A stretch of DNA of 64,000 nucleotides from Myxococcales bacterium. GTDB taxonomy: Bacteria; Myxococcota; Myxococcia; Myxococcales; Myxococcaceae. Location: contig JAUYSO010000017.1 of NCBI GenBank assembly GCA_030696265.1, positions 8,368 through 72,367 on the forward strand, in the 5' to 3' direction. Position numbers and translations under genes: made by a program. Below, piece after piece: positions 1-64,000 of this stretch (positions are counted from its first letter, which is position 1; each line of letters opens with the position of its first letter). Under the pieces are notes generated by a model. That model had not been told where the DNA came from, did not search any database, and saw only the letters and a list, made by a program, of their open reading frames with translations.

Positions 1-679
1 CCGGGTTGAACAACACGGGGCTCCACGGTCCACCCACCGCCTCCTGTTTGAAGAACGCGACCCACACCGGCCGCTCGTGCCGCGCCGACACCGGCTCCGT
101 GCCGCCCTTGGAGAGGAAGCGCAGCACCACGCGTGCCACGCTGTCGGTGACCCGAATCGAATCGAACGCCACGCCCCAGCCCTTCGACTCGACGTGGGTG
201 AACCACTCGGCGGGGCTCTTCGCGACCACCACCTTCAGCGTCAGGTCGGTGTTGCGGTAGGCGCGGTCGATGCGCTTGCCCATCGGGCGCACGGTGTACT
301 TCTTCGAGAAGCCCGACGTGGTGCGGCCCGGGAGCACGTACAGCGTCTCGCGGATGAGCAGGTCGCCGCGCGGAGCGTCGTCGCCTTCCCATTTGTAGAT
401 CTCGGTGTTGCCCGCCATGTCCTCGAGCACGCGCTTGAGCATCTCGTCGGCGAGCGAGTCGATGGCGTCGGCGTCGGTCAGCTCTTCGCCGTTCTCGCGC
501 AGCTTCTTCTCCAGCGCCCAGATGGCCTGCTTGCGGAAGTCGCCGGGCTTCTCCTTCTCGACGACCGCTGCGAGCCCCTTCACGGAGCCGGGCAGCGTCT
601 TGATCTCGATGAAGGTCGACTTCGGGCGGGCCGTGGCCGGAGCCGCGGTGAGGAACAGGAGAGCGAGGATGGTGCGCAT
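1..679 (-). CDS. hypothetical secreted protein, partial (3' end lies beyond window start)
   Basis: Minus-strand frame is open from ATG (677-679) to position 1; I checked every plus-strand triplet in that frame and none is a stop. N-terminus MRTILALLFLTAAPATA looks like a signal peptide. GC3-rich codons. Lies 22 nt downstream of the NtrC-like gene on the same strand. Not in the ORF track because it has no stop inside the window. Confidence 0.6.
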   Translation of the reverse strand, partial: MRTILALLFLTAAPATARPKSTFIEIKTLPGSVKGLAAVVEKEKPGDFRKQAIWALEKKLRENGEELTDADAIDSLADEMLKRVLEDMAGNTEIYKWEGDDAPRGDLLIRETLYVLPGRTTSGFSKKYTVRPMGKRIDRAYRNTDLTLKVVVAKSPAEWFTHVESKGWGVAFDSIRVTDSVARVVLRFLSKGGTEPVSARHERPVWVAFFKQEAVGGPWSPVLFNP

Positions 680-701
680 GAGGAAGACCTGGAGAGCCCG
701 A

Positions 702-2117
702 CTACTCCTCGGGCGTTTCACCCTTCTGAATGAACCCGTACTTCTCGAGCTTGTAATAGAGCGCGCTCGTCTTGATGCCGAGCAGCCGTGCGGTCTCGGT
801 CTTCACGCCCTTCGCCTTCTCGTACGCGCGCTGAATGAGCTGCCGCTCGAGGTCCTCGAGGATGTCGGGGAGCGGCCGGTCGCCGTGGGGAATCGGCAAG
901 CCGCCCGGCGCCTGAGACACCCGCGTCGACGCGCTCTGGAGAAAGGCCGGCAGCTCCTTCTCTTCCAGCATCGTGCCTTCCGAGAAGACGAGGCCCTGCT
1001 CGATGGCGTTCTCGAGCTCGCGCACGTTGCCGGGCCACGCGTAGCGTTGGAGCGCCGACAGCGCGTCGGGTGAGAGGCCCTTCACGGCAGGATTGATGCG
1101 CGGGCCGTGCTTGGCGACGAAGTGCTTTGCGAGCAGCGTGAGATCCTCCGGCCGCTCACGCAGCGGCGGCACCACCAGCGGCACCACGGCGAGCCGGTAG
1201 TAGAGGTCTTCGCGGAACCGGCCAGAGGCGACCTCGGCCTTCAGGTCGCGGTGGGTCGCGCAGACGACGCGCACGTCGACCTTCACCGTCTCTTCGCCGC
1301 CGACGCGCTGAATCTCGCGCTCCTGCAAGACGCGCAGGAGCTTCGTCTGCACCGACGCGTTGATCTCGCCGATCTCATCGAGGAACAGCGTGCCGCCGTC
1401 CGCGAGCTCGAAGCGGCCGAGCTTGCGCTTGACGGCTCCGGTGAAGCTGCCGCGCTCGTGGCCGAACAGCTCGCTCTCGAGCAACGTCTCGGCGAGGGCG
1501 GCGCAGTGCGTGCTGACGAACGGCTTGTTCTTTCGCGGCGACAGCTCGTGGAGCATGCGGGCGACGAGCTCCTTCCCGGTGCCCGACTCGCCGTGCACGA
1601 TGACGGTCGCGTCGGTGGCCGCGGAGCGCTTGATGGCGACGTTGAGCTTCTGCATCGGCTCCGACTCGCCCAGCAGATGAGTGCCGGTGCGTTCCGCGAG
1701 ATCGCTCGACAGCGCCTCGGTCACGGCCTCGAGCCGGGTGACGCGCTGCCGGGTGCGGGAGAGCTCGAGCGCCGCGTCGACCTTCGCGCGCAAGAGGTCG
1801 GGCGGGAACGGCTTCTGGATGAAGTCGTACGCGCCGTTGCGCATCGCCTCGACGGCGGTCTCGATGGTGCCGAACGCGGTGACGACGAGCACCACCACCG
1901 ACGGCTCGTGCGCCTTCACCTGCTTGACGACCTCGAGGCCATCCATCGCCTCCATCTTGAGGTCGGTCACCACCACGTCGGCGCCCTTCGCCTGAAAGCC
2001 CGCGACGCCCTCGAGGCCGTTGCGGAACGCGAGCACCTCGTGCCCGGCCTTCTTCAGTGTGACGGCCATGCCTTCACGCATGGTGTCGTTGTCATCGATG
2101 ACCAGCACTCGCGCCAT
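702..2117 (-). CDS. sigma-54-dependent response regulator (NtrC family enhancer-binding protein)
   Basis: Receiver domain [10 protein letters not shown]...VVTDLKM. AAA+ sigma-54 activation domain with Walker A GESGTGKE and the GSFTGA (GAFTGA-type) motif. C-terminal [18 protein letters not shown]. Start taken at the internal Met of ORF 702..2129. Confidence 0.9.
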
Positions 2118-2170
2118 GGGCGGCACCATAGCGTGCGCCGACCGGGAGGCGATGAGTGTCGGGAGCGGCT

Positions 2171-3433
2171 ATGAAGGCAGGGGTGAAACCGTTCTGGATT
2201 CTCCTCGTGCTCGCCGCCTGTCCGCCGCCTGAGCCGAGCTGCAGAACAGGTCGATCCGTTCGGCCGTCACCGACGTCCCTGCTGCTCGTGGCCGGGGTGC
2301 CACAGAGCGTCGTGCTCGTCCTCGACGGCCCCGACTGTCGCTTGCCTGAAGGCGTGCTGAACGCCTCGCCCCGATTCTCCACGCCCTCGGGAGAGCCGGC
2401 CACGGTGGCGGTCGACGCCGTCAGGCAGGGCTCCGATCGTTTCGGGCCAACGGTCGAGGTCGAGCTCACGTTTCCGGCGCTCGGTCCCGGCACGCACTTC
2501 CTCCAGCTCTTCCTCGAGCCGAGCCTCAGCGCGCTCCAGCGTCCCGTCTTCGTCGCGGCCGACCGGCGAGGTGACGCAGGCTTCGCGGTGACTCTGCCCG
2601 AACCGTGCGTGCGACCCGCGCGAACGACGGCGGGCACCCAGTTCTGTGGCAACGGCAGCACCGGGCGCGTCGTCAGCTTCAGAGATGGCCAGCGCCGCGA
2701 CTGGCCTGGCGTGGACCGGGTGCTCACCGCTGGAGCTGTCGTCTGGGCCATCGGAGGGAGCTCGGTCGAGCGTCACGAAGAGCGCCCGGACGGAGGCCTC
2801 GCGTTGACCGCGAGCGCAACCATGACCCAGACAAGGCTCGTCTCGTGGGCGGACGAGCTGAGCGCGATCGTGGGCGGCGACCGGTATGACTTCGATGCCG
2901 ACGCCGGCGCGCTCTCGCGGCGCGCGCTGGGCGGCGCCTCTGTTTGGCGATGGAGCGAGGGCGCGCGGGTCATGACGCTCTCTCGCGACCTCTGGTGCGA
3001 CGAAAACGTGTGCCGACCGAACGCCGATCGTTCCACGGTCCTCGGGCTCGACTCGTCATTCCTCTGGCTCGTGAACACCGCGACGACGGGCATCACCACG
3101 CTCGCGCCCATGAACGACCAATCCGAGTTCACCACCATTCGGGCGCTCAGCCGGCCCTTCGGACTCGACGCTGGCGACGCCTTCACCCTCCCCATTCCTG
3201 CCGGCTTCCAGCCGAGAAACGCGCCACCCGAGTTCGCTGCTGGGTGGCCTCCGCTGTTGAGCTCGAGCCCGGATGCGGGCCGGCCACGAAACCTCCTCCT
3301 CACTCAGCGCAGCACTGGCACCTCGTTCGACGTGCTCGGCCCAGACCTGCTGGGGGCGAGCCGCGACTTCCTCTTCTTCGCCGGCGCCTCGTCGAACGAG
3401 CTCAAGGTCATTCCACTTCCGTTGTCGCCATGA
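2171..3433 (+). CDS. lipoprotein, paralog A of a three-member tandem family (function unknown)
   Basis: Lipobox LLVLAAC. GGGAG Shine-Dalgarno 5 nt before ATG 2171; the GTG conserved among the paralogs is at 2183. Shares the C-terminal motif GTSFDVLxxDLLGASRDFLFFxGASxNELKVIPLPLSP and N-terminal CPPPxPxC...PTSLLL with the next two genes. Stop overlaps the ATG at 3430. Confidence 0.75.
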   Translation: MKAGVKPFWILLVLAACPPPEPSCRTGRSVRPSPTSLLLVAGVPQSVVLVLDGPDCRLPEGVLNASPRFSTPSGEPATVAVDAVRQGSDRFGPTVEVELTFPALGPGTHFLQLFLEPSLSALQRPVFVAADRRGDAGFAVTLPEPCVRPARTTAGTQFCGNGSTGRVVSFRDGQRRDWPGVDRVLTAGAVVWAIGGSSVERHEERPDGGLALTASATMTQTRLVSWADELSAIVGGDRYDFDADAGALSRRALGGASVWRWSEGARVMTLSRDLWCDENVCRPNADRSTVLGLDSSFLWLVNTATTGITTLAPMNDQSEFTTIRALSRPFGLDAGDAFTLPIPAGFQPRNAPPEFAAGWPPLLSSSPDAGRPRNLLLTQRSTGTSFDVLGPDLLGASRDFLFFAGASSNELKVIPLPLSP

Positions 3434-3468
3434 CGCTGTGTGTGTCGGGAGCGGCTAAGAACCCGGGG

Positions 3469-4713
3469 GTGAAACACCTTGGGCTCGTCGTGGTCCTCGC
3501 CGCCTGCCCGCCGCCGAACCCTATCTGCCAGACCTTTCCCTCTGGCAGGCCCGCGCCGACGTCGCTCTTGATGATGGACGGCGTGCCGCAGACCTTCTCC
3601 TTCGTCTTCGACGGCCCAGCGTGTCAGCTCCCCGAAGGTGCGCTGAGCGCCAGGCCCCTGTTCACGGCGCCGTCGGGTGAGCGCGTCACGGTGGGCGTCG
3701 AGCGCATCAGGCAGAGTTCCGACCCAAGCACCTTCCAGAACACCATCGAGTTCGACCTCGTGTTTCCGGCCCTGACGCGAGGCACGTATCTTCTGCAGCT
3801 CTTCGTCGAGCCGACGATCACCGCGATTCAGCTTCCGGTCTTCGTCGCGGGCGATCGCAGGGCCGATGCTGGCCTCGTCGTCACGCTGCCAGAGCGCTGT
3901 CTGCGCCCGGCGCGCACGCTCGCCGGCACCCAGTTCTGCTGGAGCCAGGACGCTGGCTACAGCGCCTTCCGGGACGGGCAGCGCCTCGTGTTCCCGGCAG
4001 GCGTCGATCGCCTGCTCCCCGTTGGAAACGTCGCCTGGGCCATTGGTCGCGGCGACCTCAGCAGGTTCGAAGACCAACCTGACGCCGGGCTCGTGCTGAC
4101 CGCGAGGGCGACTCAGCTGCAGACGGGTGGCGGCAGCTCGGCCGACGAGACGAGCGCCATCGTCGGCGGCGTCCGCTACGACTTCGACGCAGGGAGCTTC
4201 TCCCAGCGGAACCTGTCGAACGTCACGGGCAACCGGTGGGCAGAAGGCGCGCGGGTCATGAGCGTCGTCGGTGGAACGATCTGCGACGATCGTGATCAGT
4301 GCGGAGCCTCCGAAGGGCCGGCTCGTTTCCTGGCGCTCGACCCGACCCACCTCTGGCTGCTGACTCCGAGGTCGTCGACGTTCAGCGGCTCGGGCACCTT
4401 CGGTGCGCAGGAGCTCAACACGGTCAGTCTGCTCAAACGGCCCATCGGACCCGACGCAGGCGTCGCGTTGACGGTGCCCCTGCCCGTCGGGCTCACGCCA
4501 CACTTCATCGATGGGAGCGATCTCGCCGGAGGGCTCCCGCCCGTGCTGTCCGTGGCTGACCAATCGCGCGTCCTGCTCCTCAGCCACGGCAGGGAGGGAA
4601 CCTCGTTCGATGTCCTGCCGAAGGACGTCCTGGGCGCGAGCCGTGACTTCCTCTTCTTCCCCGGCGCCTCGCCGAACGAGCTCAAGGTCATTCCACTTCC
4701 GTTGTCGCCTTGA
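3469..4713 (+). CDS. lipoprotein, paralog B (function unknown)
   Basis: Conserved leader gtgtcgggagcggctaagaacccgggggtgaaac, then GTG 3469; alternative ATG 3430 overlaps the stop of paralog A. Lipobox VVVLAAC. The last ~60 nt are identical to paralog A at the nucleotide level. Confidence 0.75.
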   Translation: MKHLGLVVVLAACPPPNPICQTFPSGRPAPTSLLMMDGVPQTFSFVFDGPACQLPEGALSARPLFTAPSGERVTVGVERIRQSSDPSTFQNTIEFDLVFPALTRGTYLLQLFVEPTITAIQLPVFVAGDRRADAGLVVTLPERCLRPARTLAGTQFCWSQDAGYSAFRDGQRLVFPAGVDRLLPVGNVAWAIGRGDLSRFEDQPDAGLVLTARATQLQTGGGSSADETSAIVGGVRYDFDAGSFSQRNLSNVTGNRWAEGARVMSVVGGTICDDRDQCGASEGPARFLALDPTHLWLLTPRSSTFSGSGTFGAQELNTVSLLKRPIGPDAGVALTVPLPVGLTPHFIDGSDLAGGLPPVLSVADQSRVLLLSHGREGTSFDVLPKDVLGASRDFLFFPGASPNELKVIPLPLSP

Positions 4714-4897
4714 GGCTGCTCCCACGTTGCGTCGGAGCGCGTTCGACGACGTCGTCTGCCTGACGCCTGGTGTTCTCCGCGGCGGTCCTCGAGACGACGC
4801 GGTGGCGTGACCAGACGCGAGCGCAGCGTGAGTTCGCGCCAGGCATGTCCGCTGACGGGGAGACGATGAGTGTCGGGAGCGGGTAAGAACCCGAGGC

Positions 4898-6181
4898 GTG
4901 AAACCCCTCTGGCTCGTCGTACTCCTTGCTGGGTGTCCACCGAACGACTCCACCTGCCGGACCGTTCCTACTGGCCGGGCGACGCCGACGTCGCTGCTGC
5001 TCATGGCCGGCGCGCCGCAGACCGTGTCGTTCGCGTTCGACAGCCCTGCGTGTCAGCTCCCCGAAGGCGCGGTGACGGCACGGCCAGTGCTCACGACGGC
5101 GTCTGGCGCGACCATGCCTGTGATGGTGGGCCGGATCGTTCAAGTCACACAGCCTGTCGATGGAGTTGCGTCATTTCGAGGCTTCTTTCAGAGCAGCATC
5201 GAGTTCGACCTCGTGTTTCCGGCGCTGACGCGAGGCACGTACTTTCTGCAGCTCTTCGTCGAGCCGACCATCATCGCGATGCAGATTCCCGTCTTCGTCG
5301 CGAGCGATCTCCGGGCTGATGCAGGCACGCTGGTCTCGTTCGACGCGCCGTGCTCCCTGCCCGCTCGGACTCGCGCCGGCACGATGTTCTGTGGCTTCGA
5401 CGGCGGCTTCGTCGTGCGCACTGGCTCGTCGAAGACCACCATGCCTGCAGTCACCAGGGTCATCGCCGTCGGGAACGTCGCGTGGACGCTCGACGCCTTT
5501 GCGCAGCTGCGTCGCTACGAAGACAGGCCCGATGGTGGGCTGATGCTGACCGCGACTGCGAGCGAGGCGCGGGGACTCATCGTCGCCGATGAAGACGCCG
5601 CTGCGCTCAGCGAACCCGACTTCAACACCACTTTCACACGGTTCGACTACGACCCGGCGCGTGGTGCACTCACCCGCCGCCCCTTGCCCTTGCTCGCCGA
5701 GGACTGGCTGCTCGATGGCGCTGAGTTCGTGGGCGTCTCGCGGCGCGCCACCTGCACTGGACCCGAGATGTGCCGTGACACGACGGCCGACTTCATGGGC
5801 CTGCTTGGGTACGACGCACAGTTCCTCTGGTTGTTCGACAACCTCGGCAGTTTCGGGCGCACCGACGAGCCGACTCGAATGCTCCTGCTGCGGCGGCCAG
5901 TACGCCTCGACGGCGGAGAGTCCTTCACCACGCCGATTCCGCCTGGCTGGGCACCCGCGGCGACAAATGCGCGACGCGAGGTCGGCGGTGAGCTGCCTCC
6001 GTTGTTGTACTCGCTGCCAGACGCCGGCGTGCCTCGCACGATGTTGGTGCGCCAGACGGCAGAAGGAACGTCGTTCGACGTGCTCCCTGCAGACCCGGTC
6101 GGCTTCAGCCGCGACTGGCTCATCTTTGCGGGGAGCACCAGCCGCGAGCTCCGCCTCGTTCGGCTTCCGCTCTCGCCATGA
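4898..6181 (+). CDS. lipoprotein, paralog C (function unknown)
   Basis: Same leader, gagtgtcgggagcgggtaagaacccgaggcgtgaaac, before GTG 4898. Lipobox VVLLAGC. C-terminal motif EGTSFDVLPADPVGFSRDWLIFAGSTSRELRLVRLPLSP. Stop overlaps the NUDIX start as ATGA. Confidence 0.75.
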   Translation: MKPLWLVVLLAGCPPNDSTCRTVPTGRATPTSLLLMAGAPQTVSFAFDSPACQLPEGAVTARPVLTTASGATMPVMVGRIVQVTQPVDGVASFRGFFQSSIEFDLVFPALTRGTYFLQLFVEPTIIAMQIPVFVASDLRADAGTLVSFDAPCSLPARTRAGTMFCGFDGGFVVRTGSSKTTMPAVTRVIAVGNVAWTLDAFAQLRRYEDRPDGGLMLTATASEARGLIVADEDAAALSEPDFNTTFTRFDYDPARGALTRRPLPLLAEDWLLDGAEFVGVSRRATCTGPEMCRDTTADFMGLLGYDAQFLWLFDNLGSFGRTDEPTRMLLLRRPVRLDGGESFTTPIPPGWAPAATNARREVGGELPPLLYSLPDAGVPRTMLVRQTAEGTSFDVLPADPVGFSRDWLIFAGSTSRELRLVRLPLSP

Positions 6182-6735
6182 CCCTCCTCGACTTGCTCGC
6201 CGGCCACCACCCTCTCGATGACAAGGAGCGCGTCGATCTCGCGTCGATGCGCGACTTCGCGAAGAGCCTCGCCGAGCCGTTCTCACGCGCCCAGTGGCCC
6301 GCGCACTTCACCGGCAGCGCGGTGGTGGTGACGCCCGATGGCACGCGCGTCTGCCTGGTCCTGCACGCGAAGCTCCACCGCTGGCTGCAGCCCGGTGGGC
6401 ACGCCGACCCGGCAGACGATGGCTCGATGGAAAGGACGGCGCTGCGAGAGGCGCGTGAAGAGACGGGAATGGACGTCGCCCTGCACCCTCACGCACCCCG
6501 GCCGCTCGACGTCGACGTGCACGTCATCCCCGCGCGCAAAGCCGACCCGGAGCACCGTCACCTCGACGTGCGCTACCTCGTCGTCGCGCACAACCCCGAT
6601 GCGCTGAAGCACGACCCGAGCGAGTCGCATGGCGCGCAGTGGCTGAGCTGGGAGGACGCCCTGGCCCGCGCCGATGAAGCCCCGCTGCGTCGAATGCTCG
6701 AGAAGGCGCGCGCGGTCGTCACGCGAGATCGATGA
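6178..6735 (+). CDS. NUDIX hydrolase
   Basis: Nudix box GGHADPADDGSMERTALREAREETGMDV fits Gx5Ex7REUxEExGU. ATGA start/stop overlap with paralog C. Confidence 0.85.
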   Translation: MTLLDLLAGHHPLDDKERVDLASMRDFAKSLAEPFSRAQWPAHFTGSAVVVTPDGTRVCLVLHAKLHRWLQPGGHADPADDGSMERTALREAREETGMDVALHPHAPRPLDVDVHVIPARKADPEHRHLDVRYLVVAHNPDALKHDPSESHGAQWLSWEDALARADEAPLRRMLEKARAVVTRDR

Positions 6736-7264
6736 AGAACCGCACGCCGAGCAGCACCTGACTCGAGAAGACGTCTCCGCGGAGCAGCGGAAAACTGCCT
6801 CGAACGAAGACCTGGGCCACGCCGTCGAAGTTGCCCCACGAGCGATGCAGCTTCGCGGTGAGCTCCGGGCCGACCCGAATCGTCCATGCGTCGGGCACGG
6901 TGCGGCCCTTGAGCCCGACGCCCACGAACGCGCCGAGCGAGAACCACCGCCACGCCACCGGGCTCGCCGACGCGACGACGGTGCCCTCGAACGTTCCGGG
7001 CGCGAGCTGAAGCTCACCCTCGAGGAGCGCGCTGAACTTGAGCGCGCCGTGACGCTCCGCGGCCGAGTGGAACACCGCCAGCCCCAACCCAAGCGACAAC
7101 CGGCCACCGAAGCCCAGCCGCTCCCACAACCCCGACGCCCCGAGCGTGGGTCCGAGCGCGACGTTCTTGAACAGGCTCACCTCGTCGAAGCCGTGCTCCA
7201 CACCGGTGAGCGGCCCCGCGTGCGCAAGCCCACAGAGGAACATGACGACGAGCGCCCACCGCAT
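6719..7264 (-). CDS. hypothetical secreted/outer-membrane protein
   Basis: Signal peptide MRWALVVMFLCGLAHA. Alternating-hydrophobic, Gly-rich beta-strand-like sequence. Convergent with and slightly overlapping the NUDIX 3' end. Confidence 0.55.
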   Translation of the reverse strand: MRWALVVMFLCGLAHAGPLTGVEHGFDEVSLFKNVALGPTLGASGLWERLGFGGRLSLGLGLAVFHSAAERHGALKFSALLEGELQLAPGTFEGTVVASASPVAWRWFSLGAFVGVGLKGRTVPDAWTIRVGPELTAKLHRSWGNFDGVAQVFVRGSFPLLRGDVFSSQVLLGVRFFIDLA

Positions 7265-7427
7265 CAGCCCAGTATCGCCGAAGTGAAGCCCCTTGCTGTT
7301 CACTCGAGGTGGCATCGGAGCACCCGCACACCCGGATCCGCTGCTGCTGAGGTGTCACTCCGGGCGCCTGCCCTGCTGAACCCTGCAGAATCGCGCGCTG
7401 GCGAGGCGCTTGCTCAAGGGAGCAGGC

Positions 7428-8222
7428 ATGAACGCTCGCAACCGCCTGCCGACCGTCGCCCGTCACAGCCTCGAAGCGCTCCTCGTCGAAGGGCGCATGC
7501 CGCTCGACGCGGCGCTGCAGCTCTCGCATGCCCTGGTTCGAGCGATCGAGGATCATCACGCGACAGGTCAGGCCATCGGGCCCTTCGACACCGGCTCCAT
7601 CGCGGTCGACGTGCTCGGCCACGTGGTGATCAAACCGTCGCTGCGACCCGAGGCGGCGGCGCCTGAGCTCGGCGTCGGCGGCGTGGCGGACCTGCTCTCC
7701 GATCTGCACAGCCTGGGCGGCGTCTTGTACCGCCTGTTCGCCGGCCTCTCGCACCAGGACGCCGCGAAGCGCTCGGGAGGCTCGCTCGTGCCGCCCAGCC
7801 GCTTCAACCCCACCATCGACGACGCCCTCGACGGCCTCGTGCTCACGCTGCTCGACCCCGACCCCATCGAGCGCCCGTACCGCCTCGCGCAGGTCGACGG
7901 TCAGCTGCTCGCCATCTTCGCCGAGCTGGGCCTCGAGCCGTCGCCTCAGGCGGTCTCGTCGTGGGTCGCCTCGCATCGCCCGGCCGCGCCAGTGGCTACC
8001 GCCGCTCCGATTCAGCTCACCGCCCCGGTTCCGCTCGCGAAGCTGAGCGCGCCACGCCGCACGCCGCCGCCAGTGAAGTGGGCGCTCGACGCAGAAGACG
8101 AAGCCGACGTGGCTGACGAGTCGTTCGACCCGGCCTGGGAAGGGCCAGTGCGCTTCGACCTGTGGGCTGCCGCGAGCGCCGGCGTCGTCGCGCTCGGCCT
8201 CTCGCTCATCGCGCTGATGTAG
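7428..8222 (+). CDS. kinase-like (degenerate protein-kinase C-lobe) protein with C-terminal TM helix
   Basis: ATG 7428 has a GGGAG Shine-Dalgarno 7 nt upstream; the ORF-track start at 7410 is TTG. Remnants of Hanks-kinase subdomains VIII-X: APELG and DLHSLGGVLYRLFAG. No glycine loop, VAIK or HRD motif. C-terminal hydrophobic helix AAASAGVVALGLSLIALM. Confidence 0.6.
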   Translation: MNARNRLPTVARHSLEALLVEGRMPLDAALQLSHALVRAIEDHHATGQAIGPFDTGSIAVDVLGHVVIKPSLRPEAAAPELGVGGVADLLSDLHSLGGVLYRLFAGLSHQDAAKRSGGSLVPPSRFNPTIDDALDGLVLTLLDPDPIERPYRLAQVDGQLLAIFAELGLEPSPQAVSSWVASHRPAAPVATAAPIQLTAPVPLAKLSAPRRTPPPVKWALDAEDEADVADESFDPAWEGPVRFDLWAAASAGVVALGLSLIALM

Positions 8223-9039
8223 CCGGTGCCTGCTGGTGGCGGGCGCGCCACTCACCGGGCGTCTGGCCGTGCGTCTGTCGGAAGCGCCGCACCAGATGTG
8301 ACGCCGAGTGGAAGCCGCTCATCGCCGCGATGGCGTCGAGGGTCAGGTCGGTGCCAGCGAGGAGCTGCTCGACGGACCGGGACAGATGGAGTTCGTGCTC
8401 TTCGCGCAGCGACGTGCCCGCCGCTTCCAGCCGACGCTGCAGCGTGCGCTCCGAGACCCCAAGGCGCTGGGCGATCTCGGCGTTCTTCAGGCGAGGGCCT
8501 TCGCGCAGCGCTTCTCGCACGGCTCGCACGACCTCTGGCACCGCGCAGACGGCCTCGATCTGCGCCCGGTAGGCCTTCGCGAGTCGTCGCACTCCACACC
8601 ACTCGAACGCTCCGGGCTCGTCGTCCTCGAAGCTCTTGAACGGGTACGGCGGCCGCGCGACGTGGAGCGCCCCGGCCACCACCACGCCGATGAAGCCTGA
8701 CGGGTGGAGGATCGCCTGACGACCGATGTTCGGGCCCCACGCGTGCCGCCGACGCGTCAGGTACGCGAGCAGCTTGCCGAACGCCAACATGTCGATGGAC
8801 TCGAGCCGTCGCCCATCGACGAACGACGCGTGGCCCTTGAAGCACGGCTTCGCGCCGACCTCGAAGAACGGGATCATCTGCTCGATGTCGGCCTCGCGGG
8901 GGTTGCCCCACATGACCGTGCCCAGCGCGCGGGTCCCGTCCTGCCAGAACATGAAGCAGCGGCCGACGAACGCGAGCCGGCCCTCTCCGGTGAACGCCCG
9001 CTCGTCGAGGACCTGGGTGAACTTGGCCGGCGGAGACAC
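8206..9039 (-). CDS. AraC family transcriptional regulator
   Basis: C-terminal AraC-type HTH pair: EIAQRLGVSERTLQRRL ... LDAIAAMSGFHSASHLVRRFRQTHGQTPGEWR. Confidence 0.8.
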   Translation of the reverse strand: MSPPAKFTQVLDERAFTGEGRLAFVGRCFMFWQDGTRALGTVMWGNPREADIEQMIPFFEVGAKPCFKGHASFVDGRRLESIDMLAFGKLLAYLTRRRHAWGPNIGRQAILHPSGFIGVVVAGALHVARPPYPFKSFEDDEPGAFEWCGVRRLAKAYRAQIEAVCAVPEVVRAVREALREGPRLKNAEIAQRLGVSERTLQRRLEAAGTSLREEHELHLSRSVEQLLAGTDLTLDAIAAMSGFHSASHLVRRFRQTHGQTPGEWRARHQQAPATSAR

Positions 9040-9082
9040 AGGGGCCGCGACCTAGCACGGCCCGGCGACGGTCGAATCCTCC

Positions 9083-10837
9083 TCAGAGCGCGTTGCAGGC
9101 ACCCACGATTCGGCAGGTGGCGCCGTCGAGGCCGTTGCACGTCATGCTCAATGACGTCTGGTTGATGACGGTGCAGCTGCCGGTGCCTGCCGAGCGTTGG
9201 GTCGAGAGCGTGCCGAGCGTGAAGCCGAGCGGGCAGATGTTCGTGGCGCTCACGGTGAAGGTCTCGGTCGGAGGGACGAACGCGCAGGTCTTCGTCGCTG
9301 ACGTCGTCGTATAGGCACCCAGGAGCACGCACTGCGCCGTCGCGAGCGGATTCGTGTCACGGCAGTCGTCGACGGCGTTGCAGGTGTTGGGCAGCCGGAA
9401 CCCCGACGGCGGGCTCGCCCCGCTGCACTGGCTGGTGGTCGGCCCGAAGCAGTACCCATCGTTGTCGCCGTCGGGCCGCACCGACAGCAGTTGGTAGATC
9501 GCCGGGTTCGAGTCGTTGCAGTCGTTCTGGGTGATGCAGTTGAACGGGAAGCTCAAGCCAGGCGGAGCCGTGTTTCCCGCGCACTGGTTGACGACGGGGC
9601 CGCTGCTGCAGCGACGGTCGCCGTCGGCGTCGACGATGAACACCGAGATGGCGAACAGGCTGGCGTTCGCATCGTCGCAGTCGTCTCCGAGACAGGTCGT
9701 CGCCAGGCGCCGCCCCACTCCAGGTGCGGCTCCGCTGCACTCGTTCGTCGCGGCCCCTGCGCAGAACGAGTCGCTGTCGGCGTCAGCGCGAGTGGAGAGC
9801 AGTTGGTACAGCTGCGGATTGGTGTCGTTGCAGTCGTCCTGCGCGCCACATGAGGCGGGCGCGCGTCGACCCGGAGCCAGCGTCGCTCCGGCGCAGTCTT
9901 GAACCGTCGCGCCGATGCATCGGCTGTCGTTGTCGACGTCAGCGCGCGCCGAGAGGAGCTGGTAGCGCTGCGCGTCGGCGTCGTTGCAGTCGTCTTGTGC
10001 AGCACACGTCGCGGGGTCGCGTTGGCCGGCGCCCAGCGAGACGCCGACGCACGCCTGGACGACCGAGCCGACACACCGGCCGTCGGTGTCGACGTCCGCG
10101 CGTGCAGGGAGGAGCCGGTAGCTCGCGGCGATGGCCGGTGCGCAGTCGAGGCCCAGCGACACATTCGGAGCGACCAGACCCACTGGGCACGAGCCAGCGA
10201 ACATGCGCAAGCTGTCGGGGCAGGCGGTCACCGTCACACTCGAGCTCGCATAGCGATCGTCGTCTTCATCGGGGTTGCACACGATGGTCACCCCTTCATC
10301 GACCTGACCATTGCAGTTGTTGTCGATGCCATCGCACGCCTCGATGTTCGGCACGCACGTCGAACCGCCATCGCCGACGGTGCCGCCGCCGAAGTTCCCA
10401 CCGTCGCCGACGACTCCCCCGCCGAAATTCCCACCGTCGCCGACGACTCCGCCGCCGAAGTTCCCGCCGTCGCCGACGGTGCCGCCGCCGAAGTTCCCGC
10501 CGTCGCCGACGACTCCCCCGCCGAAATTCCCACCGTCGGTGTCTCCGCCACCGACGTTGCCGCCCGCGACACTGCCGCCAGCGGCGTTTCCGCCCGCGCT
10601 GTTCCCACCGGCGACGTTGCCACCGGCAGCGTTCCCGCCAGCGCTGTTCCCACCAGCGTCGCCACCAGCGACGTTGCCACCGGCAGCGTTCCCGCCGCCG
10701 ACGGGGCTTCCGCCACCACTTCCGCCTGCCGTTCTGCCGCCTGCGCTTCCACCTGCCGCGCCGGCATCATCAGTGCCCGGCATGGTTCCACACCCGACGA
10801 CGAAGAAGACGAGGACGACGATTTGACGGAGTGACAT
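9083..10837 (-). CDS. Cys-rich repeat lipoprotein (Gly-rich tandem repeats plus six copies of a C...DDCNDxN putative metal-binding-motif repeat)
   Basis: Start MSLRQIVVLVFFVVGCG (lipobox) inside ORF 9083..10924. Five repeats GGNFGGG(V/T)VGD; about six repeats of the type QDDCNDADAQRYQLLSARADVDNDSRC. Confidence 0.75.
   Translation of the reverse strand: MSLRQIVVLVFFVVGCGTMPGTDDAGAAGGSAGGRTAGGSGGGSPVGGGNAAGGNVAGGDAGGNSAGGNAAGGNVAGGNSAGGNAAGGSVAGGNVGGGDTDGGNFGGGVVGDGGNFGGGTVGDGGNFGGGVVGDGGNFGGGVVGDGGNFGGGTVGDGGSTCVPNIEACDGIDNNCNGQVDEGVTIVCNPDEDDDRYASSSVTVTACPDSLRMFAGSCPVGLVAPNVSLGLDCAPAIAASYRLLPARADVDTDGRCVGSVVQACVGVSLGAGQRDPATCAAQDDCNDADAQRYQLLSARADVDNDSRCIGATVQDCAGATLAPGRRAPASCGAQDDCNDTNPQLYQLLSTRADADSDSFCAGAATNECSGAAPGVGRRLATTCLGDDCDDANASLFAISVFIVDADGDRRCSSGPVVNQCAGNTAPPGLSFPFNCITQNDCNDSNPAIYQLLSVRPDGDNDGYCFGPTTSQCSGASPPSGFRLPNTCNAVDDCRDTNPLATAQCVLLGAYTTTSATKTCAFVPPTETFTVSATNICPLGFTLGTLSTQRSAGTGSCTVINQTSLSMTCNGLDGATCRIVGACNAL
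10375..10545 (-). repeat. intragenic tandem repeat, 33-nt period, about 5 copies (encodes GGNFGGGxVGD)
   Basis: gaagttcccaccgtcgccgacgactcccccgcc repeated almost identically on the plus strand. Confidence 0.8.
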
Positions 10838-10920
10838 GGACGAACACCCTACCGGGCGCATCGCGTGGCCGACCGGACTGGCGCCTTCGTGACATCGTTT
10901 GGCGGGCGAGCCGCGGCGCC

Positions 10921-12942
10921 TCAACTCACTTCATTCGGTGACGGAGGCTTCGGCCGCACCACGTTCGCGAACTGCACGTGCTCCCGGAGCGTCTGCTCGA
11001 TCGCCTCGGTGAAGGGCTCTCCGATTGGCGCGCGCGACGACGAGCGGAGCCATCGCGCGAACCAGCGGTCGCCCAGCGGCAGCGCCAACGCCTCGAGGGT
11101 CGTCGTCGCCACCGTCGTCTCGGTGCGCGTGCTGGTCGTGACGCCCTGCCCAACGTTGTAGCCAGCCAGCAGCATCGACAGCCGCGCCGGCATCGACGCG
11201 GTCGACGAGATCAACATGCCGCCCTCGTCGTTGGTGTGCCGGCGCAGCGCGCGCAGGAAGTCGACGGACCACAAGGTCGGGTTCGCCTCGGGAGAGAATG
11301 GATCGAAGAAGATCAGATCGGCCCAGCCCGGCACGCCGTCGATCGTCTCTCGCGCGTCTCCCGGCAGCACGCGCCACGACAGCCCGGCGCCTTCCCAGTG
11401 TCCCTGGTCGAGCAGCGCTTCACACGCGGTCTTCCACGGCTGCAGAAACGAGAACCCGGCTGGGTCTCTCAACGCGAGCTCGAGCGCGGCGAGGTCCGAC
11501 TCCAGGCTGATGACCTCGACCGTGCGCTTGCGGCGCTCGCCCATCGCCTGGGCCTTCGAGAGCGCGGCGATCGCGTTCGCACCAGCCCCGAGCCCGACGT
11601 CGAGAATGACGAACGGCTCGTCACGGAACACCTCGAGGCGCTTCTCGAGCCCAGGCTGATCGACGAAGAGCGCGTTCGCCTCCTCCCACGGGCCGACCGG
11701 GTGCATCACCTCGCCGTGCTCGACGTGCCGCAACGCCCGCTGCCCCGCGCGCGTCATCACCACCTCGAACCCGCCCTGCCGGTCACCCGTCGCGCGAGGC
11801 CTGGTGTTCCTCGGCGCGAGCCGTTCGACCAGCTCGCGATACTCCGCGTCCCACCGGTTCTCGATGATGGCGTCGCGCATGCGCCGCGTGAGCTGTTGGA
11901 AATGATGCAGGTTGTGAATCGCGAGCAGCCGGCTGGCGAGGTGGTGCGAGCCCTGCGCGAGGTGGCGAAGGTACGAGCGTGTGTAGCGGGTGCACGTCGG
12001 GCAGCGGCAGCTCTCGTCGAGCGGGCGATCGTCGAAGCGGTACTCGTGCTTGCTGATGCGCAGGCGGCCGTCGAACGTGTACGCGTAGCCCTGCTGCGCC
12101 ATCATCGGCGGGATGATGCAGTCGAACATGTCGATGCCGCGGTGCACGCACTCGACGAGATCGATCGGCGTGCCCACGCCCATCAGGTAGCGCGGCTTCT
12201 CGGCCGGCAGCTGCGGCGCCGTGTGGCCCGTCATCTCGTAGAGCAGCTCGCGCGACTCACCGACCGCCAGCCCACCGATGGCGAACCCATCGAACGGGTG
12301 CGGCGTGAGGAACTGCGCGCTCTGGGTGCGCAGCGCCTTGAACACCCCGCCCTGCACGATCGCGAAGAGCGCCTGGCCCGTCGGGCGTGCGTCTCGGGCG
12401 GCGAGGCTGCGGAGCGCCCACCGATGCGTGCGCTCCATCGCGTCGGTGGTGACGGCCTCGCTCGACGTCGACGGCGGGCACACGTCGAGCACCATCATGA
12501 TGTCGCTGTTGATGGCGTTCTGCATCGCGATGCTGGACTCGGGCGAGAGCAGGTGGCGCTGGTTGTCGTACGGGCTGCGGAAGCGCGCGCCGGCCTCCGA
12601 GATCTCGCGCTCTCCCGGCAGGCTGAAGATCTGAAAACCACCCGAGTCGGTGAGCACGCCGTGCGGCCACTGCATGAAGGGGTGAATGCCGCCGGTCTTC
12701 TCGAACACCCCGATGCCCGGCCTCAGGAGCAGGTGGTACGTGTTCGACAGACAGAAGCGCGCGCCGCTCTCGGCCACGTCGTCCATCGTGAGGAACCGCA
12801 CGTGGGCATGCGTCGCGACCGGCATGAACGCGGGCGTCTCGAGCACCCCTCGCCGCGTGTGGAGCCGGCCCGCACGGGCTCCCGACGACGACGACGCGAG
12901 CAGCTCGAAACGCAAGGGGCCTTCAGGAGCAGGTGGCGTCAT
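10921..12942 (-). CDS. tgt: queuine tRNA-ribosyltransferase fused to a C-terminal MnmC-like (DUF752) SAM-dependent methyltransferase domain
   Basis: N-terminal ~390 aa carry TGT motifs: VLTDSGGFQ, MVLDVC, LMGVGTP...GIDMFDC, and the Zn site CRCPTCTRY...H. C-terminal ~270 aa: FVILDVGLGAGANAIAAL and DLIFFDPFSPEANPTLWSVDFLRALRR match the MnmC N-terminal methyltransferase (DUF752) signature DGFxPxKNPxLW. Confidence 0.85.
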   Translation of the reverse strand: MTPPAPEGPLRFELLASSSSGARAGRLHTRRGVLETPAFMPVATHAHVRFLTMDDVAESGARFCLSNTYHLLLRPGIGVFEKTGGIHPFMQWPHGVLTDSGGFQIFSLPGEREISEAGARFRSPYDNQRHLLSPESSIAMQNAINSDIMMVLDVCPPSTSSEAVTTDAMERTHRWALRSLAARDARPTGQALFAIVQGGVFKALRTQSAQFLTPHPFDGFAIGGLAVGESRELLYEMTGHTAPQLPAEKPRYLMGVGTPIDLVECVHRGIDMFDCIIPPMMAQQGYAYTFDGRLRISKHEYRFDDRPLDESCRCPTCTRYTRSYLRHLAQGSHHLASRLLAIHNLHHFQQLTRRMRDAIIENRWDAEYRELVERLAPRNTRPRATGDRQGGFEVVMTRAGQRALRHVEHGEVMHPVGPWEEANALFVDQPGLEKRLEVFRDEPFVILDVGLGAGANAIAALSKAQAMGERRKRTVEVISLESDLAALELALRDPAGFSFLQPWKTACEALLDQGHWEGAGLSWRVLPGDARETIDGVPGWADLIFFDPFSPEANPTLWSVDFLRALRRHTNDEGGMLISSTASMPARLSMLLAGYNVGQGVTTSTRTETTVATTTLEALALPLGDRWFARWLRSSSRAPIGEPFTEAIEQTLREHVQFANVVRPKPPSPNEVS

Positions 12943-13039
12943 CGCGGCGCGCGTGTAGCAGTCTTCCTCGCCGACCGCGGACTACAGTGTGCGTAGAATC
13001 ATCCATTGAGACTGAACGCCCTCGCCGACATGCTGTGGC

Positions 13040-13666
13040 ATGCGTTCCATCTTCGTGGCTGTGCTCGCGTGTTCGCTGACCTCGTACGCAGGCCCGAAGA
13101 AGAAGCGCGCGCCGGTGGTCGCGCCCGCGCCCGCCGTGCCTGCGATTCCGTACGTGGGCGTGCTCCCCACGGTCTCGGACTCCGAGGAGTACGCCGCGTT
13201 GCTCACGCACGCGAATGAGCTGCTCAAAGCCGAGTACGACACCTACGAGCTCGACTACGTGCCGGAAGGCGAGTCGGACCAGGCCTCGGCCGACGCGGTG
13301 CGCGCGAAGAAGACCGAGGGTGTTCGGCTGCGCCTCACGCTCACCGCTGCGCGCGAGCAGATGCGGGCCTCGCTGATGGTGATGAAGATCCCCGGTGGTG
13401 GGCTGCGCGGGAGTTGGTTCGTGCACGCGAGCGGACCCGAGGCGAACGACCTGCTCGAGGCGATCGTCCCGAACATCGTCGCCGACATGGCTGGCGACCT
13501 CGGGTGGAAGAAGAAGCCCGTCGCAGAGGCCGCGAAGACAGCGGCACCGGACGAGCCCATGAAGGCAGAGGTGCCCGCTGAGCCAGTGAAGGCAGTCGTG
13601 GCCGCGTCGCCCTCAGAGGCCGCGAAGCCGGCAGAGCCGGACACCGCACAAACGGCGACGAGGTAG
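13040..13666 (+). CDS. hypothetical secreted protein
   Basis: Signal peptide MRSIFVAVLACSLTSYAGP. Ala/Pro/Glu/Lys-rich C-terminal tail. Coherent codon bias. Confidence 0.6.
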   Translation: MRSIFVAVLACSLTSYAGPKKKRAPVVAPAPAVPAIPYVGVLPTVSDSEEYAALLTHANELLKAEYDTYELDYVPEGESDQASADAVRAKKTEGVRLRLTLTAAREQMRASLMVMKIPGGGLRGSWFVHASGPEANDLLEAIVPNIVADMAGDLGWKKKPVAEAAKTAAPDEPMKAEVPAEPVKAVVAASPSEAAKPAEPDTAQTATR

Positions 13667-13784
13667 TCGGGAGCAGCGAGTGCCTCGCGAGAAGCTCGAG
13701 CCGCATGGGCAGATGAGTCCACGGCGCCGAGTCAGCGGGCCCGAGAGGACCGTCCAGTTGATGAACGCAGCGTGAGCGTCAGCT

Positions 13785-14025
13785 GCTCGTCGTGCGCGGC
13801 ATTGGCCCTCTCGTGAAACCGCGGGCTAGCTCCAGACAGCGGCGAACGTGTGCACCGCGGCGTCGTCTGCGCGTCGTGCGGTCGGCTGTGCGTCTCGGTG
13901 AAACCGCAGCGTGACTGCTCCAGATGACTGTCGAACGGCGAACGTGTCCACGAGGACCCACCGGCTCATCGTGCGCCCGTCTCGTGAAACCGCGGCGTGA
14001 CTCGTCCAGCATGAGGCTCGTTGGC
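13785..14025. repeat. intergenic imperfect tandem direct repeats, about 83-bp period, three copies (third partial)
   Basis: Units begin near 13790, 13870 and 13955. They share cgtgcgc..tctcgtgaaaccgc(g/a)g(c)gtgact(g)ctccaga and cggcgaacgtgt(g/c)cac. Confidence 0.7.
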
Positions 14026-14041
14026 TCCGTCGAAGACCGTC

Positions 14042-16176
14042 ATGGTGGTTGCCGTGCGACTCCTTCTATTCAGTCTGTGCGCGTTCGTGGCGTGCGCTCC
14101 CGTCGTTGGCCGCGACACGCCCGACGCCGCGCTGGAGGACTCAGGAATCGAGGTCCGCCCGGATGCAGGGCTCGTCGACGCGGGCCTCGGTGACGACGCG
14201 GGCGTGACGCTCGACGGCGGCGCTGGCTCCGATGCGGGCGGCATTGACGACGCAGGCTCAGGCCCCGACGCAGGCAGCACCGAAGACGCGGGCGAACCCG
14301 TCGACCCATGCGCCACCATCACCTGCGCGGCGCTCGAGACCTGCGTGAACGGCGCCTGCGTCTCGCAGCGATGTGGCACCCGCGTGTGCTCGATACGGAG
14401 CGCTGCTCCGACGCGGGCACGTGCCTCGAGGCCGCGTGCCTGGGCGTCTCGTGCCTCGCCGGCGAAGTCTGCTCGGGTGGCAGCTGCCTGCCCGTCGACT
14501 GCGCGGGTCAGCCCTGCCCCTCGGGCTCGCTCTGCGTCGACGAGGTCTGCGTCGAGCGTGCGTGCGCGAGCGTGAGCTGCGACGGCGGCCGGTGCCTCGC
14601 CGGAGCCTGCCAACCACCGAGCTGTGGCGACGCGGGCGTCTGTGGCTCCGGCTTCGCGTGCATCAGCGGCCGCTGTGACGACGTGCGCTGCGTCGCGGTC
14701 ACCTGCACCACGGGCTTTCAGTGCCTCGCCGGGGCGTGCGTGGCCGGGTGCACGGCCAGCCAGGCGAACGAGACGAGCTGCAACAACACCAGCGACGACG
14801 ATTGTGACGGGCTCGTCGACTGCGCCGACCCCGACTGCGCCACGCGGGCCTGCGTCGACGACGGCGCGGCGTGCACCCGCGACGTGTGCGGCGGCGGCCT
14901 GTGCACGCACCCTCCCGAGGCCTCGGGCGTCGTCTGTCGCGCGGCCATCGGTGGCTGCGACGTGGCCGAGCGGTGCACTGGCGCGAGCGCCGCCTGCCCG
15001 GCCGACACGTTCAGCGCGACCTGCGCCTGCCCGGAGCGTGGACCGCTCACCGGGTACTCCGAGGGCTCGGGGTTGCGCAGCATCACCGCGAGCTCGTTCG
15101 TGCTTCGTGACACCAACACGTGGGTGACCAACGCCGCGAGGATCGACGCGCTCGCGCTCCCCAGAGTCGCCCTCGATGCGTTGCCCCTCAACCGCACCGC
15201 GAGTCGCATGACGACCCGGCCGTGGCCTGGTTTCGGCGGCGGGTTCTTCTGGGCCCCGGGCGACCTCACCGTGCCGTACTGGATTCCGCAGGGCCTCGCG
15301 GGCGGCGCGGCTGGCGCGAAGCTGATGGTCGCCGTCAGCTGGCACTACGACGAGACGGACAACTCGACGGACTCGAGCCCACCCGTCGATGGGAGCGACA
15401 AGGGCGTGCGGGTGAGCTTCGCCGACGTCACCAACCTCGCGGCCGGCGTCACCTACCGCCACGTCCTGCTGGTCGAGCCAGACGTGGCGCGGGGCTTCAA
15501 GCCCATCGGCATTCACGCCGGAGGCCTCGCCTGGTCGGGAACGCTGCTCTACGTCGCGGACACCAGCCGGGGCCTGCGCGTCTTCGATCTCACGCGCATC
15601 CTCGAGGTCTCGACCGCGACCGCATGTAACGCGCGCGCAGGTGTCGCGAACGGTCAGGCCTGCGGGTACGGCTACCAGTTCGTGCTCCCGCAGGTCGGCA
15701 GCTACGTCTTCCCCACCGGGCTCTCGTCGTCGTGCCGGCCGTCGTTCTCCTTCGTCTCGCTCGACCGCAGCACGGCGCCCGACTCGCTCATCTCAGGCGA
15801 GTACGACAACGACCCGACCTGGGGCATCTACAGCCGGCTGGTCCGCTGGCCGCTCGCACCGGGCAGCTCTCGCCTCGCGACCGGGCCGAGCGGAATCGTG
15901 ACGGCCACGGGCGCCTGGTACGCCGGCAATCGCAACGTGCAGGGCGCCGTCGCCTCGGGCCCGAAGTTCTTTCTCAACTCCACGCGGAACAGCGGCACCC
16001 TCTTCACTGGCGTGGTTGGCGCGGCGTCGACCAACCTGCGGGCGAGCAACAACGACTGGGGGTGGATGCCCGAAGGCATTCACCTGTCGGCCGCAGGCAA
16101 CCTCTGGATCAGCACCGAGGGCCACGCCTCGTTGGACCGGTGCGTGTACGCGGTGCGGGCCGCCGACGTGCCCTGA
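14042..16176 (+). pseudogene. Cys-rich secreted (lipo)protein with an apparent frameshift near 14390; either a pseudogene or a 1-nt sequence error
   Basis: ORF 14021..14575 (start MVVAVRLLLFSLCAFVAC) and ORF 14308..16176 carry the same repeated C..G.C..G.C unit in different frames. The pattern switches frame between GTRVCS and DTERCSDAGTC. Downstream of that point the first frame becomes Arg/Ala/Ser out-of-frame noise. Confidence 0.5.
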
Positions 16177-16180
16177 AAAC

Positions 16181-18415
16181 TCAGGCGCGACGCCGGCGCA
16201 GCAGCACGAGCGCGAAGAGCATCAGCGGCGACAGCTCGGCCGACGAACACCCCAGACAGCTGGTGGGCGGCCTCGCGACGCACTGACCGGTGCTGCAGGT
16301 CTGGGTCGTCGAGCAGGCGCGGCACTCTGAACCCGACATGCCGCAGCGCTCATCGGAGGGGAACGAGACGCAGATGCCGTTCGCGCAGCAGCCGTTGCAG
16401 TTCGAAGGCCCGCACGTGATGCCAGGTCCACCTGCGCCAGTACCCGCGCCAGTGCCGCCGCCGACGCCCGACGTTCCGCCCGCAGCGCCACCGCCGACGC
16501 CTGACGTTCCACCCGCAGCGCCGCCGCCGACACCTGACGTTCCACCCGCCGAGCCGCCACCGACGCCTGACGTGCCACCCGCCGAGCCGCCACCGACGCC
16601 CGACATGCCACCCGCCGAGCCACCACCGACGCCCGACGTACCACCCGCCGAGCCGCCACCGACGCCGGCCGAGCCTCCACCCGTTGCACCGCCCGGCACG
16701 CACACGTTCGCGCCGCCGACGTTGCTGCAGGTGAAGCCAGTGCCGCACGGCACTGGAGCGGTCGGCGTACACGGCGTACGACACACCCCAGAGGTGCAGC
16801 GCAGCCCCGTGCGACAGATGCCGAGCGGCGCGGTGCCTGAGCAGGTCTGCCCTTCACTTCGCAGCTCTGGGACCGTGCACGCGCAGACGCCCGAGCTGCC
16901 GTTCGCGAGACACCCCGGGCACGTGCCGGGGTTGGTCGGGTTGCACGGCGCGCGACAGACGCCAGCGAAACACGTGAGCCCGTTCTGGCAGGGCACCGAG
17001 CCGCTGCACGCCTGACAGATGCTCGCGCCCATCGACGGGTAGCAGATTCGCTCCGACGTCCCCGAGATGCCCACGCAGCTGGTGGGCAGGCCGCCGACCG
17101 GCTGACACGTCGTCGACGTACACCCGGTACACTCGGGCCCGAGGCCGTTGCAGCAGGCGCGGCAGAACGACAGGTTCGGGTCCATGTCGTCGATGATGCA
17201 GACGCCGCACATCGCGCAGAAGTTCGAGACGTCGCAGCGGTCGCCCGGAGCGCCAGTCGGCGTGCACGTGCCGCCCACGCAGCCGTAGCCGGGCGCGCAG
17301 TCGGTCTGCACCGTCGCTGGCGTGCACTGGTTCGTACACGCGGTGGTCGGCACACAGAACGCGCTGCCGGCCGAGCCGGAGCACTGGGAGCCCGGGCCGC
17401 ACGAGCCGGCGACGGACGGGTTGCACGACGACGAGCACCAGTTGATGCCGCTGCCGTTGGTGAGGCACGTGCCGGTCGAACAGTCGGAGCCCGCGGTGCA
17501 GAAGCGGCACTGATCCGACGCGCCGACCTGCGGCAGACACGCGAAGCCGGCGGTCGAGGCCTGGCAGGTGTAGCCAGTCGGACACGCGGCGCCCACGGCG
17601 GTGCAGTCTTGCGTGCAGATGCGCGAGGTCGTGCCCGTCGCGGCTTCACACACGCGCCCGCCGGTGCACATCGAGCCGGTGGTGCAGGTCGAGCCCTGCC
17701 CGCCCGAGGTGCCGGGGTAGGCCGTACAGACGTCGCTCGAGTCAGGCCCCAGCAGCGCGCGCTTGATGAGGCCGTTGGCGATGGTGGGGTTCATCACCGC
17801 GTTGCCTGACGTCGTGTGGTCGAACCCGATGAAGTGGCCGGCCTCGTGCGCGATGACGCTCTCGTAGTCCCACGCGCTGGAGCGGCCGTCGTTGGCCCAC
17901 GCGGTGTTGCCGTTCATCTCCATGTCGGCGTCGGTCAGCTCGCCGTTGGTGAAGAAGCGCGTGCCGGTGAGGCCCAGCGTGCCGCTGCCGTAGCGCCAGT
18001 TCGGGTTGGTGAGGAAGATGATGTTGTTGTTGCCGTCGCTCCCGCTCACTGCCGCCGTGCCCGTCGGCGTCGAGAAGGTCGTCGCGGCGAACGCGAAGTT
18101 GAGCGACGTGCCGCAGGCGGTGACGTTCGGCGTCGTCCACCGCTCGAAGCCCGAGCGCATGCCCATCAGCGCCGTGGCGTAGCTGACGGCCTGCGTGCCG
18201 GTGAGCGTCATGCCGCCGGTGTTGTTGACCGACGCGGCGAAGCGCACCTCGGGGTAGCAGCGCCCCGTCACGCACGTGAGGTTTCCACTGGGTTGACCGG
18301 TCGTGCGCCCATTACACGACGTGGAGCAGGGGTCGAGGGGCCACGTCTTGCCGCTCGGCGCGGCGAGCGACGCGGTGGCGCCGAGCAGGAGCGCGGCGGC
18401 GAGGCTGCGGTTCAT
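16181..18415 (-). CDS. secreted zinc metalloprotease (matrixin/metzincin-like) with Cys-rich repeats, a Gly-rich tandem repeat and a MYXO-CTERM-type anchor
   Basis: HEAGHFIGFDH fits HExxHxxGxxH. Signal peptide MNRSLAAALLLGATASLAAP. Seven repeats (GGGSAGGTSGV). C-terminal CLGCSSAELSPLMLFALVLLRRRRA. Confidence 0.85.
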   Translation of the reverse strand: MNRSLAAALLLGATASLAAPSGKTWPLDPCSTSCNGRTTGQPSGNLTCVTGRCYPEVRFAASVNNTGGMTLTGTQAVSYATALMGMRSGFERWTTPNVTACGTSLNFAFAATTFSTPTGTAAVSGSDGNNNIIFLTNPNWRYGSGTLGLTGTRFFTNGELTDADMEMNGNTAWANDGRSSAWDYESVIAHEAGHFIGFDHTTSGNAVMNPTIANGLIKRALLGPDSSDVCTAYPGTSGGQGSTCTTGSMCTGGRVCEAATGTTSRICTQDCTAVGAACPTGYTCQASTAGFACLPQVGASDQCRFCTAGSDCSTGTCLTNGSGINWCSSSCNPSVAGSCGPGSQCSGSAGSAFCVPTTACTNQCTPATVQTDCAPGYGCVGGTCTPTGAPGDRCDVSNFCAMCGVCIIDDMDPNLSFCRACCNGLGPECTGCTSTTCQPVGGLPTSCVGISGTSERICYPSMGASICQACSGSVPCQNGLTCFAGVCRAPCNPTNPGTCPGCLANGSSGVCACTVPELRSEGQTCSGTAPLGICRTGLRCTSGVCRTPCTPTAPVPCGTGFTCSNVGGANVCVPGGATGGGSAGVGGGSAGGTSGVGGGSAGGMSGVGGGSAGGTSGVGGGSAGGTSGVGGGAAGGTSGVGGGAAGGTSGVGGGTGAGTGAGGPGITCGPSNCNGCCANGICVSFPSDERCGMSGSECRACSTTQTCSTGQCVARPPTSCLGCSSAELSPLMLFALVLLRRRRA
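16450..16690 (-). repeat. intragenic tandem repeat, 33-nt period, about 7 copies
   Basis: gccgccgacgcccgacgttccgcccgcagcgccacc and variants on the plus strand; encodes the Gly-rich repeat of the protease. Confidence 0.8.
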
Positions 18416-18969
18416 CGCGCACCCCCCTTCGCGGCCGAACGAATGCGCGCGAGGAAGACGTCTTCGAAGCCCAGGGTCTCGAGCTCGTCGACGGGCCGAA
18501 TGACACCGCGCCTACCCGGGGTCGCGAGCGAGACCCCCGAGAGGTCGCGCACGGCGAGCCGCTTGCCACCCCTGCTCACCAGCGACACCTTCGCGGCCGT
18601 CATCGCGAACGGCACGAAGGCGTTGGCCTCGTCGGCGGCCGGCTCGAGGAAGAGCACCACGTCTTCGCCCGGCGTGAAGAGGGCCGCGCCCGACACCTTC
18701 TCACCGATGTTGCCGATGACGCCGCCGGGCTGCTTCACCAGCACCGAGGTGCGCGGCGCGCCCTTGATGGTCTCGTGGACGACGACCTCGCTGTACGTCC
18801 AGATCTTCGTGCGCCCCTCGGCCCACTGGGTGTCGACGCGGTGCACGCTGCCGCGCACCACGAGGGGAGAGCGGGTGGTCATCTCCTCCATCGACATCGC
18901 GATGACGACGGTCGCGAAGACGGAGAGCGGCGCGAGCAGCGCCAGGACGACGAGGGGGCGGCGAGACAT
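18412..18969 (-). CDS. hypothetical membrane-anchored periplasmic protein, translationally coupled to the downstream metalloprotease
   Basis: Start MSRRPLVVLALLAPLSVFATVVIAM inside ORF 18412..19419, with GGAG upstream. Its stop overlaps the protease start as ATGA. Confidence 0.6.
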   Translation of the reverse strand: MSRRPLVVLALLAPLSVFATVVIAMSMEEMTTRSPLVVRGSVHRVDTQWAEGRTKIWTYSEVVVHETIKGAPRTSVLVKQPGGVIGNIGEKVSGAALFTPGEDVVLFLEPAADEANAFVPFAMTAAKVSLVSRGGKRLAVRDLSGVSLATPGRRGVIRPVDELETLGFEDVFLARIRSAAKGGAR

Positions 18970-19068
18970 GAGGTGACTCCTGCCTTCCCCGGCCGGGACG
19001 GCGACGGCCCTGTGTAGCGAGGCTGCAAAGGATTGCCAACCGGACTGGGGCCACGTCAGAAGCCCCCC

Positions 19069-19740
19069 ATGACACGACGGTTCTTCGTCACGGGCACCGA
19101 CACCGGGGTGGGCAAGACGCAGGTGAGTGCGTCGCTGCTCCGATTGTTGGCAAAACGAGGCCTCGAGCCGTTCGCGTTCAAGCCGTTCGAGAGCGGCATG
19201 GCGTCGAGAGACGCGCCGGCCGATGGCCTGGCGCTGCAGCGCGCGGCGGGCGGGTGGCAACCGATGGAGACGGTGACGCTGTTTCGCTTCCACGCGCCGC
19301 TCGCGCCAGGCATCGCCGCGAAGCTCGAGCGCCGGAAGACGTCGTGGCGCCGCGTCGTCACGGGGTTCCGCGCGTTCGGGAAGAAGGCCGGCGTCGTCGA
19401 GGGCGCCGGCGGGCTGCACGTGCCGCTCGATGCGTCACACGACGTCATCGACGCCATCGACGCGTTGGGGCTGCCGGTCGTCGTCGTCGCGCGCGCCGGC
19501 CTTGGCACCATCAACCACACGACGCTGACGTTGAACGCGTTGGTGGAGCGGCGCCTGCGGGTCGCGGCCGTCGTCCTCGTGCACTCGACAAAAGAGGCGG
19601 ACGCGTCGACACCTCACAATCGCGGGGAGCTCGAGCGACGCTTCCCGCGGGTTCGGTTCATTGGACCGATTCCGTTCGAGCGTAGCGAGTCGCGCCGTCG
19701 CGAAGCGTTCGACGAAGCGCTCTCGTCGCTGGTCGAGTGA
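19069..19740 (+). CDS. bioD: dethiobiotin synthetase
   Basis: P-loop FFVTGTDTGVGKT. Size ~220 aa. No other bio genes nearby. Confidence 0.8.
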   Translation: MTRRFFVTGTDTGVGKTQVSASLLRLLAKRGLEPFAFKPFESGMASRDAPADGLALQRAAGGWQPMETVTLFRFHAPLAPGIAAKLERRKTSWRRVVTGFRAFGKKAGVVEGAGGLHVPLDASHDVIDAIDALGLPVVVVARAGLGTINHTTLTLNALVERRLRVAAVVLVHSTKEADASTPHNRGELERRFPRVRFIGPIPFERSESRRREAFDEALSSLVE

Positions 19741-19743
19741 CGG

Positions 19744-21327
19744 CTACGGACAGCCCACGTACGCGAAGTACAGCTCGGTGTTGCCGGCCGGCGCATTGCG
19801 ATCGTCACGCCAGCAGAACGCGAAGGTGTTGCCGTTCCACAGCGCGGTCGTGAACGTGGACGAGCCCGAGCCGCTCGAGAGCCGCAGATCGCTTCCGTTC
19901 TTCACGCCGGTGCCCGACAGCTGCATGAAATAAATGGCCGGCCGGCCCATGGTGACGCGCTCGTCCTGCCACGAGACGCCGTACTCGAAGCCGTTCCAGT
20001 CGATGCTGGCGTAGCCCGAGAAGCCGGCCGCGTTGGTGAGGCGCACCTCGGCGCCAAGTTTCTGGCCCGCGTCCGACAGGCGCTGGAAGTACACCTCGGC
20101 GTTGCCGTCACGCGTGTCGTGCCAGACCAGGGCCCACTCGGCGCGGTCAGGGTTCCACGCGAGGTCGGCCCAGGCCGAGTCGGCGGCGTTGTTGGTGATG
20201 CGCAGCTCGGCGCCCACCGGAGTGCCGTCGACGGCGAGCCTGCGGAAGTAGATCTCACGATTACCGTCACGCCAGTCGGTCCACGCGAGGCCGAAGCCCT
20301 GCCCGCTCCACTTGAGGATGGGGTAGCTCTGACGCTGCGGGTCGGTGGTGACGCGCACCTCGTTCCCCAGGCGCGTGCCGTTGGTGTCGAAGCGCATGAA
20401 GAAGAGGTCTTGCCGGTTGTTGCCGGCGCGCTCGTCTTCCCACACCATCGCGAACTCGGTGCCGGTCCACACGACGTCGGGCCAGTCGGAGTCGAGCGGC
20501 GCGCTGGTCAGTCGCACCGGAGCCCCGAGCGGCTGGCCGGTGTTTGAGATGGCCCGGTAATACAGCTCGAGGTTGTCGACGGAGTCGTCTGCGTAGACCA
20601 GCCCCCAGCGTGAGCCGGTGAAGGCCAGCGCCGGGTGCGTCGAGATGCCGGGCGTGGTGCTGACGCGAACGTCTCCGCCTCGTCGCGCGCCCTGCTTGTC
20701 GAGGGTGGTGAAGTAGATGTCGCCCTTCATCGACGCGCCGTCACGCGTGTCCTGCCAGGCGAGGCCGAAGCCATTCGTTGCAGACGCGATGTAGACGAAG
20801 TCGGTCGTGGCCGGATCGTTGGTGAGGCGCAGGTCGCCAGAAGCGTTGGTGAGCAGGCCCTCGTCGACGGTGCCGTCGCAATCGTCGTCTTTGCCGTTGC
20901 ACGTCTCGGTGGCCGGCATGCCAGGCGTGCAGGTCTGCGCGGAGCCCATGGCGCACGTCGACTGAACGATGGCGCACTCTCCGACGCCGCACATCGCCGG
21001 CATCAGGTTCTCATCGATGGCGCCGTTGCAGTCGTCGTCGAGGCCGTTGCACGTCTCAGCGGTCGGAGCTCCCGGCGTGCAGGTCTGCGGCGCGCCCTGG
21101 AAGCAGGCGGAGATGGCCCGTTTGCACGCGCCAACGCCGCACTCGACCGACGGCTGCTCCTCGTCGACCAGCAGGTCGCAGTCGTCGTCGAGGCCGTTGC
21201 AGAGCTCGACGGTGGGAATGCACTCGGGCGGCAGGCCGGCGTCTTCTGCGCTGACGAGCTGAATGCGCGGGCCAGAGCAGGTGCAGCCCGTGAGGGAGAG
21301 GAGGAGGAAGAGACCGACCACTCGCAT
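19744..21327 (-). CDS. lipoprotein with three Cys-rich CNGxDDDCxG metal-binding-motif repeats and seven ~45-aa beta-propeller-like repeats
   Basis: Lipobox LLLSLTGCT. Repeats ETCNGLDDDCNGAIDE x3. Blade-like repeats contain DIYFTTL, ELYYRAI, DLFFMRF, EIYFRRL, EVYFQRL, AIYFMQL, ELYFAYV. Confidence 0.75.
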   Translation of the reverse strand: MRVVGLFLLLSLTGCTCSGPRIQLVSAEDAGLPPECIPTVELCNGLDDDCDLLVDEEQPSVECGVGACKRAISACFQGAPQTCTPGAPTAETCNGLDDDCNGAIDENLMPAMCGVGECAIVQSTCAMGSAQTCTPGMPATETCNGKDDDCDGTVDEGLLTNASGDLRLTNDPATTDFVYIASATNGFGLAWQDTRDGASMKGDIYFTTLDKQGARRGGDVRVSTTPGISTHPALAFTGSRWGLVYADDSVDNLELYYRAISNTGQPLGAPVRLTSAPLDSDWPDVVWTGTEFAMVWEDERAGNNRQDLFFMRFDTNGTRLGNEVRVTTDPQRQSYPILKWSGQGFGLAWTDWRDGNREIYFRRLAVDGTPVGAELRITNNAADSAWADLAWNPDRAEWALVWHDTRDGNAEVYFQRLSDAGQKLGAEVRLTNAAGFSGYASIDWNGFEYGVSWQDERVTMGRPAIYFMQLSGTGVKNGSDLRLSSGSGSSTFTTALWNGNTFAFCWRDDRNAPAGNTELYFAYVGCP

Positions 21328-21458
21328 GGCCGGTGCTGTCTCATGGATCGCCAGACGAAGTCACTTCACAGGCTGGTCACGATTTCTCGTGCGACGAGAA
21401 CGACTGTGAAGGCGCAGCACCTTTGAACGTGAGCCCGGTCTGCGGTCTGCTGTGGCGC

Positions 21459-21926
21459 ATGTCACTGCTCGACGCCGTTGCTTCAGAGAACCTCGAGACG
21501 ATTCAGCGCGCCGTCTCGGCCACGAAAGACGTGAACGAGCTCGGCCCCGGCAAGACGACGCCGCTCATCGAGGCCGCGCGACGGGGAATGACGCACGCGG
21601 TGAAGCTGCTGCTCGCGGCAGGCGCCGAGGTGACGTGGCGCGACGACGAGCAGGAGACGGCAATTCTGAAGGCTGGCGCAAATGGGCACAGCGAGGTCGT
21701 CGCGATGCTGGCGCCGCTATCGAGCGAAGAGGACCGCGACCTGGCGAACAGCTTCCTCGCGGCGTTCGGCGCCTCGCATGCGCCGGAGTACCAGTACGAC
21801 GCATCACGGCTGCACAAGAAGGTGGTCGAGGTGGCGGCGCGTGCGGCGAACTTCGTCGGGCATGAGGACCCGTTGAAGCGGCTCGAGCGGAACGAGCGGT
21901 CGAAGGACTTGAAGACGAAGAAATAG
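21459..21926 (+). CDS. ankyrin-repeat protein
   Basis: GKTTPLIEAARRGMTHAVKLLLAAGAEV and AILKAGANGHSEVVAMLA are ankyrin-repeat signatures. Start is the internal ATG of ORF 21333..21926. Confidence 0.65.
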   Translation: MSLLDAVASENLETIQRAVSATKDVNELGPGKTTPLIEAARRGMTHAVKLLLAAGAEVTWRDDEQETAILKAGANGHSEVVAMLAPLSSEEDRDLANSFLAAFGASHAPEYQYDASRLHKKVVEVAARAANFVGHEDPLKRLERNERSKDLKTKK

Positions 21927-22058
21927 GCGGCGCTCAGCGGGCCTTCACGCACTTCGCGGTGGTCGCTGCCGAGTGTGCGCACGCCTCGGCCTCGCGGCTC
22001 CGGTCCATGCAGTGGCGACATCGGCCGGCTGCGAGCTCGGCGCCGGCGCAGTCGTCAT

Positions 22059-22466
22059 TCACCGGACACCCGCGTCGAGCAGCTCGCGCGCGACCTTCTC
22101 GGCCGCACGGTCGATCGCGCGGTCGACCTGCTTGCAGTCGAGCACCGACCACTCCTGTCGATACCGGTTGAGCAGCTGCTCACGCTCGGCAGGCGGCGTC
22201 TTCTCCTTCTCGAGCTGTTGGCGGAGAACCACGATCTCGGCCTCGAGCTGCTCGCCGCGCGCGCACGAGAGGGTCTGGGCGTCGAACGCCTTGCACTCGA
22301 TGACCCACTTCGCGCCGATGCGCTCCACGGCGTTCGGGAATTGCCGGAAGAACGGAGGCGGCTCACCTTTGAGCTCACGCGCCGCGTAGGCCTTCCAGAC
22401 GGTGGGCCAGAGCTGCTCGCAGGAGAGCGGCGCGGAAGAGACCAGCAGCGAGAGGAGGAGCGACAT
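22059..22466 (-). CDS. hypothetical secreted protein
   Basis: Signal peptide MSLLLSLLVSSAPLSC. Coiled-coil-like charged C-terminus. Confidence 0.5.
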   Translation of the reverse strand: MSLLLSLLVSSAPLSCEQLWPTVWKAYAARELKGEPPPFFRQFPNAVERIGAKWVIECKAFDAQTLSCARGEQLEAEIVVLRQQLEKEKTPPAEREQLLNRYRQEWSVLDCKQVDRAIDRAAEKVARELLDAGVR

Positions 22467-22609
22467 GCGTTGCAGTCTCTCACGTCGCCACCGTGTCACG
22501 ACCGGCCAACCGCTTCGAATCGTCACCTGGTCACTTTGTGTGCGACAGACTCGGCGCACCGGCGTCGTATGAGGTCACGCTCCACTCGACGCTCTGAGGT
22601 CTCACACCC

Positions 22610-23260
22610 ATGAAACCCTTCATCAGGCTTCCCGCTCTGGCATTCTTCATTCTCTGCTCGAGCTGCGTCACCCCACTCTCGGGGTCACTGCGCTTGTCGG
22701 AGCGCCCCCTGCCACTCGTGGCAGGGCCGGCAACGGCGCGGCTCGTGTTCGTCCGTCCCGATCGATTCATGGGGAGCGCTATCGGCGCCTATTTCGTCGA
22801 CGTCTCGACGAAGCGGGTGCTCGGAAAGTCGGTCAATCAGACCGCGTTCGCGGTCGACGTCGAGCCTGGCTCGCACCTGATCTGTCCCGTCCCGACCTTC
22901 GACCAGGCCTCCTCCCGCATCGGGCCTGCAACCGCACCGGTGCTGGGCACCACCGTGCCGATGACGCGCATCACGGTCGAGGCGGGCCGCACCTATCTCT
23001 TCCGGGTGTCCGTGGGTTGGGGGCCGAGGATCGAGGCGATTCCCTCGAGGCCCGACACCCTTCGGGAGAAGGCGCTCCTCGAGACGCTTCGGGACGTTCG
23101 GCACGTCGAGCTGGCTCCGAAGGTGGACGAACTTCCCGGTGACGAGCTGGGCGAGTGGCTCGACCTGTGCCGCTTGTCCTCCAGCGATGACCTGCGCCTG
23201 AGCACCCAGCCCGACGAAGGCCGCGTGAGCGTTGCCCCGACGCCGCCGCTCGCGCCTTGA
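22610..23260 (+). CDS. hypothetical lipoprotein
   Basis: Lipobox FFILCSSC after MKPFIRLPALA. Beta-rich. Confidence 0.6.
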   Translation: MKPFIRLPALAFFILCSSCVTPLSGSLRLSERPLPLVAGPATARLVFVRPDRFMGSAIGAYFVDVSTKRVLGKSVNQTAFAVDVEPGSHLICPVPTFDQASSRIGPATAPVLGTTVPMTRITVEAGRTYLFRVSVGWGPRIEAIPSRPDTLREKALLETLRDVRHVELAPKVDELPGDELGEWLDLCRLSSSDDLRLSTQPDEGRVSVAPTPPLAP

Positions 23261-23357
23261 GTCTGCACAGGCGTGTGTTCAGGCCGTTTGCACAGCAGCA
23301 CGTGCGGGACTGCGATCGGCGACGGCGCGAGTCTCGGCGCCGTCTGAGTCGGGAGCT

Positions 23358-23969
23358 CTAGGCGGCGACGCGCAGGTCCGGCCTCTTCGCCGCGGCCGCC
23401 TTCGACTGCTTCCGCACGTCCCACGCTTCTTTGAGCCCATCGATGGCGCGGCCGAGCAGGCCCTTCTTCTGCGACGCGGGAGCGTGCTCCTCACCCGGGC
23501 CACGGGCGCCGTACTCGTAGATCTTCCGCGTGCCCATGATGTGGTCGAACCACGGGTGGGTGACGCACCAGTTCGCGTTCTGGTCCTTGCCCATGTGGTG
23601 ATCGTAGTGCCACGGCATGTGCTGCTTCGCCCACTGGTGGTCGAGGTGCGACTTCTTGTGGAGCACGTAGTACCGGTGCATTCGGTACCAGACGGTGGCG
23701 GTGAAGAATGGCGCCACCGGGAACATGGGCACCATCGCCACCGCGCCGAGCGACAACGCGAGCGCTTCTTTTCCCTGCGGCGACCACGTCAGCACGCTCT
23801 TCACGTACTGCGAGTCGAACATGTCGTTCTTGCGCGACTCGCGGTGGTGCTCGTGCCAGTGAAAGGCCCAGAAGCTCTTCTTGTTCTTGCCCAGCCCATG
23901 CAGCCAATACTTGTGAATCAGCCACTCGCCTGCGTTCGACGCCGCCAGCGCCACGGGAATGCCAATCAT
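23358..23969 (-). CDS. fatty acid hydroxylase / sterol desaturase superfamily membrane protein
   Basis: His-box motifs HWHEHH, HKKSH, HYDHH. Start at MIGIPVALAAS to avoid overlapping the divergent TetR gene. Confidence 0.65.
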   Translation of the reverse strand: MIGIPVALAASNAGEWLIHKYWLHGLGKNKKSFWAFHWHEHHRESRKNDMFDSQYVKSVLTWSPQGKEALALSLGAVAMVPMFPVAPFFTATVWYRMHRYYVLHKKSHLDHQWAKQHMPWHYDHHMGKDQNANWCVTHPWFDHIMGTRKIYEYGARGPGEEHAPASQKKGLLGRAIDGLKEAWDVRKQSKAAAAKRPDLRVAA

Positions 23970-24004
23970 CTGCGGGCTCCTCTCTTCGTGTTGGGAGTAG
24001 AACA

Positions 24005-24697
24005 ATGACCAAACGGTCACGACAAAACAAGCCCCCGGCGAAGAAAAAGACAGCCATCGAGGCCGAGGTGCGTCGCCCGGGGCCGGTTGGCGGGGTGCGC
24101 GACACCAACCGCAGGGAGAAGGCCGCCGCGATCAAAGAGGCGGCGCTCCACCTGTTCCTGGAGCGCGGCATCGACGCGGTGAGCGTCGACGACATCATGA
24201 GCCGCGCGGGTATGGCGAAGGGCGGCTTCTACCGGTACTTCGAGACGCAGACCGCGCTGGTGACCGAGATCATCGACGGCGCGCGGAAGTTGATGACGGA
24301 CGCGCTCGAGACCTGCAGCGTCGACCTTCGCACCGCCTCGACGCGTGACGCGCAGTTCGCCGCGTACCGAAAAGTCGGTGACGTGGTGGCGACGTTGCTG
24401 ATGGAGCACCCCGGCGAGGTGCGCCTCTATCTCCAGGAGTGCCGCGCTCCCGACAACGGCCCGCGTGGCCCCATCGTCGAGCTCTCACGCACCGTCTCGA
24501 AGTACGCCATCAGCATCACGGCGCAGGCGCAGGGCCACGGCATCTTGAAGCCGATTCCGGTGCCGGTGAGCGCGCTGACGGTCGTGGGCGCCTCCGAACG
24601 ACTGCTGCTCGCGGTGCTGCAGGAGGAGGACATCGGCAACCCGCTCGAAGTTCCAGAGGCGCTCGCGACGCTGATCCTCGACGGGCTCAAGGCGTGA
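24005..24697 (+). CDS. TetR family transcriptional regulator
   Basis: N-terminal HTH KEAALHLFLERGIDAVSVDDIMSRAGMAKGGFYRYFETQ. Divergent from the hydroxylase gene, 35-nt intergenic. Confidence 0.85.
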   Translation: MTKRSRQNKPPAKKKTAIEAEVRRPGPVGGVRDTNRREKAAAIKEAALHLFLERGIDAVSVDDIMSRAGMAKGGFYRYFETQTALVTEIIDGARKLMTDALETCSVDLRTASTRDAQFAAYRKVGDVVATLLMEHPGEVRLYLQECRAPDNGPRGPIVELSRTVSKYAISITAQAQGHGILKPIPVPVSALTVVGASERLLLAVLQEEDIGNPLEVPEALATLILDGLKA

Positions 24698-24767
24698 ATT
24701 CGGGCACACCCGTTCGAGCAGGCTTCGGGCGGTGACGGCCAGTCGGCGGTAGGGTTGAGGCCACACC

Positions 24768-25910
24768 GTGAAGCCGCGCGACGACACACTGTCTTTGTGG
24801 GCGCTCGTCATCAGCCTCGGGCTGCATGGCGGGGCCGCGCTCGTCGTCGCGTTCACGCCCGATCGCGTTCCACCCAGCTCGAGCAGCACCGGCATGACGT
24901 TGGTGGAGATCAGCATCGAGGAGCCGCAGCCGCCGGTGGTCGAGCCGCCACAGCCTCCCGAGCCGAAGGTCTCGCCGCGCGTCGACAAACGCGCGCCGAA
25001 GGTGGTGCCGAAAGCCGCCACGCCCGAGCCGACCCCGGCGCTCCAGAACGATCGGCCGCAGGTCGACGTCCCCGCGACCGAGCCGCTGCGTGCTCCGACG
25101 CCAGACCGGCCAAGCCTCATTCCCGGCGGCGCCTTCGCGCTCTCCCTCGACGCCGGGGTCTTCGAGCCTGACGACGAGCCGCGCGGCCTGCACGCGCCGT
25201 CGGTTTCGAAGGATCTCGTCGGAGCGCTGACGAAGGAGACCATCGGCCGGGGCAAGGTCGATCGCGGCCTCGTGCACCCGTATTACGTGACGCTCGGCAA
25301 GGCGCTCATCAAGAACTGGGACGCCGACCGCGCCGTCTCGAAGAAAGGCCTCGCGGGCTTCGGTGAGCAGTTCGTGCAGAACTCGAAGGTGTTCAACGAG
25401 ATCTGGCTCGACCGCGCGTCGCAGTTCGGCGCCACCGGCGCGCCGATGGATGCGCCCGTCTCGAACGACAACGCGTCACGAAGGACGGCGACGGTGACGA
25501 ACAACATTCAGGGCATCGGCGGCGTCGATCTCGAGGCCAGGAAAGAGGTCTCTCGTCAGATGCGGGAGCAGTTCAAGGCCACCCGCCGCGCCACCATTCG
25601 CGTCACCCAGAACACCGACGGGCGGCTGGTGAAGGTCGAGCTCGTCGCGCCCTCGAACGACGCCGCCGTCGACAAAGAGGCGATGGCCGACGTGCGCGCC
25701 GCCGCCGAGAAGCTGCCCCCGCCACCCGCCGAGGCGCTCGAGGGCCGCACCGAGCTGATCAGCACCTGGGCCTTCGAGCTCGTCGTGAGCATCTCGCCGC
25801 CCATCCCCACCTTCACCTTCGAGTTCGACGAGGCGCTCGGCTTCATCGACGCGCGGCTTCCCCTCGACCGGCGCATCTACAAGAAGGTGCGCCTCGTCTC
25901 AGTGGACTGA
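24768..25910 (+). CDS. TonB family protein (N-terminal TM anchor, Pro-rich spacer, C-terminal TonB-like domain)
   Basis: GTG start with GAGG 7 nt upstream. TM helix LWALVISLGLHGGAALVVAF. PPVVEPPQPPEPK. C-terminal RVTQNTDGRLVKVELVAPSNDAAVDKEAMADVRAAAEKLPPPP. Confidence 0.55.
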   Translation: MKPRDDTLSLWALVISLGLHGGAALVVAFTPDRVPPSSSSTGMTLVEISIEEPQPPVVEPPQPPEPKVSPRVDKRAPKVVPKAATPEPTPALQNDRPQVDVPATEPLRAPTPDRPSLIPGGAFALSLDAGVFEPDDEPRGLHAPSVSKDLVGALTKETIGRGKVDRGLVHPYYVTLGKALIKNWDADRAVSKKGLAGFGEQFVQNSKVFNEIWLDRASQFGATGAPMDAPVSNDNASRRTATVTNNIQGIGGVDLEARKEVSRQMREQFKATRRATIRVTQNTDGRLVKVELVAPSNDAAVDKEAMADVRAAAEKLPPPPAEALEGRTELISTWAFELVVSISPPIPTFTFEFDEALGFIDARLPLDRRIYKKVRLVSVD

Positions 25911-25917
25911 ACCTTTC

Positions 25918-26367
25918 ATGGCCGACAAACGACGCTTCGATCTCTTCGCCGAGCTGCTCGTCACCCGCTTCCCCGAGGTCAAGCGCGTGTTCGACGTGGC
26001 CGGTGGCATGGGGAAGCTGAACGAAGCGCTCGTCGCGCGGGGGCGCTCCTGTCTGACCTTCGACCGCCGGCACAAACACCTGCCCGTCGAATACGCCGAG
26101 CGTGACTTCACCCTCGACGAGCCGTGCACCGCCGACGCGGTGGTGGGCATGCACGCCGACGGCGCGACACGAGTCATCATCGAATACGCGGCGAAGCACG
26201 GCCTGCCGTTCGCCGTCGTGCCCTGCTGCTCCGACAACTCGATGCCCTACAAGCCGTGGATGCGGCACCTGGCAGAGCTCGGCACCTCATTGGGAATGAC
26301 GGTCGACGAAGTGACGCTCCCGATGGAAGGCCGCGCCCGGGTCATCATCGGCCAACGCGGAGTTTGA
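25918..26367 (+). CDS. small class-I (Rossmann) SAM-dependent methyltransferase-like protein
   Basis: Motif I VFDVAGGMGKL; acidic beta2 terminus TFD. 8 nt after the TonB-family gene. Confidence 0.45.
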   Translation: MADKRRFDLFAELLVTRFPEVKRVFDVAGGMGKLNEALVARGRSCLTFDRRHKHLPVEYAERDFTLDEPCTADAVVGMHADGATRVIIEYAAKHGLPFAVVPCCSDNSMPYKPWMRHLAELGTSLGMTVDEVTLPMEGRARVIIGQRGV

Positions 26368-26399
26368 CCTTCGTCAACTCCGTGATTGGGTTCGCTCCC

Positions 26400-27047
26400 A
26401 TGAATCCAACGCTTCGACTCTCGACGCTCGTCCTCTTCATTTCTGCCTGTGGTCCCGTCATGACGGAGCCCGATGCCGGGAGCACCGGCGGTGGTCTCGC
26501 TGCAGGCGGGGGCTCGGCAGGTGGCTCGGCGGCGGGTGGCTCGGCGGCGGGTGGCTCGGCGGCAGGTGGCTCGGCGGCGGGCGGCTCCGCGGCAGGCGGC
26601 TCCGCGGCAGGCGGCTCGGCGGCTGGTGGCTCGGCGGCTGGCGGCTCGGCGGCAGGTGGCTCGGCGGCAGGCGGCTCGGCAGCGGGTGGCTCGGCAGCGG
26701 GTGGCTCGGCAGCAGGTGGCTCGGCGGCAGGTGGCGCTGCCGGAGGGGGAACCGCACAAGTCAGCTTCATGTCGCAGGTCGCACCGATTCTCGCGGCACG
26801 ATGTAGCACCTGCCATTCGACCGACACCGTCGCCGCAGCCAACACCTACGTGCGCGGCACGAGCTCATGCGGTGGCCCGCGCCTCGTCGCGAGCGACGCC
26901 ACGGCGAGCTTGCTCTTCCAGAAAGTCGCAGGGACGCAGACGTGTGGCGGACGTATGCCCCGAGGCTGCTCGGGCAATTCCTGTCTGCCTCAAGTGCAGA
27001 TCGACCTCATTCGCGACTGGATCAACGCCGGCGCGCCCAACAACTAG
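26400..27047 (+). CDS. lipoprotein with (GGSAA)n linker and a C-terminal c-type-heme (CxxCH, PSCyt1-like) domain
   Basis: Lipobox LFISACG. About 16 GGSAAGGSAA repeats. VAPILAARCSTCHS has a CxxCH heme-binding motif. Confidence 0.55.
   Translation: MNPTLRLSTLVLFISACGPVMTEPDAGSTGGGLAAGGGSAGGSAAGGSAAGGSAAGGSAAGGSAAGGSAAGGSAAGGSAAGGSAAGGSAAGGSAAGGSAAGGSAAGGSAAGGAAGGGTAQVSFMSQVAPILAARCSTCHSTDTVAAANTYVRGTSSCGGPRLVASDATASLLFQKVAGTQTCGGRMPRGCSGNSCLPQVQIDLIRDWINAGAPNN
26496..26750 (+). repeat. intragenic tandem repeat, 15-nt period (ggctcggcggcgggt), about 16 copies
   Basis: Near-perfect 15-mer iterations encoding GGSAA. Confidence 0.85.
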
Positions 27048-27133
27048 GTTTCAGTGGCGTCACCTTGCCGTTTCCTGACGAGTGAAAGGGTCACGATCCT
27101 GCCTGCTGTTTGCGGGTAGGGTGGCGCCGCTCG

Positions 27134-29341
27134 ATGCGCCCGGTCATCGCCTTTGCAGCCTGCCTGTGGTCGGCCTCCGCGTTCGGGGCCATCTACGAGG
27201 CCGTCGTCGACGCCGACAACGAAGAAGACATCTTCGCGATGGTGCAGCGAGGCGACATCTCGCAGGACACGGGCGACACCCTGCTCGAGCTGCTTCGCGA
27301 AGGCGTCGACCTGAACTCGGCGCCGCGCGAGAGGCTCTATGACTTGCCCGGCCTCACCTACGACGACGTCGACAAGCTCATCCTCTACCGCACGCAGAAG
27401 GGCCGCATCGAAGACCCGGCCGAGCTCGTCGGCGCCGGGGTGATGACCGCCGAGCAGCTCATCGGCATCGCCGTCTACATCTCGCTCGAGCCGGTGAAAG
27501 AGAAGCTGCCAATCGGCGGCAAGCTTCGCCTGCTCACCCAATACACGCTGACCGATTCGCTCGCGCCGCCGGCGCTCTTCGCGGCCCGGCTCAGGGGCCC
27601 GCTCGACCTGACCGCCGGCGCCATGCTCGTCACCAGCCGGCTCGACCCGGTGCAGCCCCGCTTCGACCAGACGCTCCAGGGCCTCGCGACCGAAGGCTAC
27701 AGGTACCGCCTCGACGCGCCGCGCCTGTTCCTGCAGTGGCTCAACGGCAACCGCCGCGTCATCGTCGGCACCTTCACCATCGGCTTCGGCGAGCGCCTCA
27801 CGCTCGACAACACGCGCCGGGTGACCCCGCGCGGCCTCTACCTCACCGACGACTTCAGGCGAAACCAGGACCTCTCGACCCTCTGCCGCACCAGCGTCGA
27901 CACCGGCGCCACGCCGCCCCCCGAGTGTCAGGGTGACAGCCGCTACGTCACCGCCGACTACGCGACGCGCGACGCTTTCCGTGGCGTCGCCGGCAGCATC
28001 GAGAACCTCGACCTCGGCGACCAGCGCTCGCTCTCGCTCTACGGTTTCCTCTCGTACCAGTCGCGCGGCGTGTACCAGTACGATCTGTACGATCGCGCCA
28101 CCTGCCTCGACCCTTCGTCGAGCGACTCGGACTGCAGCTCGCCGCGCATCTCCATCCTGAACCCGCAGGACCCGAGCACCCCATGGCGGCTTCGCTACGC
28201 CACCCTGCCTGGCTTCTTCGACGAGCTCTCGGCCGGCGGCCACGTCGACTTCAAGCCCAACTACGCCCTTCGCTTCGGCATCACGGGGTACGGCGCGGTC
28301 CCCTTCTTCAACACCGTGCCTCCAGGCAGCGCGGTGCAGCCCGACTTCCAGGACACCTCGCGCTACCCCAACGGCGGCGCCTACGGAGCCATCGGCGTCG
28401 ACGCGCAGGCCGTGCTCGGCCCCGTCAACCTGCACCTCGAGGTGACGCGCAGCTTCGACAAGGCCATCAACAACCAGGGCGGCGGCTTCGGCGCCGTGCA
28501 GCGCACCACCTGGGCGCCCAAGGGCCACGAGCTCGAGGTCGTCTTCCGCTATTACGACAACCGGTTCCTCAACCCCTACGCACGGCCGTTCTCAGGGCCC
28601 GACGAAGACGCCGGCCAGCGGGCGCGCAACGAGCTCGGCGCGCGGGTGCGCTACTTCGGCAAGTTCAGTCGCGACTGGCAGTTTCGCGCCACCGCCGACT
28701 TCTGGACGCTGCCCTTCGCCGGCCGGGGAGGCCGCGCAGGCACCACCAACCTCATCCTCCTCACGCGCGTCGACTTCACGGGCTTCAGGGGCTTGAAGCC
28801 CAGCATCTGGTTCCGCCTGAGCGACAGAAACCTCGCCGTCAGCCAACGCGGGGTCTGCAGCCAGACCCAGGTGGTCTCGGGCATGCCCGAGTTCTTCAAC
28901 ACCCCGGACGACTTCGACGGCGAGGTCACCTTCTTCACCTGCGACTCGTACCGCGTCGTGCAGCGCATCGACGTGCGCCCCTTCGGCAAGCGCCTGGGCT
29001 TCACCGAGCAGGCCTCGTTCTCGTGGCGCGACGACCTCTCGAGCGCGTACCGCGAGAACTTTCGCAACGACCTGCAGGTCTGGGTCGAGGCGATGAGTCA
29101 GCCGGTCGACTGGCTCTCGCTGCGGCTGCGCTCACGCCTGCGCGCCGAGGGCATCGACAGCCCCACCACCTACGAAGACTCGCTGTGGACGTTCTTCGAG
29201 GCCGCGTGGATTCCGTTCAAGGGCACGCGCGTCGCGGCGCGCTACGACCTGTTCGTGTGGCTCGACCAACGGGCCTCGACCTTGCGCCGGCAGCCCTCTC
29301 CAGAGCATCGTTTCCTCCTCGACCTCCGCACCAGCTTCTGA
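27134..29341 (+). CDS. predicted outer-membrane beta-barrel protein with an N-terminal ComEA-like helix-hairpin-helix (DNA-binding) domain
   Basis: Signal peptide MRPVIAFAACLWSASAFGA. HhH: VDLNSAPRERLYDLPGLTYDDVDKLILYRTQKGRIEDPAELVGAGVMTAEQL. Then ~600 aa of alternating-polarity strands rich in G/Y/F/R. Ends ...FLLDLRTSF, a C-terminal Phe beta-signal. Confidence 0.7.
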   Translation: MRPVIAFAACLWSASAFGAIYEAVVDADNEEDIFAMVQRGDISQDTGDTLLELLREGVDLNSAPRERLYDLPGLTYDDVDKLILYRTQKGRIEDPAELVGAGVMTAEQLIGIAVYISLEPVKEKLPIGGKLRLLTQYTLTDSLAPPALFAARLRGPLDLTAGAMLVTSRLDPVQPRFDQTLQGLATEGYRYRLDAPRLFLQWLNGNRRVIVGTFTIGFGERLTLDNTRRVTPRGLYLTDDFRRNQDLSTLCRTSVDTGATPPPECQGDSRYVTADYATRDAFRGVAGSIENLDLGDQRSLSLYGFLSYQSRGVYQYDLYDRATCLDPSSSDSDCSSPRISILNPQDPSTPWRLRYATLPGFFDELSAGGHVDFKPNYALRFGITGYGAVPFFNTVPPGSAVQPDFQDTSRYPNGGAYGAIGVDAQAVLGPVNLHLEVTRSFDKAINNQGGGFGAVQRTTWAPKGHELEVVFRYYDNRFLNPYARPFSGPDEDAGQRARNELGARVRYFGKFSRDWQFRATADFWTLPFAGRGGRAGTTNLILLTRVDFTGFRGLKPSIWFRLSDRNLAVSQRGVCSQTQVVSGMPEFFNTPDDFDGEVTFFTCDSYRVVQRIDVRPFGKRLGFTEQASFSWRDDLSSAYRENFRNDLQVWVEAMSQPVDWLSLRLRSRLRAEGIDSPTTYEDSLWTFFEAAWIPFKGTRVAARYDLFVWLDQRASTLRRQPSPEHRFLLDLRTSF

Positions 29342-29347
29342 CCCACC

Positions 29348-30478
29348 ATGATCTCGCTCCCCCTTCGCCTTCTCGCCGTCACCGCGCTCCTCCTGGCGCT
29401 CTCGTGCGCTGGCGTCACCACGGAGCAGTCCAAGCGCTTCACGAAGGACGAGACCCGCTCGCTGCTCAAGCGCCTCGAGACCGTCAGCCTCGAGCTCGGC
29501 GAGTTCCCCATCGAGGGCGCCTCGTCGGTGCTCGACGGCGACACCATCAAGGTCAAGGGCCTGCCAGCGTCGCTGCGTCTGCTGGGCCTCGACACCGAAG
29601 AGACGTTCAAGAAGGACTCCGAGCGCGCGGCGTTCGCGGCGGGCTGGGAGCAATACAAGAAGCAGATGCAGGGAACGTCGTCGCGGCCGGCGAAGTACGC
29701 CACGCCACTGGGCGAAGACGCCAAGCACTACGCGCAGGCCTTCTTCGAAGACGTTCGCGAGGTGCGCATGGAGCGCGACCACCCCGGCGAGATCCGCGAC
29801 TTCTACAACCGCTACCTCGCCTACGTGTTCGCGAAGAAGAACGGCCAGTGGGTGAACTACAACGTCGAGTGTGTGCGGGCCGGCTTCTCGCCCTACTTCG
29901 TGAAGTACGGCCGCAGCCGCCGCTTCCACAAAGAGTTCGTCGACGCCGAGCGCGAGGCGCGTGAAGGCCAGCGCGGCATCTGGAAGCAGGGCGCCATGGC
30001 CTACCCCGACTACGAGGAGCGCCTGAAGTGGTGGGCCGAGCGCGAGGCCGTCATCACCCGCTTCGAGAAGGCGGCCGTCGAAGACCCGGAGCACTACATC
30101 GCGCTCACCCGCTGGGACGCGATGCTGAAGCTCGAGAGCAAGGTCGGCCAGGAGGTGACGATTCTCGGCTCGGTCAGCGACCTGAAATACAGCGAAGGCA
30201 CCGGGCCCTCGGTGGTGAAGCTCGCCCGCACCCGCACCAACGACTTCGACGTCGTCTTCTTCGACCGCGACGTCTTGTTGTCCACCGGCGTGCAGTTCAA
30301 GAAGAGTGAATACGTGCAGGTGCGCGGCACCGTGCAGAAGTACAAGAACGAGAAGGGCTGGGAGCGGCTGCAGGTGGTCGTCTCACTCCCCGGGCAGGTG
30401 CTCGCGCCGTCGACCTCGCTCGAGAAGCTGCTGACTGATGATCAGAAACGGGCCGACCGCAGTGAAGAGGATGACTAA
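29348..30478 (+). CDS. staphylococcal-nuclease (SNase/thermonuclease) fold lipoprotein
   Basis: Lipobox LLLALSCAG. SNase motifs VLDGDTIKV and LRLLGLDTEE. 7 nt after the barrel gene. Confidence 0.8.
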   Translation: MISLPLRLLAVTALLLALSCAGVTTEQSKRFTKDETRSLLKRLETVSLELGEFPIEGASSVLDGDTIKVKGLPASLRLLGLDTEETFKKDSERAAFAAGWEQYKKQMQGTSSRPAKYATPLGEDAKHYAQAFFEDVREVRMERDHPGEIRDFYNRYLAYVFAKKNGQWVNYNVECVRAGFSPYFVKYGRSRRFHKEFVDAEREAREGQRGIWKQGAMAYPDYEERLKWWAEREAVITRFEKAAVEDPEHYIALTRWDAMLKLESKVGQEVTILGSVSDLKYSEGTGPSVVKLARTRTNDFDVVFFDRDVLLSTGVQFKKSEYVQVRGTVQKYKNEKGWERLQVVVSLPGQVLAPSTSLEKLLTDDQKRADRSEEDD

Positions 30479-32786
30479 CGTGCCTTCAATTCGAGTGATG
30501 TTCCTGGTGGCGGCCGTCGCGGCCGTGTCGTGTACCCCGCCCGTCGACATGCCCACCGACGCCTGCAAGGGCCGCGTGGCCGGAGACCTCGTCATCACCG
30601 AGCTGATGCTCGACCCCGAGGGCACCGACACAGGCGCCGAGTGGATCGAGATCTTCAACACCCTCGGCACGCCGATCGACCTGCGCGGCTACACCATCAC
30701 CTACCGGCAAGGCACCTCGACGGCGAAGTCGCACACCGTTCGTGCCTCGGTGCAGGTGCCGGCCCGCGGCTACCTCGCGCTCGGTGACGTGCGCTCGGGC
30801 CCCAACCCCTCGTGGATTGGCTACAGCTACGGAGACGATCTCGGCGCGCTCAGCCAGACCTCAGGCACCGTCGCCATTCGCTGCGGCATGACGGCCATCA
30901 ACGAGTACAGCTACTCGCGCGCCGCGCGCTCGGGCCGCTCCCGCATGCTCGGCGGTGGCGTCGACCCCGATGCCTCGCGCGTCTCGAACGAGGCCAACTG
31001 GTGCGACACGCCCACCTCGACCGAGTACACGCCGCGCGGCTACGGCACGCCCGGCGGCCCCAACCCGCAGTGCGCTCCCGAGGCGATGGTCGGCACCTGC
31101 CTGCAGAACGGCATGCCCCGCCCCATCGTCGCGGCCGAGGCCGGAGACCTGCTCATCACCGAGGTCATGGCGAGCCCGAGGGCCGTCACCGACACCCTCG
31201 GCGAGTGGATCGAGCTCTACGCCACCACCGACGTCGACCTCAACGGCCTCGCCATCGCGACGAGCACCAGCCGCGCCACGCTCACCTCTCCTGAGTGCCT
31301 CACGGTGCCGGCGCAGTCGTACAACATCATCGCGCGCTCGAACGACGCCTTCGTCAACGGCGGCCTGCCGAAGGCCGTGGCGACGTTCTCGGTCAGCCTC
31401 TCGTCGGCCAATGAGCGGCTGCGGCTGGTGCGTGGTGATGCCGGCATCGACGACGCCACCTTCTTCGCCTCGCAGACCGGCGTCTCATGGCAGGTGCGAC
31501 CCGAGCTGCTCGCCAACCCCGACGAGATTCTGCCCAGCCTCAACGACACCCCTGACTCGTTCTGCAAAGCCAGCTCAGCGTGGATGGGGAGCGCGGGCGA
31601 CTTCGGAACGCCCGCCGCGGCCAACGGAGCCTGCGCTGCGGACTCTGGCGTCGTGGTGGTGCCCGACGGCGGCCTGCCGACCTTCGACTGCAACGCCATC
31701 GACGGGGGCGACCTCGTCGTCACCGAGGTGATGGTCGACCCGCCCAGCACCGACACCGGCCTCGAGTGGTTCGAGCTCTTCAACACGACGGCCGCGCCCA
31801 TCGACCTCGCGGGCCTCACGCTCACCTACCGCCAGGGCGCGACGACCCCCAGGTCCCACGTCGTGCGCAGCTCCGTCATCGTGCCGCCGGGCCAGGCGGT
31901 CGCGGTCGGCGACGTGCGCACCGGGCCGAACCCCGCGTGGATCAGCTACGCCTACGGCGCAGACCTGGGCGCGTTGAACAACTCGTCGGGCACCGTGGGC
32001 GTTCGCTGCGACACGAAGGTCGTCGGTGAATACACGTGGGTGCGCACGGCGCGCTCCGGGCGAAGCCGCATGCTCGGTGGGCCTGTGACGCCCACGACTG
32101 CGCTCGCTGCGGTCGAGGCCAACTGGTGCGACACGCCGACCAGCAGCGAGTACACGCCTGGCAGCTCTGGCACCCCTGGCGCGGCGAACCCGGTCTGCGC
32201 TCCAGAAGCCATGACGGGCACCTGCCTCGACAACGGCACCCCGCGGCCCATCGTCGCCGCAGAGCCGGGCGACCTCGTCATCACCGAGGTGATGCCAAGC
32301 CCGTCGGTCAGCACCACGGTCGGAACCTGGTTCGAGGTGTACGCCACGACCGACGTCGACCTGAATGGCCTCTCGGTCGCCAACGGCGCAGGCACGCGCA
32401 ACACCATCGCCTCGTCGAACTGCCTGCGCGTGCCGGCGACGACGTACGCGATTCTCGCGCGCAGCGCGAACGCGTTCCTCAACGGCGGGCTACCGCCCCC
32501 CATCGCCACCTTCACCATCGGCATCAGCAGCTCGGGCAACGAGCTGCTGCGGCTCTTCCGGGGTGACGCCGGCATCGACGAGATCTCGTTCTTCCGGTCG
32601 ACGAGCGGCAAGTCATGGCAGGTGCCCGGTGAGCTGCTGATCGACCCGATGCTCATCACGCCCGCCATCAACGACGTGCCGGCGAACCTGTGCATCGCGC
32701 CGAACCGTTTCGCCACCGACGCCGGGCCCGGCGACTACGGCAGCCCGACCGAGCTGAACCCCCTCTGTGACGGCGGCGCGCCCTGA
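30471..32786 (+). CDS. lipoprotein of four lamin-tail-domain (LTD)-like repeats, arranged as an internal ~330-aa tandem duplication
   Basis: ATG 30471 has GAGG 4 nt upstream. Lipobox AAVAAVSCT. LTD signatures LVITELMLDPEGTDTGAEWIEIFN...IDLRGYTI, LLITEVMASP...EWIELYATTDVDLNGL, LVVTEVMVDPPSTDTGLEWFELFN, LVITEVMPSP...WFEVYATTDVDLNGL. Confidence 0.7.
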   Translation: MTNVPSIRVMFLVAAVAAVSCTPPVDMPTDACKGRVAGDLVITELMLDPEGTDTGAEWIEIFNTLGTPIDLRGYTITYRQGTSTAKSHTVRASVQVPARGYLALGDVRSGPNPSWIGYSYGDDLGALSQTSGTVAIRCGMTAINEYSYSRAARSGRSRMLGGGVDPDASRVSNEANWCDTPTSTEYTPRGYGTPGGPNPQCAPEAMVGTCLQNGMPRPIVAAEAGDLLITEVMASPRAVTDTLGEWIELYATTDVDLNGLAIATSTSRATLTSPECLTVPAQSYNIIARSNDAFVNGGLPKAVATFSVSLSSANERLRLVRGDAGIDDATFFASQTGVSWQVRPELLANPDEILPSLNDTPDSFCKASSAWMGSAGDFGTPAAANGACAADSGVVVVPDGGLPTFDCNAIDGGDLVVTEVMVDPPSTDTGLEWFELFNTTAAPIDLAGLTLTYRQGATTPRSHVVRSSVIVPPGQAVAVGDVRTGPNPAWISYAYGADLGALNNSSGTVGVRCDTKVVGEYTWVRTARSGRSRMLGGPVTPTTALAAVEANWCDTPTSSEYTPGSSGTPGAANPVCAPEAMTGTCLDNGTPRPIVAAEPGDLVITEVMPSPSVSTTVGTWFEVYATTDVDLNGLSVANGAGTRNTIASSNCLRVPATTYAILARSANAFLNGGLPPPIATFTIGISSSGNELLRLFRGDAGIDEISFFRSTSGKSWQVPGELLIDPMLITPAINDVPANLCIAPNRFATDAGPGDYGSPTELNPLCDGGAP

Positions 32787-32815
32787 CGCGCTCGAAGCCC
32801 TGGAGCGCAGCGCTG

Positions 32816-33280
32816 GTGATGATGCCCATGGTGGCGGCCTGTGGAATGCCCACGCCACCCAGCCTCTGCGGGCCCTCGACGGCCGTCGTCAGCCGCGCCA
32901 TCGATGGCGATACGCTCGAGCTGTCTGACGGCAAGCGGGTGCGCCTGCTCCTCGTCGACACGCCCGAGTCGACCAACGGCAAGACCGACTGCTTCGGCCA
33001 GCAAGCCGCGCAGTTCACCTCGGACACGGTGACAGGCAAGACGGTGGAGCTCAGCTACGACGAGGCCGGCTGCACCGACCGGTTCGGGCGAACGTTGGCC
33101 TATGTGAAGGTCAACGGCGTCGACCTGAACCGCACGCTCGTCGAGCAGGGCTATGCGTGCACGCTGTACGTGTCTCCATCGGGCGGCGCGCGGCGCGACG
33201 AGTTCGAGACGTACGAGTCGCAGGCGAAGACGAGCCGCCTTGGCTTGTGGGGCGCGTGCACCGTCGTCACCTGCCAGTAG
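32816..33280 (+). CDS. staphylococcal-nuclease (SNase/thermonuclease) fold protein, probably a lipoprotein
   Basis: RAIDGDTLEL and VRLLLVDTPE. N-terminal MMMPMVAACG is a short Cys-containing leader. Confidence 0.75.
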   Translation: MMMPMVAACGMPTPPSLCGPSTAVVSRAIDGDTLELSDGKRVRLLLVDTPESTNGKTDCFGQQAAQFTSDTVTGKTVELSYDEAGCTDRFGRTLAYVKVNGVDLNRTLVEQGYACTLYVSPSGGARRDEFETYESQAKTSRLGLWGACTVVTCQ

Positions 33281-33343
33281 GCGCAGACCATTACACGGAG
33301 GCCGCGCGAGCTTCTCGGCTCGTAAGCAAGGGCCAGCCCAACG

Positions 33344-33910
33344 TCACCGATGCGCGCCCACGGCCTGATCCAGCGCGTCGACCTCGAGGGGGAGCGCGTG
33401 CCGCCGGAACCAGCGCACCAGGTCCATCGCCGTCACCATGCCGCGCAGCTGACCTTCGCTGGTGACGACGGGGACGCGGTCGAGGTCGTGCTCGTCCATC
33501 ACCTGGGCAATCTCTGCGACGGTGGCGCGGTCCGACACGGCCACCACCGACGTCGTCATCGCGTCCTCGACCTCCACGTCGAGTCCGGCTTCAGCGGCGT
33601 GGAGCTCGGAGGTCGAGACCAGACCCACGAGCACCAGGTTGTCGTCGACGACGGGAGCAGACGAGAGGTGGGCGGCGTCGAGCACGGAGAGCGCCTCGGC
33701 GACCGAGAGCTCTGCGTCCAACACGGTCACCAGCGGGCTGACCAGCCCACCGCACAAGCGAAGCCCACAGCGCCCGGCGGCCACACCATGGGCACATGCC
33801 TCGAGCGGGCAGCGCTCCGTGCAGCTGATGGAACGTTCTCCGTCGGGGCTGACCTTCACCAGCCGCCGCTCCCTGAGACAGACCAACTCTTCGTCGACCA
33901 TGGGCTCCAT
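33344..33910 (-). CDS. CBS-domain pair protein with a Cys-rich N-terminal segment
   Basis: Two CBS-like repeats: VTVLDAELSVAEALSVLD...VVDDNLVLVGLVS and TTSVVAVSDRATVAEIAQVMDEHDLDRVPVV. N-terminal CLRE...CTERCPLEACAH...C. Confidence 0.7.
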   Translation of the reverse strand: MEPMVDEELVCLRERRLVKVSPDGERSISCTERCPLEACAHGVAAGRCGLRLCGGLVSPLVTVLDAELSVAEALSVLDAAHLSSAPVVDDNLVLVGLVSTSELHAAEAGLDVEVEDAMTTSVVAVSDRATVAEIAQVMDEHDLDRVPVVTSEGQLRGMVTAMDLVRWFRRHALPLEVDALDQAVGAHR

Positions 33911-34071
33911 CGATGCCTCACACGACTGCGTTGTTCACTGCCCAGGGAGCGGAACGAGTGGTGGGTTGGAGTGTGACACACGGCGACAGACGAAAAGGCG
34001 AGGGCCCCCCCGAAAGGGCGTCACCTGATCCTCATTCATCCGTCAGGGCGGAGCCGCCCCACCGTTCGGCG

Positions 34072-35751
34072 CTACTCCCGGGTGACGGCGCGAAGAATGC
34101 GCTCCCGCCGCTGATCGAGCAGCCTCAGCACCACGGGCAACGTGAGCCGGTACACGGCCCAGGCGAGCACGGCCGAGAAGACGATGAGCAACGCCGTCAT
34201 CACGTTCGGCCCCTGCTTCCCGACGAGCTTCATCGCGGTCGCGAACGGCGCGGTGCCAATCGACGCCGCCGCGAGCCCCAGCATCGACGCCGCGAACGGC
34301 AGCGTGTCGCGACGCTTCAGGTTGGCGTGGAACTTCACGGGGAAATACAGCGACAGGAAGTTGCCCGCGGTGAGCAAGACCGGCACCAGCGCGATGACCG
34401 AGAGCAGCGCGCACGTAACGTCGAGCGCGCTCCCGGCCCGGAAGTACGCCACGTAGAAGACGACGACGAGCACGCCCATCACGCCGCCGACCGCGCCGTG
34501 CACCACGTTCTTCGCGCGCAGCACCTCTCCCACCGGCACCGGCGAGGAGAGGAACACCGTGAAGCCGTGGCCGTCGTAGGCGAACGCGTTCTGCGAGAAC
34601 GTCGAGGACAAGACGATGGCCCCGTACACCGTGAGGCCGCCCATCACCCAGGCGTCGGCTGAGGCCCCGAGAAGGAAGACGAACAGCGCGCGGCCAGACA
34701 GCAGCTTGAGCAGAATCGCGAGCACGAAGGGCACCGAGGCCAGCAGCCGCGCGCGTGGGTTGTTCCAGAGGTCGATGGCCTCGCGCACCACCAACGTCGA
34801 GAACGTGCTCTTCGTGTGCGCGAAGGGGTTCGACGCCCGCGCCTGGTTCGAGATGGAGCCCGCGCGCCCCGAGAAGCGGTGGAACTGCAGCAAGAGCCCC
34901 CACGCCACCACGAGCGCGACGAGGCTGAGTTCGAGCGTGGCGAGCGCGTCGGCCGCCGCGAGCTCGAGCCGCCCCGCCCAGTTCGCGCGCAACAGATGGC
35001 CGAACCACCCGGTGGGAAACCGCCCCAGCGCCAGCGCCGCGTTCTCGATGATGGTGTCGGGCACCGCCGCCGCGCCGACCTCGTTGAGGTGCAGCAGCCA
35101 CTCGGTGTCGACGGCGGGGATGAACGCCGCCACCACGAGGCTCACCACGAAGCCACCGCCAATCAGCTCGGCCGAGCGCGCCTGCCGCAGCAGGTTCAGC
35201 ATCACGTGCAGGCCGACGCGTGAGAGCGCCGCGTTCAGCAGCACGTACGAGGCGAAGCCGACCACCACCAGCGCCCACGACTCGGGCGGCCGGTTCTTCA
35301 GGTACCCCACCGTCGCGCCGACGAGCGGGCCGTAGAAGACGAAGGTGCGTGGCTCGAACAGGCTCGCCAGCGTCGACGCCAACATGAGGCGGAAGCTCGA
35401 GATGGGGAACGCCGAGTAGCGCGACAGCTCCGAGTGGTCGTCGACGCCAGCCGACAACACCGGCCACGTCACCCACGTCGCGCTCGTGACGAACAACAAG
35501 AGGCGAACCAGGAAGTCGCCCCACGCGTCGGAGCCCACCACTACCGGGTGCTGCATGAAGCGGTAGAACATCAGCGCGAGCACGACCGACGGCGAGGCCG
35601 AGAAGGCGAACGCGACGACCGAGAACCAGCGGTGTCTGCCATCGCTGCGGTTGAAGCCGATGGTGAGGCGCAGCTGCCAGAGCAGGACGAGGTGCTGGAA
35701 GAACGACGGAGGTCCGGGCCTTGAAGGCTGTACGGCCCGCTCAGCCTGCAC
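34072..35751 (-). CDS. ABC-2 type exporter permease (multi-pass membrane protein)
   Basis: Many hydrophobic helices. Immediately downstream of, and overlapping, the ABC ATPase gene. Exact start uncertain. Confidence 0.65.
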   Translation of the reverse strand: MQAERAVQPSRPGPPSFFQHLVLLWQLRLTIGFNRSDGRHRWFSVVAFAFSASPSVVLALMFYRFMQHPVVVGSDAWGDFLVRLLLFVTSATWVTWPVLSAGVDDHSELSRYSAFPISSFRLMLASTLASLFEPRTFVFYGPLVGATVGYLKNRPPESWALVVVGFASYVLLNAALSRVGLHVMLNLLRQARSAELIGGGFVVSLVVAAFIPAVDTEWLLHLNEVGAAAVPDTIIENAALALGRFPTGWFGHLLRANWAGRLELAAADALATLELSLVALVVAWGLLLQFHRFSGRAGSISNQARASNPFAHTKSTFSTLVVREAIDLWNNPRARLLASVPFVLAILLKLLSGRALFVFLLGASADAWVMGGLTVYGAIVLSSTFSQNAFAYDGHGFTVFLSSPVPVGEVLRAKNVVHGAVGGVMGVLVVVFYVAYFRAGSALDVTCALLSVIALVPVLLTAGNFLSLYFPVKFHANLKRRDTLPFAASMLGLAAASIGTAPFATAMKLVGKQGPNVMTALLIVFSAVLAWAVYRLTLPVVLRLLDQRRERILRAVTRE

Positions 35752-36520
35752 GCGCCGCTCCGTAGAACGACAGCTTCGCGTCTCGCGCCACCGGCACCCC
35801 GATGAGCTTCTCGAACACCTGCTCGAGCGACTTCACCTCGTGCCGGGCGACGAGCTCGGCCACCGGCCCTTCGTCCACCAGCTTTCCAGCGCGAATGATG
35901 CCGGCGTGGGTGGCGAGGCGATCGGCGATCTCGAGCACGTGCGTCGTGAGCAGCAGGGTGACGCCGCGGCGCGACAGCTCCGACAACAGCTCGCGAATGA
36001 CACCAGCGGCGATGACGTCGATGCCCTCGAACGGCTCGTCGAGGAAGACCAGGTCGGGCGCGTGCACGAGCGCAGCGGCGATGGCGAGCCGGCGGCGCAT
36101 GCCCTTGGAGTACTCCGCCACCAGCGCGCCACCCTTGTACGAGAGCTCGGTGAGCGTCAGCAGTTCGTCCGCGCGCCGCTCGGACTCGTCGCCCAGAAGG
36201 CCGTGCATGCGGCCACAGAACGTCAGGTACTGCCGGCCGGTGAGGCGCTCGAACAACGACAGCTCCTCGGGCACCACGCCGACGCGCGACTTCACCGCGA
36301 GCGGGTCCTTCACCGCGTCGATGCCCAGCAACGACAACGAGCCGCCATCGGGCGCGTAGATGCCCGTCAGCAGCGAGATGGTCGTCGACTTGCCGGCGCC
36401 GTTGGGCCCGAGGAACGCGTAGAAGCTGCCGCGGGGAATCGTCATGTCGAGCGCGTTGACGGCCGTGAAGTCGCCGAACCGCTTGGTGAGCCCCTTCGCT
36501 TCCACCGCCGCCGTCGTCAT
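35741..36520 (-). CDS. ABC transporter ATP-binding protein
   Basis: Walker A GPNGAGKST. Signature YSKGMRRRL. Walker B LVFLDEPFEGID. Confidence 0.9.
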   Translation of the reverse strand: MTTAAVEAKGLTKRFGDFTAVNALDMTIPRGSFYAFLGPNGAGKSTTISLLTGIYAPDGGSLSLLGIDAVKDPLAVKSRVGVVPEELSLFERLTGRQYLTFCGRMHGLLGDESERRADELLTLTELSYKGGALVAEYSKGMRRRLAIAAALVHAPDLVFLDEPFEGIDVIAAGVIRELLSELSRRGVTLLLTTHVLEIADRLATHAGIIRAGKLVDEGPVAELVARHEVKSLEQVFEKLIGVPVARDAKLSFYGAARAG

Positions 36521-36694
36521 CGCGAGGTGGTTCTACCCGACCACTGCGAACCCACCATCCACCAGACGTCCGACGCAGGGCGGTGACGCGTGCGGGTCGA
36601 AGATTTGAAGCAAGCCCCGTGTTTCGGGTACAGGGTTGCTTCAGAGGCGCTCTCTCCGTGGCCGGCGGGGCGCTTCATCGGGAGCAGCAACACC

Positions 36695-38386
36695 ATGTCC
36701 ATGACGATGACGCGTTGGGTGATGACCGGGTTCATCTGCGGAGCGCTGCTGTCGATGAGCGCCTCGTGCGGCCCGCAGCAGTGCACCCCGACGACCTGCA
36801 CGGGCTGCTGTGACTCGAGCAACCGCTGCCAGCTCGGCAACCAGAACAGCGTGTGTGGCTCGAAGGGCGCAGCCTGTACGTCGTGTAGCCTCGGGCAGGC
36901 CTGCAGCTTCGGCGGCGTCTGCACGGGCGGCTCGGGTGGCAACAACGCTGGCGGCGGCTTCGCGACGACGGGCGGCGGCAGTGCAGGCGGCGGCTTCGCG
37001 ACCGGCGGCGGGCTCTCGACGGGTGGTGGAGTGGCGACCGGTGGTGGGTTCGCGACTGGCGGAGGACTCGCGACGGGTGGCGGCACGGTGACGGGTGGCG
37101 GCCTCGCGACCGGCGGCGGCACGGCGAACTGCTCACCCGCGAACTGTCTGGGCTGCTGCCTCAACAACGTCTGCCAGAACGGCAACGCGGCCCTGGCGTG
37201 CGGGCGCGCCGGAAATCAGTGCAGCGTGTGCAGCGGTGGCGCGGTGTGCAACGCGTTCGGCATGTGCTCCGGCAGTTCCGGTGGTGGCGGCGCGGGCGGC
37301 GGTAGCGGCGGTGGAGCCCCGGCGTGCACGACCTGCCTCGCGCAGACCGGCGGCACGCTGGCCTGCGTGCCCCTCGCGAACATCAGCGTCACCACCTGCG
37401 GCACCAACGGCAGCTTCTGTCAGAACTGCGTGCGCAACGGCTTCACGGCGTGCACCAACGGCGTCTGCACGGGGTCGGCAGCAGGCGGCGGGAGCGCAGG
37501 TGGTGGCAGCGCGACGGGTGGCGGCAACGGCGGTGGGACTCCCATCAGCGGCATCGGCTCGCCCTGCACCAACGCGTCGCAGTGCACTGCCAGCCTTGGC
37601 TCCACCGCGATTTGCAAGACGCAGACGAACCCGACGCCAGGCTTCGCGCCGTCATTCTTCCCGCAGGGGTTCTGTACCCTTCCCTGCAGCTCGAGCGGTG
37701 AGTCGAACTGCGGCGCGGGCAACACCTGCGCCGGTGGCACCAGCTCGACGCTCGCGCTGTACAACGAGACCGGCCGCTACTGCGTGAACGGGTGCACGAT
37801 GTTGGGACAGTGCTCGTCGGGGCTGGAGTGCACCGACATCTCCGACGCCACTGCTGCGACGTCGGCGGGTGGCTGCTGGCTCAACCTCAACAGCACCAAC
37901 GCGACCTTCACCGGCGGTGGCCTGCCGACGAACCTCGGCGGTACGTGCACCAACAACGCAGGCTGCTCGAACCCACCGGACCCGGCGCTGGGCGTCTGCT
38001 TCGGTGGCACCGAGCTTCCGTTCATGGGTTTCCCCGGCGGCCAGTGCTTCGCCTACACGGGCTTCGCGCCCGACTCGTACTGCGTGCAGGCCAACGGTAT
38101 GGAGGTGCTGCTCCGCACCCGCGCTGACGGCGGCTCGGACTTCTGGTGTGGGCAGGCCTGCCTGTCGCTCGGCAGCTCGCCGCGCACGGGCTACCGGTGC
38201 ACGCCCGTCTACTTCCCCGACGCCGGCCTCAAGGGCGGCATGGTGTGGCGGCAGGCGTGCGCGACCAACTCGGACTGCGCGAACGTGACCGGCGCCACCC
38301 AGTGCAACACGACGTACGGCCAGTGCTGCGTCACGAGTAGCTCGCCGTTGACGGCGCAGAACTGCACCGGGCTCGGCGGGCTCTGA
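36695..38386 (+). CDS. Cys-rich, Gly-repeat lipoprotein (function unknown)
   Basis: Lipobox LLSMSASCG after MSMTMTRWVMTGFICGA. GGGFATGGGLATGGG repeats. About 60 Cys. Confidence 0.7.
   Translation: MSMTMTRWVMTGFICGALLSMSASCGPQQCTPTTCTGCCDSSNRCQLGNQNSVCGSKGAACTSCSLGQACSFGGVCTGGSGGNNAGGGFATTGGGSAGGGFATGGGLSTGGGVATGGGFATGGGLATGGGTVTGGGLATGGGTANCSPANCLGCCLNNVCQNGNAALACGRAGNQCSVCSGGAVCNAFGMCSGSSGGGGAGGGSGGGAPACTTCLAQTGGTLACVPLANISVTTCGTNGSFCQNCVRNGFTACTNGVCTGSAAGGGSAGGGSATGGGNGGGTPISGIGSPCTNASQCTASLGSTAICKTQTNPTPGFAPSFFPQGFCTLPCSSSGESNCGAGNTCAGGTSSTLALYNETGRYCVNGCTMLGQCSSGLECTDISDATAATSAGGCWLNLNSTNATFTGGGLPTNLGGTCTNNAGCSNPPDPALGVCFGGTELPFMGFPGGQCFAYTGFAPDSYCVQANGMEVLLRTRADGGSDFWCGQACLSLGSSPRTGYRCTPVYFPDAGLKGGMVWRQACATNSDCANVTGATQCNTTYGQCCVTSSSPLTAQNCTGLGGL
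36950..37135 (+). repeat. intragenic tandem repeat, 18-nt period (GGGxAT), about 9 copies
   Basis: ggcggcggcttcgcgacc-type iterations. Confidence 0.75.
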
Positions 38387-39709
38387 TCAACTGCCAGTGA
38401 CGCGTGGGCGGAGCTCTTCCGCCACCGCGTCGACCTGCTTCGCCAGCGTCGCGCCTTCGGCCAGCAGCCGCGCCTTGAGCCGTCGCCTCGAGAAGAAGAG
38501 GAAGAACACCCGCGCATCGCGGAACGCCGCGGCGCGCCGCTCGAGGTACCAGCGCGTGAAGAGCGCGAGGGCCGGCACCGCGCCAAGCGTGACGAGCCCC
38601 GCGATGGAGCCTCCCCACCACCACGCCAGGCCCACCAGCAGCGCCCACCAGAAAGGCGCGAGCAACAGCAGCGTCAGCACCTTCACCGTCGACTCGGTAT
38701 CCTTCTCGGGCTTCGTCGCCACCACGAGAGAAATCGGAATCCAATACGGCACGAAGAAGACGACCATGCCGGCGAGGAACAGCGGCAGGCCGAACAGCCA
38801 GACGAGGTTGCGAAAGACGAAGCGCGCGACGGTGGCCGGGCGGTAGAGAAACGTCAGCTCCTCGGGGCGCACCTGCACGAGGTCGAGGCGCCGGCGGAAG
38901 CTCGTCACCTCGGCTTTGAGCGCGTCGAAGCGCTCCGGCTGCTCGGCCCGCAGCAGCGAGAGCCCGCGCGCGAAGGCCTTCTGTCGCTCGACGTCGCCGG
39001 CGCGGTCGCCTTTGTCGAGCGCGTACAGGGCCTCGGCGGTCTCGACGAGCGGCAGGTCTTCCCACTGCTCGAGGTTGAGCGTGATGGACGAGAGCGACGC
39101 GGCGATGGCGTTGGTGAGGCGCCGCACGGCCTCGGCGTCAGCAGCGCCTTGCCCCTTCGAAAACGACGTCACCTCGAGCGTGGCGCCGACCTCGACGTGC
39201 ACCAGGCTCTTGAAGCGGTTCTTCTCGGCGTAGGTGATGCCGATGGGCACGATGCGCACCTTCGCGCCCTTCGCGACGGCGTCGAGGGCGATGCGCGCGC
39301 AGCCGGTCTTCAGGTCTGCCAGCTGGGGCTCCGAGTGGCTCTTGCCCTCGGGGAAGAGCGTGATGGCCCGGCCGCGCACCAGCGCGTCGACGCTCGCCGT
39401 CAGCGTGGAGTCGTTCTTCGAGGTGTCGCCGCCGCCGTCCTGCTTGCGAAACACCGGCAGCGCGTCGAGGCCTTTGAGAATCCACCCCAGCACCGGCAGG
39501 CGGAAGAGCGGCGCCTTCGCGAGGAAGGTGACGGGGCGGTCGACGAGCACGAAGAGCAGGCCGGGGTCGACGAGGCCGTTGGGGTGGTTGCCCACGAAGA
39601 TGACGGGCCCCTCGGCCGAGAGCGCGCGCGCCGGGTCGACGACGGGCTCCAGGCGGAAGAAGTTCCGCAAGAGCAGCGACACCACCAGACGGAAGGCTCG
39701 GTAGAACAC
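38387..39709 (-). CDS. lysophospholipid (1-acylglycerol-3-phosphate) acyltransferase family protein with C-terminal TM domain
   Basis: HX4D motif VGNHPNGLVDP and the FPEG motif. Confidence 0.75.
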   Translation of the reverse strand: MFYRAFRLVVSLLLRNFFRLEPVVDPARALSAEGPVIFVGNHPNGLVDPGLLFVLVDRPVTFLAKAPLFRLPVLGWILKGLDALPVFRKQDGGGDTSKNDSTLTASVDALVRGRAITLFPEGKSHSEPQLADLKTGCARIALDAVAKGAKVRIVPIGITYAEKNRFKSLVHVEVGATLEVTSFSKGQGAADAEAVRRLTNAIAASLSSITLNLEQWEDLPLVETAEALYALDKGDRAGDVERQKAFARGLSLLRAEQPERFDALKAEVTSFRRRLDLVQVRPEELTFLYRPATVARFVFRNLVWLFGLPLFLAGMVVFFVPYWIPISLVVATKPEKDTESTVKVLTLLLLAPFWWALLVGLAWWWGGSIAGLVTLGAVPALALFTRWYLERRAAAFRDARVFFLFFSRRRLKARLLAEGATLAKQVDAVAEELRPRVTGS

Positions 39710-39715
39710 GCGTCG

Positions 39716-39925
39716 TCAGGGCTTCTCGTCGGTGCGCTGAAGGTAGTCCTTCTTCGTGTCGTAGCCCTGGCGCGCCAGGCGCTGCTTCTCGATGAGGTCG
39801 GCGGCCTGCTTCAACACGTCGGCGAACCGGCGCAGGCCATCGGTGACGGCGCGCTCGAGGCGGGCCTGTCGCTCGGCCCGGGCAGTGGCGGAGTTCTCGC
39901 GGCGGAAGAGCAGTGGTAGGCGCAT
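39716..39925 (-). CDS. small hypothetical protein (69 aa)
   Basis: ORF 6 nt upstream of the acyltransferase gene on the same strand. Highly charged. No homology recognised. Confidence 0.3.
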   Translation of the reverse strand: MRLPLLFRRENSATARAERQARLERAVTDGLRRFADVLKQAADLIEKQRLARQGYDTKKDYLQRTDEKP

Positions 39926-39966
39926 GACTGAACGCGGGCACTCTACGCCCGCCGATGGAGCAATTC

Positions 39967-40878
39967 ATGAGCATCCGACACGTGGGCTTCCTCGGCCTGG
40001 GCCTGATGGGCGCCCGAATGGCGAAGAACCTGAAGAAGAAGGGCTTCGAGGTGACGGTGTGGAACCGCACGCCCGCGCGCGCGAAGGAGCTCGAGGCCGA
40101 CGGTCTTCACGTCGCCAGCACGCCTGCCGAGGTGGCGGCGCGGGTCGACGCGTTCTGCACCTGCGTGGCCGACGTGGCGGCGCTGCGTGAGGTGGCGATG
40201 GGCGCGAACGGGTTGCTGTCGGCCGCGAAGCCCGGCCAGCTCTTCATCGACTTCTCCACCGTCTCGGTCGCGCTGGTGCACGAGCTGGGTGCGGCGTTCG
40301 GGGCGAAGGGCGTCGACGTCATCGACGCGCCGGTGACGGGCTCGAAGAACGGCGCCGAGAAGGGCACGCTGGTCATCATGACGGGAGGCTCCGACGCGGC
40401 GATGGCGCGCGCGCAGCCCGTCTTCCAGGCGGTGGGCGAGAAGGTCGTGCACTGCGGCGCGCTCGGCGCCGGCACCCAGGTGAAGCTCGCGGGCAACGGC
40501 CTCATCGCGGCGATGCTGCAGTCGTTCTCCGAGGGCCTGCTCCTCACCACGAAGGCCGGCGTCGACCCGCGCCGCTTCATCGAGGTCGTACAGGCGTCGG
40601 GCTTCCGCTCGCCGTACTTCGACTTCAAGGGCAAGGCGCTGCTCGAGCGGGACTTCTCGACGCACTTCTCCATCGACCTCATGCACAAGGACCTGAGCCT
40701 GCTCATCGACAACGCGGCCGTGCACAAGGTGCCGATGCCCGCGGCGGCGGCGATGAAGGAGACCTACGCGGTCGCGCGCGCCGCAGGGAAAGGCGAGCAG
40801 GACATCGGGGCCGTGGTGACCGTGTTCGAGGAGCTCTGTGGCCAGCGCATCGGCGAAAAGGCAGGAGGCACGCCGTGA
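39967..40878 (+). CDS. NAD(P)-dependent 3-hydroxyisobutyrate dehydrogenase family oxidoreductase
   Basis: N-terminal Rossmann VGFLGLGLMGARMAKNL. Typical HIBADH/6-PGDH-like length and C-terminal domain. Confidence 0.85.
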   Translation: MSIRHVGFLGLGLMGARMAKNLKKKGFEVTVWNRTPARAKELEADGLHVASTPAEVAARVDAFCTCVADVAALREVAMGANGLLSAAKPGQLFIDFSTVSVALVHELGAAFGAKGVDVIDAPVTGSKNGAEKGTLVIMTGGSDAAMARAQPVFQAVGEKVVHCGALGAGTQVKLAGNGLIAAMLQSFSEGLLLTTKAGVDPRRFIEVVQASGFRSPYFDFKGKALLERDFSTHFSIDLMHKDLSLLIDNAAVHKVPMPAAAAMKETYAVARAAGKGEQDIGAVVTVFEELCGQRIGEKAGGTP

Positions 40879-41462
40879 CGAACACGCAGCGTCTGGCGCT
40901 CGCCGCGGTCGCGGTGGTGATGATCGCCCTGGGACTCTTTCTCATTCTGGGCGACGACGACTCCGCTCCGTCGGCGACGTCGCCAGCGCCGGTCGCGGAG
41001 GTCGGCGCTCCACCTGCCGCCATGACGGGAACGGTGGCCGCGCCTACCCAGCCGGCGATGGGCGCCCCGACCGCGGCTGTCGTCGAGGCAGGGAGTGACG
41101 CTGGCGTCGCGGCCGCGAAGCCGGGCCCCACCGTCGAGTTCGCGCCGTCACCGTTCGAGAGCGCCGACTCGCCCGAGCTGAAGTACGCCGTGAAGCTGGT
41201 GTTGAGCGAGACCACCGGGCCGCACGAGTGGCGCAAGGCAGCCGAGGTGTTTCAGCGCTGCGTCGACGAAAACCCGACCAACCATCTGTGCAGACGCGGT
41301 GTCTACGCGGCCTGGGAGCGAATCGACTCCGATGGCGGAATGCCGACCGCGCTCACGAAGACCGGCGCGATCGGGGTCAACCCGTCGAAGCTCGAGAATC
41401 CGAGGGAACGCTCCGATGGGCTCGTGGCGCCGACGCTGAGGGAGCGCGTGCTGGCCGAGTGA
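40875..41462 (+). CDS. hypothetical membrane-anchored protein
   Basis: GTG start overlapping the upstream stop (GTGA). TM helix LALAAVAVVMIALGLFLIL. Ala/Pro-rich linker. Confidence 0.5.
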   Translation: MTNTQRLALAAVAVVMIALGLFLILGDDDSAPSATSPAPVAEVGAPPAAMTGTVAAPTQPAMGAPTAAVVEAGSDAGVAAAKPGPTVEFAPSPFESADSPELKYAVKLVLSETTGPHEWRKAAEVFQRCVDENPTNHLCRRGVYAAWERIDSDGGMPTALTKTGAIGVNPSKLENPRERSDGLVAPTLRERVLAE

Positions 41463-41535
41463 TTCACACGTGAGCCTTGATACGGCGCAACGATTGACGT
41501 TCGGAGACGGTCAACTCCTTCACTGCGCTGTGAAG

Positions 41536-41667
41536 GACATCTATAAAAATCAATAAATCAGGGCTCTTGCAGACAAGAATCTATGTAAACGCCTTGACAG
41601 AGACGTTGATTTACCGATTTTCACAGGGGCGCTGCCGAGGGCTTTCGGGCTTTGGTACTTTTCTCGC
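41536..41667 (+). promoter_or_regulatory. anomalously AT-rich intergenic patch with a sigma-54-like -24/-12 element (TGGTAC-N5-TCGC) at about 41652-41667
   Basis: catctataaaaatcaataaatcagggctcttgcagacaagaatctatgtaaa is far below the local ~70% GC. tttGGTACttttcTCGCc matches the GG-N10-GC spacing of TGGCAC-N5-TTGC. Imperfect inverted repeat TTGACG-N9-CGGTCAA at about 41494-41514. Confidence 0.35.
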
Positions 41668-41879
41668 CATGACCGACGGAGAACTGGTGAAGCTCGACAG
41701 CGGAGCGGTTGCGCAGGTGAAGCGCGTGACGGTCGCGGGCGCGCCCTACGCGACGGTGCTGCTCGCAGTGACGGTGCCGCCAGCCCCTCCGCCGTCCGAG
41801 CCGACGAAGCACTGACGCCGTCGCTGGATCCGTCAAACCTACAAATCCTACATGCCCTGTCTCCCGTAGGCTGCGCACT

Positions 41880-43517
41880 GTGCAAGCCTCAGCGGGTCAG
41901 CGCGCGCTCGAAGAACACCTGATGCGCGACGCGCCCCAGCGCGAGGCGTCGGTCGCACGCTTCATGACGGTCGCGAGCAGTCTGTCGGCCGTCGCTGCGT
42001 TCCTGCTCGGGCCCCTCATCGGCTGGACGCTCGGCGTGGTGCTGGGCGTCGTGCTTTCGGTCCTCGCGGTGTACTTCTTCATCCAGGACCGCGCGCTGCG
42101 CCGCGGCTGGTACCGGCCCGAGCTGCGCTGGGTGAACGTGGCCGTCGAGGTCTCGGCGCCGTCGATTCTCTTCCTCGCCGACAGCCAGCTCTACAGCGTC
42201 GAGTATGCGCTGACCGCGCCGCCGCTCGTGATGTGGGCGACGCTCGTCGCGCTGTCGGGGTTTCGCGGCAGCCGCGCGCTCTCCATCGGCGCTGGCACCA
42301 TCGCGGCGGTCGAGTATGCGTTGCTCTATCTCCTCGTGGCGTGGCCCCGGCTCTCGCCCGAGGCGCTGGTGACGCTCCAGCCCGGCCTCTTCGCGGTGCG
42401 GGTCCTGCTCCTCTTCTCATCGGGCATCGTGACAGCCGTCTTCGTCGGGCACTTCAACCGGCGCGCGGCCGAGGCGCTGACCGCGGTGCGCTTGAAGGAC
42501 GTGATGGGCAAGTACCTGCTGCACGAGCGCGTGGGCTCGGGCGGCATGGCCGAGGTCTTCAGGGCGACGTACAGCCCCGAGGGCGGCTTCGAGAAGACGG
42601 TGGCGCTGAAGAAGATTCTGCCGTCGCTGGGCGCGAACGCCGAGTTCCTGCGCTTGTTCCGTCTCGAGGCCGAGCTGTGCAGCCGGCTCAATCACCCGAA
42701 CATCGTGCAGGTGCTCGACTTCGGCCGGCACAGCGACTCGTTCTTCCTCGCCATGGAGTACGTCGACGGGCTCTCGCTCAAGCGCGTGCTCGACGTGTAC
42801 CAGGGTGTCGGGTTGCCGCTGCCGGCGGTGACGACTCTGGCCATCGAGCTGTGCCAGGCGCTCGACTACGTGCATCGGCGTGTCGGCCCCGATGGCCGGC
42901 CGATGAACCTCATTCACCGCGACCTGAACCCACCGAACGTTCTCTTGTCGGTGCTGGGTGAGGTGAAGGTGGCCGACTTCGGCATCGCGCGCGCGGCCAC
43001 CCGCGCCGACCACACGCAGGTCGGCATCGTGAAGGGCAAGCCGGGCTACCTCGCTCCGGAGCAGGCGGCCGGTGAGCCCATCGATGGGCGCGTCGACCTC
43101 TTCGCGCTCGGCGTGACGCTGCACGAGGCGTTGACGGGGGCCCGCCTCTTCCCCACGGGAGACGACCCGGTGTCGCTGCACGCGGTCTTCTCGATGCCGA
43201 TTCCCCGGCCGTCAGCGCTGCGACCCGAGGTCCCTGAGGCGCTCGACACCGTGGTGATGAAGCTGCTCGAGCGTGACCTGGCGAATCGCACGCGCTCGGC
43301 CCGTGAGGCGTTGGATGGCTTCCTCGCGGTGAGCGGGCCTGGCGCGGCGTACCCGAGTGGGCAGAAGGAGCTGGTCGCGTCGGTGAAGCGTGCAGCGGCC
43401 GAGTGGCCCGAGCTCGCGCGCCGGGCTGCGGAGCACGCGATGGCGCAGGCGAGCACCGACGTCGCGTCGAGCCCGGTGGGAGCGACGGACGCGAACAAGC
43501 CGCTGTTGCCGTGGTGA
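41880..43517 (+). CDS. membrane-anchored Ser/Thr protein kinase (N-terminal multi-TM domain, C-terminal kinase)
   Basis: Four to five N-terminal hydrophobic helices. Kinase motifs GSGGMAEVFRA, VALKKI, HRDLNPPNVLL, DFG, APE, DLFALGVTLHEALTG. Confidence 0.85.
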   Translation: MQASAGQRALEEHLMRDAPQREASVARFMTVASSLSAVAAFLLGPLIGWTLGVVLGVVLSVLAVYFFIQDRALRRGWYRPELRWVNVAVEVSAPSILFLADSQLYSVEYALTAPPLVMWATLVALSGFRGSRALSIGAGTIAAVEYALLYLLVAWPRLSPEALVTLQPGLFAVRVLLLFSSGIVTAVFVGHFNRRAAEALTAVRLKDVMGKYLLHERVGSGGMAEVFRATYSPEGGFEKTVALKKILPSLGANAEFLRLFRLEAELCSRLNHPNIVQVLDFGRHSDSFFLAMEYVDGLSLKRVLDVYQGVGLPLPAVTTLAIELCQALDYVHRRVGPDGRPMNLIHRDLNPPNVLLSVLGEVKVADFGIARAATRADHTQVGIVKGKPGYLAPEQAAGEPIDGRVDLFALGVTLHEALTGARLFPTGDDPVSLHAVFSMPIPRPSALRPEVPEALDTVVMKLLERDLANRTRSAREALDGFLAVSGPGAAYPSGQKELVASVKRAAAEWPELARRAAEHAMAQASTDVASSPVGATDANKPLLPW

Positions 43518-43534
43518 CTCGCTCGGAGTGAGGG

Positions 43535-43924
43535 CTACTGCTGCAGCTCGAGCTCGCGGAGCGCCGCGGCGACGTCGATGCGCCGGTCGGGACGGAGCGT
43601 GATGACGAGATCGTCTCCGTCGGAGCGCACGTCGAGGCTGACGCCGATGGTGCCGCTGCGAACGAGCGCGCGGCGCTGCCACGCGCGCCAGCGGCCATCG
43701 GGCTTCATGGCTTCGAGCTGACGGAGCCACGCCTCTGGCGTGCCGCCGGGCATGACGCGCCAACGGAGCATCGCCTCGGTGCAGACCTCGAGGCGCTCGC
43801 CGGGCGCGTCACTCAGCGCTGTCAGCTCCCAGCCCTTCCACGGCTCGCACGGCGTCACCCGCGAACAGGCAGGCAGCAGCAGCGCCAGCGCCACCCACGC
43901 CGAAGCTGGTCGACCGCGACCCAT
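43535..43924 (-). CDS. hypothetical lipoprotein
   Basis: Start MGRGRPASAWVALALLLPACS (lipobox) inside ORF 43535..44095. Confidence 0.55.
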   Translation of the reverse strand: MGRGRPASAWVALALLLPACSRVTPCEPWKGWELTALSDAPGERLEVCTEAMLRWRVMPGGTPEAWLRQLEAMKPDGRWRAWQRRALVRSGTIGVSLDVRSDGDDLVITLRPDRRIDVAAALRELELQQ

Positions 43925-44010
43925 GCCGAGAGACGCTACCCCGAAGACGATTCGCCTCGCTGAATACACGCCACCGCCCTTCTCCATCGAGCGCGTGACG
44001 CCGTGGTGAG
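43885..44010 (+). repeat. left copy of a ~125-bp dispersed direct repeat (partner at about 50300-50425)
   Basis: gccgaagctggtcgaccgcgacccatgccgagagacgctaccccgaagacgattcgcctcgctgaatacacgccaccgcccttctccatcgagcgcgtgacg versus the pepN start region. Confidence 0.75.
43923..44009 (+). pseudogene. orphan duplicated 5' fragment of pepN (28 codons, then a stop)
   Basis: MPRDATPKTIRLAEYTPPPFSIERVTPW*. About 88% nt identity to the start of the intact pepN at 50347. Confidence 0.7.
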
Positions 44011-44036
44011 TCTGCGCGCCGGGCACCTTCGACGCA

Positions 44037-46439
44037 CTACGGCCACTGCACCCGCACGCCGGCTTGCACCGCAAGCGGAGCCAGCGGCCTCGCACCGAAT
44101 GGGCGCCGCGCCACCACCACCTGCTGGTTCGTCAGGTTCATGCCCTGCGCGTAGAACTGAAACAGCCCCACCCGGTAGCTCGCCGTCGCGTCGAGCAACA
44201 CCCGCGCCGGCACCGTCGGCTGCGAGAGGCCGTCGCCCGCCTCCTCGACGACGCCACCAGAGAACTCCGCGCCCACCGACAGCGACAGCGCGTCGCGGTT
44301 GAAGATGAGCCGCGCCGAGCCCTGGTGCATCGGCACGTACGGAATGAGGTCGCCCGCCCGCACCACGCCCCAGATGGGGTTCGACGAGGTGAAGTCGGAC
44401 AAGAACCGCGCGCTCGTCAGGGTGTACGTCACCTGAGGCACCAGCTCGATGTCGGCCGGGAGCGGAATCACGACCGACGCCAGGGCCTCGAGCCCGACGA
44501 TGCGCGCCGCGCCCCCGTTGAACTGCCGGTTGAGCGCGTCGTCGACGCAGCCCGTGCTGCCGGTGCACTCCCCGGTGATGTTCGAGTACTCGCTCCAGAA
44601 CCCCACCAGCTCGAGCCGACGACGCCGCGACGGCGACCGAACGCCCAGCTCGCCATGCAGCGCCCGCTCGGGCCGCACGTCCGCCGACTGGCCGGGCGTC
44701 ACGGGGCTGAAGCCCTGGTGCACACCTCCAAAGACGTTGAGGCCCAGCGGCAACGCCACCACCGCGCCCGCGCCGAAGAGCGGCACCGCCTGGAGCGACC
44801 GCGACGTCTTTCCCGAGAGGTCGTCCTTGAACACCGTGTCGATGAGCTCGACGCGCATGCCCGGCGACACCAGCAGGCGCCCCCACGTCATGGTGTCATG
44901 CAGGTGCAGCGCCCCGGCCCGCGAGAGCCCCCGGTTGAGCGCGTCCTGCGCCACCGGCAGGGCGTCAGGCTCGAGCGCGCCGCCGACGACTGCGTAGCCG
45001 GTGGCGGTGTGGTTGCGCCGAACCTCGTCGTGGTGGAACCGCAGGCCCGCTTCGAGCTCGTGCTGCACTGGCCCCGTCGTCAGCTTCGCCACCGCCTCGG
45101 CCTGCACCCCCTGGCTCACCAGGGTGCGCGCGTTGTTCAGCACGATGAGCGACTCGTCGAGGCTGCTCGAATCGACCGCCCCGCGCAGCACGCCGAGGTA
45201 CTGACCGTCGAGTCCTCCGCGCACCGGCTGCACCAACAGCTCGTACAGGCCCGGGCCCCGCCGGAAGCGATCGAGCCGGTTCCACGCGCGGAACATCGAG
45301 TGCCGGTACGCCGTCGCAGACAACGACAACCACGACGCCGGTTGGGCGCTCCAGCGGGCCGTCACCGAGAGCCGGTTCCACTCCATCCGGTCGAGCGCCG
45401 TCGTCGCGTACCGGCGGTTCGGCGTCGCCTCGAAGTCCTCGGTCGACACGCCCAGGTACGTCTCCCGGCTGTCCTCGAGCGCGAGCGTCGCCTTCACCTC
45501 GAGCTGCTGCTGCCACGCGTCGTTGGGGCTCACGCGCCCCTTCAGCATCACCTCGCCGCGCTCGAAGCCGGTGTTGCCGCCGCGGTCGAGCACCTTGAAC
45601 CCCTCGTCGCGCAGGAACACGCCCTCGGCGAGCAGGCCCCAGCGCTCCGTGCCCACCGCGGCGACGCCGTGCACCCGCGCCTGAAAGCGGCTGCCTCCAG
45701 CGACGTCGAGCTTGAAGAGGTGCTCCTTCGGCACCTCGCGCGTGCGCAGGTTGATGGCGCCGCCAATCGTCTGGGGACCGAACCGAATCGCCGCTGGCCC
45801 TTTGTAGACCTCGAGCCCCACCATTCGGGTGACGAGCGGAAAGTAGTACGCGGCGGGAGCGGAGTACGGCGCCGGCGTGAGCAGCACCCCGTCTTCCATC
45901 AGCGTGACCTTCGCGCTCCGATCGGGGTTCGCGCCGCGCAGGCCGATGTTCGGCCGCAGGCCCAGCCCATCTTCTTCACGAAAGTACACGCCAGGCACCT
46001 CACCCAGGACCCGGTGAATGTCGTTGAGTTCGCGGCGCTCGAGGTCTTCCTCGCCGAGCGTCACCGCGCTGCCGGTGATGCGCCGAACGTCAGGCCCCCG
46101 CTGCCCCACCACCCTGGTGGTGAAGCCCACTCCGGCGTCGGCGGCCGGCGCCGCTTCGTCCTCGGCGTCCCACACGCCACCATCGGGGCCAGCCACCGTG
46201 CCGGCACGGGCTTGCTCTCCCGCGTCGAAGCCGCCACCGTCGGGATCAGCCGCCGTCACGCCACGCGGTGCCGCAGCTTCATCCGCTTCGAAGCTGCCAC
46301 CGTCGGCGAGCGGCGGCAGCTCGCTCACTCGCGTGCGGGACTCCCAGTGGCCGCGAGGTTCGTCGAACGAGCCTCCGTCAGCCGAACCGGTCGGCGTCTG
46401 GGCGACGAACAACGACACGACGACCGGCCACCACATCAC
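44037..46439 (-). CDS. TonB-dependent outer-membrane receptor
   Basis: Signal peptide. N-terminal acidic DGG(S/G/V)(F/W)DAE repeats. Plug-domain motifs (VTLGEEDLERRELNDIHRVLGEVPGV, ...TLMEDGV). About 600-aa barrel. Confidence 0.8.
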   Translation of the reverse strand: MMWWPVVVSLFVAQTPTGSADGGSFDEPRGHWESRTRVSELPPLADGGSFEADEAAAPRGVTAADPDGGGFDAGEQARAGTVAGPDGGVWDAEDEAAPAADAGVGFTTRVVGQRGPDVRRITGSAVTLGEEDLERRELNDIHRVLGEVPGVYFREEDGLGLRPNIGLRGANPDRSAKVTLMEDGVLLTPAPYSAPAAYYFPLVTRMVGLEVYKGPAAIRFGPQTIGGAINLRTREVPKEHLFKLDVAGGSRFQARVHGVAAVGTERWGLLAEGVFLRDEGFKVLDRGGNTGFERGEVMLKGRVSPNDAWQQQLEVKATLALEDSRETYLGVSTEDFEATPNRRYATTALDRMEWNRLSVTARWSAQPASWLSLSATAYRHSMFRAWNRLDRFRRGPGLYELLVQPVRGGLDGQYLGVLRGAVDSSSLDESLIVLNNARTLVSQGVQAEAVAKLTTGPVQHELEAGLRFHHDEVRRNHTATGYAVVGGALEPDALPVAQDALNRGLSRAGALHLHDTMTWGRLLVSPGMRVELIDTVFKDDLSGKTSRSLQAVPLFGAGAVVALPLGLNVFGGVHQGFSPVTPGQSADVRPERALHGELGVRSPSRRRRLELVGFWSEYSNITGECTGSTGCVDDALNRQFNGGAARIVGLEALASVVIPLPADIELVPQVTYTLTSARFLSDFTSSNPIWGVVRAGDLIPYVPMHQGSARLIFNRDALSLSVGAEFSGGVVEEAGDGLSQPTVPARVLLDATASYRVGLFQFYAQGMNLTNQQVVVARRPFGARPLAPLAVQAGVRVQWP

Positions 46440-46440
46440 G

Positions 46441-47751
46441 TCACCTCACCGCGACCGATTCTGGCGAAGACGCCCGCCGTGGCGACTCGTTCAGCGCCTG
46501 CCGAAGGTTCTCGAGCGTCATCAGGTCGACCTCGGGCTTGAAGAGCAGCCTCGGCGCGCGCCGATTCAACGAGACCCTCGCGTCGACGAACACCTCGACG
46601 GGCCGGCCGAGCTTCTGCGCCAGGTCTCGCCCGAGGTGCCTCCCAAGCTGCACGATGAGGTCCGGCTGGCCGCTCATCTCGTTCGCCTGCCGCGCCGTCA
46701 GCACGTCGCGAGGGTCAATCTGCCACTCGCGCGTCTCCCCCTTCGCCCGCACCCGGTAGCTCACCGCGCCGTTCTTCTCGCGCAGCATCACCTTCCACGA
46801 CCAGCGCATGCCCTGTTCGTCCCACAGCACGTCGTCGCCGAGCAGGTGCGAGCGCAGCGGGAAGAGCGCCTGGAAGGCGACGTACGCCGCGAGGCCCACC
46901 GCCAGGGCCGCACCGAGCGGCCGACCGCCCTGCGCCACGGCCACCGGGCGCCACCCGAGCCGCCGCGGCCACGACGGGTCGAGGAACAGCGTTGCGTTCA
47001 GCGTCATCAGGAAGGGAAAGATGCCGATGTCGAAGAGCGCGTGCGTCGCGCCGTGGAACACGAGCACCGCCACCAGCGCGAAAGGCCGGGTTCGCCGCGC
47101 CGACAACCAGAACGGAATCGTCAGGTCGTAGAGACAAGCGGCCCAGCTCCCCAGGAGCGGCGCGAACGGCAGCGCGAGCAACGGGCCCAGCACGGGCAGG
47201 CCCCGGTTCGCCGCGAACCACGTCTCGAGCGGCTGGCCGTGCAGCAGCCAATCGGTGTTCACCTTGGCGAGGCCGGCGTGCACGTAGACGACGCCCACCT
47301 GAAAACGAAGGAGCCACAGCGCCCAGCGCGGCAGCGAGGGGCCGTCGAGCGGGAGCACCGTCAGCAGCGCCCCGAGCAGGAACGCGAGGTAGTCGTGGTT
47401 CAGGTAGTTGGTGACGTCGTACAGCTTGAGCCACCCGAAGCAGGCGAGGAAGACGACACCGCCCAGCCGGCGCGCCATGCCAGCCCCGAAGCCAAGCACC
47501 ACGGCGCCGACCGCGCCCACCGCGAGCGTCCACGGCACCAGCGCCTTCGGGATGACGGGAACGAAGGCGAACGCCTCGTACTCGAACCGGAACGTCGGCT
47601 CGAGGAACAGCGGCCCCGTCCACCCCGTCAGGTGGAGGCGAACGAGGGCTCCGGCGAGGAGCAGCCCGATGAGGGCGCGGTACACCCGAACCGACGCGCC
47701 GTCTTCCGGGGCGCCGGCCCAGCCCGCGAGCTGCTCCCACCGCGCGCGCAT
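46441..47751 (-). CDS. HTTM-domain (vitamin-K-dependent-carboxylase-like) integral membrane protein
   Basis: RALIGLLLAGALVRL...FRFEYE, NYLNHDYLAFLLGALL and WLLRFQVGVVYVHAGLAKVNTDWL match HTTM signatures. Its start overlaps the stop of the upstream gene by 1 nt. Confidence 0.7.
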   Translation of the reverse strand: MRARWEQLAGWAGAPEDGASVRVYRALIGLLLAGALVRLHLTGWTGPLFLEPTFRFEYEAFAFVPVIPKALVPWTLAVGAVGAVVLGFGAGMARRLGGVVFLACFGWLKLYDVTNYLNHDYLAFLLGALLTVLPLDGPSLPRWALWLLRFQVGVVYVHAGLAKVNTDWLLHGQPLETWFAANRGLPVLGPLLALPFAPLLGSWAACLYDLTIPFWLSARRTRPFALVAVLVFHGATHALFDIGIFPFLMTLNATLFLDPSWPRRLGWRPVAVAQGGRPLGAALAVGLAAYVAFQALFPLRSHLLGDDVLWDEQGMRWSWKVMLREKNGAVSYRVRAKGETREWQIDPRDVLTARQANEMSGQPDLIVQLGRHLGRDLAQKLGRPVEVFVDARVSLNRRAPRLLFKPEVDLMTLENLRQALNESPRRASSPESVAVR

Positions 47752-48881
47752 CAGAAGTTGGTCCGGAAGCGCACCATCTCATCGGCGGTGAAGCCGTAGA
47801 CGGTCTGCAGCTGCATGTTCGCTGCGAGCAGCGCGTCGATGTCCGGCGGCACCGTCGTCAGCAACTGGAACGCCGTCGAGCCCGCGAGCGAGGGGATCTT
47901 CATCGCCGTGAGCACCTGGTCGATCTGCGCGTCGCTGATGCGCCGGTTCGCCTGCGGCACGGCCTTGAGCCCGAGGAAGAACGAGGCGCCCTCCCCGAGG
48001 TCGTGCATCGCCGAAGACTTCTTCGCCACGTCGGCCATCGGGTCCTGCAGCTTCGTCGCCGCCGAGTTCACGTAGAAGACGACGGTCGCCGCGAGCATCT
48101 CCTCCCACTCGCTCTTGATGGTCTCGAGCGCGGCCGTGCGCTCGGCGGTGCAGCTGGCCGAACCGGCCGCGAGCCGCGCGCGCACGAATGCATCTCGCAT
48201 CGTCGTGTACTGCCCCGTCATGCCCTGCGGCGTGCGGCGCTTGGCGTACTTCGCCATCAGCTCGTCGCGCCCGGGCGCCGTGGTGTCGTTCTGCGGGAAG
48301 TTCGGCGTGGCACCGTAGAGGGCGAGCAGCTGGTCGATGGACTCCGGCGTCGTCGCCGTCGGCATGCGCTTGACCGCCTCGCCGTAGAACAGCGCGCCGT
48401 AGAGCCCCTTGTCGATGACCTGCCGCAGGTCGACGCCGCGCTCACTGTAGATCCACTGGCTGGTGCCCGAGCCGTAGATGCCGCCGCTCATCGGAGGGTC
48501 TATCGGCGTCCACACGCGGCCCTGGGAGGCGAGGAAGGCGGTGAAGGTCTCCTGGACCACTGGCTGGAAGCCCGCCGCGGTGAGGCTCGAGAGCGACGGC
48601 GTGCCGGCGTTGAAGAGCTCGTCGAGCTGCATGCGCGTCACCGTGAAGCCCGCGTCGAGCTCGGCGGCCCGCATCGGCGCGTTGAGCGCGTTGAGCTTGC
48701 CGAGGAGGCTGATCTCGGCGGCCGCGTTCGTCGCGAAGCCCGCGTCGGGGTAGGCGCCGGTGAGCGTGACGGTGCAGCCGGTCGAACCGCCGCCTGCGCC
48801 ACCACCGCCATCGAGACGCATGTCCATCGGGCCACAGGCCGCGACGGGAAGAACGATCAGGCTCAGAAGAACTCGATGCAT
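47751..48881 (-). CDS. TonB-receptor-associated lipoprotein, tentatively imelysin-like
   Basis: Lipobox VLPVAACG after MHRVLLSLI. About 376 aa. Sits between the HTTM gene and a second similar lipoprotein, the usual context of imelysin-family genes. Family call is tentative. Confidence 0.4.
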   Translation of the reverse strand: MHRVLLSLIVLPVAACGPMDMRLDGGGGAGGGSTGCTVTLTGAYPDAGFATNAAAEISLLGKLNALNAPMRAAELDAGFTVTRMQLDELFNAGTPSLSSLTAAGFQPVVQETFTAFLASQGRVWTPIDPPMSGGIYGSGTSQWIYSERGVDLRQVIDKGLYGALFYGEAVKRMPTATTPESIDQLLALYGATPNFPQNDTTAPGRDELMAKYAKRRTPQGMTGQYTTMRDAFVRARLAAGSASCTAERTAALETIKSEWEEMLAATVVFYVNSAATKLQDPMADVAKKSSAMHDLGEGASFFLGLKAVPQANRRISDAQIDQVLTAMKIPSLAGSTAFQLLTTVPPDIDALLAANMQLQTVYGFTADEMVRFRTNF

Positions 48882-48910
48882 GGTGCCTGTGTGACAAGGG
48901 TGCACTGCGC

Positions 48911-50110
48911 TCAGTCGTTGTCGCCGGCCCCCTCCCTGGGGACCTTGAGCGACAGCGTGGTGACGAACTGCGACTTGAAGAGGTCGGTGAAGGCCTTGAC
49001 GGCGGCGTGGAGCGCCTGGAGCCCGTCGAGGTCTTCGGTGGCGGCGACCGCGACCGGACGCTGGAGCGCGCGCGCGGCGGCCACTGCTGCGTCGAGCTTC
49101 AGGAGCATCTCGTCCTTCAGCGCGCCGGCTCCACGCTCGACGAGCAGGTCGTCGAAGCCCACCGCGCTCGAGGTCTGCTCGAACGAGCCGGTGAAGATGG
49201 CGCGCGCCATGACGAGGTTCTCGACCAGGGCCCTGGTCGACAGCCCGGCGCGCGGCGACTCGGCGAGCGCGGGACACGACTGCGCCATGCACGCCGGGGT
49301 GATGCCGGCTGGTGCGCCCAGCTTGAAGTCCTTCACCCAGCGGTCCGCATAGAAGAGCCCTGCGTAGACGTCGTCGAGGCCGTCCTTCGGCGTGCGCCAG
49401 ACCGAGCCCATGGCCCCGGCCTGCGTGAGCTTGTCGCCGAAGCCACCCGGGGCGCTCCACCCATCACGTGCGCGCCGCGCGGTCGCCTCGAGGTGCCGCG
49501 CCACGCCGAGCGCCCAGGCCTTGCGCCGCTCCTGGAGCGCAGGCGAGCCCGCGAGCATGGCCCAGCTGCCGTTGGTGTTGATGGTGGCGTTCGGCAGGCA
49601 CGCATTCGCCGTCGACTGGTTGAAGAGCAGCTCCTCGAGCACCGCGAGGCCCTTCGAGGTGACGAGCGCCGTCGCGAAGTAGGCGTCGTCAGGCGTCGTG
49701 TTCGCCACCAGCGCCGAGTCGACGCGGCAGAGGTTCGTCGTCGGCCATGAGTAGATCTCGTCTCGCAGCCCTTCACCGGCCGTCACCTGCGTCGCCGCGC
49801 CGAGGGGCCCGAGCTGAAGCAACTCGACCCGCTGCCAGGTGAGGAACGCCGTCTCGAACGCCGCCTTCGCCGAGGTGAGCGCCTGCGCGTCTTGCCCTTG
49901 CGCCGCGCGCGCCCAGCCGTCGACCGCCTCACGGAGCGCCGCGAAGTCCGTCACCGTCTTCTCGAGCGCCGGCCGCGCCAGCGCCGTGTCGAACGTCTCG
50001 AGCGCCTGGCGCTGGAGCTGCGCGTCGGAGGGGTTGGGCTTCGGTGGGGGCGTCGTACAGGAGGCCGCGCACCAGATCAGGAGAATATTGAGAACGATTC
50101 GCAAATGCAC
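48911..50110 (-). CDS. TonB-receptor-associated lipoprotein (imelysin-like, tentative)
   Basis: Probable GTG start at MHLRIVLNILLIWCAASC; the 5' coding region is unusually AT-rich. The longer ORF start at 50242 would run into the pepN promoter region. Confidence 0.4.
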   Translation of the reverse strand: MHLRIVLNILLIWCAASCTTPPPKPNPSDAQLQRQALETFDTALARPALEKTVTDFAALREAVDGWARAAQGQDAQALTSAKAAFETAFLTWQRVELLQLGPLGAATQVTAGEGLRDEIYSWPTTNLCRVDSALVANTTPDDAYFATALVTSKGLAVLEELLFNQSTANACLPNATINTNGSWAMLAGSPALQERRKAWALGVARHLEATARRARDGWSAPGGFGDKLTQAGAMGSVWRTPKDGLDDVYAGLFYADRWVKDFKLGAPAGITPACMAQSCPALAESPRAGLSTRALVENLVMARAIFTGSFEQTSSAVGFDDLLVERGAGALKDEMLLKLDAAVAAARALQRPVAVAATEDLDGLQALHAAVKAFTDLFKSQFVTTLSLKVPREGAGDND

Positions 50111-50299
50111 AATCGCTAGATAGCTCCAACGTGCGGGGCTTGCCGATGAAAAAATCTCACCGCGCCGACAGGTGAGCTTCTGGGCGGGACCACTGCGCGC
50201 CCCGAGCCTCAGAAGTCGGCGCGATCGACGTGAGCGGCGCACCCTCAGTGGTCGGTCTCGATTCGTCGCGCGAGGGCTTCCACCGTTCAGCTGGCGTCG

Positions 50300-50425
50300 C
50301 CCGCACTGCCAGCACCGCCTGGGCCGAAGCTGGTAGACCCCGCGCCATGCCGAGAGACGCGACCCCGAAGACGATTCGCCTCGCCGAATACACCCCGCCG
50401 CCGTTCTCCATCGAGCGCGTGACGC
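50300..50425 (+). repeat. right copy of the ~125-bp dispersed direct repeat (covers the pepN start)
   Basis: See the left copy at 43885..44010. Confidence 0.75.
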
Positions 50426-53019
50426 TCACCTTCGACCTCGAGCTCGACCACACCGAGGTCGAGTCGGAGCTCGTCATCGTCCGGCGCGCGGGCGTCCAGG
50501 GCCCCGTGCTGCTCGACGGCGACCACGACGCCGAGGGCTCGGGACAGCTGCTGTCCATCTCCATCGACGGCGCGACGCTCCCCGAGTCGGCCTACGCGGT
50601 GACCGATGGAGGGCTGACGCTGCACGCGCCGCCCGACCGCTTCACGCTGAAGACGCGCCGGCGCCTGACGCCATCGAAGAACAAGAGCCTCGAGGGCCTC
50701 TACGCATCGTCGAGCAACCTCTTCACGCAGTGCGAGGCCGAGGGCTTTCGCAAGATCACCTGGTACGCCGACCGCCCCGACGTGATGAGCGTCTTCACCG
50801 TCACGCTGCGCGCCGACCCCGAGCGCTTCCCCGTGCTGCTCAGCAACGGCAACAAGGTGAGCGAGCGCGACGAAGTCATCGACGGGAAGAAACGCCGCGT
50901 CGCCGTGTGGCACGACCCGCACAAGAAGCCCTGCTACCTGTTCGCCGTCGTCGCGGGGAACCTGGTGGCGCGCTCCGACGCGTTCACCACGATGAGCGGC
51001 AGGCAGGTGGCGCTGAACGTCTGGGTGCGCGCGCACGACCTCGACCAGACCGCGCACTGCATGGACAGCCTCAAGAAGTCGATGCGGTGGGACGAGACGC
51101 GCTTTGGCCGGGAGTACGACCTCGACGTCTTCAACCTCGTCGCTGTGTCGGACTTCAACATGGGCGCGATGGAGAACAAGGGCCTCAACGTCTTCAACAC
51201 CAAGTTCGTGCTCGCGCGGCCCGACACCGCGACCGACGTCGACTTCGCGGGCATCGAGGGCGTCGTCGGCCACGAGTATTTCCACAACTGGTCCGGCAAC
51301 CGCGTCACGTGTCGCGACTGGTTTCAGCTCTCGCTGAAGGAGGGCTTCACGGTCTTCCGCGACCAGGAGTTCTCGGCCGACGTCGGCTCGCGCTCCGTCA
51401 AGCGCATCGAAGAGGTGCGGAGGCTGCGCAGTTTGCAGTTCCCCGAAGACCAGGGCCCGACCGCGCACCCGGTTCGACCCGACAGCTACGTCGAGATCTC
51501 GAACTTCTACACGGTCACCATCTACGAGAAGGGCGCCGAGGTCGTCCGGATGTACTTGACGCTGCTCGGGCACGAGCTCTTCCGCAAAGGCACCGACCTG
51601 TACTTCAGCCGGCACGACGGTCAGGCGGTGACGACCGACGACTTCCTCGCGTGCATGGCCGAGGTCAGCGGGCGCGACTTCACGCAGTTCTCGCGGTGGT
51701 ACTCGCAGGCCGGCACGCCGAAGGTGACGTCGAAGGGCTCGTGGGACGCGGCGAAGGGCTCGTGGACGCTGACGCTCACGCAGACGGTCCCTCCGACGCC
51801 GGGGCAGAGTGAGAAGCTGCCGATGCTGGTGCCGGTGGTGACGTCGCTCCTCGGCAAGGACGGCAAGCCGGTGCCGCTCACCGTCGATGGCGTCGCGCGT
51901 GGCACCGAGTGCGTGCTCGAGCTGACGAAGGCGGAGCAGCGCTTCGTGTTCTCGGGGCTGTCGCACGCTCCGGTGCCGTCGCTGCTGCGTGGCTTCTCGG
52001 CGCCCATCATTCTCGAGACCGACGACGACGAGACCGCCCTGCTCTTCCGCCTCGCGCATGACGATGACGCGTTCAACCGGGTCGAGGCTGGTCAGGAATT
52101 GTTCCTGCGTCACCTGTTCGCGAGCATCGCGGCGATTCAGAGCGGGAAGGAGCCCATCGCTCCGGCAGCCCAGCTGGTGGACGCCGTGAAGACGGCGCTC
52201 GCGACCGCGCTGACGCCTGCTGGAGATCCCGCGCTGCTCGCCCTCGCGCTCAGCGTTCCCGGCATCGACGTCATTGGTGACCGCCTCGCCTGGGCCGACT
52301 ACGCGAGCGCGCACCGGGCCCGTGAACACCTCGTGACGACGCTCGCGACGGCGCTGCTGCCGCTCGTCACGCAGGTCGACGCGCACCTCTCGAAGTCACT
52401 CGATGGCGTCGCGTATCGCTTCGCGCCTGACGACGTGGGCCGTCGCAGCCTTCGCAACGTGATGGTGGCGTGGCGTGCACGGCTGGCCGATGGCGAAGCG
52501 CAAGTCCTCGCGCACCTTCGCCGCGCTGGCTCGATGACCGACACGCAGGCCGCGCTGTCTCTGCTCTCAGCGACGACCAGCGCTGCACGCGACGAGGCGT
52601 TCAAGACCTTCTACGCGCAGTGGAAGGGTGAAGCGCTGATGGTCGACAAGTGGTTCGCGCTCCAGGCGACGAGCACGAGGCCGCAGACGCTCGATGACGT
52701 GATGGCGCTGATGAAGCACGAGGCGTTCACGCTCGAGAACCCGAACCGCGCACGTTCGCTCATCGCGGCGCTCGGCATGAGCAACCCGCTCCGCTTCCAC
52801 GAGGCCAGCGGCCGCGGCTACGCGTTCCTCGGTGAGCAGGTGCGCACGCTCGACGTGTTCAACCCGCAGATCGCCGCGCGCATGCTGACGCCGCTGACGC
52901 GATGGAAGCGGCAGGACCCACCGAGGCAGGCGCTGATGAAGCAGGAGCTCCAGCGCATTCTCGACCGCGAGGGCTGCAGCAAGGACGTGTACGAGATTGC
53001 GACCAAGTCGCTCGCGTAG
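50347..53019 (+). CDS. pepN: aminopeptidase N (M1 family)
   Basis: GAMEN motif. Zinc site HEYFHNW...E. Length ~890 aa. Confidence 0.95.
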   Translation: MPRDATPKTIRLAEYTPPPFSIERVTLTFDLELDHTEVESELVIVRRAGVQGPVLLDGDHDAEGSGQLLSISIDGATLPESAYAVTDGGLTLHAPPDRFTLKTRRRLTPSKNKSLEGLYASSSNLFTQCEAEGFRKITWYADRPDVMSVFTVTLRADPERFPVLLSNGNKVSERDEVIDGKKRRVAVWHDPHKKPCYLFAVVAGNLVARSDAFTTMSGRQVALNVWVRAHDLDQTAHCMDSLKKSMRWDETRFGREYDLDVFNLVAVSDFNMGAMENKGLNVFNTKFVLARPDTATDVDFAGIEGVVGHEYFHNWSGNRVTCRDWFQLSLKEGFTVFRDQEFSADVGSRSVKRIEEVRRLRSLQFPEDQGPTAHPVRPDSYVEISNFYTVTIYEKGAEVVRMYLTLLGHELFRKGTDLYFSRHDGQAVTTDDFLACMAEVSGRDFTQFSRWYSQAGTPKVTSKGSWDAAKGSWTLTLTQTVPPTPGQSEKLPMLVPVVTSLLGKDGKPVPLTVDGVARGTECVLELTKAEQRFVFSGLSHAPVPSLLRGFSAPIILETDDDETALLFRLAHDDDAFNRVEAGQELFLRHLFASIAAIQSGKEPIAPAAQLVDAVKTALATALTPAGDPALLALALSVPGIDVIGDRLAWADYASAHRAREHLVTTLATALLPLVTQVDAHLSKSLDGVAYRFAPDDVGRRSLRNVMVAWRARLADGEAQVLAHLRRAGSMTDTQAALSLLSATTSAARDEAFKTFYAQWKGEALMVDKWFALQATSTRPQTLDDVMALMKHEAFTLENPNRARSLIAALGMSNPLRFHEASGRGYAFLGEQVRTLDVFNPQIAARMLTPLTRWKRQDPPRQALMKQELQRILDREGCSKDVYEIATKSLA

Positions 53020-53032
53020 TTCGGTGCGCCCA

Positions 53033-53947
53033 ATGCGGACCGCGCTTGCATCGCTCCTGCTGTTGGCCTCGTGCCGGTGGTGCGAATCGAAGGCCGTCTC
53101 GTCGAGCTTCGTCGCGCAGACCGGCCTGCCGGCCGAACTTGAGCGGCAACTTGGCGCGCCGGAGCTCGAACGGCAGCGCTTCAGCGACCTCTGCGTCGAG
53201 GCGATTCACGCCGTCTACCCTGACGCAGGCGTCGTCACTCTCGAGCCGTTGACCTTTCAGCTCAGTCACCCCGACGTCGCGATGATCAGCTTCGACAACC
53301 CCTGGCGGGCGAAACCAGACGCGCGCGCGGCGGACGTTTGGAACCAGCTGCGAAAGATTGAGGCAGTGCTCGCCTCCTTCGGTCAACTGGGCACCAGGGA
53401 GCAGGTCGTTCCGCTTCTGAGAGGAAAGAGCACCTTGCCCGATGGAGGCACTGAGTTTGCGGGCAATGGTGAGCCATGGGTTGGCGACCTTCGTCTGGTC
53501 TACATGTTCAACAGGCCCGAGGTGTTCACCCCGGTGACCGACGACGACCTCACCCGATTGGCGCTGAGCCGACCCCAGCTGCAGGCGCTCGCGCTTCGGA
53601 ACCTGCGGGCCCTGGCCTCGCCCATCGAGAAGGTCCAGATTCGCAATCCGCTCGAGGGGAACATCACCGAAGACCGGATCTGGATGGTGAGGATTCCATC
53701 CGCGGGCGGCTACTTCGAGACCAGCGTGCTCCTGCTCGACGAATACTGGGCCGCGCAGGAAATGGAGCTCGGAAAAGGTCTGGTGGTCGCGACTCCTACG
53801 CGAGACCTTCTCTTTCTGACGCTGGCTTCGAATGCGGACGATGTCCGCCGGCTACGGGCAATCGCTCAAGACGCTGCGGCGAACTACGCTCACCCCGTCT
53901 CGGGCGCCCTGCTGACCCGAATCAACGGCGCGTGGCAGCCATTCTGA
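53033..53947 (+). CDS. hypothetical lipoprotein
   Basis: Start MRTALASLLLLASCRWC (lipobox) inside ORF 52997..53947. Confidence 0.55.
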   Translation: MRTALASLLLLASCRWCESKAVSSSFVAQTGLPAELERQLGAPELERQRFSDLCVEAIHAVYPDAGVVTLEPLTFQLSHPDVAMISFDNPWRAKPDARAADVWNQLRKIEAVLASFGQLGTREQVVPLLRGKSTLPDGGTEFAGNGEPWVGDLRLVYMFNRPEVFTPVTDDDLTRLALSRPQLQALALRNLRALASPIEKVQIRNPLEGNITEDRIWMVRIPSAGGYFETSVLLLDEYWAAQEMELGKGLVVATPTRDLLFLTLASNADDVRRLRAIAQDAAANYAHPVSGALLTRINGAWQPF

Positions 53948-54019
53948 ACGCGGACCGCGGATTCGACGAGTGATCGGCTCCTTTCGTGCTTCCAAGAGTA
54001 TCCACGAGCGGGACCCCGA

Positions 54020-54499
54020 GTGATGAACGCGAAGAGACCTTCAGGCAAGGTGAAGCCGAAGCCCGCACGCAAGGCGACGGCACGCAAGTCCATGAAGCCC
54101 GTGAAGCTGCTCTCGGGCGGCAACCCACAGATCGCGAAGGGTGACGGTGACGCGCCCGTGAGGGCGTACATCGCTGCGTTGCCAGGTTGGAAACGCGACC
54201 TCGCAGCGCGCCTCGACGCGCTCATCGTGCGGAGCGTGCCCACCGTACGCAAAGCCGTGAAGTGGAACTCGCCGTGCTACGGAGTCGAAGGCCACGGCTG
54301 GTTCCTCGGCGTTCACGCCTTCACGAGGTACCTCAAGCTGGCCTTCTTCCGCGGCACATCGCTGCGACCGATGCCGCCGGGAGAGAGCAAGACGCCCGAG
54401 ACGCGGTACCTCGACCTCCACGAAGACGACCCAATCGACGAAGCGCAGCTCGCGAGGTGGTTCAAGCAGGCGGCTGCGGTGCCGGGCTGGACGCCGTAG
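54020..54499 (+). CDS. DUF1801 (YdhG-like) domain protein
   Basis: KWNSPCY...HAFTRYLKLAFF is DUF1801-like. Lys-rich N-terminal tail. Confidence 0.6.
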   Translation: MMNAKRPSGKVKPKPARKATARKSMKPVKLLSGGNPQIAKGDGDAPVRAYIAALPGWKRDLAARLDALIVRSVPTVRKAVKWNSPCYGVEGHGWFLGVHAFTRYLKLAFFRGTSLRPMPPGESKTPETRYLDLHEDDPIDEAQLARWFKQAAAVPGWTP

Positions 54500-54601
54500 C
54501 CACAGACGTGCTGCCCCTGAAACCACGGCTCGCCTCGTCTGAACGCTGTTGACTCATGCGTCCGTCGAGGCGAACACGTCGACACCTCAGGAGGCCGCAC
54601 C

Positions 54602-57600
54602 GTGGGCTCGTTCAAGGAAGTCTCGTCGGAAGGTGAGTTCGGAGCGCTGGAGCACGGCGTCATCGAGCTCTGGAAGCAGCAGAAGACGTTCGAGCGGTCG
54701 GTCGACCAGCGGAAGGACGCGAAGAACTTCATCTTCTACGACGGCCCTCCGTTCGCGACCGGCCTGCCGCACTACGGCCACCTCGTGGCCTCGACGCTCA
54801 AAGACATCGTGCCGCGCTACTGGACGATGCGTGGCTTCCGCGTGGAGCGCCGCTTCGGGTGGGACACGCACGGCCTGCCCATCGAGATGCAGGTCGAGAA
54901 GACCCTGAACCTCACCGGCCCGAGCAGCATTCGGGAGTTCGGCGTCGCGAAGTTCAACGAGGCCTGCCGCGGCAGCGTGCTCACCTACGTCGAGGAGTGG
55001 CGCCGCACTGTCACGCGCGTCGGCCGCTGGGTCGACTTCGACGACGACTACAAGACGATGGACCTCTCGTTCATGGAGAGCGTCTGGTGGGTGTTCGCCG
55101 AGCTGTGGAAGAAGGGGCTCGTCTACCAGGGCCGTCGCGTGATGCCGTACTCGTGGCGGCTCTCGACGCCGCTGTCGAACTTCGAGGCTGGCCTCGACTA
55201 CCGGTCGGTCGACGATCCCGCGCTGACGGTGCGGCTGACACTCGATGAACCGGTGGAAGGGAAGAAGGCGTCGCTGCTCATCTGGACGACGACGCCCTGG
55301 ACACTGCCGTCGAACCTCGGCGTCGCCGTGAAGGACGACATCGACTACGTGGTGGCCGATCACGAAGACGGCCAGCGCTACGTGCTCGCGAAGGACCTGC
55401 TGACGCAGACGCTCGGTGAGAAGGCGACCGTCGTCGCGACGCTCAAGGGCAAGGACTTGATCGGCAAGACGTACGTGCCGCTGTTCCCGTTCTTCGCGAG
55501 CCGTAAGGCGAAGGGCGCGTTCCGCGTCATCCACTCCGCGCACGTCACCACCACTGACGGCACCGGCCTCGTGCACATGGCGCCCGCGTTCGGTGAAGAC
55601 GACTTCGCGGCGTGCCAGGCCAACGGCATCGAGCTGGTCGATCCGGTCGACGCCGAGGGCAACTTCACCGCCGAGGTGCCGCCGTATCAGGGCAAGAACG
55701 TGAAGGAGGCCGACAAGCAGATCATGGCCGACCTCAAGGCGCAGGGCTCGCTGTTCAAGCACGCGCAGATCCGCCACGAGTATCCCTACTGCTACCGGTC
55801 CGGCACGCCGCTCATCTACAAGACGACGCCCAGCTGGTACGTGAAGGTCGAGCCGCTGCGCGAGCGCATGGTGGCGAACAACGCCTCGATTCACTGGGTG
55901 CCCGGCTTCGTCGGTGAGAAGCGCTTCGAGAACTGGCTCAAAGAGGCGCGCGACTGGTCGATCTCGCGCTCGCGCTTCTGGGGCACGCCGATTCCGCTGT
56001 GGACCAGTGACGACGGCAGCGAGTTCCACTGCGTCACGTCGGTCGAGGAGCTCGAGCAGCTCACCGGCGAGAAGGTGACCGATCTGCACCCACACAAGAT
56101 CGATCACCTGACGTTCACGAAGAACGGCAAGACGATGAAGCGCATCACCGACGTGTTCGACTGCTGGTTCGAGTCGGGCTCGATGCCGTACGCGCAAGTG
56201 CACTACCCGTTCGAGAACAAGGAAGCGTTCGAGCAGGCGTTCCCCGCGCAGTTCATCGCCGAGGGCCTCGATCAAACGCGCGGCTGGTTCTACACGCTGC
56301 TCGTGCTGTCGACGGCGCTGTTCGACAAAGCGCCGTTCAAGAACGTCATCGTGAACGGGCTCGTCCTCGCAGAGGACGGCTCGAAGATGTCGAAGAGCAA
56401 GCAGAACTACCCGGACCCGAACACGGTCATCGAGAAGCACGGCGCCGATGCGCTGCGTGCGTACTTGATCAACTCGCCGCTGGTGCGCGCCGAGCCGCTG
56501 CGCTTCTCGGAAGCCGGCGTGAAGGAAGTCGTGCGGACCGTGCTGCTGCCGCTCCAGAACGCGTGGAGCTTCTTCGTCACCTACGCGAACGTCGATGGGT
56601 GGAACCCGAAGACCGATCTCGCGAAGGCGCCGGCGCTCGAGCAGCGGCCGGAGCTCGACCGGTGGATCGTCTCGGTCCTGCAATCGCTGGTGCGGGAGAT
56701 CAACACGCAGATGGAGGGGTACTACCTCGACAAGGTCGTGCCGCCGATGCTCGGGTTCATCGACGATCTGACGAACTGGTACATCCGTCGATCGCGCCGT
56801 CGTTTCTGGAAGAGCGATGACGCGACGGACAAGGCCTCGGCGTACGCGACGCTGTACGAGGTGCTCACGACGTTCTCGAAGGTGATCGCGCCGGCGTTGC
56901 CGTTCTTCGCGGAGCGGCTGCATCAGAACCTGGTCGTAGAACCCGGAATGGCGAAGGCGGAGGACGAAGAGAACGCCGAAGTCGTGCGCAGCAGGGTCGC
57001 ATCGCTGAGCGCAGGACTCGAGAGCGTGAAGCACAAGCTCGACGAGCGAAGCGTTCACCTCTGCGACTACCCGCAGCCTGACGAGAAGAAGATCGACCGC
57101 GCCGTCGAGCTGGCGATGAAGTCGGCCCGAGAGACGGTCACCCTCGGCCGTGCGCTGCGTGAGAAGCACAAGCTCAAGACACGGCAGCCGCTCCAGACGC
57201 TCACCGTGGTCTCGACCGACGCTGCCGTTCGCGCGGCGCTCACTGCCCACGCGGAGCTGCTCGAAGAAGAGCTCAACGTGAAGCAGGTCGTCGCGCTGGC
57301 CGATGACGCCGAGCTCGCCACCCTCAGCTTCAAGCCCAACCTCAAGACGCTCGGGAAGAAGCTGGGCAAGAAGCTGAAAGACGCCTCGGTCGAGATCGCT
57401 GCGCTCACCCGCGAGCAGTGGGCGGCGCTCGAGCAGGGCGGCACCGTGACCGTTCAGGGCGAGGCGATCTCGAAAGACGACGTGCTCGTCGCGCGTACCG
57501 CGAAGGGCGAGTTCGTCGTCGAGTCGTCGGGAGACCTCACCGTCGCGTTCGACACGAAGGTCACCGACGTGTTGCGCCGCGAAGGCCTGATGCGTGAAGT

Positions 57601-57829
57601 CGTGTCGCGCGTTCAGAAGGCTCGCAAGGACGGCGGGCTCGAGGTCTCCGATCGCATCGTGCTGTCACTCGCCACGACGGACGCCGACCTGAAGCTCTGC
57701 TTCACGGAGCACGAGACGCGCATCAAAGACGAGGTGCTCGCGGTGAAGCTCGAGGTGCCGGAGAGCAGCGACGGCGAAGCGATGGACATCGATGGGCACG
57801 CCGTCACGGTGAAGGTGACGAAGGCCTGA
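54602..57829 (+). CDS. ileS: isoleucyl-tRNA synthetase (type 2)
   Basis: HIGH-type motif PHYGHL. KMSKS. GTG start with AGGAGG upstream. 1075 aa. Confidence 0.95.
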   Translation: MGSFKEVSSEGEFGALEHGVIELWKQQKTFERSVDQRKDAKNFIFYDGPPFATGLPHYGHLVASTLKDIVPRYWTMRGFRVERRFGWDTHGLPIEMQVEKTLNLTGPSSIREFGVAKFNEACRGSVLTYVEEWRRTVTRVGRWVDFDDDYKTMDLSFMESVWWVFAELWKKGLVYQGRRVMPYSWRLSTPLSNFEAGLDYRSVDDPALTVRLTLDEPVEGKKASLLIWTTTPWTLPSNLGVAVKDDIDYVVADHEDGQRYVLAKDLLTQTLGEKATVVATLKGKDLIGKTYVPLFPFFASRKAKGAFRVIHSAHVTTTDGTGLVHMAPAFGEDDFAACQANGIELVDPVDAEGNFTAEVPPYQGKNVKEADKQIMADLKAQGSLFKHAQIRHEYPYCYRSGTPLIYKTTPSWYVKVEPLRERMVANNASIHWVPGFVGEKRFENWLKEARDWSISRSRFWGTPIPLWTSDDGSEFHCVTSVEELEQLTGEKVTDLHPHKIDHLTFTKNGKTMKRITDVFDCWFESGSMPYAQVHYPFENKEAFEQAFPAQFIAEGLDQTRGWFYTLLVLSTALFDKAPFKNVIVNGLVLAEDGSKMSKSKQNYPDPNTVIEKHGADALRAYLINSPLVRAEPLRFSEAGVKEVVRTVLLPLQNAWSFFVTYANVDGWNPKTDLAKAPALEQRPELDRWIVSVLQSLVREINTQMEGYYLDKVVPPMLGFIDDLTNWYIRRSRRRFWKSDDATDKASAYATLYEVLTTFSKVIAPALPFFAERLHQNLVVEPGMAKAEDEENAEVVRSRVASLSAGLESVKHKLDERSVHLCDYPQPDEKKIDRAVELAMKSARETVTLGRALREKHKLKTRQPLQTLTVVSTDAAVRAALTAHAELLEEELNVKQVVALADDAELATLSFKPNLKTLGKKLGKKLKDASVEIAALTREQWAALEQGGTVTVQGEAISKDDVLVARTAKGEFVVESSGDLTVAFDTKVTDVLRREGLMREVVSRVQKARKDGGLEVSDRIVLSLATTDADLKLCFTEHETRIKDEVLAVKLEVPESSDGEAMDIDGHAVTVKVTKA

Positions 57830-57847
57830 CGTTCGGACTCGAGTGCT

Positions 57848-59200
57848 TCACGGCGCGCTCGCCAGGAACCAGAAGTTCGACGAGCCTGACGGCAGGTACA
57901 TGAAGCCGCGAAGCAACGGCAGGTAGCGCCAGCGGTTGTACACACCGTTCACGGCATCCGGCGGCGTCGGCCCCGTCGTCGGCTGCACGGTGGCCTCGAA
58001 CGTATCGGCGTTGATTCGCGTCACCACGCCGCCAGTCGACGTCTTCAAGTAGTACGCGTCGTCGCGCGCGAGGAACTCGAGGCCCGCCTGCTGCTGAATG
58101 GCGCTCGCCGCGCTCGGCCCGGTGAAGGTCACGTCGCTCGCCATCGACGTTCCGCTGAAGGTCACGACGAGGCCCTGCCGCTGCATCACGCGATACGCGT
58201 TTCGCGTGAAGAGCACGCGCTGGCGAACCGTGTCGACCGCCGACGGTGACTCCGTCACCACGTCGTTGCCCGCGTAGCTCGGCCGGGCAGCCAGCGTGCT
58301 CCACATCGCGGTCGAAGCGGTCCACTTGCGGAACGAGCCTCCGAAGAACGTGAACGCGTCGTCAGTCGTCTCATGCTGCGCATACGGCCGGCCGATGTTG
58401 CCGCCTGCCGGCATCCCGCCCTCCCACGTGCCCGCAGGATCCCAATCGTTGCTGGTCAGGCTGAACGCGTCGACCTTGCTGCTGCTGAAGTTCCCGGAGC
58501 CCCAGTTCGACCCCGCCGACAGCTTGAAGATGCGCCCGCGCGACCGCACGTACTGGAGCGCGTAATAGAGGTGCGTCGAGCTCGGCCGACCATCGGCGTA
58601 GTACTCGACCTCGACGCTGATCGCCGTGCCAGGCGTCGGGCCACGGAGCAACCGCCAGCGTGGTTGATCAGCCTGCAGGTCGATCTCGTACGCCTCGTTC
58701 CCTGCCCAGTCGCCGTGGCCTCCGGCGCCCGCGAGGTACACGCGGTTGTTGTCGCGATTCACCGCGAGTCCATTCCACGCGTTGATCCGCTGCGTCGGCG
58801 CCACCATCATTCCGTTGAAGGGATCTGCCACGCGCTGGTTCGACAACGCCGAGCCCGGGATCTCGACCCACTGCCAGGCTGCGAGTCCCTGCCTCCAGGT
58901 GGGTGTACCGCCGTCGACCGGACCCGGGCTTCCACCGCCGGCGACGACGCCGCCTGCCGAGCCTCCGCCCGCCGAGCCACCCGCGCTCCCGCCGCTCGCC
59001 CCACCTGCCGTGCTGCCTCCCGCCGCGCCTCCACCAGCCGAGCCGCCTGCGCTGCTTCCACCGCTCGCGCCGCCAGCAGCTCCACCACCGGCGATGACTG
59101 CACCTCCAGCGGAGCCTCCTGCAACGCCTCCATCGACCTCAGCCACGGTCGCCTCACACCCGGCCACCAGCACCGCCATCACCGCGAGCGCAGTTCGCAT
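57848..59200 (-). CDS. Gly-repeat lipoprotein with C-terminal beta-rich domain (function unknown)
   Basis: Start MRTALAVMAVLVAGCE (lipobox) inside ORF 57848..59368. (GGSAGG)n linker. Confidence 0.6.
   Translation of the reverse strand: MRTALAVMAVLVAGCEATVAEVDGGVAGGSAGGAVIAGGGAAGGASGGSSAGGSAGGGAAGGSTAGGASGGSAGGSAGGGSAGGVVAGGGSPGPVDGGTPTWRQGLAAWQWVEIPGSALSNQRVADPFNGMMVAPTQRINAWNGLAVNRDNNRVYLAGAGGHGDWAGNEAYEIDLQADQPRWRLLRGPTPGTAISVEVEYYADGRPSSTHLYYALQYVRSRGRIFKLSAGSNWGSGNFSSSKVDAFSLTSNDWDPAGTWEGGMPAGGNIGRPYAQHETTDDAFTFFGGSFRKWTASTAMWSTLAARPSYAGNDVVTESPSAVDTVRQRVLFTRNAYRVMQRQGLVVTFSGTSMASDVTFTGPSAASAIQQQAGLEFLARDDAYYLKTSTGGVVTRINADTFEATVQPTTGPTPPDAVNGVYNRWRYLPLLRGFMYLPSGSSNFWFLASAP
58915..59135 (-). 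repeat. intragenic imperfect Gly-rich tandem repeat
   Basis: Repeated ccgcc.gc.gagcc units on the plus strand encoding GGSAGG. Confidence 0.6.
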
Positions 59201-59232
59201 GGCGTGGAGCCCACAGGAATCGGCCTCAGGTG

Positions 59233-59958
59233 TCACGCGCTCGGTGACAGCCCGCACGCGAGCGCGACGTCGTCGCGGTACACGAGCCACGCGGCGAGCA
59301 CCTGCTCCATCGACGCGATGACGTTCGCGTGCTCCGACGCAGGCACGTGGTCGAGCATCACGCGCCACGCGGCCTTGCGGTGGTCGCCCTCGACCCCGCG
59401 ATGCGCCTTCGTCAACGCGAGCGACTCGATGGGCAGTCCGTAGTGCTTCACGAGTGGGTGCTCCGACAACGCCGGCTCGGGCCTCGGCGGCGCGTTCGCG
59501 TCGAACAGCGAGCGCTCGTGCGGCGTGCCCTCGAGGAAGAGCGTCACCACCGCCGCCGCGACGCTCCAGCCTCTCGCCTGCGTCGTCTCATCCAACAGGC
59601 CGCGGTACAGCTTCGCGCCGGGTAACAACGTCACGGCCTCGAAGCGTGACAGCTCGAAGCCGAGGCCCTTCGGGTACTCCAGGAACAGCTCGGGGTGCGG
59701 CCGGCCCGCGTGCAGTCCACCGGTCTCTTCTTCGTAGAGGTTCTCGGCGAGCTCGCGGCGCACGAATGGAATCGGGCACTGCACGTACGCGCGGCCCACC
59801 AGCACCGGGAAGTCGCGCACGAAGACCGCGTACTCCTGTTCGAGGTGCACGTGCAGCAGCGCCTTCGCCACCGTTCCATTCGTGAAGCTCGCCCACGCCC
59901 AGTGCTGCTTCTGCTCCATCACGCCGAGCAGGGCTTCGCGGAAGTCGTCGCGCGTCAT
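59233..59958 (-). CDS. PqqC/TenA-like (heme-oxygenase-fold, iron-containing redox enzyme family) protein
   Basis: All-helical profile with conserved E/H/Y pattern (HVHLEQEY...). Family assignment tentative. Confidence 0.45.
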   Translation of the reverse strand: MTRDDFREALLGVMEQKQHWAWASFTNGTVAKALLHVHLEQEYAVFVRDFPVLVGRAYVQCPIPFVRRELAENLYEEETGGLHAGRPHPELFLEYPKGLGFELSRFEAVTLLPGAKLYRGLLDETTQARGWSVAAAVVTLFLEGTPHERSLFDANAPPRPEPALSEHPLVKHYGLPIESLALTKAHRGVEGDHRKAAWRVMLDHVPASEHANVIASMEQVLAAWLVYRDDVALACGLSPSA

Positions 59959-60040
59959 GGAGCGATTGTCAGGGCTCCAGCCCCTCGCCACAAGGGAGGC
60001 GCCACACGACGCGGCGCCCCGGCGATCTCGCTTCGTCCGT

Positions 60041-62812
<2,772 letters not shown>

Positions 62813-62931
62813 GCCGTCGACGCGTGCATGGCGCGCGCCATGCACGACTGAGGAGGACCGAGAACCTGATGCGCAACGGTTGCGCAGACGGGTTGGCTGG
62901 CGAGCGGACTTGCGCTCCACTGGAAGGCACC

Positions 62932-63237
62932 ATGGGCAAGAACGACAAGACCGAAGCCACCATCGAGAACCGCGTCTACCTGTTCGAGTCGCTCGCTGCG
63001 GCGTTCCTCGAGAAGGCGTCGGCTGATTTGGCTGGAAAGAACCCGGCGCGGAGGGCCCGGGTGATTCGTGCGCTCGCCGACCTCGCGTTCGTCAGCTGCG
63101 CGGTCGCCGACACCGGTGATCAGTCACCCAAGGCTGTGCGCAAGAAGGTGCTGAGCGCGGTCGAGCTCGAGGAGGCGGTGGACGTCGCGGTGCTCGCTCA
63201 AGATGATGGGGAAGACGAGCCGCACGCCGAAGATTGA
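62932..63237 (+). CDS. small acidic hypothetical protein (101 aa)
   Basis: Internal ATG of ORF 62806..63237. Coherent GC3 bias. No homology recognised. Confidence 0.35.
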   Translation: MGKNDKTEATIENRVYLFESLAAAFLEKASADLAGKNPARRARVIRALADLAFVSCAVADTGDQSPKAVRKKVLSAVELEEAVDVAVLAQDDGEDEPHAED

Positions 63238-63251
63238 TCCGACGACGCTCC

Positions 63252-63509
63252 TCAGCGCCTGCGAAGTCGCGCGATGAGATCGAGCAGGCCCGCGTAGCGC
63301 CCTTCGACGCCGACGTACCGCTCGAGCACGTAGAACAGAAAATAGTACGAGCGCGCCGACGACCAGACGCAGAGGCAGACGAGCGCCAGGCGAACGAGGC
63401 GGTCCTCCTCGAACACGAGGAGACCTCCACTCACGCCGACGATGACGAAGAAGAGAAGCCCCTTGCCGACGAGCCACCGCGTGCTGGTGAGATCGCCACC
63501 GAGCTTCAC
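63252..63509 (-). CDS. small two-helix membrane protein (85 aa)
   Basis: Two hydrophobic helices. Its start overlaps the stop of the upstream peptidase gene by 4 nt. Confidence 0.4.
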   Translation of the reverse strand: MKLGGDLTSTRWLVGKGLLFFVIVGVSGGLLVFEEDRLVRLALVCLCVWSSARSYYFLFYVLERYVGVEGRYAGLLDLIARLRRR

Positions 63510-64000
63510 CGGCGCTTGCCCTCCTGGAACGTCACCTCGAGCTCCACGCGTTGGCCCTCGCGCACCACGACGCCCGTCACGGTCTCGCCCGGCTTCGCCT
63601 GCATGAGCACGAACATCAGGTCCTCGACCGAGCCGACGTCGTACTTGCCGAGCTTCACGATGACGTCGCCCCGCCGCATGCCGGCCTTCTCGGCGCCACC
63701 ACCGGCCCGCACGTCGTCGAGCAGCACGCCCTTCACGCCCGGCAGGCCACCGCCATAGTTGGGCACGGTGCCGAGTGACGCGTTGAAGCTGCGCGAGTCA
63801 CCCCGAACCGGCGCGGGGAACTTCGCGTACGTCAGCGTCACGTCCTTCGAGGCGCTGACGATGGCGCTCACCACCTCGGCCACCTTCGCGATGCCGACGG
63901 CGTTGAGCTTGTCGGGCGTGTCGGAGGGCTTGTGGTAGTCGTTGTGCGCGCCGGTGAAGAAGTGCAGCACCGGCAGGCCTGCCGAATAGAAGCTGATGTG
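63506..64000 (-). CDS. M28-family peptidase with C-terminal PDZ domain, partial (5' end beyond window)
   Basis: HFFTGAHNDYHKPSDTPDKLN (M28 C-terminal motif). PDZ-like GVLLDDVRAGGGAEKAGMRRGDVIVKLG. The frame stays open to position 64000. Confidence 0.7.
   Translation of the reverse strand, partial: HISFYSAGLPVLHFFTGAHNDYHKPSDTPDKLNAVGIAKVAEVVSAIVSASKDVTLTYAKFPAPVRGDSRSFNASLGTVPNYGGGLPGVKGVLLDDVRAGGGAEKAGMRRGDVIVKLGKYDVGSVEDLMFVLMQAKPGETVTGVVVREGQRVELEVTFQEGKRR

Follow-up and report, generated by a model that had tools for sequence, protein, structure and literature searches.

An undescribed family of predicted propeller lipoproteins in a putatively recombining gene slot beside a NUDIX hydrolase gene in Myxococcales

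The window (the whole 64,000-nt stretch of DNA that was analysed) carries three tandem lipoprotein genes, designated A, B and C, which are located between a divergently transcribed gene for an NtrC-type activator (EBP) and a gene for a NUDIX hydrolase. The features of the locus are as follows:

702..2117, minus strand: NtrC-type EBP gene, with an open reading frame extending to an upstream ATG at 2129 (Pfam, NCBIfam, translation)
2118..2182, plus strand: divergent intergenic region with leader copy 1 (2133-2182), conserved in relatives
2183..3433, plus strand: lipoprotein A, with signal peptide MKPFWILLVLAA followed by the lipobox Cys
3469..4713, plus strand: lipoprotein B, with leader copy 2 at 3442-3468 (AlphaFold model)
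4714..4897, plus strand: B-C spacer of 184 nt, with leader copy 3 at 4847-4897
4898..6181, plus strand: lipoprotein C, with signal peptide MKPLWLVVLLAG followed by the lipobox Cys (AlphaFold model)
6178..6735, plus strand: NUDIX hydrolase of 185 aa (Pfam PF00293)
3437..6120, no strand: core that is hypervariable relative to the near-identical genome L003 (blastn and sliding-window identity)

A sequence-only reading of this DNA had described three paralogous lipoprotein genes adjoining a divergent NtrC-type activator, and translations and alignments showed that this arrangement is real; all three lipoprotein open reading frames are intact. Gene A may start at ATG 2171 (420 aa) or GTG 2183 (416 aa) and ends at 3433, gene B may start at ATG 3430 (427 aa) or GTG 3469 (414 aa) and ends at 4713, and gene C (4898-6181, 427 aa) has a GTG start. 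Both stop/start overlaps reported earlier were found in the sequence, each as ATGA: the ATG at 3430-3432 lies over the TGA of A (3431-3433), and the NUDIX ATG at 6178-6180 over the TGA of C (6179-6181). Relatives do not conserve the A/B overlap, whereas the overlap of the last lipoprotein gene with the NUDIX gene is conserved. The distance to the EBP gene, previously given as 55 nt, had to be corrected to 41-65 nt, depending on the start codons chosen. The EBP most likely starts at 2117 (MARVLVIDD) rather than at ATG 2129, since a frameshift between the two ATGs in the related locus L004 leaves the second start alone conserved.

The leader said to precede each gene proved to be a shared sequence, but not a free-standing element. 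Its core, GTGTCGGGAGCGGSTAWGAA, is present in exactly 3 copies in 64 kb (at 2156, 3442 and 4870; chance expectation 0.01) and represents the homologous 5' gene end, composed of the ribosome-binding region, a relic ATG and the first codons. Because the relic ATG is out of frame in C and in some orthologues (through a 1-nt indel), the start common to all copies is GTG-AAA (M-K-x-L-W). In the region in front of A (2118..2182), two GGGAG motifs resemble ribosome-binding sites and the relic ATG, at 2171, is in frame; the region is about 90% conserved in L003, L004 and L005, and leader copy 3 is 86% identical to it. An internal promoter and a translation start region could lie in the B-C spacer. This spacer was searched for terminator-like and sigma-70-like sites, Rfam matches and a shared RNA fold, none of which was found.

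The products of A, B and C belong to a previously undescribed lipoprotein family with a length of ~400 aa; their pairwise identities are 55% (A/B), 45-46% (A/C) and 47-49% (B/C). The lipoboxes LAAC, LAAC and LAGC can be read directly from the translations, as was done before (endings ...LLVLAAC, ...VVVLAAC and ...VVLLAGC, respectively), and the motif [LVI][ASTVI][GAS]C at the end of the signal peptide is kept in all full-length relatives. The near-invariant C-terminus noticed earlier holds at the nucleotide level between A and B (92% over the last 95 nt, against ~70% elsewhere), but not for C, with 65% there. The statement that no known family could be recognized stood: the lipoproteins had no Pfam, NCBIfam or PADLOC match, and a scan of 22 family members gave no shared Pfam family even at E<5 (including the named propeller families WD40, PQQ, Kelch, FG-GAP, TolB, NHL etc.) and none in NCBIfam. 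PDB searches returned only generic propellers. From generic bacterial propeller proteins (YncE, PLL/CV39L lectins, the trilobed-protease propeller, BamB-like PQQ propellers), the family differs by the lack of sequence-family membership, by its additional N-terminal Ig-like domain and by its own cysteine pattern.

Two independent AlphaFold models, of B (pLDDT 80.2, pTM 0.78) and C (pLDDT 85.2, pTM 0.82), are concordant and display the same architecture, an Ig-like sandwich and a beta-propeller with a circular arrangement of 4-stranded antiparallel blades. The predicted fold is thus an N-terminal Ig-like beta-sandwich joined to a 6-7-bladed beta-propeller. From the N-terminus, the proteins would comprise a short signal peptide with the lipobox, a CPPPxPxC linker, the Ig-like sandwich and the propeller, the last strand of which would be formed by the conserved C-terminus (...ELxVxPLPLSP). 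Six cysteines, enough for three disulfides, are conserved across broad family alignments. Column entropy in the family alignment peaks at residues 261-330, and the last 40 residues show some of the lowest variability. The mature N-termini begin with CPPP or CPPN and have neither Lys at +2 nor Ala at +7, the lipoprotein sorting signals described for M. xanthus (PMC3222651), which makes the outer membrane the default predicted location; judged by these residues, A, B and C are probably outer-membrane lipoproteins.

The family is small, and all observations of it come from MAGs of Myxococcales, Myxococcaceae and Archangiaceae, with 14 close relatives among 5.8e9 proteins and 121 cluster representatives of the broader family among 1.8e9. 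All sampled members are "hypothetical proteins" from MAGs or metagenome sequences. Lipoprotein A is identical to P0006 (NCBI MAG Myxococcales bacterium Q8S33_06325; alignment A2) and 98% identical to copy 1 of L003, and the best segment matches of C are the independently recovered metagenome proteins P0014, P0012 and P0008. Two members of the family have no linkage to a regulator, and the gene of one distant member (P0029) lies near a TonB-dependent receptor gene, which is on the opposite strand.

Among characterized proteins, BT1487/BtuK2 (PDB 4r5o) and XusB (PDB 9hqe) of Bacteroidota TonB-dependent uptake systems are lipid-anchored propellers, as is predicted for the window proteins, and are of similar length. 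The paralogous lipoproteins BtuK1 and BtuK2 are encoded side by side in a single operon (PMC12751083), which resembles the array. However, they come from another phylum and the window proteins are only 8-10% identical to them, with a whole-chain TM-score of ~0.26. The window array has neither a TonB-dependent transporter gene nor a riboswitch beside it, being ~38 kb from the nearest transporter gene; no transporter gene is adjacent in the close loci, and nothing at these loci points to binding of a cofactor or siderophore by the lipoproteins. SitA, the outer-membrane-exchange cargo with its SitI immunity protein, shares with the family that it is a myxobacterial lipoprotein varying between strains and having a tightly linked downstream gene; it consists of a ~375-aa escort domain, similar in size to the window proteins, followed by a polymorphic C-terminal toxin (nuclease) domain (PMC8546572). 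Identification with SitA was rejected: the window proteins lack such a toxin domain and end at ~415-427 aa in the conserved propeller strand, so that the C-terminus, polymorphic in SitA, is here among the most conserved parts. Likewise, the downstream gene is not a polymorphic sitI but a widespread, highly conserved NUDIX gene, and the array has no mobile-element context.

The array could not be recognized as a cassette slot from the window sequence alone; this feature emerged from the comparison with relatives. The slot between the activator and NUDIX genes holds 0, 1, 2 or 3 family genes, with activators that are 85-100% identical: none in L014 (EBP 91%), one in L004 (95%), L010 (85%) and L016 (86%), two in L005 (99%) and L009, and three in the window and L003. 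Despite 94% identity in the N-terminal part of the EBP, the lipoproteins of L009 are just 33-38% identical to those of the window. Comparison with L003 (blastn, sliding-window identity) revealed flanks that are 99-100% identical at the nucleotide level, against a core of 74-85% in which the gene order is changed; the B- and C-type genes of L003 are 85% and 74% identical to their window counterparts and are mosaic. To the right, divergence declines gradually through the NUDIX gene and the next one, to about 8400. The dS values between the two genomes are 0.02 for the EBP gene and A, 0.36 for B, 0.67 for C and 0.27 for the NUDIX gene, and dS in the core is raised 15-30-fold. Moreover, dS is mosaic along the gene and the nearest relatives switch from segment to segment. 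All sequences are metagenome assemblies, in which tandem paralogs or strain mixtures can mis-assemble into false mosaics; this is partly offset by variants found identical in independent datasets (P0002 and L003 copy 3, P0010 and L005 copy 1). The array is best read from these comparisons as a hypervariable, apparently recombining cassette slot between two conserved genes.

The explanation that we tentatively prefer, with a probability of roughly 45%, is that an undescribed family of propeller lipoproteins occupies a recombining cassette slot, acts as envelope binding modules and is linked to the NUDIX gene by position. The conserved ends of the genes, the 5' leader and the 3' terminal block, would serve as anchors for recombination, which would shuffle Ig and propeller segments among paralogs and alleles and bring in diverged segments. 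The most likely role of the lipoproteins would be that of fast-turnover, envelope-anchored binding modules. Their propeller may bind a partner that is variable and lies either outside the cell or in the periplasm, and the two blades at residues ~260-330 would be the sector that determines specificity.

Omega lies at 0.3-0.5 in the lipoproteins, at 0.13-0.19 in NUDIX and at 0.04 in the EBP, and sliding dN/dS gave no robust signal above 1, so that diversifying selection need not be assumed: relaxed constraint and recombination would suffice. The lipoproteins might then be dispensable structural or otherwise unimportant envelope proteins evolving nearly neutrally, with duplication, loss and recombination as by-products of tandem homology and no specific variable partner. 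The rarity of the family, the complete absence of the lipoprotein gene from L014 and a GC3 slightly below that of neighbouring genes (0.79-0.84 vs 0.85-0.92) agree with this. Nevertheless, we consider it unlikely, as the motifs, the six cysteines and the C-terminus are strongly kept down to ~25% overall identity, which indicates that a folded, functional protein is still under purifying selection, none of the three reading frames is disrupted, and variation is concentrated in one propeller sector instead of being evenly spread.

The same pattern of variable copy number, presence or absence in close relatives, mosaic copies and diverged alleles between conserved flanks would also suit genes of immunity or defence. 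Immunity genes accumulate as variable tandem "orphan immunity" arrays, and lipid anchoring and the conserved cysteines indicate an extracytoplasmic location; the lipoproteins could thus be periplasm-facing inhibitors of competitors' envelope-targeting toxins, or could block phages. The probability of this is low, given that none of the examined loci has an adjacent gene for a toxin, a secretion system or a mobile element, that PADLOC gave no match and that there is no similarity to phage or plasmid sequences. Two-domain proteins of 400 aa are, in addition, large for immunity proteins. The slot might also be a strain-specificity locus of Myxococcaceae, encoding recombining outer-membrane propeller lipoproteins whose variable two-blade sector serves recognition or protection. 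Candidate roles would be self/non-self discrimination, outer-membrane exchange (as cargo or gatekeeper) and resistance to phages or competitor effectors, and diverged alleles would be maintained and shuffled via the leader and the C-terminal block. This more specific proposal is likewise improbable.

If our preferred reading of a recombining slot with envelope binding modules holds, the proteins would constitute a new family at the level of a domain of unknown function, with a fold that is predicted confidently, and the slot would be a compact, hypervariable locus for envelope proteins in bacteria akin to the social and predatory myxobacteria, among which the variable outer-membrane proteins TraA and SitA govern kin recognition. 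It would be a simple test bed, amenable to cassette swaps between near-isogenic strains. Should the lipoproteins be ordinary dispensable envelope proteins, the finding would be only locally interesting.

The activator comprises REC, Sigma54_activat, AAA_lid_14 and HTH_8 domains (Pfam, NCBIfam), with the phospho-acceptor Asp52 and the AAA+ sigma-54 contact loop GSFTGA both intact and a Fis-type HTH. EBP orthologues are 85-100% identical in L003, L004, L005, L010, L014 and L016, and the EBP gene is the divergent neighbour in seven lineages (window, L003, L004, L005, L009, L010 and L016). Control of the array by this activator is possible. A stronger claim, made in part by the sequence-only reading, would be a sigma-54 operon switched on by the adjacent activator (e.g. 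in starvation or development), in which the envelope proteins and NUDIX serve one pathway (a surface layer or a NUDIX-processed ligand). Besides the conserved adjacency, the intact loop and Asp52, and the conserved NUDIX overlap, it can draw on a site in L016 and L017, CGGCGCC-GTCG-TTGCT, which matches at 9/12 with correct GG/GC spacing between the EBP and lipoprotein genes. The window shows no convincing sigma-54 promoter: the best -24/-12 match upstream of A to TGGCACG-N4-TTGCW is 6/12, no site with two or fewer mismatches lies near A or C, and matches of at least 8/12 arise by chance at ~1.2 per kb per strand. The sigma-54 promoters validated in M. xanthus have degenerate sequences and lie mostly within genes (PMC9765219), so even a weak motif is compatible with control. 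In L014, the EBP gene adjoins the NUDIX gene with zero lipoprotein genes between them and the downstream 409-aa and GNAT genes kept; in Archangium (EBP at 78% identity) other genes intervene; and L001 and L006 have the lipoprotein-NUDIX pair but lack the EBP. The notion of an EBP-controlled operon was thus not supported, and the sigma-54 operon appears distinctly unlikely.

The neighbouring response regulator, conserved in its position and intact in its receiver domain, invites a different comparison, with LpqB, a propeller lipoprotein that actinobacteria encode together with the two-component system MtrAB. By analogy, the lipoproteins might be accessory sensors feeding the regulator, with propellers, a fold suited to ligand or partner binding, recognizing an envelope or environmental cue. 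Unlike the LpqB system, however, the neighbourhood encodes no histidine kinase, the regulator is divergently transcribed and it persists in L014 without a lipoprotein. Slow co-evolution would be expected of such a pair, yet the lipoproteins are hypervariable (33-38% identity where the regulator stays at 94%), and there are the two members unlinked to any regulator. We regard a sensor role as very unlikely.

The proposed tight coupling of the last lipoprotein copy to the NUDIX gene was supported by the recurrence of the 4-nt overlap in nine independent loci, with lipoproteins down to ~31% identical, and, given this ATGA overlap, transcription and translation of NUDIX probably run through the array. 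The further idea that NUDIX processes a ligand of the lipoproteins seems unlikely: the lipoproteins are exported, whereas NUDIX has no signal peptide and is cytoplasmic, no transporter is encoded between them, and their rates of evolution are very different. The NUDIX gene is also far more widespread than the lipoprotein family. Of its 4231 homologues at E<=1e-10 (the best 120 of them all 75-90% identical), most have no lipoprotein neighbour; identity across loci is 77-90%, and the gene lacks such a neighbour in L012, L013 and L014. Because NUDIX is widespread in Myxococcaceae without the lipoprotein, we infer a positional link, not a shared biochemical pathway. Still, the persistence of the overlap at ~31% lipoprotein identity, and without the EBP in L001 and L006, could reflect a real functional tie. 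If the preferred reading holds, the NUDIX gene would illustrate how a conserved gene can become translationally tied to a fast-evolving neighbour, and would caution that operon coupling alone is a poor guide to function. As for the NUDIX protein itself (PF00293, 8e-14), the catalytic core REAREETGM of its Nudix box is intact, and the upstream part of the GX5EX7REUXEEXGU box is two residues longer; among solved structures, 3fcm, itself an uncharacterised NUDIX, is nearest (1.4e-9), and weak matches to Ap4A hydrolases follow.

Three lipoprotein genes on one strand, a NUDIX hydrolase gene behind them and an NtrC-type activator (the enhancer-binding response regulator, EBP) on the opposite strand, as proposed from the sequence alone, were found again by the ORF list and by direct reading:

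2171/2183-3433, + strand: lipoprotein A (ORF list, direct reading)
3430/3469-4713, + strand: lipoprotein B (ORF list, direct reading)
4898-6181, + strand: lipoprotein C (ORF list, direct reading)
6178-6735, + strand: NUDIX hydrolase (ORF list, direct reading; domain by Pfam)
702-2117/2129, - strand: EBP (ORF list; REC-AAA+-HTH_8 by Pfam)

The lipoboxes LAAC, LAAC and LAGC of A, B and C and the ATGA overlaps A/B and C/NUDIX are all present, Pfam agrees on the domains of NUDIX and of the activator (REC-AAA+-HTH_8), and the approximate figure of 50% identity between paralogs became, on measurement, 55% (A/B), 45-46% (A/C) and 47-49% (B/C). Overall, the observations of the sequence-only reading were confirmed, and its interpretation was supported only in part. 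The translated EBP carries the GSFTGA sigma-54 contact loop and Asp52. No additional family copies were found by tblastn elsewhere in the 64-kb window, which has a G+C content of ~68% and holds genes typical of a Myxococcales chromosome (IleRS, PPDK, a TGT fusion, TonB-dependent receptors and Ser/Thr kinases).

The triplicated genes encode a new protein family with lipoprotein signals and a conserved NUDIX coupling. The expectation that the lipoproteins fall in no recognised family held, as Pfam, NCBIfam and PADLOC models gave no match, even when 22 family members were scanned with Pfam at E<5. A word-indexed search returned only 14 relatives among 5.8 billion proteins, and when 1.84 billion cluster representatives were searched in full with a HMMER profile, 121 passed E<=1e-3, of which 28 also passed E<=1e-10; almost all are ~400-450 aa long and laid out like the window proteins; a close-alignment search of GTDB genomes gave two loci only. 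All sampled members that bear a name are called 'hypothetical protein', and the organisms named as sources are Myxococcales, Myxococcaceae or Archangiaceae MAGs. In the family protein alignment (A2), A reads identical to the NCBI MAG protein Q8S33_06325.

AlphaFold models of B (pLDDT 80, pTM 0.78) and C (pLDDT 85, pTM 0.82) agree with each other and predict an Ig-like sandwich (~residues 45-142 in B), then a 6-7-bladed beta-propeller closed by a C-terminal strand. Besides the lipobox cysteine, six cysteines are kept across the broad family, which fits an oxidising extracytoplasmic location. In M. xanthus, lipoproteins with Lys at +2 are sorted to the inner membrane and those with Ala at +7 to the matrix (PMC3222651); because the mature N-termini (CPPP or CPPN) have neither signal, the outer membrane would be the default location. 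The sequence family is new; its structural and genomic kind, propeller lipoproteins in paralog arrays, is familiar. Such an array could also be read as an immunity array. The window lipoproteins lack two defining features of the SitA lipoprotein toxins, a polymorphic C-terminal toxin domain and a polymorphic sitI downstream. Against phage and plasmid collections tblastn gave no match, and a structural search against viral proteins gave generic propeller and Ig matches only.

The structure of the locus is unexpectedly dynamic. Related loci from metagenome genomes, retrieved via both the lipoprotein and NUDIX, differ in the content of the slot between EBP and NUDIX.

Family genes in the EBP-NUDIX slot (EBP identity is to the window)
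Window: reference EBP; three family genes
L003 (near-identical genome): EBP 100%; three
L005: EBP 99%; two
L009: EBP 94% (N-terminal part); two, only 33-38% identical to those of the window
L004: EBP 95%; one
L016: EBP 86%; one, 31% identical to B
L010: EBP 85%; one
L014: EBP 91%; none, EBP and NUDIX being directly divergent and 145 nt apart

Two proteins of no assigned function beside NUDIX in L014 were considered as family members and proved unrelated (hhalign probability <1%). Conversely, L001, L002 and L006 have a single lipoprotein gene with NUDIX and no EBP. In L001 (9835-9875), a ~20-nt stretch (GTTGAGCCCCTGACGTTCC) 5' of this gene matches the last codons, stop and spacer of the upstream paralog in L003 and L005, which suggests a remnant of a lost upstream copy; the close relative L006 does not have the stretch. 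Two members, P0016 and the distant P0029, are unlinked to both EBP and NUDIX. P0016, 46% identical to B, is a fourth member in the MAG of L003 (L015, 6001-7206), flanked by an ABC-F-type ATPase gene before and a DUF2293 gene after it, and the family is therefore not restricted to the EBP-NUDIX slot.

In nine loci the last lipoprotein gene overlaps NUDIX by 4 nt; in L010 and L011 a 39-nt gap separates the two. Homologues of NUDIX number 4231 at E<=1e-10, and the 120 best are all 75-90% identical; in an Archangium MAG (L012) and in L013, NUDIX adjoins other genes. We infer that its link with the lipoproteins is positional rather than biochemical. In L006 (7233-9551), NUDIX and an AMP-binding (acyl-CoA-synthetase-like) gene make up one continuous ORF of 772 aa, which is either a genuine fusion or an artefact of assembly or of a frameshift; the two genes are separate in the 98%-related L001.

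Variation between the conserved flanks extends from presence/absence and copy number to mosaic sequence. All sequences compared are metagenome assemblies, a caveat for every variability result, and several variants were found again, identical, in independent datasets. Between position 1 and A's stop codon (3436) the window and L003 are 99-100% identical in DNA, and past it identity drops sharply: B is 84.6% identical to the third family gene of L003 and C 74% to the second, and gene order therefore differs. Identity climbs from ~6100, is 91-93% across NUDIX and the gene after it, and is back at 98-100% by ~8400. The contrast in dS between the same two loci (EBP 0.02, A 0.024, B 0.36, C 0.67, NUDIX 0.27) indicates that the core was replaced by diverged DNA and not accelerated in place. 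The nearest relatives switch from segment to segment: for the Ig part of B they are L005 copy 1 and the family protein P0008, both with C-type propellers, while L003 copy 3 joins an Ig part like that of C and L005 copy 2 to a B-type propeller. Along B, dS against L003 copy 3 runs from ~0.9-1.0 to 0.03-0.2 and then 0.4-0.5.

Column entropy is maximal at residues 261-330, roughly two blades with indels, and minimal in LLQLFVEPTI, ARTxAGTxFC, RxEDxPDGG and the C-terminal 40 residues. The lipoproteins have an omega of 0.3-0.5, compared with 0.13-0.19 for NUDIX and 0.04-0.05 for EBP (in comparisons with L005 and L004). Positive selection was not found by whole-gene or sliding-window analysis (dN/dS <1, the exceptions being noise where dS is near zero). 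A near-neutral envelope protein is a rival explanation here, to be set against the conserved motifs and the low entropy of the C-terminus.

The leader noted before each lipoprotein gene was also recovered, its core occurring three times in 64 kb and nowhere else in it (0.01 expected by chance). Alignment of the three upstream regions with the orthologous regions of six related loci identified it as a homologous 5' gene end comprising a GGGAG ribosome-binding-like motif, an ancestral ATG and first codons. This ATG is retained in A, is AAG in B and C, and is shifted out of frame by 1-nt indels in C, L003 copy 3, L001 and L006; GTG-AAA (M-K-x-L-W) is the sole start common to all copies. A second leader type precedes downstream copies of L003, L005 and L001. 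A 6-codon upstream ORF, present in some copies, was rejected, having ACG for ATG in L004 and L003 copy 2. Rfam gave no credible match for an RNA element in the leader or spacer (three sub-threshold matches all lie outside the leaders), and the three leaders share no common RNA fold (z-scores 0.2, -2.1 and -0.1). Over 43 non-coding nt A and C are 86% identical and over the last 95 nt A and B are 92% identical, versus ~70% for gene bodies; gene ends are therefore held more alike than bodies. Recombination may be anchored at these conserved ends, and the lipoproteins would serve as binding modules in which a sector of two blades varies. The locus would be of greater interest if it were a strain-specificity determinant.

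An EBP-driven functional operon, the interpretation first offered, fared less well than the gene layout. Upstream of A and C the sigma-54 consensus is not matched with <=2 mismatches; the best GG/GC-anchored score upstream of A is 6/12, and nothing there or upstream of C exceeds background (on average, each kb of a strand has ~1.2 matches of >=8/12). A 9/12 site does lie in the intergenic region of L016 and L017, and the sigma-54 promoters validated in M. xanthus are degenerate and for the most part lie within genes (PMC9765219). The weak window motif, set against these, leaves EBP control of the array possible. EBP without lipoprotein (L014) and lipoprotein without EBP (L001, L006) argue against a dedicated pair; the former also counts against a role as sensor accessory. 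Scans for sigma-70 promoters and intrinsic terminators gave nothing useful. Inside C, two sigma-54-like sequences on the + strand have correct GG/GC spacing, CGGCACGGCCAGTGCT (5076-5091, 10/12) and CGGCGCGCCACCTGCA (5741-5756, 9/12), against a high background of 26 sites of >=9/12 in 128 kb; the latter precedes the NUDIX start by ~440 nt and might act as an internal promoter.

On the EBP strand, 3' of EBP, a ~410-425-aa protein without Pfam family and a GNAT acetyltransferase form a conserved pair (window 2-700, - strand; L003 5438-7125; L005 1524-3253; L014 2753-4428; L016 2809-4493). Conservation of this unit with EBP is steadier than the EBP-lipoprotein adjacency; in L010, other genes intervene between EBP and the pair. 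Two genes without protein family, 6719-7315 (-), which has a convergent 17-nt overlap with the NUDIX 3' end, and 7410-8222 (+), with a weak and partial, pseudokinase-like match to Ser/Thr kinases, both fall within the zone of raised divergence from L003. Cys-rich repeat proteins with MopE-like metal-binding motifs are encoded at 9083-10930 (-) and 19744-21360 (-), the former with a long N-terminal stretch of GGN/AGGN low complexity and with internal repeats at an offset of ~156 nt (blastn 9770-9966 vs 9926-10122). At 10921-12981 (-), queuine tRNA-ribosyltransferase (TGT) is fused to an MnmC-like SAM methyltransferase domain (Methyltransf_30) in one 686-aa protein, a fusion also found in L003 and L004. 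Consecutive genes at 27086-32786 (+) for an HHH_3 protein, a staphylococcal-nuclease-like protein and a protein with three lamin-tail domains may form an extracellular DNA-binding and nuclease cluster, and those at 44037-50425 (-) encode a TonB-dependent receptor, an HTTM/vitamin-K gamma-carboxylase-like membrane protein and an imelysin-like protein.

Follow-up and report, generated by a model that had tools for sequence, protein, structure and literature searches.

The two enzyme families joined in the protein described here, the queuine/preQ1 tRNA-ribosyltransferases (Tgt) and the MnmC2-type methyltransferases, are both very well studied in tRNA modification. The stand-alone type of MnmC2, which has no oxidase domain, is functional by experiment; motif I of the enzyme binds the SAM carboxylate, the Asp of motif IV is its proposed catalytic base, and an aromatic residue in motif VI (Tyr225 in Aquifex, Phe210 in E. 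coli) has been proposed to stack against the base of the substrate (PMC3527978). N-methylated preQ1 occurs in nature in phage DNA, where it is made by an unrelated enzyme (PMC10516641). A literature search for any prior description of a fusion or pairing of Tgt with MnmC2/DUF752 found nothing relevant. We know of no report of methylated preQ1 in RNA.

The protein considered here is a true fusion of Tgt with an MnmC2-type methyltransferase. It is encoded in the window, by which is meant the whole 64,000-nucleotide stretch of Myxococcales DNA that was analysed. Such a fusion had been claimed in the sequence-only reading, and its domain identities hold by sequence, by profile and by fold; every motif quoted there is found in the window protein. 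The coupling of this Tgt (hereafter Tgt2) with the methyltransferase suggests an undescribed two-step RNA modification.

The fusion and its two-gene form

The fusion and the junction between its halves occupy the following positions:

10921..12942, minus strand: whole fusion open reading frame, Tgt2 plus MnmC2-family methyltransferase, 673 aa plus stop, a single open reading frame
11761..11820, minus strand: junction or linker, residues 375-394, matching the overlap of tgt stop and methyltransferase start in unfused relatives

The open reading frame runs on the minus strand from an ATG at 12942 to a TGA at 10921 with zero internal stops. GC content at the third codon position is 0.84-1.00 across both halves and the linker and 0.80 in the first 50 codons, and because it stays high throughout, a hidden frameshift is unlikely. 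No sign was seen in the window of an undetected stop or frameshift dividing the frame into two genes; two genes are, however, the actual state of sister lineages, in which cultured relatives carry them with a 4-nt overlap. The part that follows Tgt lies in the same frame, as had been read, but is 299 aa long rather than about 270. In the predicted model the final Tgt helix stops at residue 375 and the first methyltransferase strand begins at residue 383.

The window protein is identical to a public protein (P0001) from a Myxococcales MAG, which bears the NCBI name 'Tgt'. The same two-domain architecture is found in 118 of 120 90%-identity clusters among those listed and, since it recurs in this way, the fusion is neither a chance product nor an assembly artefact. 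The probability that an error of sequencing or assembly merged two genes in this particular MAG is negligible. Cultured relatives do have separate genes, and a change of 1 nt would suffice to fuse them; against such an error stand the recurrence among clusters, the in-frame fusion in 35 independent loci from different assemblies, the fused state of very distant lineages (P0106, P0109, P0260, P0261) and a coding signal that is unbroken across the window's frame.

A survey of the fusion across Myxococcota, as had been proposed, covered the best 80 Myxococcota loci from a scan of a genome collection. The two genes are fused in 35 of these, abut in 31 and lie 1-5 kb apart in five, while nine loci have no tgt in the flank examined. 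The candidate methyltransferase start falls between -4 and +7 nt from the tgt stop in 28 of the 31 abutting loci, and the junction in Myxococcus xanthus DK1622, as an example, reads AAGGAGG-N4-GTGA. The nine loci with no tgt in the flank all belong to Corallococcus, five of them having an upstream flank of at least 8 kb; one such contig carries tgt2 in the same orientation at a distance of about 11 kb. In the methyltransferase tree fused forms turn up in no fewer than four separate places, and in the Tgt tree they are found on the branches that split off deepest. The pairing persists over deep divergence, either as a fusion or with a 4-nt overlap. In Myxococcota the two genes form a conserved module, and the fusion is one of its states. 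Among methyltransferase relatives sampled beyond the surveyed loci, four of five have no tgt within 8-10 kb.

The surroundings of these loci contain no tRNA genes, and neither a preQ1 riboswitch nor any other Rfam match was found near them. Two candidates for conserved neighbours were rejected: the downstream alpha/beta hydrolases, whose copies in Myxococcus and in locus L002 are not homologous, and the upstream ABC-F gene, which reflects local synteny only.

The Tgt half and its relation to the housekeeping enzyme

The Tgt half contains the following features, in which linked Tgts are those coupled to the methyltransferase:

11821..12882, minus strand: Tgt domain, residues 21-374, PF01702 at 460 bits
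12631..12651, minus strand: TDSGGFQ, residues 98-104, its Asp equivalent to E. coli Asp89, at least 98% conserved in 129 linked Tgts
12478..12489, minus strand: LDVC, residues 152-155, Asp/Cys side of the preQ1 pocket, conserved in linked Tgts
12256..12276, minus strand: GGLAVGE, residues 223-229, of the bacterial type with Val rather than Gly, invariant in 129 linked Tgts
12118..12132, minus strand: DMFDC, residues 271-275, with the catalytic nucleophile Asp (E. coli Asp264), conserved in linked Tgts
12088..12111, minus strand: PPMMAQQG, residues 278-285, in place of the canonical PTRxxRxG with both Arg gone, a subfamily signature
11908..12009, minus strand: zinc site CxCxxC, residues 312-317 (CRCPTC), plus His343; C312, C314, C317 and H343 invariant in 60 fusion homologs

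A complete Tgt catalytic core had been noted from the sequence, and the catalytic Asp, preQ1-pocket and zinc-site motifs are indeed all present, with YLMGVGTP at residues 252-259. Asp156 and Cys158 (Z. mobilis numbering) are taken here to be preQ1-pocket residues, and GGLAVGE to be the Gly-Leu-Ala-Val side of the same pocket. In the 129 methyltransferase-linked Tgts the catalytic Asp pair, the preQ1 pocket and the zinc site are at least 98% conserved or invariant, and an omega of 0.12 for the Tgt half points to strong purifying selection. Being both catalytically intact and so constrained, Tgt2 is probably more than a mere binding module.

The Tgt half is 43% identical to E. coli Tgt, matches solved Tgt structures at about 320-342 bits and passes the NCBIfam Tgt equivalog TIGR00430 (436.6 bits, cutoff 306.75, aligned to positions 6-363 of the 368 in the model). 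The score against this tRNA-enzyme model bears on whether the locus might instead be a DNA-modifying or defence system that places 7-deazaguanine, methylated or not, in DNA, in the manner of DpdA systems and of phage mdPreQ1. Such a system has its precedents, given that mdPreQ1 is known from phage DNA (PMC10516641) and that DpdA, a member of the Tgt superfamily, works on DNA. It is nonetheless very improbable here: besides the match at 436 bits to the tRNA model, PADLOC gives no DpdA or transglycosylase match, its sole match being a weak generic methyltransferase (mad2, 25 bits), and the neighbourhoods, which are variable and of housekeeping character, contain no dpd-like partner genes or mobile-element hallmarks.

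The segment that reads PTRNARNG in E. coli and PTRSGRNG in Z. mobilis, the two characterised bacterial Tgts that serve as reference for PTRxxRxG, reads PPMMAQQG in the window. More specifically, the position of R270 in the 129 linked Tgts is occupied by Lys in 108, Thr in 12, Met in five, Ser in two, Ala in one and Arg only once, and the position of R273 by Gln in 112, Trp in 13, Glu in two, Leu in one, Asp in one and Arg in none (0 of 129). A further change, from PVGT to PVAT, is seen in 103 of the 129. The lost arginines, equivalent to Arg286 and Arg289 of Z. mobilis, presumably contact RNA. Because the linked Tgt has lost both, a target other than U33-G34-U35 of the Asp, Asn, His and Tyr tRNAs is possible.

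The gene table of M. xanthus DK1622 lists secD-yajC-tgt-queA consecutively as MXAN_4691-4694 (PMC9548883 supplement). In this run the tgt is MXAN_4693 and queA is MXAN_4694. Elsewhere in that genome, near 5.72 Mb of CP000113.1, a tgt and a PF05430 gene lie between ABC-F and hydrolase genes, with no queA or yajC near the pair; this tgt2 (ABF90882.1) spans about 5,723,417-5,724,586. Because the two tgt neighbourhoods differ, one being the canonical queA-tgt-yajC arrangement and the other the methyltransferase operon, DK1622 appears to possess a second tgt. Neither queA nor yajC is present in the window or in about 90 related loci, and 1.49 Mb of flanks around related loci contain none of queA, yajC, queG, mnmE and mnmG. 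The Tgt half is thus apparently a specialised paralog, distinct from the housekeeping Tgt that feeds QueA. This paralogy, together with the overlapping gene pair in relatives and the lost Tyr of the methyltransferase described below, goes beyond the points raised in the sequence-only reading.

The methyltransferase half

The methyltransferase half contains the following features:

10963..11760, minus strand: complete stand-alone-type MnmC2/DUF752 unit, residues 395-660, 36-49% identical to stand-alone proteins
11575..11601, minus strand: motif I DVGLGAGAN, residues 448-456, the binding site of the SAM carboxylate; its D, G, G and N are invariant in the family alignment
11269..11310, minus strand: motif IV FFDPFSPEANPTLW, residues 545-558, with putative catalytic Asp547 and Phe549; D547, P548, S550 and W558 invariant
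11191..11208, minus strand: motif VI SSTASM, residues 579-584, derived; T-Y-S-x-A/S-T in all 111 other fusions

A profile search of the C-terminal region, suggested earlier as a check on its identity, matched Methyltransf_30 (PF05430, once named DUF752) over residues 517-613, where the score of 60.6 bits exceeds the cutoff of 22. With NF033855, the model of the MnmC2 domain, the score was 73.9 bits, short of its equivalog cutoff of 136, and relatives score 74-99 bits against the same cutoff whether or not they are linked to tgt. Stand-alone proteins of about 280 aa align over their full length to this half, and the stand-alone family comprises 151 50%-identity representatives at E < 1e-30. The nearest structure by sequence is that of Aquifex MnmC2 (3VYW, 85 bits), which is also the top Foldseek match (TM 0.72) of the methyltransferase model (pLDDT 95.3); the PDB matches follow the order 3VYW, 2QY6, 3PS9, 3SGL and 3AWI, all far above other methyltransferases. 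The predicted fold is that of a class I methyltransferase with an N-terminal beta-sheet lid and C-terminal helices, as in MnmC2. The motif II Glu (SLE), the motif III Asp (GDA) and motif IV FDPFSP are all present in the window protein. The sequence-only reading took an FAD domain to be the usual companion of MnmC2 and to be missing here; the domain is indeed absent, but the generalisation is too broad in view of the large stand-alone family and of Aquifex MnmC2, which has no oxidase (PMC3527978).

The names given to this family in databases vary, being 'Tgt' or 'MnmC family methyltransferase' in some records and MnmC or MnmD in UniRef and JGI. Because of the Tgt-methyltransferase fusions, annotation pipelines label stand-alone methyltransferases 'queuine tRNA-ribosyltransferase'. 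A reading of the alignment found no active-site difference between tgt-linked and unlinked methyltransferases. A charge switch from Lys to Glu beside motif IV was considered as a marker of tgt linkage and rejected, since the distant fused proteins P0106 and P0109 keep the Lys.

The window's own methyltransferase departs from the family in motif VI, where T-Y-S has become S-S-T and Ser580 replaces the Tyr equivalent to Aquifex Tyr225. This Tyr is kept in 111 of 111 other full-length fusions and in at least 90% of stand-alone relatives. At the DNA level the change consists of several independent substitutions with no frameshift, which rules out a compensated frameshift as its origin. Substitutions unique to this lineage number 13 in the methyltransferase half versus two in the Tgt half, and the omega of the methyltransferase half is 0.32, still a sign of purifying selection. 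Pseudogenisation of this half is unsupported, given that omega and the absence of stops. An adaptation of the family to a larger base was likewise rejected as the meaning of the Tyr-to-Ser change, which is confined to the window's lineage. Because the motif VI Tyr is lost and this half evolves faster than the Tgt half, the window's methyltransferase may be altered or weakened in activity or specificity.

The resemblance to MnmC2 raises the alternative, close to the bifunctional wobble enzyme suggested in the sequence-only reading, that a single polypeptide simply carries two independent wobble activities. Under this alternative Tgt would make preQ1-34 on tRNAs with GUN anticodons, toward queuosine (Q34), and the methyltransferase would be an MnmC2/MnmD that converts nm5(s2)U34 to mnm5(s2)U34 (giving mnm5s2U34) in Lys-, Glu- and Gln-type tRNAs in an ammonium-dependent manner, as in Aquifex; the fusion would merely ensure co-expression or common handling of tRNA. 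The nearest characterised relatives of the domain are MnmC2 enzymes, the family as a whole retains every catalytic and SAM motif of MnmC2, among them the Tyr stacking on nm5U, the MnmC and MnmD names of UniRef and JGI agree, and experiment has shown that a stand-alone MnmC2 can do without the oxidase (PMC3527978). Most members of the family are, moreover, stand-alone proteins not linked to tgt, so that the ancestral role of the family may be plain MnmC2 (nm5U to mnm5U), a role that the myxobacterial copies could retain. Two independent activities would, however, leave it unexplained what a second Tgt does when the canonical queA-tgt-yajC locus is present as well, and would account neither for the coupling of the paralog, rather than of the housekeeping copy, over deep divergence nor for the signature change in a catalytically intact paralog. 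The whole subfamily also scores too low, at 74-99 bits, for the MnmC2 equivalog of NCBI (cutoff 136). This alternative is the main rival and is considered somewhat unlikely, though only a little less probable than the reading preferred below. If it were true, the locus would provide a clean case of stand-alone MnmC2 outside Aquifex, together with a second Tgt that has no assigned purpose.

Proposed two-step modification and comparison with known systems

The reading preferred here, on a tentative basis, is that the methyltransferase adds a methyl group to the aminomethyl nitrogen of preQ1 that Tgt2 has inserted. Tgt2 would replace a guanine by preQ1 (7-aminomethyl-7-deazaguanine) in an RNA target that resembles an anticodon loop, and the methyltransferase would then methylate the aminomethyl nitrogen of the inserted preQ1 to give 7-(methylaminomethyl)-7-deazaguanosine. 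This N-methylation would keep the site out of the QueA/QueG pathway of queuosine formation, the one that the housekeeping Tgt serves. The methylation step is suggested by the characterised members of the family, whose methyl acceptor, the primary aminomethyl group of nm5(s2)U34, is chemically equivalent. In this coupled model we infer the identities of the methyltransferase substrate, of the RNA target and of the order of the reactions. The recruitment of a DUF752 domain for methylation of a queuosine precursor, an idea already present in the sequence-only reading, finds indirect support in the paralogy and in the persistent coupling. A wider proposal, which is slightly more doubtful, is that Myxococcota including DK1622 possess a dedicated Tgt2-methyltransferase module that writes N-methyl-preQ1 in RNA, maybe on a non-canonical target, as a branch competing with queuosine.

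A variant in which the order is reversed, so that free preQ1 is methylated and then inserted by Tgt2, or in which Tgt2 serves as a targeting module for the anticodon loop, is improbable. Phage DpdM, too, may act either on free preQ1 or on inserted dPreQ1 (PMC10516641), and the short tether of about seven residues in the predicted model would suit hand-over either way. Characterised MnmC2 enzymes, on the other hand, use tRNA and not free bases (PMC3527978), and the Tgt2 pocket, with its LDVC and its Val-bearing GGLAVGE, is the usual small one for preQ1 and is not widened for a bulkier base; a purely targeting module is hard to reconcile with how strictly the catalytic Asp residues and zinc site are conserved.

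Insertion of preQ1 followed by its N-methylation, if true, would add a new 7-deazaguanine derivative to the catalogue of RNA modifications, would show an aminomethyl N-methyltransferase redeployed from a pyrimidine wobble base to one that is a deazapurine, and would supply a reason for the presence of two Tgt genes in some bacteria. It is readily testable because M. xanthus DK1622, a genetic model, carries the unfused operon.

Compared with bacterial Tgt (E. coli b0406; Z. mobilis 1ENU and 1OZM), the Tgt half has the same full TIM-barrel with zinc subdomain and keeps the catalytic Asp residues, the LDVC/GGLAVGE pocket and CxCxxC...H at 43% identity to the E. coli enzyme. It differs in lying outside the queA-tgt-yajC-secDF context, a canonical tgt seeming to be present in M. 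xanthus in addition, in the absence of the PTRxxRxG arginines and the PVGT to PVAT change (103 of 129) in linked Tgts, and in being fused to, overlapping or near a PF05430 methyltransferase.

The phage pair DpdA2 and DpdM (PMC10516641) is alike in the proposed chemistry, namely insertion of preQ1 and then N-methylation of the aminomethyl group to mdPreQ1. It differs in having a DNA target and in being phage-encoded, whereas the Tgt here belongs with the tRNA enzymes and gives no match to DpdA. DpdM itself, a metal-binding protein of the DUF3109 family, has no relation to PF05430 and was rejected as a homologous precedent for that reason.

Aquifex aeolicus MnmC2 (3VYW; PMC3527978) is likewise of the stand-alone type with no FAD oxidase domain, and shares the class I core, the N-terminal beta-hairpin lid, the C-terminal helices, motifs I-IV and Asp-x-Phe; the motif VI Tyr is shared at the level of the family, the window's copy being without it. 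Identity is only 25-28%, however, and more than 150 50%-identity representatives are nearer to the query, whose family has the motifs MHP..GPWxEA, ETT, RW..R.S and HPQF. The query is also physically coupled to Tgt and scores under the MnmC2 equivalog cutoff.

The bifunctional MnmC of E. coli (3AWI, 3PS9) differs in that its partner domain is an FAD oxidase (MnmC1) rather than a transglycosylase, in that its methyltransferase is N-terminal rather than C-terminal, and in an identity of about 22-29%. It has the same methyltransferase fold, and both of its domains serve the same pathway and the same nucleotide. MnmC of E. coli thus provides a precedent for an MnmC2 domain fused to the maker of its substrate.

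The fused reading frame and its methyltransferase half

The sequence-only reading had proposed that a queuine tRNA-ribosyltransferase (Tgt) and an MnmC-type methyltransferase are joined in one reading frame, and this is borne out by profile searches and by the public homologs. The fusion (10921-12942, minus strand) is one ORF of 673 aa with zero internal stops; its GC3 is 0.80 in the first 50 codons and 0.84-1.00 thereafter; both halves and the junction show the codon-position GC expected of a coding region, with no sign of an undetected stop or frameshift splitting the ORF. Pfam TGT (PF01702) matches residues 21-374 with 460 bits, and Methyltransf_30 (PF05430, formerly DUF752) matches the C-terminal half with 60.6 bits, its cutoff being 22; the motifs quoted in that reading are all found in the protein. 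The N-terminal half exceeds the cutoff of the NCBIfam Tgt equivalog (436.6 bits; cutoff 306.75), and the C-terminal half falls under that of the MnmC2 equivalog-domain (73.9 bits; cutoff 136). A public MAG protein with no annotation beyond 'Tgt' has the identical sequence, and the same two domains occur in 118 of 120 90%-identity clusters among those listed. That the fusion is an artefact is thus extremely improbable, given the intact ORF, the continuous coding GC and these two-domain clusters.

Residues 395-673 alone score 85 bits against the stand-alone MnmC2 of Aquifex aeolicus (3VYW) and, far below this, 21 bits against E. coli MnmC. When 1.84 billion representatives were searched exhaustively with the methyltransferase half, 1803 relatives came out at E <=1e-3 and 151 at E <1e-30. 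Stand-alone proteins, 260-300 aa long and 36-49% identical, make up most of the best 150, and Tgt sequence precedes the methyltransferase in just 11; because the stand-alone proteins align over nearly the full query, the fusion contains a complete stand-alone methyltransferase unit, including an N-terminal hairpin (…E[VT]MHP..GPWxEA..LY) and a C-terminal tail (RW..R.S…HPQF). A confident AlphaFold model built from the relatives' alignment (pLDDT 95.3, pTM 0.91) matches 3VYW best among solved structures (TM 0.72), followed by the E. coli and Yersinia MnmC methyltransferase domains, with generic class I methyltransferases well behind. The SAM-binding and catalytic residues assigned in the Aquifex study (PMC3527978) are kept, namely motif I GxGxGxN, the motif II Glu, the motif III Asp and the motif IV Asp-x-Phe. 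No subfamily member, fused or free, reaches the NCBI MnmC2 cutoff (74-99 bits), and NCBI names these proteins 'MnmC family methyltransferase', nothing more specific. Some PF05430 proteins that stand alone (272-289 aa; P0281, P0283) and have no Tgt domain are named 'queuine tRNA-ribosyltransferase' by JGI, a label probably transferred from fused proteins.

In the full-length model both halves are confident (pLDDT 91.2); the last Tgt helix ends at 375 and the first methyltransferase strand starts at 383, with ~7 residues between, and the orientation of the domains is uncertain (pTM 0.69). Compared with 111 other full-length fusions at positions at least 90% conserved, the window copy deviates at 8 of 73 positions in the methyltransferase half and, in the Tgt half, at only 1 of 140. 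At six of the eight no other fusion varies (Y426F, T579S, Y580S, S581T, T584M, G604S), and position 580, Tyr in the other fusions and Ser here, is the counterpart of Aquifex Tyr225 (E. coli Phe210), for which stacking against the substrate base has been proposed (PMC3527978). Relative to the sister copy (L004/P0002), the methyltransferase half has 13 lineage-unique substitutions and an omega of 0.32, and the Tgt half has 2 and an omega of 0.12, indicating strong purifying selection on the latter. These values indicate relaxed or redirected selection on the methyltransferase half of this copy. A frame slip behind the altered stretch around position 580 was rejected, the DNA showing several independent substitutions, as was pseudogene status, given the lack of stops and an omega of 0.32 that is still purifying.

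Arrangement and history of the gene pair

A domain-alignment scan of one genome per species confirmed 282 loci, and in the best 80 of these the arrangement of tgt and methyltransferase was scored by tblastn with both halves. All 80 are from Myxococcota save two whose titles are doubtful or say little ('Comamonas sp. KCTC 72670' and a 'Proteobacteria bacterium' MAG). Among these best 80, in-frame fusion is found at 35 loci, nearly all of them uncultured Myxococcaceae or Archangium-like MAGs, where the closest relatives of the window copy also fall. At a further 31 a separate tgt ORF lies directly upstream on the same strand, the genera being the cultured Myxococcus, Archangium, Cystobacter, Pyxidicoccus, Hyalangium and Vitiosangium. 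Of these 31 unfused pairs, 28 offer a possible start codon for the methyltransferase at -4 to +7 nt relative to the tgt stop; the junction in Myxococcus xanthus DK1622 reads:

DK1622 tgt/methyltransferase junction: AAGGAGGTCGGGTGA, Shine-Dalgarno, then a GTG start overlapping the TGA stop

At 5 loci tgt lies 1-5 kb upstream of the methyltransferase, and it is absent from the fetched flanks of 9 Corallococcus loci, 5 with at least 8 kb of upstream sequence (4 with the full 10 kb) and 4 starting at the methyltransferase gene. On Corallococcus interemptor RAWM01000059.1 (L093, L048) a linked-type tgt and the methyltransferase gene share contig and strand ~10.8 kb apart, with UvrC_M-domain, acetyltransferase, HAD hydrolase, OmpA and Kelch-repeat genes among others between them; an insertion seems to have split the operon here. 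In a delta-proteobacterial MAG (L037) tgt matches in two frames (6837-7538 and 7556-7957), 2 kb from the methyltransferase gene, and a frameshift, gene decay or a sequencing error may lie behind the split. A Polyangiaceae-like genome (L085) has tgt 4.8 kb from a stand-alone methyltransferase gene, and four other sampled stand-alone members have no tgt inside 8-10 kb; the link to tgt fades with distance from Myxococcaceae.

In a crude neighbour-joining tree of Tgt halves the unfused cultured clade is nested among fused lineages, and deeper branches are also fused (P0093, P0103, P0104, P0106, P0108-P0111, P0260, P0261); in a crude methyltransferase tree fused forms occur in at least four places among stand-alone ones. 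The history can be read either as an old fusion with repeated fission or as repeated fusion, and under either the association has been long maintained. A distant fused clade (~49% identity; L002 ~11090-11230, P0108-P0117) has a much longer, low-complexity Pro/Thr/Ala-rich linker, e.g. PTATATATPTPTATPNPTATPT.

The DK1622 gene table lists secD (MXAN_4691), yajC (4692), tgt (4693) and queA (4694) consecutively (PMC9548883 supplement). The DK1622 protein ABF90882.1 belongs to the methyltransferase-adjacent Tgt cluster, and its gene lies at ~5.72 Mb in CP000113.1 between an ABC-F ATPase gene and a PF05430 gene. The PF05430 gene and this tgt share 4 nt, and a hydrolase gene comes next; queA and yajC were not found in this neighbourhood. 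Two distinct tgt neighbourhoods imply that DK1622 should carry two tgt genes, and the Tgt half of the fusion looks like a paralog. In 1.49 Mb of fetched Myxococcota flanks, tblastn with E. coli probes found none of queA, yajC, queG, mnmE and mnmG.

Across 129 Tgts fused to or adjoining the methyltransferase (linked Tgts), conservation reaches at least 90%, and is mostly complete, in TDSGGFQ, LDVC, VQGG, GGLAVGE, YLMGVGTP, DMFDC and the CxCxxC…H zinc site, so that these enzymes are predicted to be catalytically complete; PVGT has become PVAT in 103 of them. A signature segment, PTRNARNG in E. coli and PTRSGRNG in Z. mobilis, reads P[TP][KTM]xAQQG in linked Tgts, the second arginine being lost in 129/129 and the first in 128/129, all deep fused lineages included. 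The Z. mobilis equivalents (Arg286, Arg289) presumably lie at the RNA-binding surface; the loss is a lead, not evidence, for new specificity.

Genomic surroundings

The window is ordinary chromosome (NtrC-type regulator, NUDIX, AraC regulator, IleRS, pyruvate phosphate dikinase, aminopeptidase N, TonB-dependent receptor), and no tRNA genes or Rfam elements were found in it. The following lie near the fusion or further along:

9083-10924, minus strand: lipoprotein-like ORF abutting the fusion's stop, signal VVLVFFVVGCG
19744-21327, minus strand: second MopE-motif protein
27110-33280, plus strand: apparently secreted nuclease-type gene run (HHH_3, SNase homologue, three-lamin-tail-domain protein, second SNase homologue)
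44037-50242, minus strand: TonB-dependent receptor, HTTM/vitamin-K-carboxylase-like membrane protein and imelysin (Peptidase_M75), together

The lipoprotein-like product has long Gly/Asn-rich tandem repeats (GGNxAGGN; GGNFGGGxVGD ~6 times), then Cys-rich modules, likewise repeated, that match a MopE metal-binding motif weakly; in L003, too, the fusion has MopE-motif genes on its flanks. L085 also has an HTTM gene, immediately 3' of its stand-alone methyltransferase gene, a recurrence that is probably chance. In Myxococcus and Pyxidicoccus (L096 8172-9038), and again in the distant fused L002 (12019-13113), the next gene after the methyltransferase encodes an alpha/beta-hydrolase; as the L096 and L002 hydrolases share no significant similarity, a conserved partner was rejected in favour of coincidence. 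Two distant stand-alone members lie near small translation-related genes, L098 with a cold-shock protein gene upstream and a DTW-domain gene ~6 kb away, and L100 with RF-1-like and SUI1 genes flanking or overlapping, a sample too small to judge.

Possible function of the coupled enzymes

Tgt exchanges G34 for preQ1, whose C7 bears a primary aminomethyl group. In nm5(s2)U34 such a group sits on C5, and MnmC2 methylates it by means of a catalytic Asp (PMC3527978). A catalytically intact additional Tgt has stayed together with an MnmC2-family N-methyltransferase, either within a single polypeptide or as two proteins whose translation is coupled, and we tentatively favour a module that inserts preQ1 and N-methylates it in RNA. 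More specifically, the methyltransferase-linked Tgt (Tgt2) would insert preQ1 into RNA, and the methyltransferase would then methylate its aminomethyl nitrogen to give 7-(methylaminomethyl)-7-deazaguanosine. Such methylation would account for the existence of a second Tgt, for the coupling of the paralog and not the housekeeping copy, and for the persistence of that coupling. The main alternative, somewhat less likely in our judgement, makes the methyltransferase just the MnmC2/MnmD of its lineage, serving mnm5s2U; this is supported by a family that is mostly unlinked and stand-alone and by the lack of any active-site difference found between tgt-linked and unlinked members, but it leaves the second Tgt unexplained. 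A reverse reaction order, or a targeting role for Tgt2, is improbable, and a DNA-directed system, for which no DpdA match was found, much more so; these and an artefact are less likely than either preQ1 methylation or the MnmC2/MnmD role.

The fusion proteins are in public databases with no published characterisation found, and the literature searched, whose coverage was incomplete, held no prior description of a Tgt-methyltransferase fusion; we rate the finding as known domains in an undescribed conserved partnership involving a distinct Tgt subfamily. Its chief importance is that the coupling is straightforwardly testable in M. xanthus DK1622. N-methylated preQ1 exists in phage DNA (PMC10516641), where the base modification is the same as that proposed here but is the product of an unrelated enzyme.

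Follow-up and report, generated by a model that had tools for sequence, protein, structure and literature searches.

Soil, sediments and wastewater abound in Myxococcota, which live there as predators and decomposers. A cluster of seven genes (G1 to G7) in a 64,000-nt stretch of a Myxococcales contig (JAUYSO010000017.1, positions 8,368 to 72,367; hereafter the window) raises the question of whether a predicted outer-membrane barrel, nuclease-like lipoproteins and a TonB-family protein encoded side by side act together on nucleic acid at the cell envelope, and which of the seven genes take part. The sequence-only reading of the window had treated all seven as one TonB-dependent system, in which a helix-hairpin-helix (HhH) domain and a protein of lamin-tail domains (LTDs) capture extracellular double-stranded DNA at the barrel. 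Our data point to a smaller unit and to a different role for the HhH domain.

Layout of the locus

All seven genes are open reading frames on the + strand (Table 1), as had been read before, with a coding-type GC3 of 0.86–0.93 (0.66 for the open reading frame containing G3, a value that describes the frame and not G3's own span). The intergenic gaps from G1 to G7 are 7, 32, 86, 6, −8 and 29 nt; the 8-nt overlap had been given correctly, whereas the five other gaps had each been put 1 nt too high and G4 had been assigned 736 aa instead of 735. A possible alternative start codon of G7 is the CTG at 32783, in which case the gene would overlap the stop codon of G6. A search of Rfam over 23000–34500 returned zero matches, and no usable candidate came from scans for promoters, terminators and inverted repeats at the TetR gene and at the two large gaps.

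Table 1 Features of the cluster and its flanks, in window coordinates.
Feature	Position	Strand	Remarks
TetR-family regulator	24005..24697	+	TetR_N E 4.9e-14; 70 nt 5' of G1
GGTAGGGT 8-mer	24748..24755	+	ends 12 nt before G1 start codon
G1, TonB-family protein	24768..25910	+	TonB_2 domain at C-terminus
G2, 149-aa cytoplasmic protein	25918..26367	+	DVAGGMG stretch, SAM motif I-like
G3, lipoprotein	26400..27047	+	(GGSAA)n linker, then C-terminal CxxCH...MP domain
15-bp tandem repeat inside G3	26515–26735
GGTAGGGT 8-mer	27115..27122	+	ends 11 nt before G4 start codon
G4, HhH + barrel protein, 735 aa	27134–29341	+
G4 type-I signal peptide MRPVIAFAACLWSASAFG	27134..27187	+	predicted from sequence; pLDDT <50 at residues 1–19
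G4 N-terminal domain, residues 19–120	27188..27493	+	ComEA-fold double HhH
G4 beta-barrel, residues 128–735	27515..29338	+	~24 strands
G5, SNase + OB-fold lipoprotein	29348..30478	+
G5 SNase domain, ~residues 50–215	29495–29992	+
G5 OB fold, ~residues 250–346	30095–30385	+	predicted structure
G6, four lamin-tail domains, lipoprotein	30471..32786	+	8-nt overlap with G5 end
G7, small canonical SNase lipoprotein	32816..33280	+	SNase E 3.8e-23
Convergent CBS-domain gene	33344–33934	−	closes 3' side of cluster

Four genes form the conserved unit

The seven-gene layout itself is real, and the conserved unit within it is G4–G7 alone. These four genes lie together on one strand, within 5.4–9.0 kb, at 57 of 81 non-redundant Myxococcota loci; another 22 loci are on truncated contigs, and merely two are incomplete. 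Gene order is G5-G6-G7-G4 in Nannocystis, Kofleriaceae and Polyangia loci, and highly divergent G4-type barrels (profile E ~1e-70) still adjoin LTD and SNase genes. The module is carried by 257 species-level genomes, including those of the cultured Nannocystis exedens DSM 71, N. radixulma and Enhygromyxa salina SWB005, and the barrel family comprises 315 clusters at 50% identity. Since the four-gene core is syntenic phylum-wide, its grouping is not a matter of chance. The earlier proposal of an envelope nuclease module thus holds for the conserved barrel and nuclease lipoproteins but not for its seven-gene extent, as synteny across Myxococcota covers G4–G7 and G1–G3 are lineage-specific.

Partner genes were sought by all-against-all clustering of 1193 open reading frames taken from the retrieved loci together with the window region. 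This clustering showed no recurrent nucleotidase, phosphatase, ExbBD or transporter beside G4–G7, and the extra genes it did show (e.g., trypsin-like proteases) reflect clade-level synteny only. Neither ComEC, DprA nor other competence genes are linked to the cluster. We found no published description of the G4–G7 combination in the literature, in agreement with the initial impression that it is not a described system.

Nuclease and lamin-tail lipoproteins

Pfam calls were judged against the gathering score of each family. By this measure G5 and G7 are both SNase proteins (PF00565; 43.8 and 82.4 bits, cut-off 21), as had been proposed from their motifs. G7 aligns over its full length with staphylococcal nuclease (S. 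aureus; E 2e-20), the IDGDT, RLLLVDTPE and GRxLAY motifs included, and has all of the catalytic and Ca2+-binding residues; G5 keeps the same residues and departs from the staphylococcal enzyme by a long insert plus an OB domain, and G7 differs in being acidic (pI 4.8). The positions corresponding to D21, R35, D40, E43 and R87 of S. aureus nuclease are invariant in 60 G5 and 31 G7 sequences, and T41 is replaced by alanine in six of the former and two of the latter. Judged by these residues, G5 and G7 are predicted to be catalytically intact Ca2+-type SNases. Both score far under the NCBIfam equivalog cut-offs of secreted thermonucleases and, in contrast to Nuc, NucI and EcnA, are diderm lipoproteins encoded with a barrel.

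Beyond its SNase domain, G5 consists of a helical linker, an OB fold and an acidic tail. The OB fold, which the sequence-only reading had missed, was recognised only via structure prediction, and a profile search of PDB with this C-terminal domain gave nothing significant. G6 matches the LTD family (PF00932; 139.5 bits, cut-off 34.3, E 6.6e-41) in four stretches, in line with the four repeats counted earlier. Lipoboxes are present in 41 of 54 G5, 49 of 59 G6 and 28 of 31 G7 orthologs examined. DNA binding by the LTD protein is an analogy only, and G6 is very acidic (pI 4.4, net charge −33); because G6 and G7 are both acidic, electrostatic capture of DNA is not evident.

LTD, OB fold and secreted or cell-bound nuclease are also the domain vocabulary of Xds from Vibrio and YhcR from Bacillus. 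The extracellular nuclease ExeM of Shewanella has likewise been described with an LTD (PMC6085458), and G6 matches the ExeM model weakly. These three are multidomain proteins, whereas in G5–G7 such domains are split over three lipoproteins beside a barrel; the catalytic domain also differs, being of the endonuclease/exonuclease/phosphatase type in ExeM and Xds and SNase in G5 and G7.

Could the two nucleases be weapons instead of nutritional enzymes, i.e., anti-phage or anti-competitor effectors such as exchanged lipoprotein toxins? Lipoprotein nuclease toxins such as SitA are exchanged among myxobacteria, and both G5 (E 2.7e-14) and G7 (E 1.2e-21) match PDLC01096 (SNc+LTD) of PADLOC. That family, however, is only a candidate and was the sole result of our defence-system search, and the match reflects the SNase domain. 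Neither G5 nor G7 has an immunity-like gene as its partner, and the proteins are conserved and syntenic across the phylum, neither polymorphic nor patchy, and we therefore give this explanation almost no credence.

A barrel with a ComEA-fold domain

The structural model of G4 is confident and consists of a ComEA-fold domain followed by a barrel of ~24 strands; together with the signal peptide and the double HhH, it upholds the earlier assignment of G4 as an outer-membrane barrel with a ComEA-type HhH fold. G4 matches no known barrel family and has no Pfam model and no solved relative. It has no Plug (PF07715), no TonB_dep_Rec (PF00593) and no signature of TonB-dependent transporters (TBDTs), and hhalign against the window's own TBDT gives a probability of 0.3%. 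Turns of 2–6 residues join the strands on one side and long loops join them on the other. Given this topology, the N-terminal HhH domain is predicted to lie on the periplasmic side.

The N-terminal domain opens with a conserved strand motif (AIYE...EEDI) and further contains an acidic segment and a double HhH whose hairpins are degenerate. The strand-like motif (Y-x-V-P-I-x-V-x-x-E-D-D-I) directly follows the signal peptide family-wide, at the position that the TonB box takes in TBDTs, and reads AIYEAVVDADNEEDI here. The double HhH fold is present as in ComEA-type HHH_3 (PF12836), but ComEA occurs in soluble form or with an inner-membrane anchor, whereas in G4 the domain is fused to the barrel. 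The residues also differ: PGLTYDD and GAGVMTAEQ replace the G-I/V-G hairpins of ComEA and the lysines after them, which contact the DNA backbone, and T, D and D stand where Vibrio cholerae ComEA has G60, K62 and K63. Relatives of G4 have PGLS, PGVT or PGIT, with no lysine at the ComEA DNA-contact positions. In V. cholerae ComEA, the substitutions G60V/E, K63E and K62/63A each abolish DNA uptake (PMC3879209).

On this alignment, the G4 HhH domain lacks the residues that ComEA needs for DNA binding. The domain is also strongly acidic (pI 4.05, net charge −14). Net charge alone is a poor guide here, as the aligned segments of Gram-positive ComEA proteins are also at about −3; what speaks against DNA binding by the HhH is the loss of the hairpin and lysine residues, together with an additional acidic segment. 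The idea that extracellular DNA is bound at the barrel is thus at odds both with the periplasmic placement predicted by topology and with the loss of DNA-contact residues.

The predicted lumen of the barrel has the opposite character. Lumen-facing residues sum to a net charge of +13 with 27 arginines (family mean +10.8); the estimate uses DSSP strands and hydrophobic parity instead of coordinates and covers this barrel family only. A ladder of three arginines (R664/R666/R668) is conserved.

Proposed cutting and import at the outer membrane

We give about even weight to the proposal that G4–G7 form an outer-membrane nuclease module working on a cut-and-import principle. The SNase lipoproteins G5 and G7 would sit in the outer membrane next to G4, G7 as the minimal enzyme and G5 with an OB fold that may add nucleic-acid binding, and the acidic four-LTD lipoprotein G6 would sit with them and the barrel. 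We infer that the nucleases are exposed at the surface, where nucleic acid from lysed prey, dead kin or the biofilm matrix would be cut at the cell envelope. The anionic fragments would then cross the outer membrane through the arginine-lined G4 barrel, and the ComEA-fold domain would more probably serve as an acidic gate or docking domain than as a DNA clamp.

Some observations sit uneasily with import. The end products of SNases are mono- and dinucleotides; since these could use general porins, a 24-strand pore looks oversized. In the loci compared, the cluster also lacks a linked periplasmic nucleotidase or phosphatase, ExbBD and a transporter of the inner membrane, a further point against import.

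The closest functional analogue that we know is the Bacteroidales ddbABCDEF locus, which encodes an outer-membrane transporter together with nucleases that are lipoproteins and a further lipoprotein that binds DNA, and which is required for DNA depletion (PMC12478041). The relation is one of analogy only, between unrelated parts. The ddb barrel is a SusC/TonB-dependent transporter of 22 strands, whereas G4 has ~24 and neither Plug nor TonB_dep_Rec; the TBDT of that locus, DdbC, has a DUF5689 partner, DdbD, and DUF5689 is absent from G1–G7 at E values up to 0.1. The myxococcal module further differs in its SNase-fold nucleases, in the ComEA-fold domain fused to the barrel and in its phylum. Should nucleic-acid fragments indeed pass through the G4 barrel, it would represent a second solution, evolved independently, to the task that ddb/SusC-type transporters perform in Bacteroidota; this would matter for the turnover of extracellular DNA, for phosphorus cycling and perhaps for gene transfer.

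A bolder form of this proposal, which we regard as rather doubtful, is that the G4 family constitutes a new class of outer-membrane nucleic-acid channel, 24-stranded and with an arginine ladder, whose acidic, ComEA-derived and DNA-mimicking gate or plug is opened by a dedicated TonB paralog in some lineages. Were this true, Myxococcota would possess a pilus-independent and TBDT-independent route across the outer membrane for oligonucleotides (even long DNA), supplied by lipoprotein nucleases that dock on the barrel itself.

The barrel may alternatively serve the lipoproteins and not the nucleic acid. G4 would then be a translocon or anchor, comparable to Slam, ushers or LptDE, that carries G5–G7 to the cell surface or keeps one of the three inside its lumen, with the periplasmic acidic HhH receiving cargo and no import through the barrel. 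Nucleases placed outside the cell could act in prey digestion, remodelling of matrix DNA or escape from DNA traps. The three lipoproteins are always co-encoded with the barrel, the nucleases must be exposed to reach external DNA, a protein-binding role is plausible for an HhH without DNA-binding residues, and genes for import or catabolism are not linked.

G4, however, has no homology to Slam (DUF560), ushers, BamA or LptD in Pfam and NCBIfam. Slam is a 14-strand barrel, and G4 resembles ushers such as FimD and PapC in barrel geometry only (9–11% identity), having no sequence relationship to them and no usher plug, N- or C-terminal domains; the chaperone and pilin genes of chaperone-usher systems are also missing near G4. 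The arginine-rich lumen and arginine ladder suit a path for anions better than one for proteins, and the adjoining TonB paralog, with its common upstream motif, has no known export role. We consider display by G4 possible but improbable; if correct, it would address how lipoproteins are placed on the surface of diderms outside Neisseria and Bacteroidota.

The same barrel features could also suit a conduit for natural transformation, in which long DNA is threaded through G4 into the periplasm independently of a pilus, the nucleases make ends or degrade one strand, and a ratchet in the periplasm is formed by the OB and LTD domains. G4 is wide and arginine-rich in its lumen, with a ComEA-fold domain at the periplasmic mouth, and transformation of Riemerella anatipestifer depends on an HhH protein and on an outer-membrane barrel with an adjacent extracellular protein (PMC8459023), in a system related to a DNA-utilisation locus (PMC12478041). 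We nevertheless judge uptake of this kind quite unlikely: the HhH lacks the DNA-binding residues of ComEA, two intact non-specific SNases would destroy transforming DNA, and the competence genes are not linked.

Accessory neighbours and the upstream motif

The placement of G1 in the TonB family was borne out by TonB_2 (37.3 bits, cut-off 22), with TonB_C falling under the Pfam cut-off and tonB_Cterm at 26 bits against 27.1. From its sequence, G1 has the architecture of a TonB energy transducer: an N-terminal transmembrane helix with an S-x-x-x-H motif, a proline-rich PPVVEPPQPPEP spacer and a C-terminal TonB domain. The SxxxH (ISLGLHG within the helix) is kept in 30 of 33 orthologs. In this lineage, a possible role of G1 is to power gating by way of the strand motif with which mature G4 begins; the SxxxH and the GGTAGGGT 8-mer common to G1 and G4, 11–12 nt before both starts, favour such a link. 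TonB is absent, however, from most loci of the G4 family, and a TonB-dependent barrel without plug or TBDT signature, as G4 would then be, has no precedent.

G1 and G2 are confined to one Myxococcaceae/Archangiaceae-like clade, and G1 is missing at distant loci. In some relatives, unrelated genes (including an opposite-strand kinase) lie between G1/G2 and the core. G1 is thus an accessory, clade-specific gene, separable from the core.

The methyltransferase call for G2 was not confirmed: its best Pfam match, Methyltransf_32, reaches 16.6 bits against a cut-off of 27, and a profile search of PDB returned methyltransferases at E 0.046 or weaker, none significant. The G2 family comprises 874 unnamed proteins, and a few orthologs carry a precomputed PF13679. 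Since homologs at 76–77% identity occur in unrelated contexts, G2 is not dedicated to the module.

G3 matches no Pfam or NCBIfam family, including PSCyt1 (PF07635), to which it had been provisionally referred; PccH, Cytochrome_CBB3 and Haem_bd appear at E ~0.02–0.04, all under cut-off and cytochrome-c-like. G3 is present only in the closest relatives; of 13 orthologs, 11 retain the CxxCH and every one has the MP downstream of it.

These distributions bear directly on the seven-gene TonB-dependent capture system with which the locus was first explained. Tight spacing of seven genes on one strand in the window, a bona fide TonB-family protein and the shared 8-mer all speak for it, but joint conservation is limited to four genes, G2 also occurs elsewhere, and G1 and G2 are split from the core in some relatives. 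With the capture role of both the HhH (periplasmic by topology and lacking DNA-contact residues) and the strongly acidic LTD protein also in question, we now find that system very improbable.

The TetR gene 5' of the cluster occurs only in relatives with a G4 identity of ~57% or more; it lies outside the conserved core and is possibly a local regulator. The 8-mer itself has three matches in the window against 0.31 expected and also precedes G1 in two relatives (L010 and L011). A similar (T)AGGGT precedes the G4 ATG with nearly unchanged spacing in relatives of as little as 56% identity, and the copy before G4 is a candidate start signal of the G4–G7 unit.

A four-gene core within the cluster

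The seven co-directional ORFs (G1–G7) that the sequence-only reading described are real; its gap figures were off by one (the intergenic distances from G1 to G7 are 7, 32, 86, 6, −8 and 29 nt), and the barrel protein G4 has 735 aa rather than 736. On the same strand, 70 nt upstream of G1, is a TetR gene, and a convergent CBS-domain gene closes the 3' end. GC3 is 0.86–0.93 for G1, G2 and G4–G7 (background GC 68%) and 0.66 for a larger ORF containing G3, a value not taken over G3's own span. A MAG labelled Archangium sp. Bin_47_5 encodes a protein 100% identical to G4, and an identical G5 protein is encoded on a 139-kb contig of GCA_030693825.1.

Positions of the cluster genes and other features in the window
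Feature	Position	Strand	Length
Whole cluster, G1–G7	24768-33280	+	
G1, TonB paralog	24768-25910	+	380 aa
G2	25918-26367	+	149 aa
G3, CxxCH lipoprotein	26400-27047	+	215 aa
G4, HhH domain and barrel	27134-29341	+	735 aa
G5, SNase-OB lipoprotein	29348-30478	+	376 aa
G6, four-LTD lipoprotein	30471-32786	+	771 aa
G7, small SNase lipoprotein	32816-33280	+	154 aa
GGTAGGGT before G1	24748-24755	+	8-mer
GGTAGGGT before G4	27115-27122	+	8-mer
GGTAGGGT before MopE-like gene	10846-10853	-	8-mer
15-bp tandem repeat in G3	26515-26735		14.7 copies
Other-frame ORF over G3	26473-27078		201 aa
MopE-like lipoprotein gene	about 9083-10836	-	
Second MopE-type gene	19744-21327	-	
TGT–Methyltransf_30 fusion	10921-12981	-	686 aa
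TonB-dependent receptor	44037-46445	-	
Receptor with HTTM/gamma-carboxylase protein	44037-47778	-	

Relatives of G4 number 213 in a 90% identity protein collection and 257 among GTDB species genomes, and searching 1.8 billion representatives with a profile gave 315 clusters (E 1e-30 or better). Nearly all named records belong to Myxococcota (among them Nannocystis exedens DSM 71, N. radixulma, Enhygromyxa salina, Kofleriaceae MAGs and Polyangia MAGs), the few labelled otherwise all being MAGs; none of the best 80 relatives came from cultured Myxococcus, Corallococcus or Stigmatella. Among 81 non-redundant fetched loci searched with G1–G7 by tblastn, 57 hold all of G4–G7 on one strand within 5.4–9.0 kb, in the order G4-G5-G6-G7 (46 loci) or G5-G6-G7-G4 (11 loci); 22 of the 81 are on truncated contigs, and two are incomplete despite enough flank. 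The proposed seven-gene unit holds for G4–G7, which are conserved together, but not for G1–G3, which are clade-limited and separable, with G2 also found elsewhere. Two very divergent barrels (L088, L089) still stand beside LTD and SNase genes, the minimal set there being barrel, LTD and one SNase of 225–263 aa. Clustering all flanking ORFs of the loci yielded no further recurrent partner. At L048, L049, L062, L074 and L087, the LTD gene directly follows the barrel and the SNase-OB gene is missing.

Upstream genes

G1 is a TonB-family protein as first read, with TonB_2 above the Pfam cut-off and the hallmarks of the family: a TM helix whose S-x-x-x-H is present in 30 of 33 orthologs, a Pro-rich spacer and a C-terminal domain. 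The methyltransferase call for G2 was not confirmed; its single Pfam match, to a methyltransferase family, stays below cut-off. G2 is a small, very conserved protein. By tblastn of the fetched loci, G1 and G2 co-occur in 26, all of one clade, and G3 and TetR are limited to the closest relatives. Between G2 and G4, sulfatase-like membrane proteins are inserted in L023 and L026, and an opposite-strand Ser/Thr kinase in L032 and L033. Homologs of G2 (76–77% identity) are also found in unrelated surroundings, following a GAPDH gene (L091, 10001-10465) and preceding a GH43 gene (L092, 10001-10453), with neither G1 nor the G4 nuclease module nearby.

G3 matched no Pfam family, and the suspected PSCyt1 domain was not detected by HMM; 11 of 13 orthologs have CxxCH in the C-terminal domain and all 13 have an MP further downstream, and the match of this domain to cytochrome-c families is weak (E about 0.03 at best). 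NCBIfam results for the cluster proteins were consistent with Pfam and gave no more specific family. The 15-bp repeat (91% matches) encodes a (GGSAA)n linker of G3, and the other-frame ORF is an artefact of it. At L003, G3's slot (9030-9938) holds a different protein, so the slot is variable; the protein there has 302 aa, a signal peptide and ...GGWRF at its C-terminus, and resembles a small outer-membrane barrel.

The one remaining candidate link between G1 and G4 is the 8-mer GGTAGGGT, which occurs three times in the window (0.31 expected), each time 8–12 nt ahead of a start codon. Before G4, (T)AGGGT recurs at about that distance in relatives as distant as 56% identity. It may act as a -10-like element, which would make the leaders very short, or as an unusual signal for translation.

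Nuclease and LTD lipoproteins

Both SNase calls (G5, G7) are above the Pfam cut-off, and G6 has four LTD stretches (E 6.6e-41), as initially proposed. G7 matches S. aureus nuclease over its full length (E 2e-20), with IDGDT, RLLLVDTPE and GRxLAY aligned, while G5 aligns in two pieces flanking an insertion; 60 G5-type and 31 G7-type sequences show no variation at the equivalents of D21, R35, D40, E43 and R87. The OB fold at the G5 C-terminus gave a weak PF01336 match, is precomputed as PF01336 in several orthologs and has an AF2 pLDDT of 76. A lipobox was found in 41 of 54 (G5), 49 of 59 (G6) and 28 of 31 (G7) orthologs examined. From the first canonical G7 start, GTG 32816, the signal peptide would be very short (VMMPMVAAC), and G7 orthologs have longer N-termini; a start at CTG 32783, in a CTGA overlap with the G6 stop codon, would yield a normal lipoprotein signal, TRSKPWSAALVMMPMVAAC.

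G5 and G7 also match the PADLOC candidate family PDLC01096, described as 'SNc+LTD', and SNase and LTD are therefore fused elsewhere in one protein, a candidate defence gene. A defence or toxin role for the module is nonetheless less likely than nucleic acid cutting and import.

The G4 barrel and its HhH domain

The barrel predicted for G4 was borne out by a confident model (G4 with 40 homologs; pLDDT 80.7, pTM 0.80), in which a helical domain (residues 30–115) precedes about 24 long strands (128–734). Modelled strand connections alternate between turns of 2–6 residues and loops of up to 64, the canonical outer-membrane-protein pattern; by topology rules both termini, and hence the N-domain, would lie on the periplasmic side, which counts against binding of extracellular DNA by this domain; the sequence-only reading had left plug-like or periplasmic placement to structure prediction. 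The barrel family is uncharacterised: no Pfam model covers this region in any G4 homolog listed, and hhalign to the window's own bona fide TonB-dependent receptor (Plug and TonB_dep_Rec) gave a probability of 0.3%. In geometry, the barrel comes closest to the FimD and PapC pores. With the lumen face taken as the more polar face of each strand, estimated from secondary structure rather than coordinates, the lumen has 31 K/R (27 Arg) and 18 D/E, net +13 (family mean +10.8), and an R664/R666/R668 ladder is R or K in at least 39 of 41 sequences.

The ComEA-type assignment stands for the fold but not for the DNA-contact residues. HHH_3 scores 24.4 bits in G4, just under the Pfam cut-off of 27, and matches the N-terminus in all ten divergent family members (above cut-off in seven). 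In V. cholerae ComEA, the competence DNA receptor, DNA binding requires K62 and K63, which follow the first G-I-G hairpin, and uptake is lost with G60V/E, with K63E and with K62/63A (PMC3879209). In an alignment with Geobacillus and Bacillus ComEA, PGIGPAK of ComEA corresponds to PGLTYDD in G4, and TGIGEKTLEK to GAGVMTAEQ; in divergent members of the family the lysines are likewise missing, as is, usually, the second glycine. Mean charge over 41 sequences is −5.6 for the HhH core and −9.2 for the 36 residues preceding it, and the whole N-domain has a pI of 4.05. Immediately behind the signal peptide, family members have a strand-like motif in common, Y-x-V-P-I-x-V-x-x-E-D-D-I (AIYEAVVDADNEEDI in G4), whose position recalls a TonB box, though this is only a lead.

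Proposed cutting and import, and the alternatives

The best-supported interpretation of G4–G7 is an outer-membrane nuclease module that cuts and then imports. The two SNases would cut nucleic acid at the cell envelope, anionic fragments would pass inward via the Arg-lined barrel, and the acidic periplasmic HhH domain could serve as gate or dock, with TonB coupling possible in this lineage only. Its main rival holds that G4 is a translocon or anchor displaying the three lipoproteins on the cell surface, in keeping with the usher-sized barrel, a periplasmic domain that probably does not bind DNA and the absence of import genes linked to the cluster. Any DNA-capture or import account must contend with the acidity of G6 (pI 4.4) and G7 (pI 4.8), with SNase products that fit through general porins by size and with the lack of linked catabolic or transport genes. 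That the barrel represents a new class of nucleic-acid channel is improbable.

Precedent for cutting and import comes from the Bacteroidales ddbABCDEF locus, which is required for DNA depletion and encodes SPII nucleases, a DNA-binding partner with a HIN/OB-like fold and an outer-membrane transporter (PMC12478041). DNA-utilisation loci of this kind, with lipoprotein nucleases and an outer-membrane conduit, have been known since 2025; the organisation is parallel to that of G4–G7, but the parts are unrelated. As ddbABCDEF is related to R. anatipestifer transformation genes (PMC12478041, PMC8459023), uptake for transformation may be considered, but this is less likely, as is the seven-gene DNA-capture model first proposed. 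Our literature search found no paper describing this module, in line with the first impression of an undescribed combination.

Other features of the window

The TonB-dependent receptor adjoins a protein with HTTM and vitamin-K-dependent gamma-carboxylase lumenal domains, an unusual pairing in a bacterium. Another gene joins queuine tRNA-ribosyltransferase (TGT) and a Methyltransf_30 SAM-dependent methyltransferase domain in one protein. MopE-type repeats, putatively metal-binding, are present in two large Cys-rich proteins that are lipoproteins or secreted, and the one preceded by GGTAGGGT has long Gly-rich GGN/GGS repeats as well.
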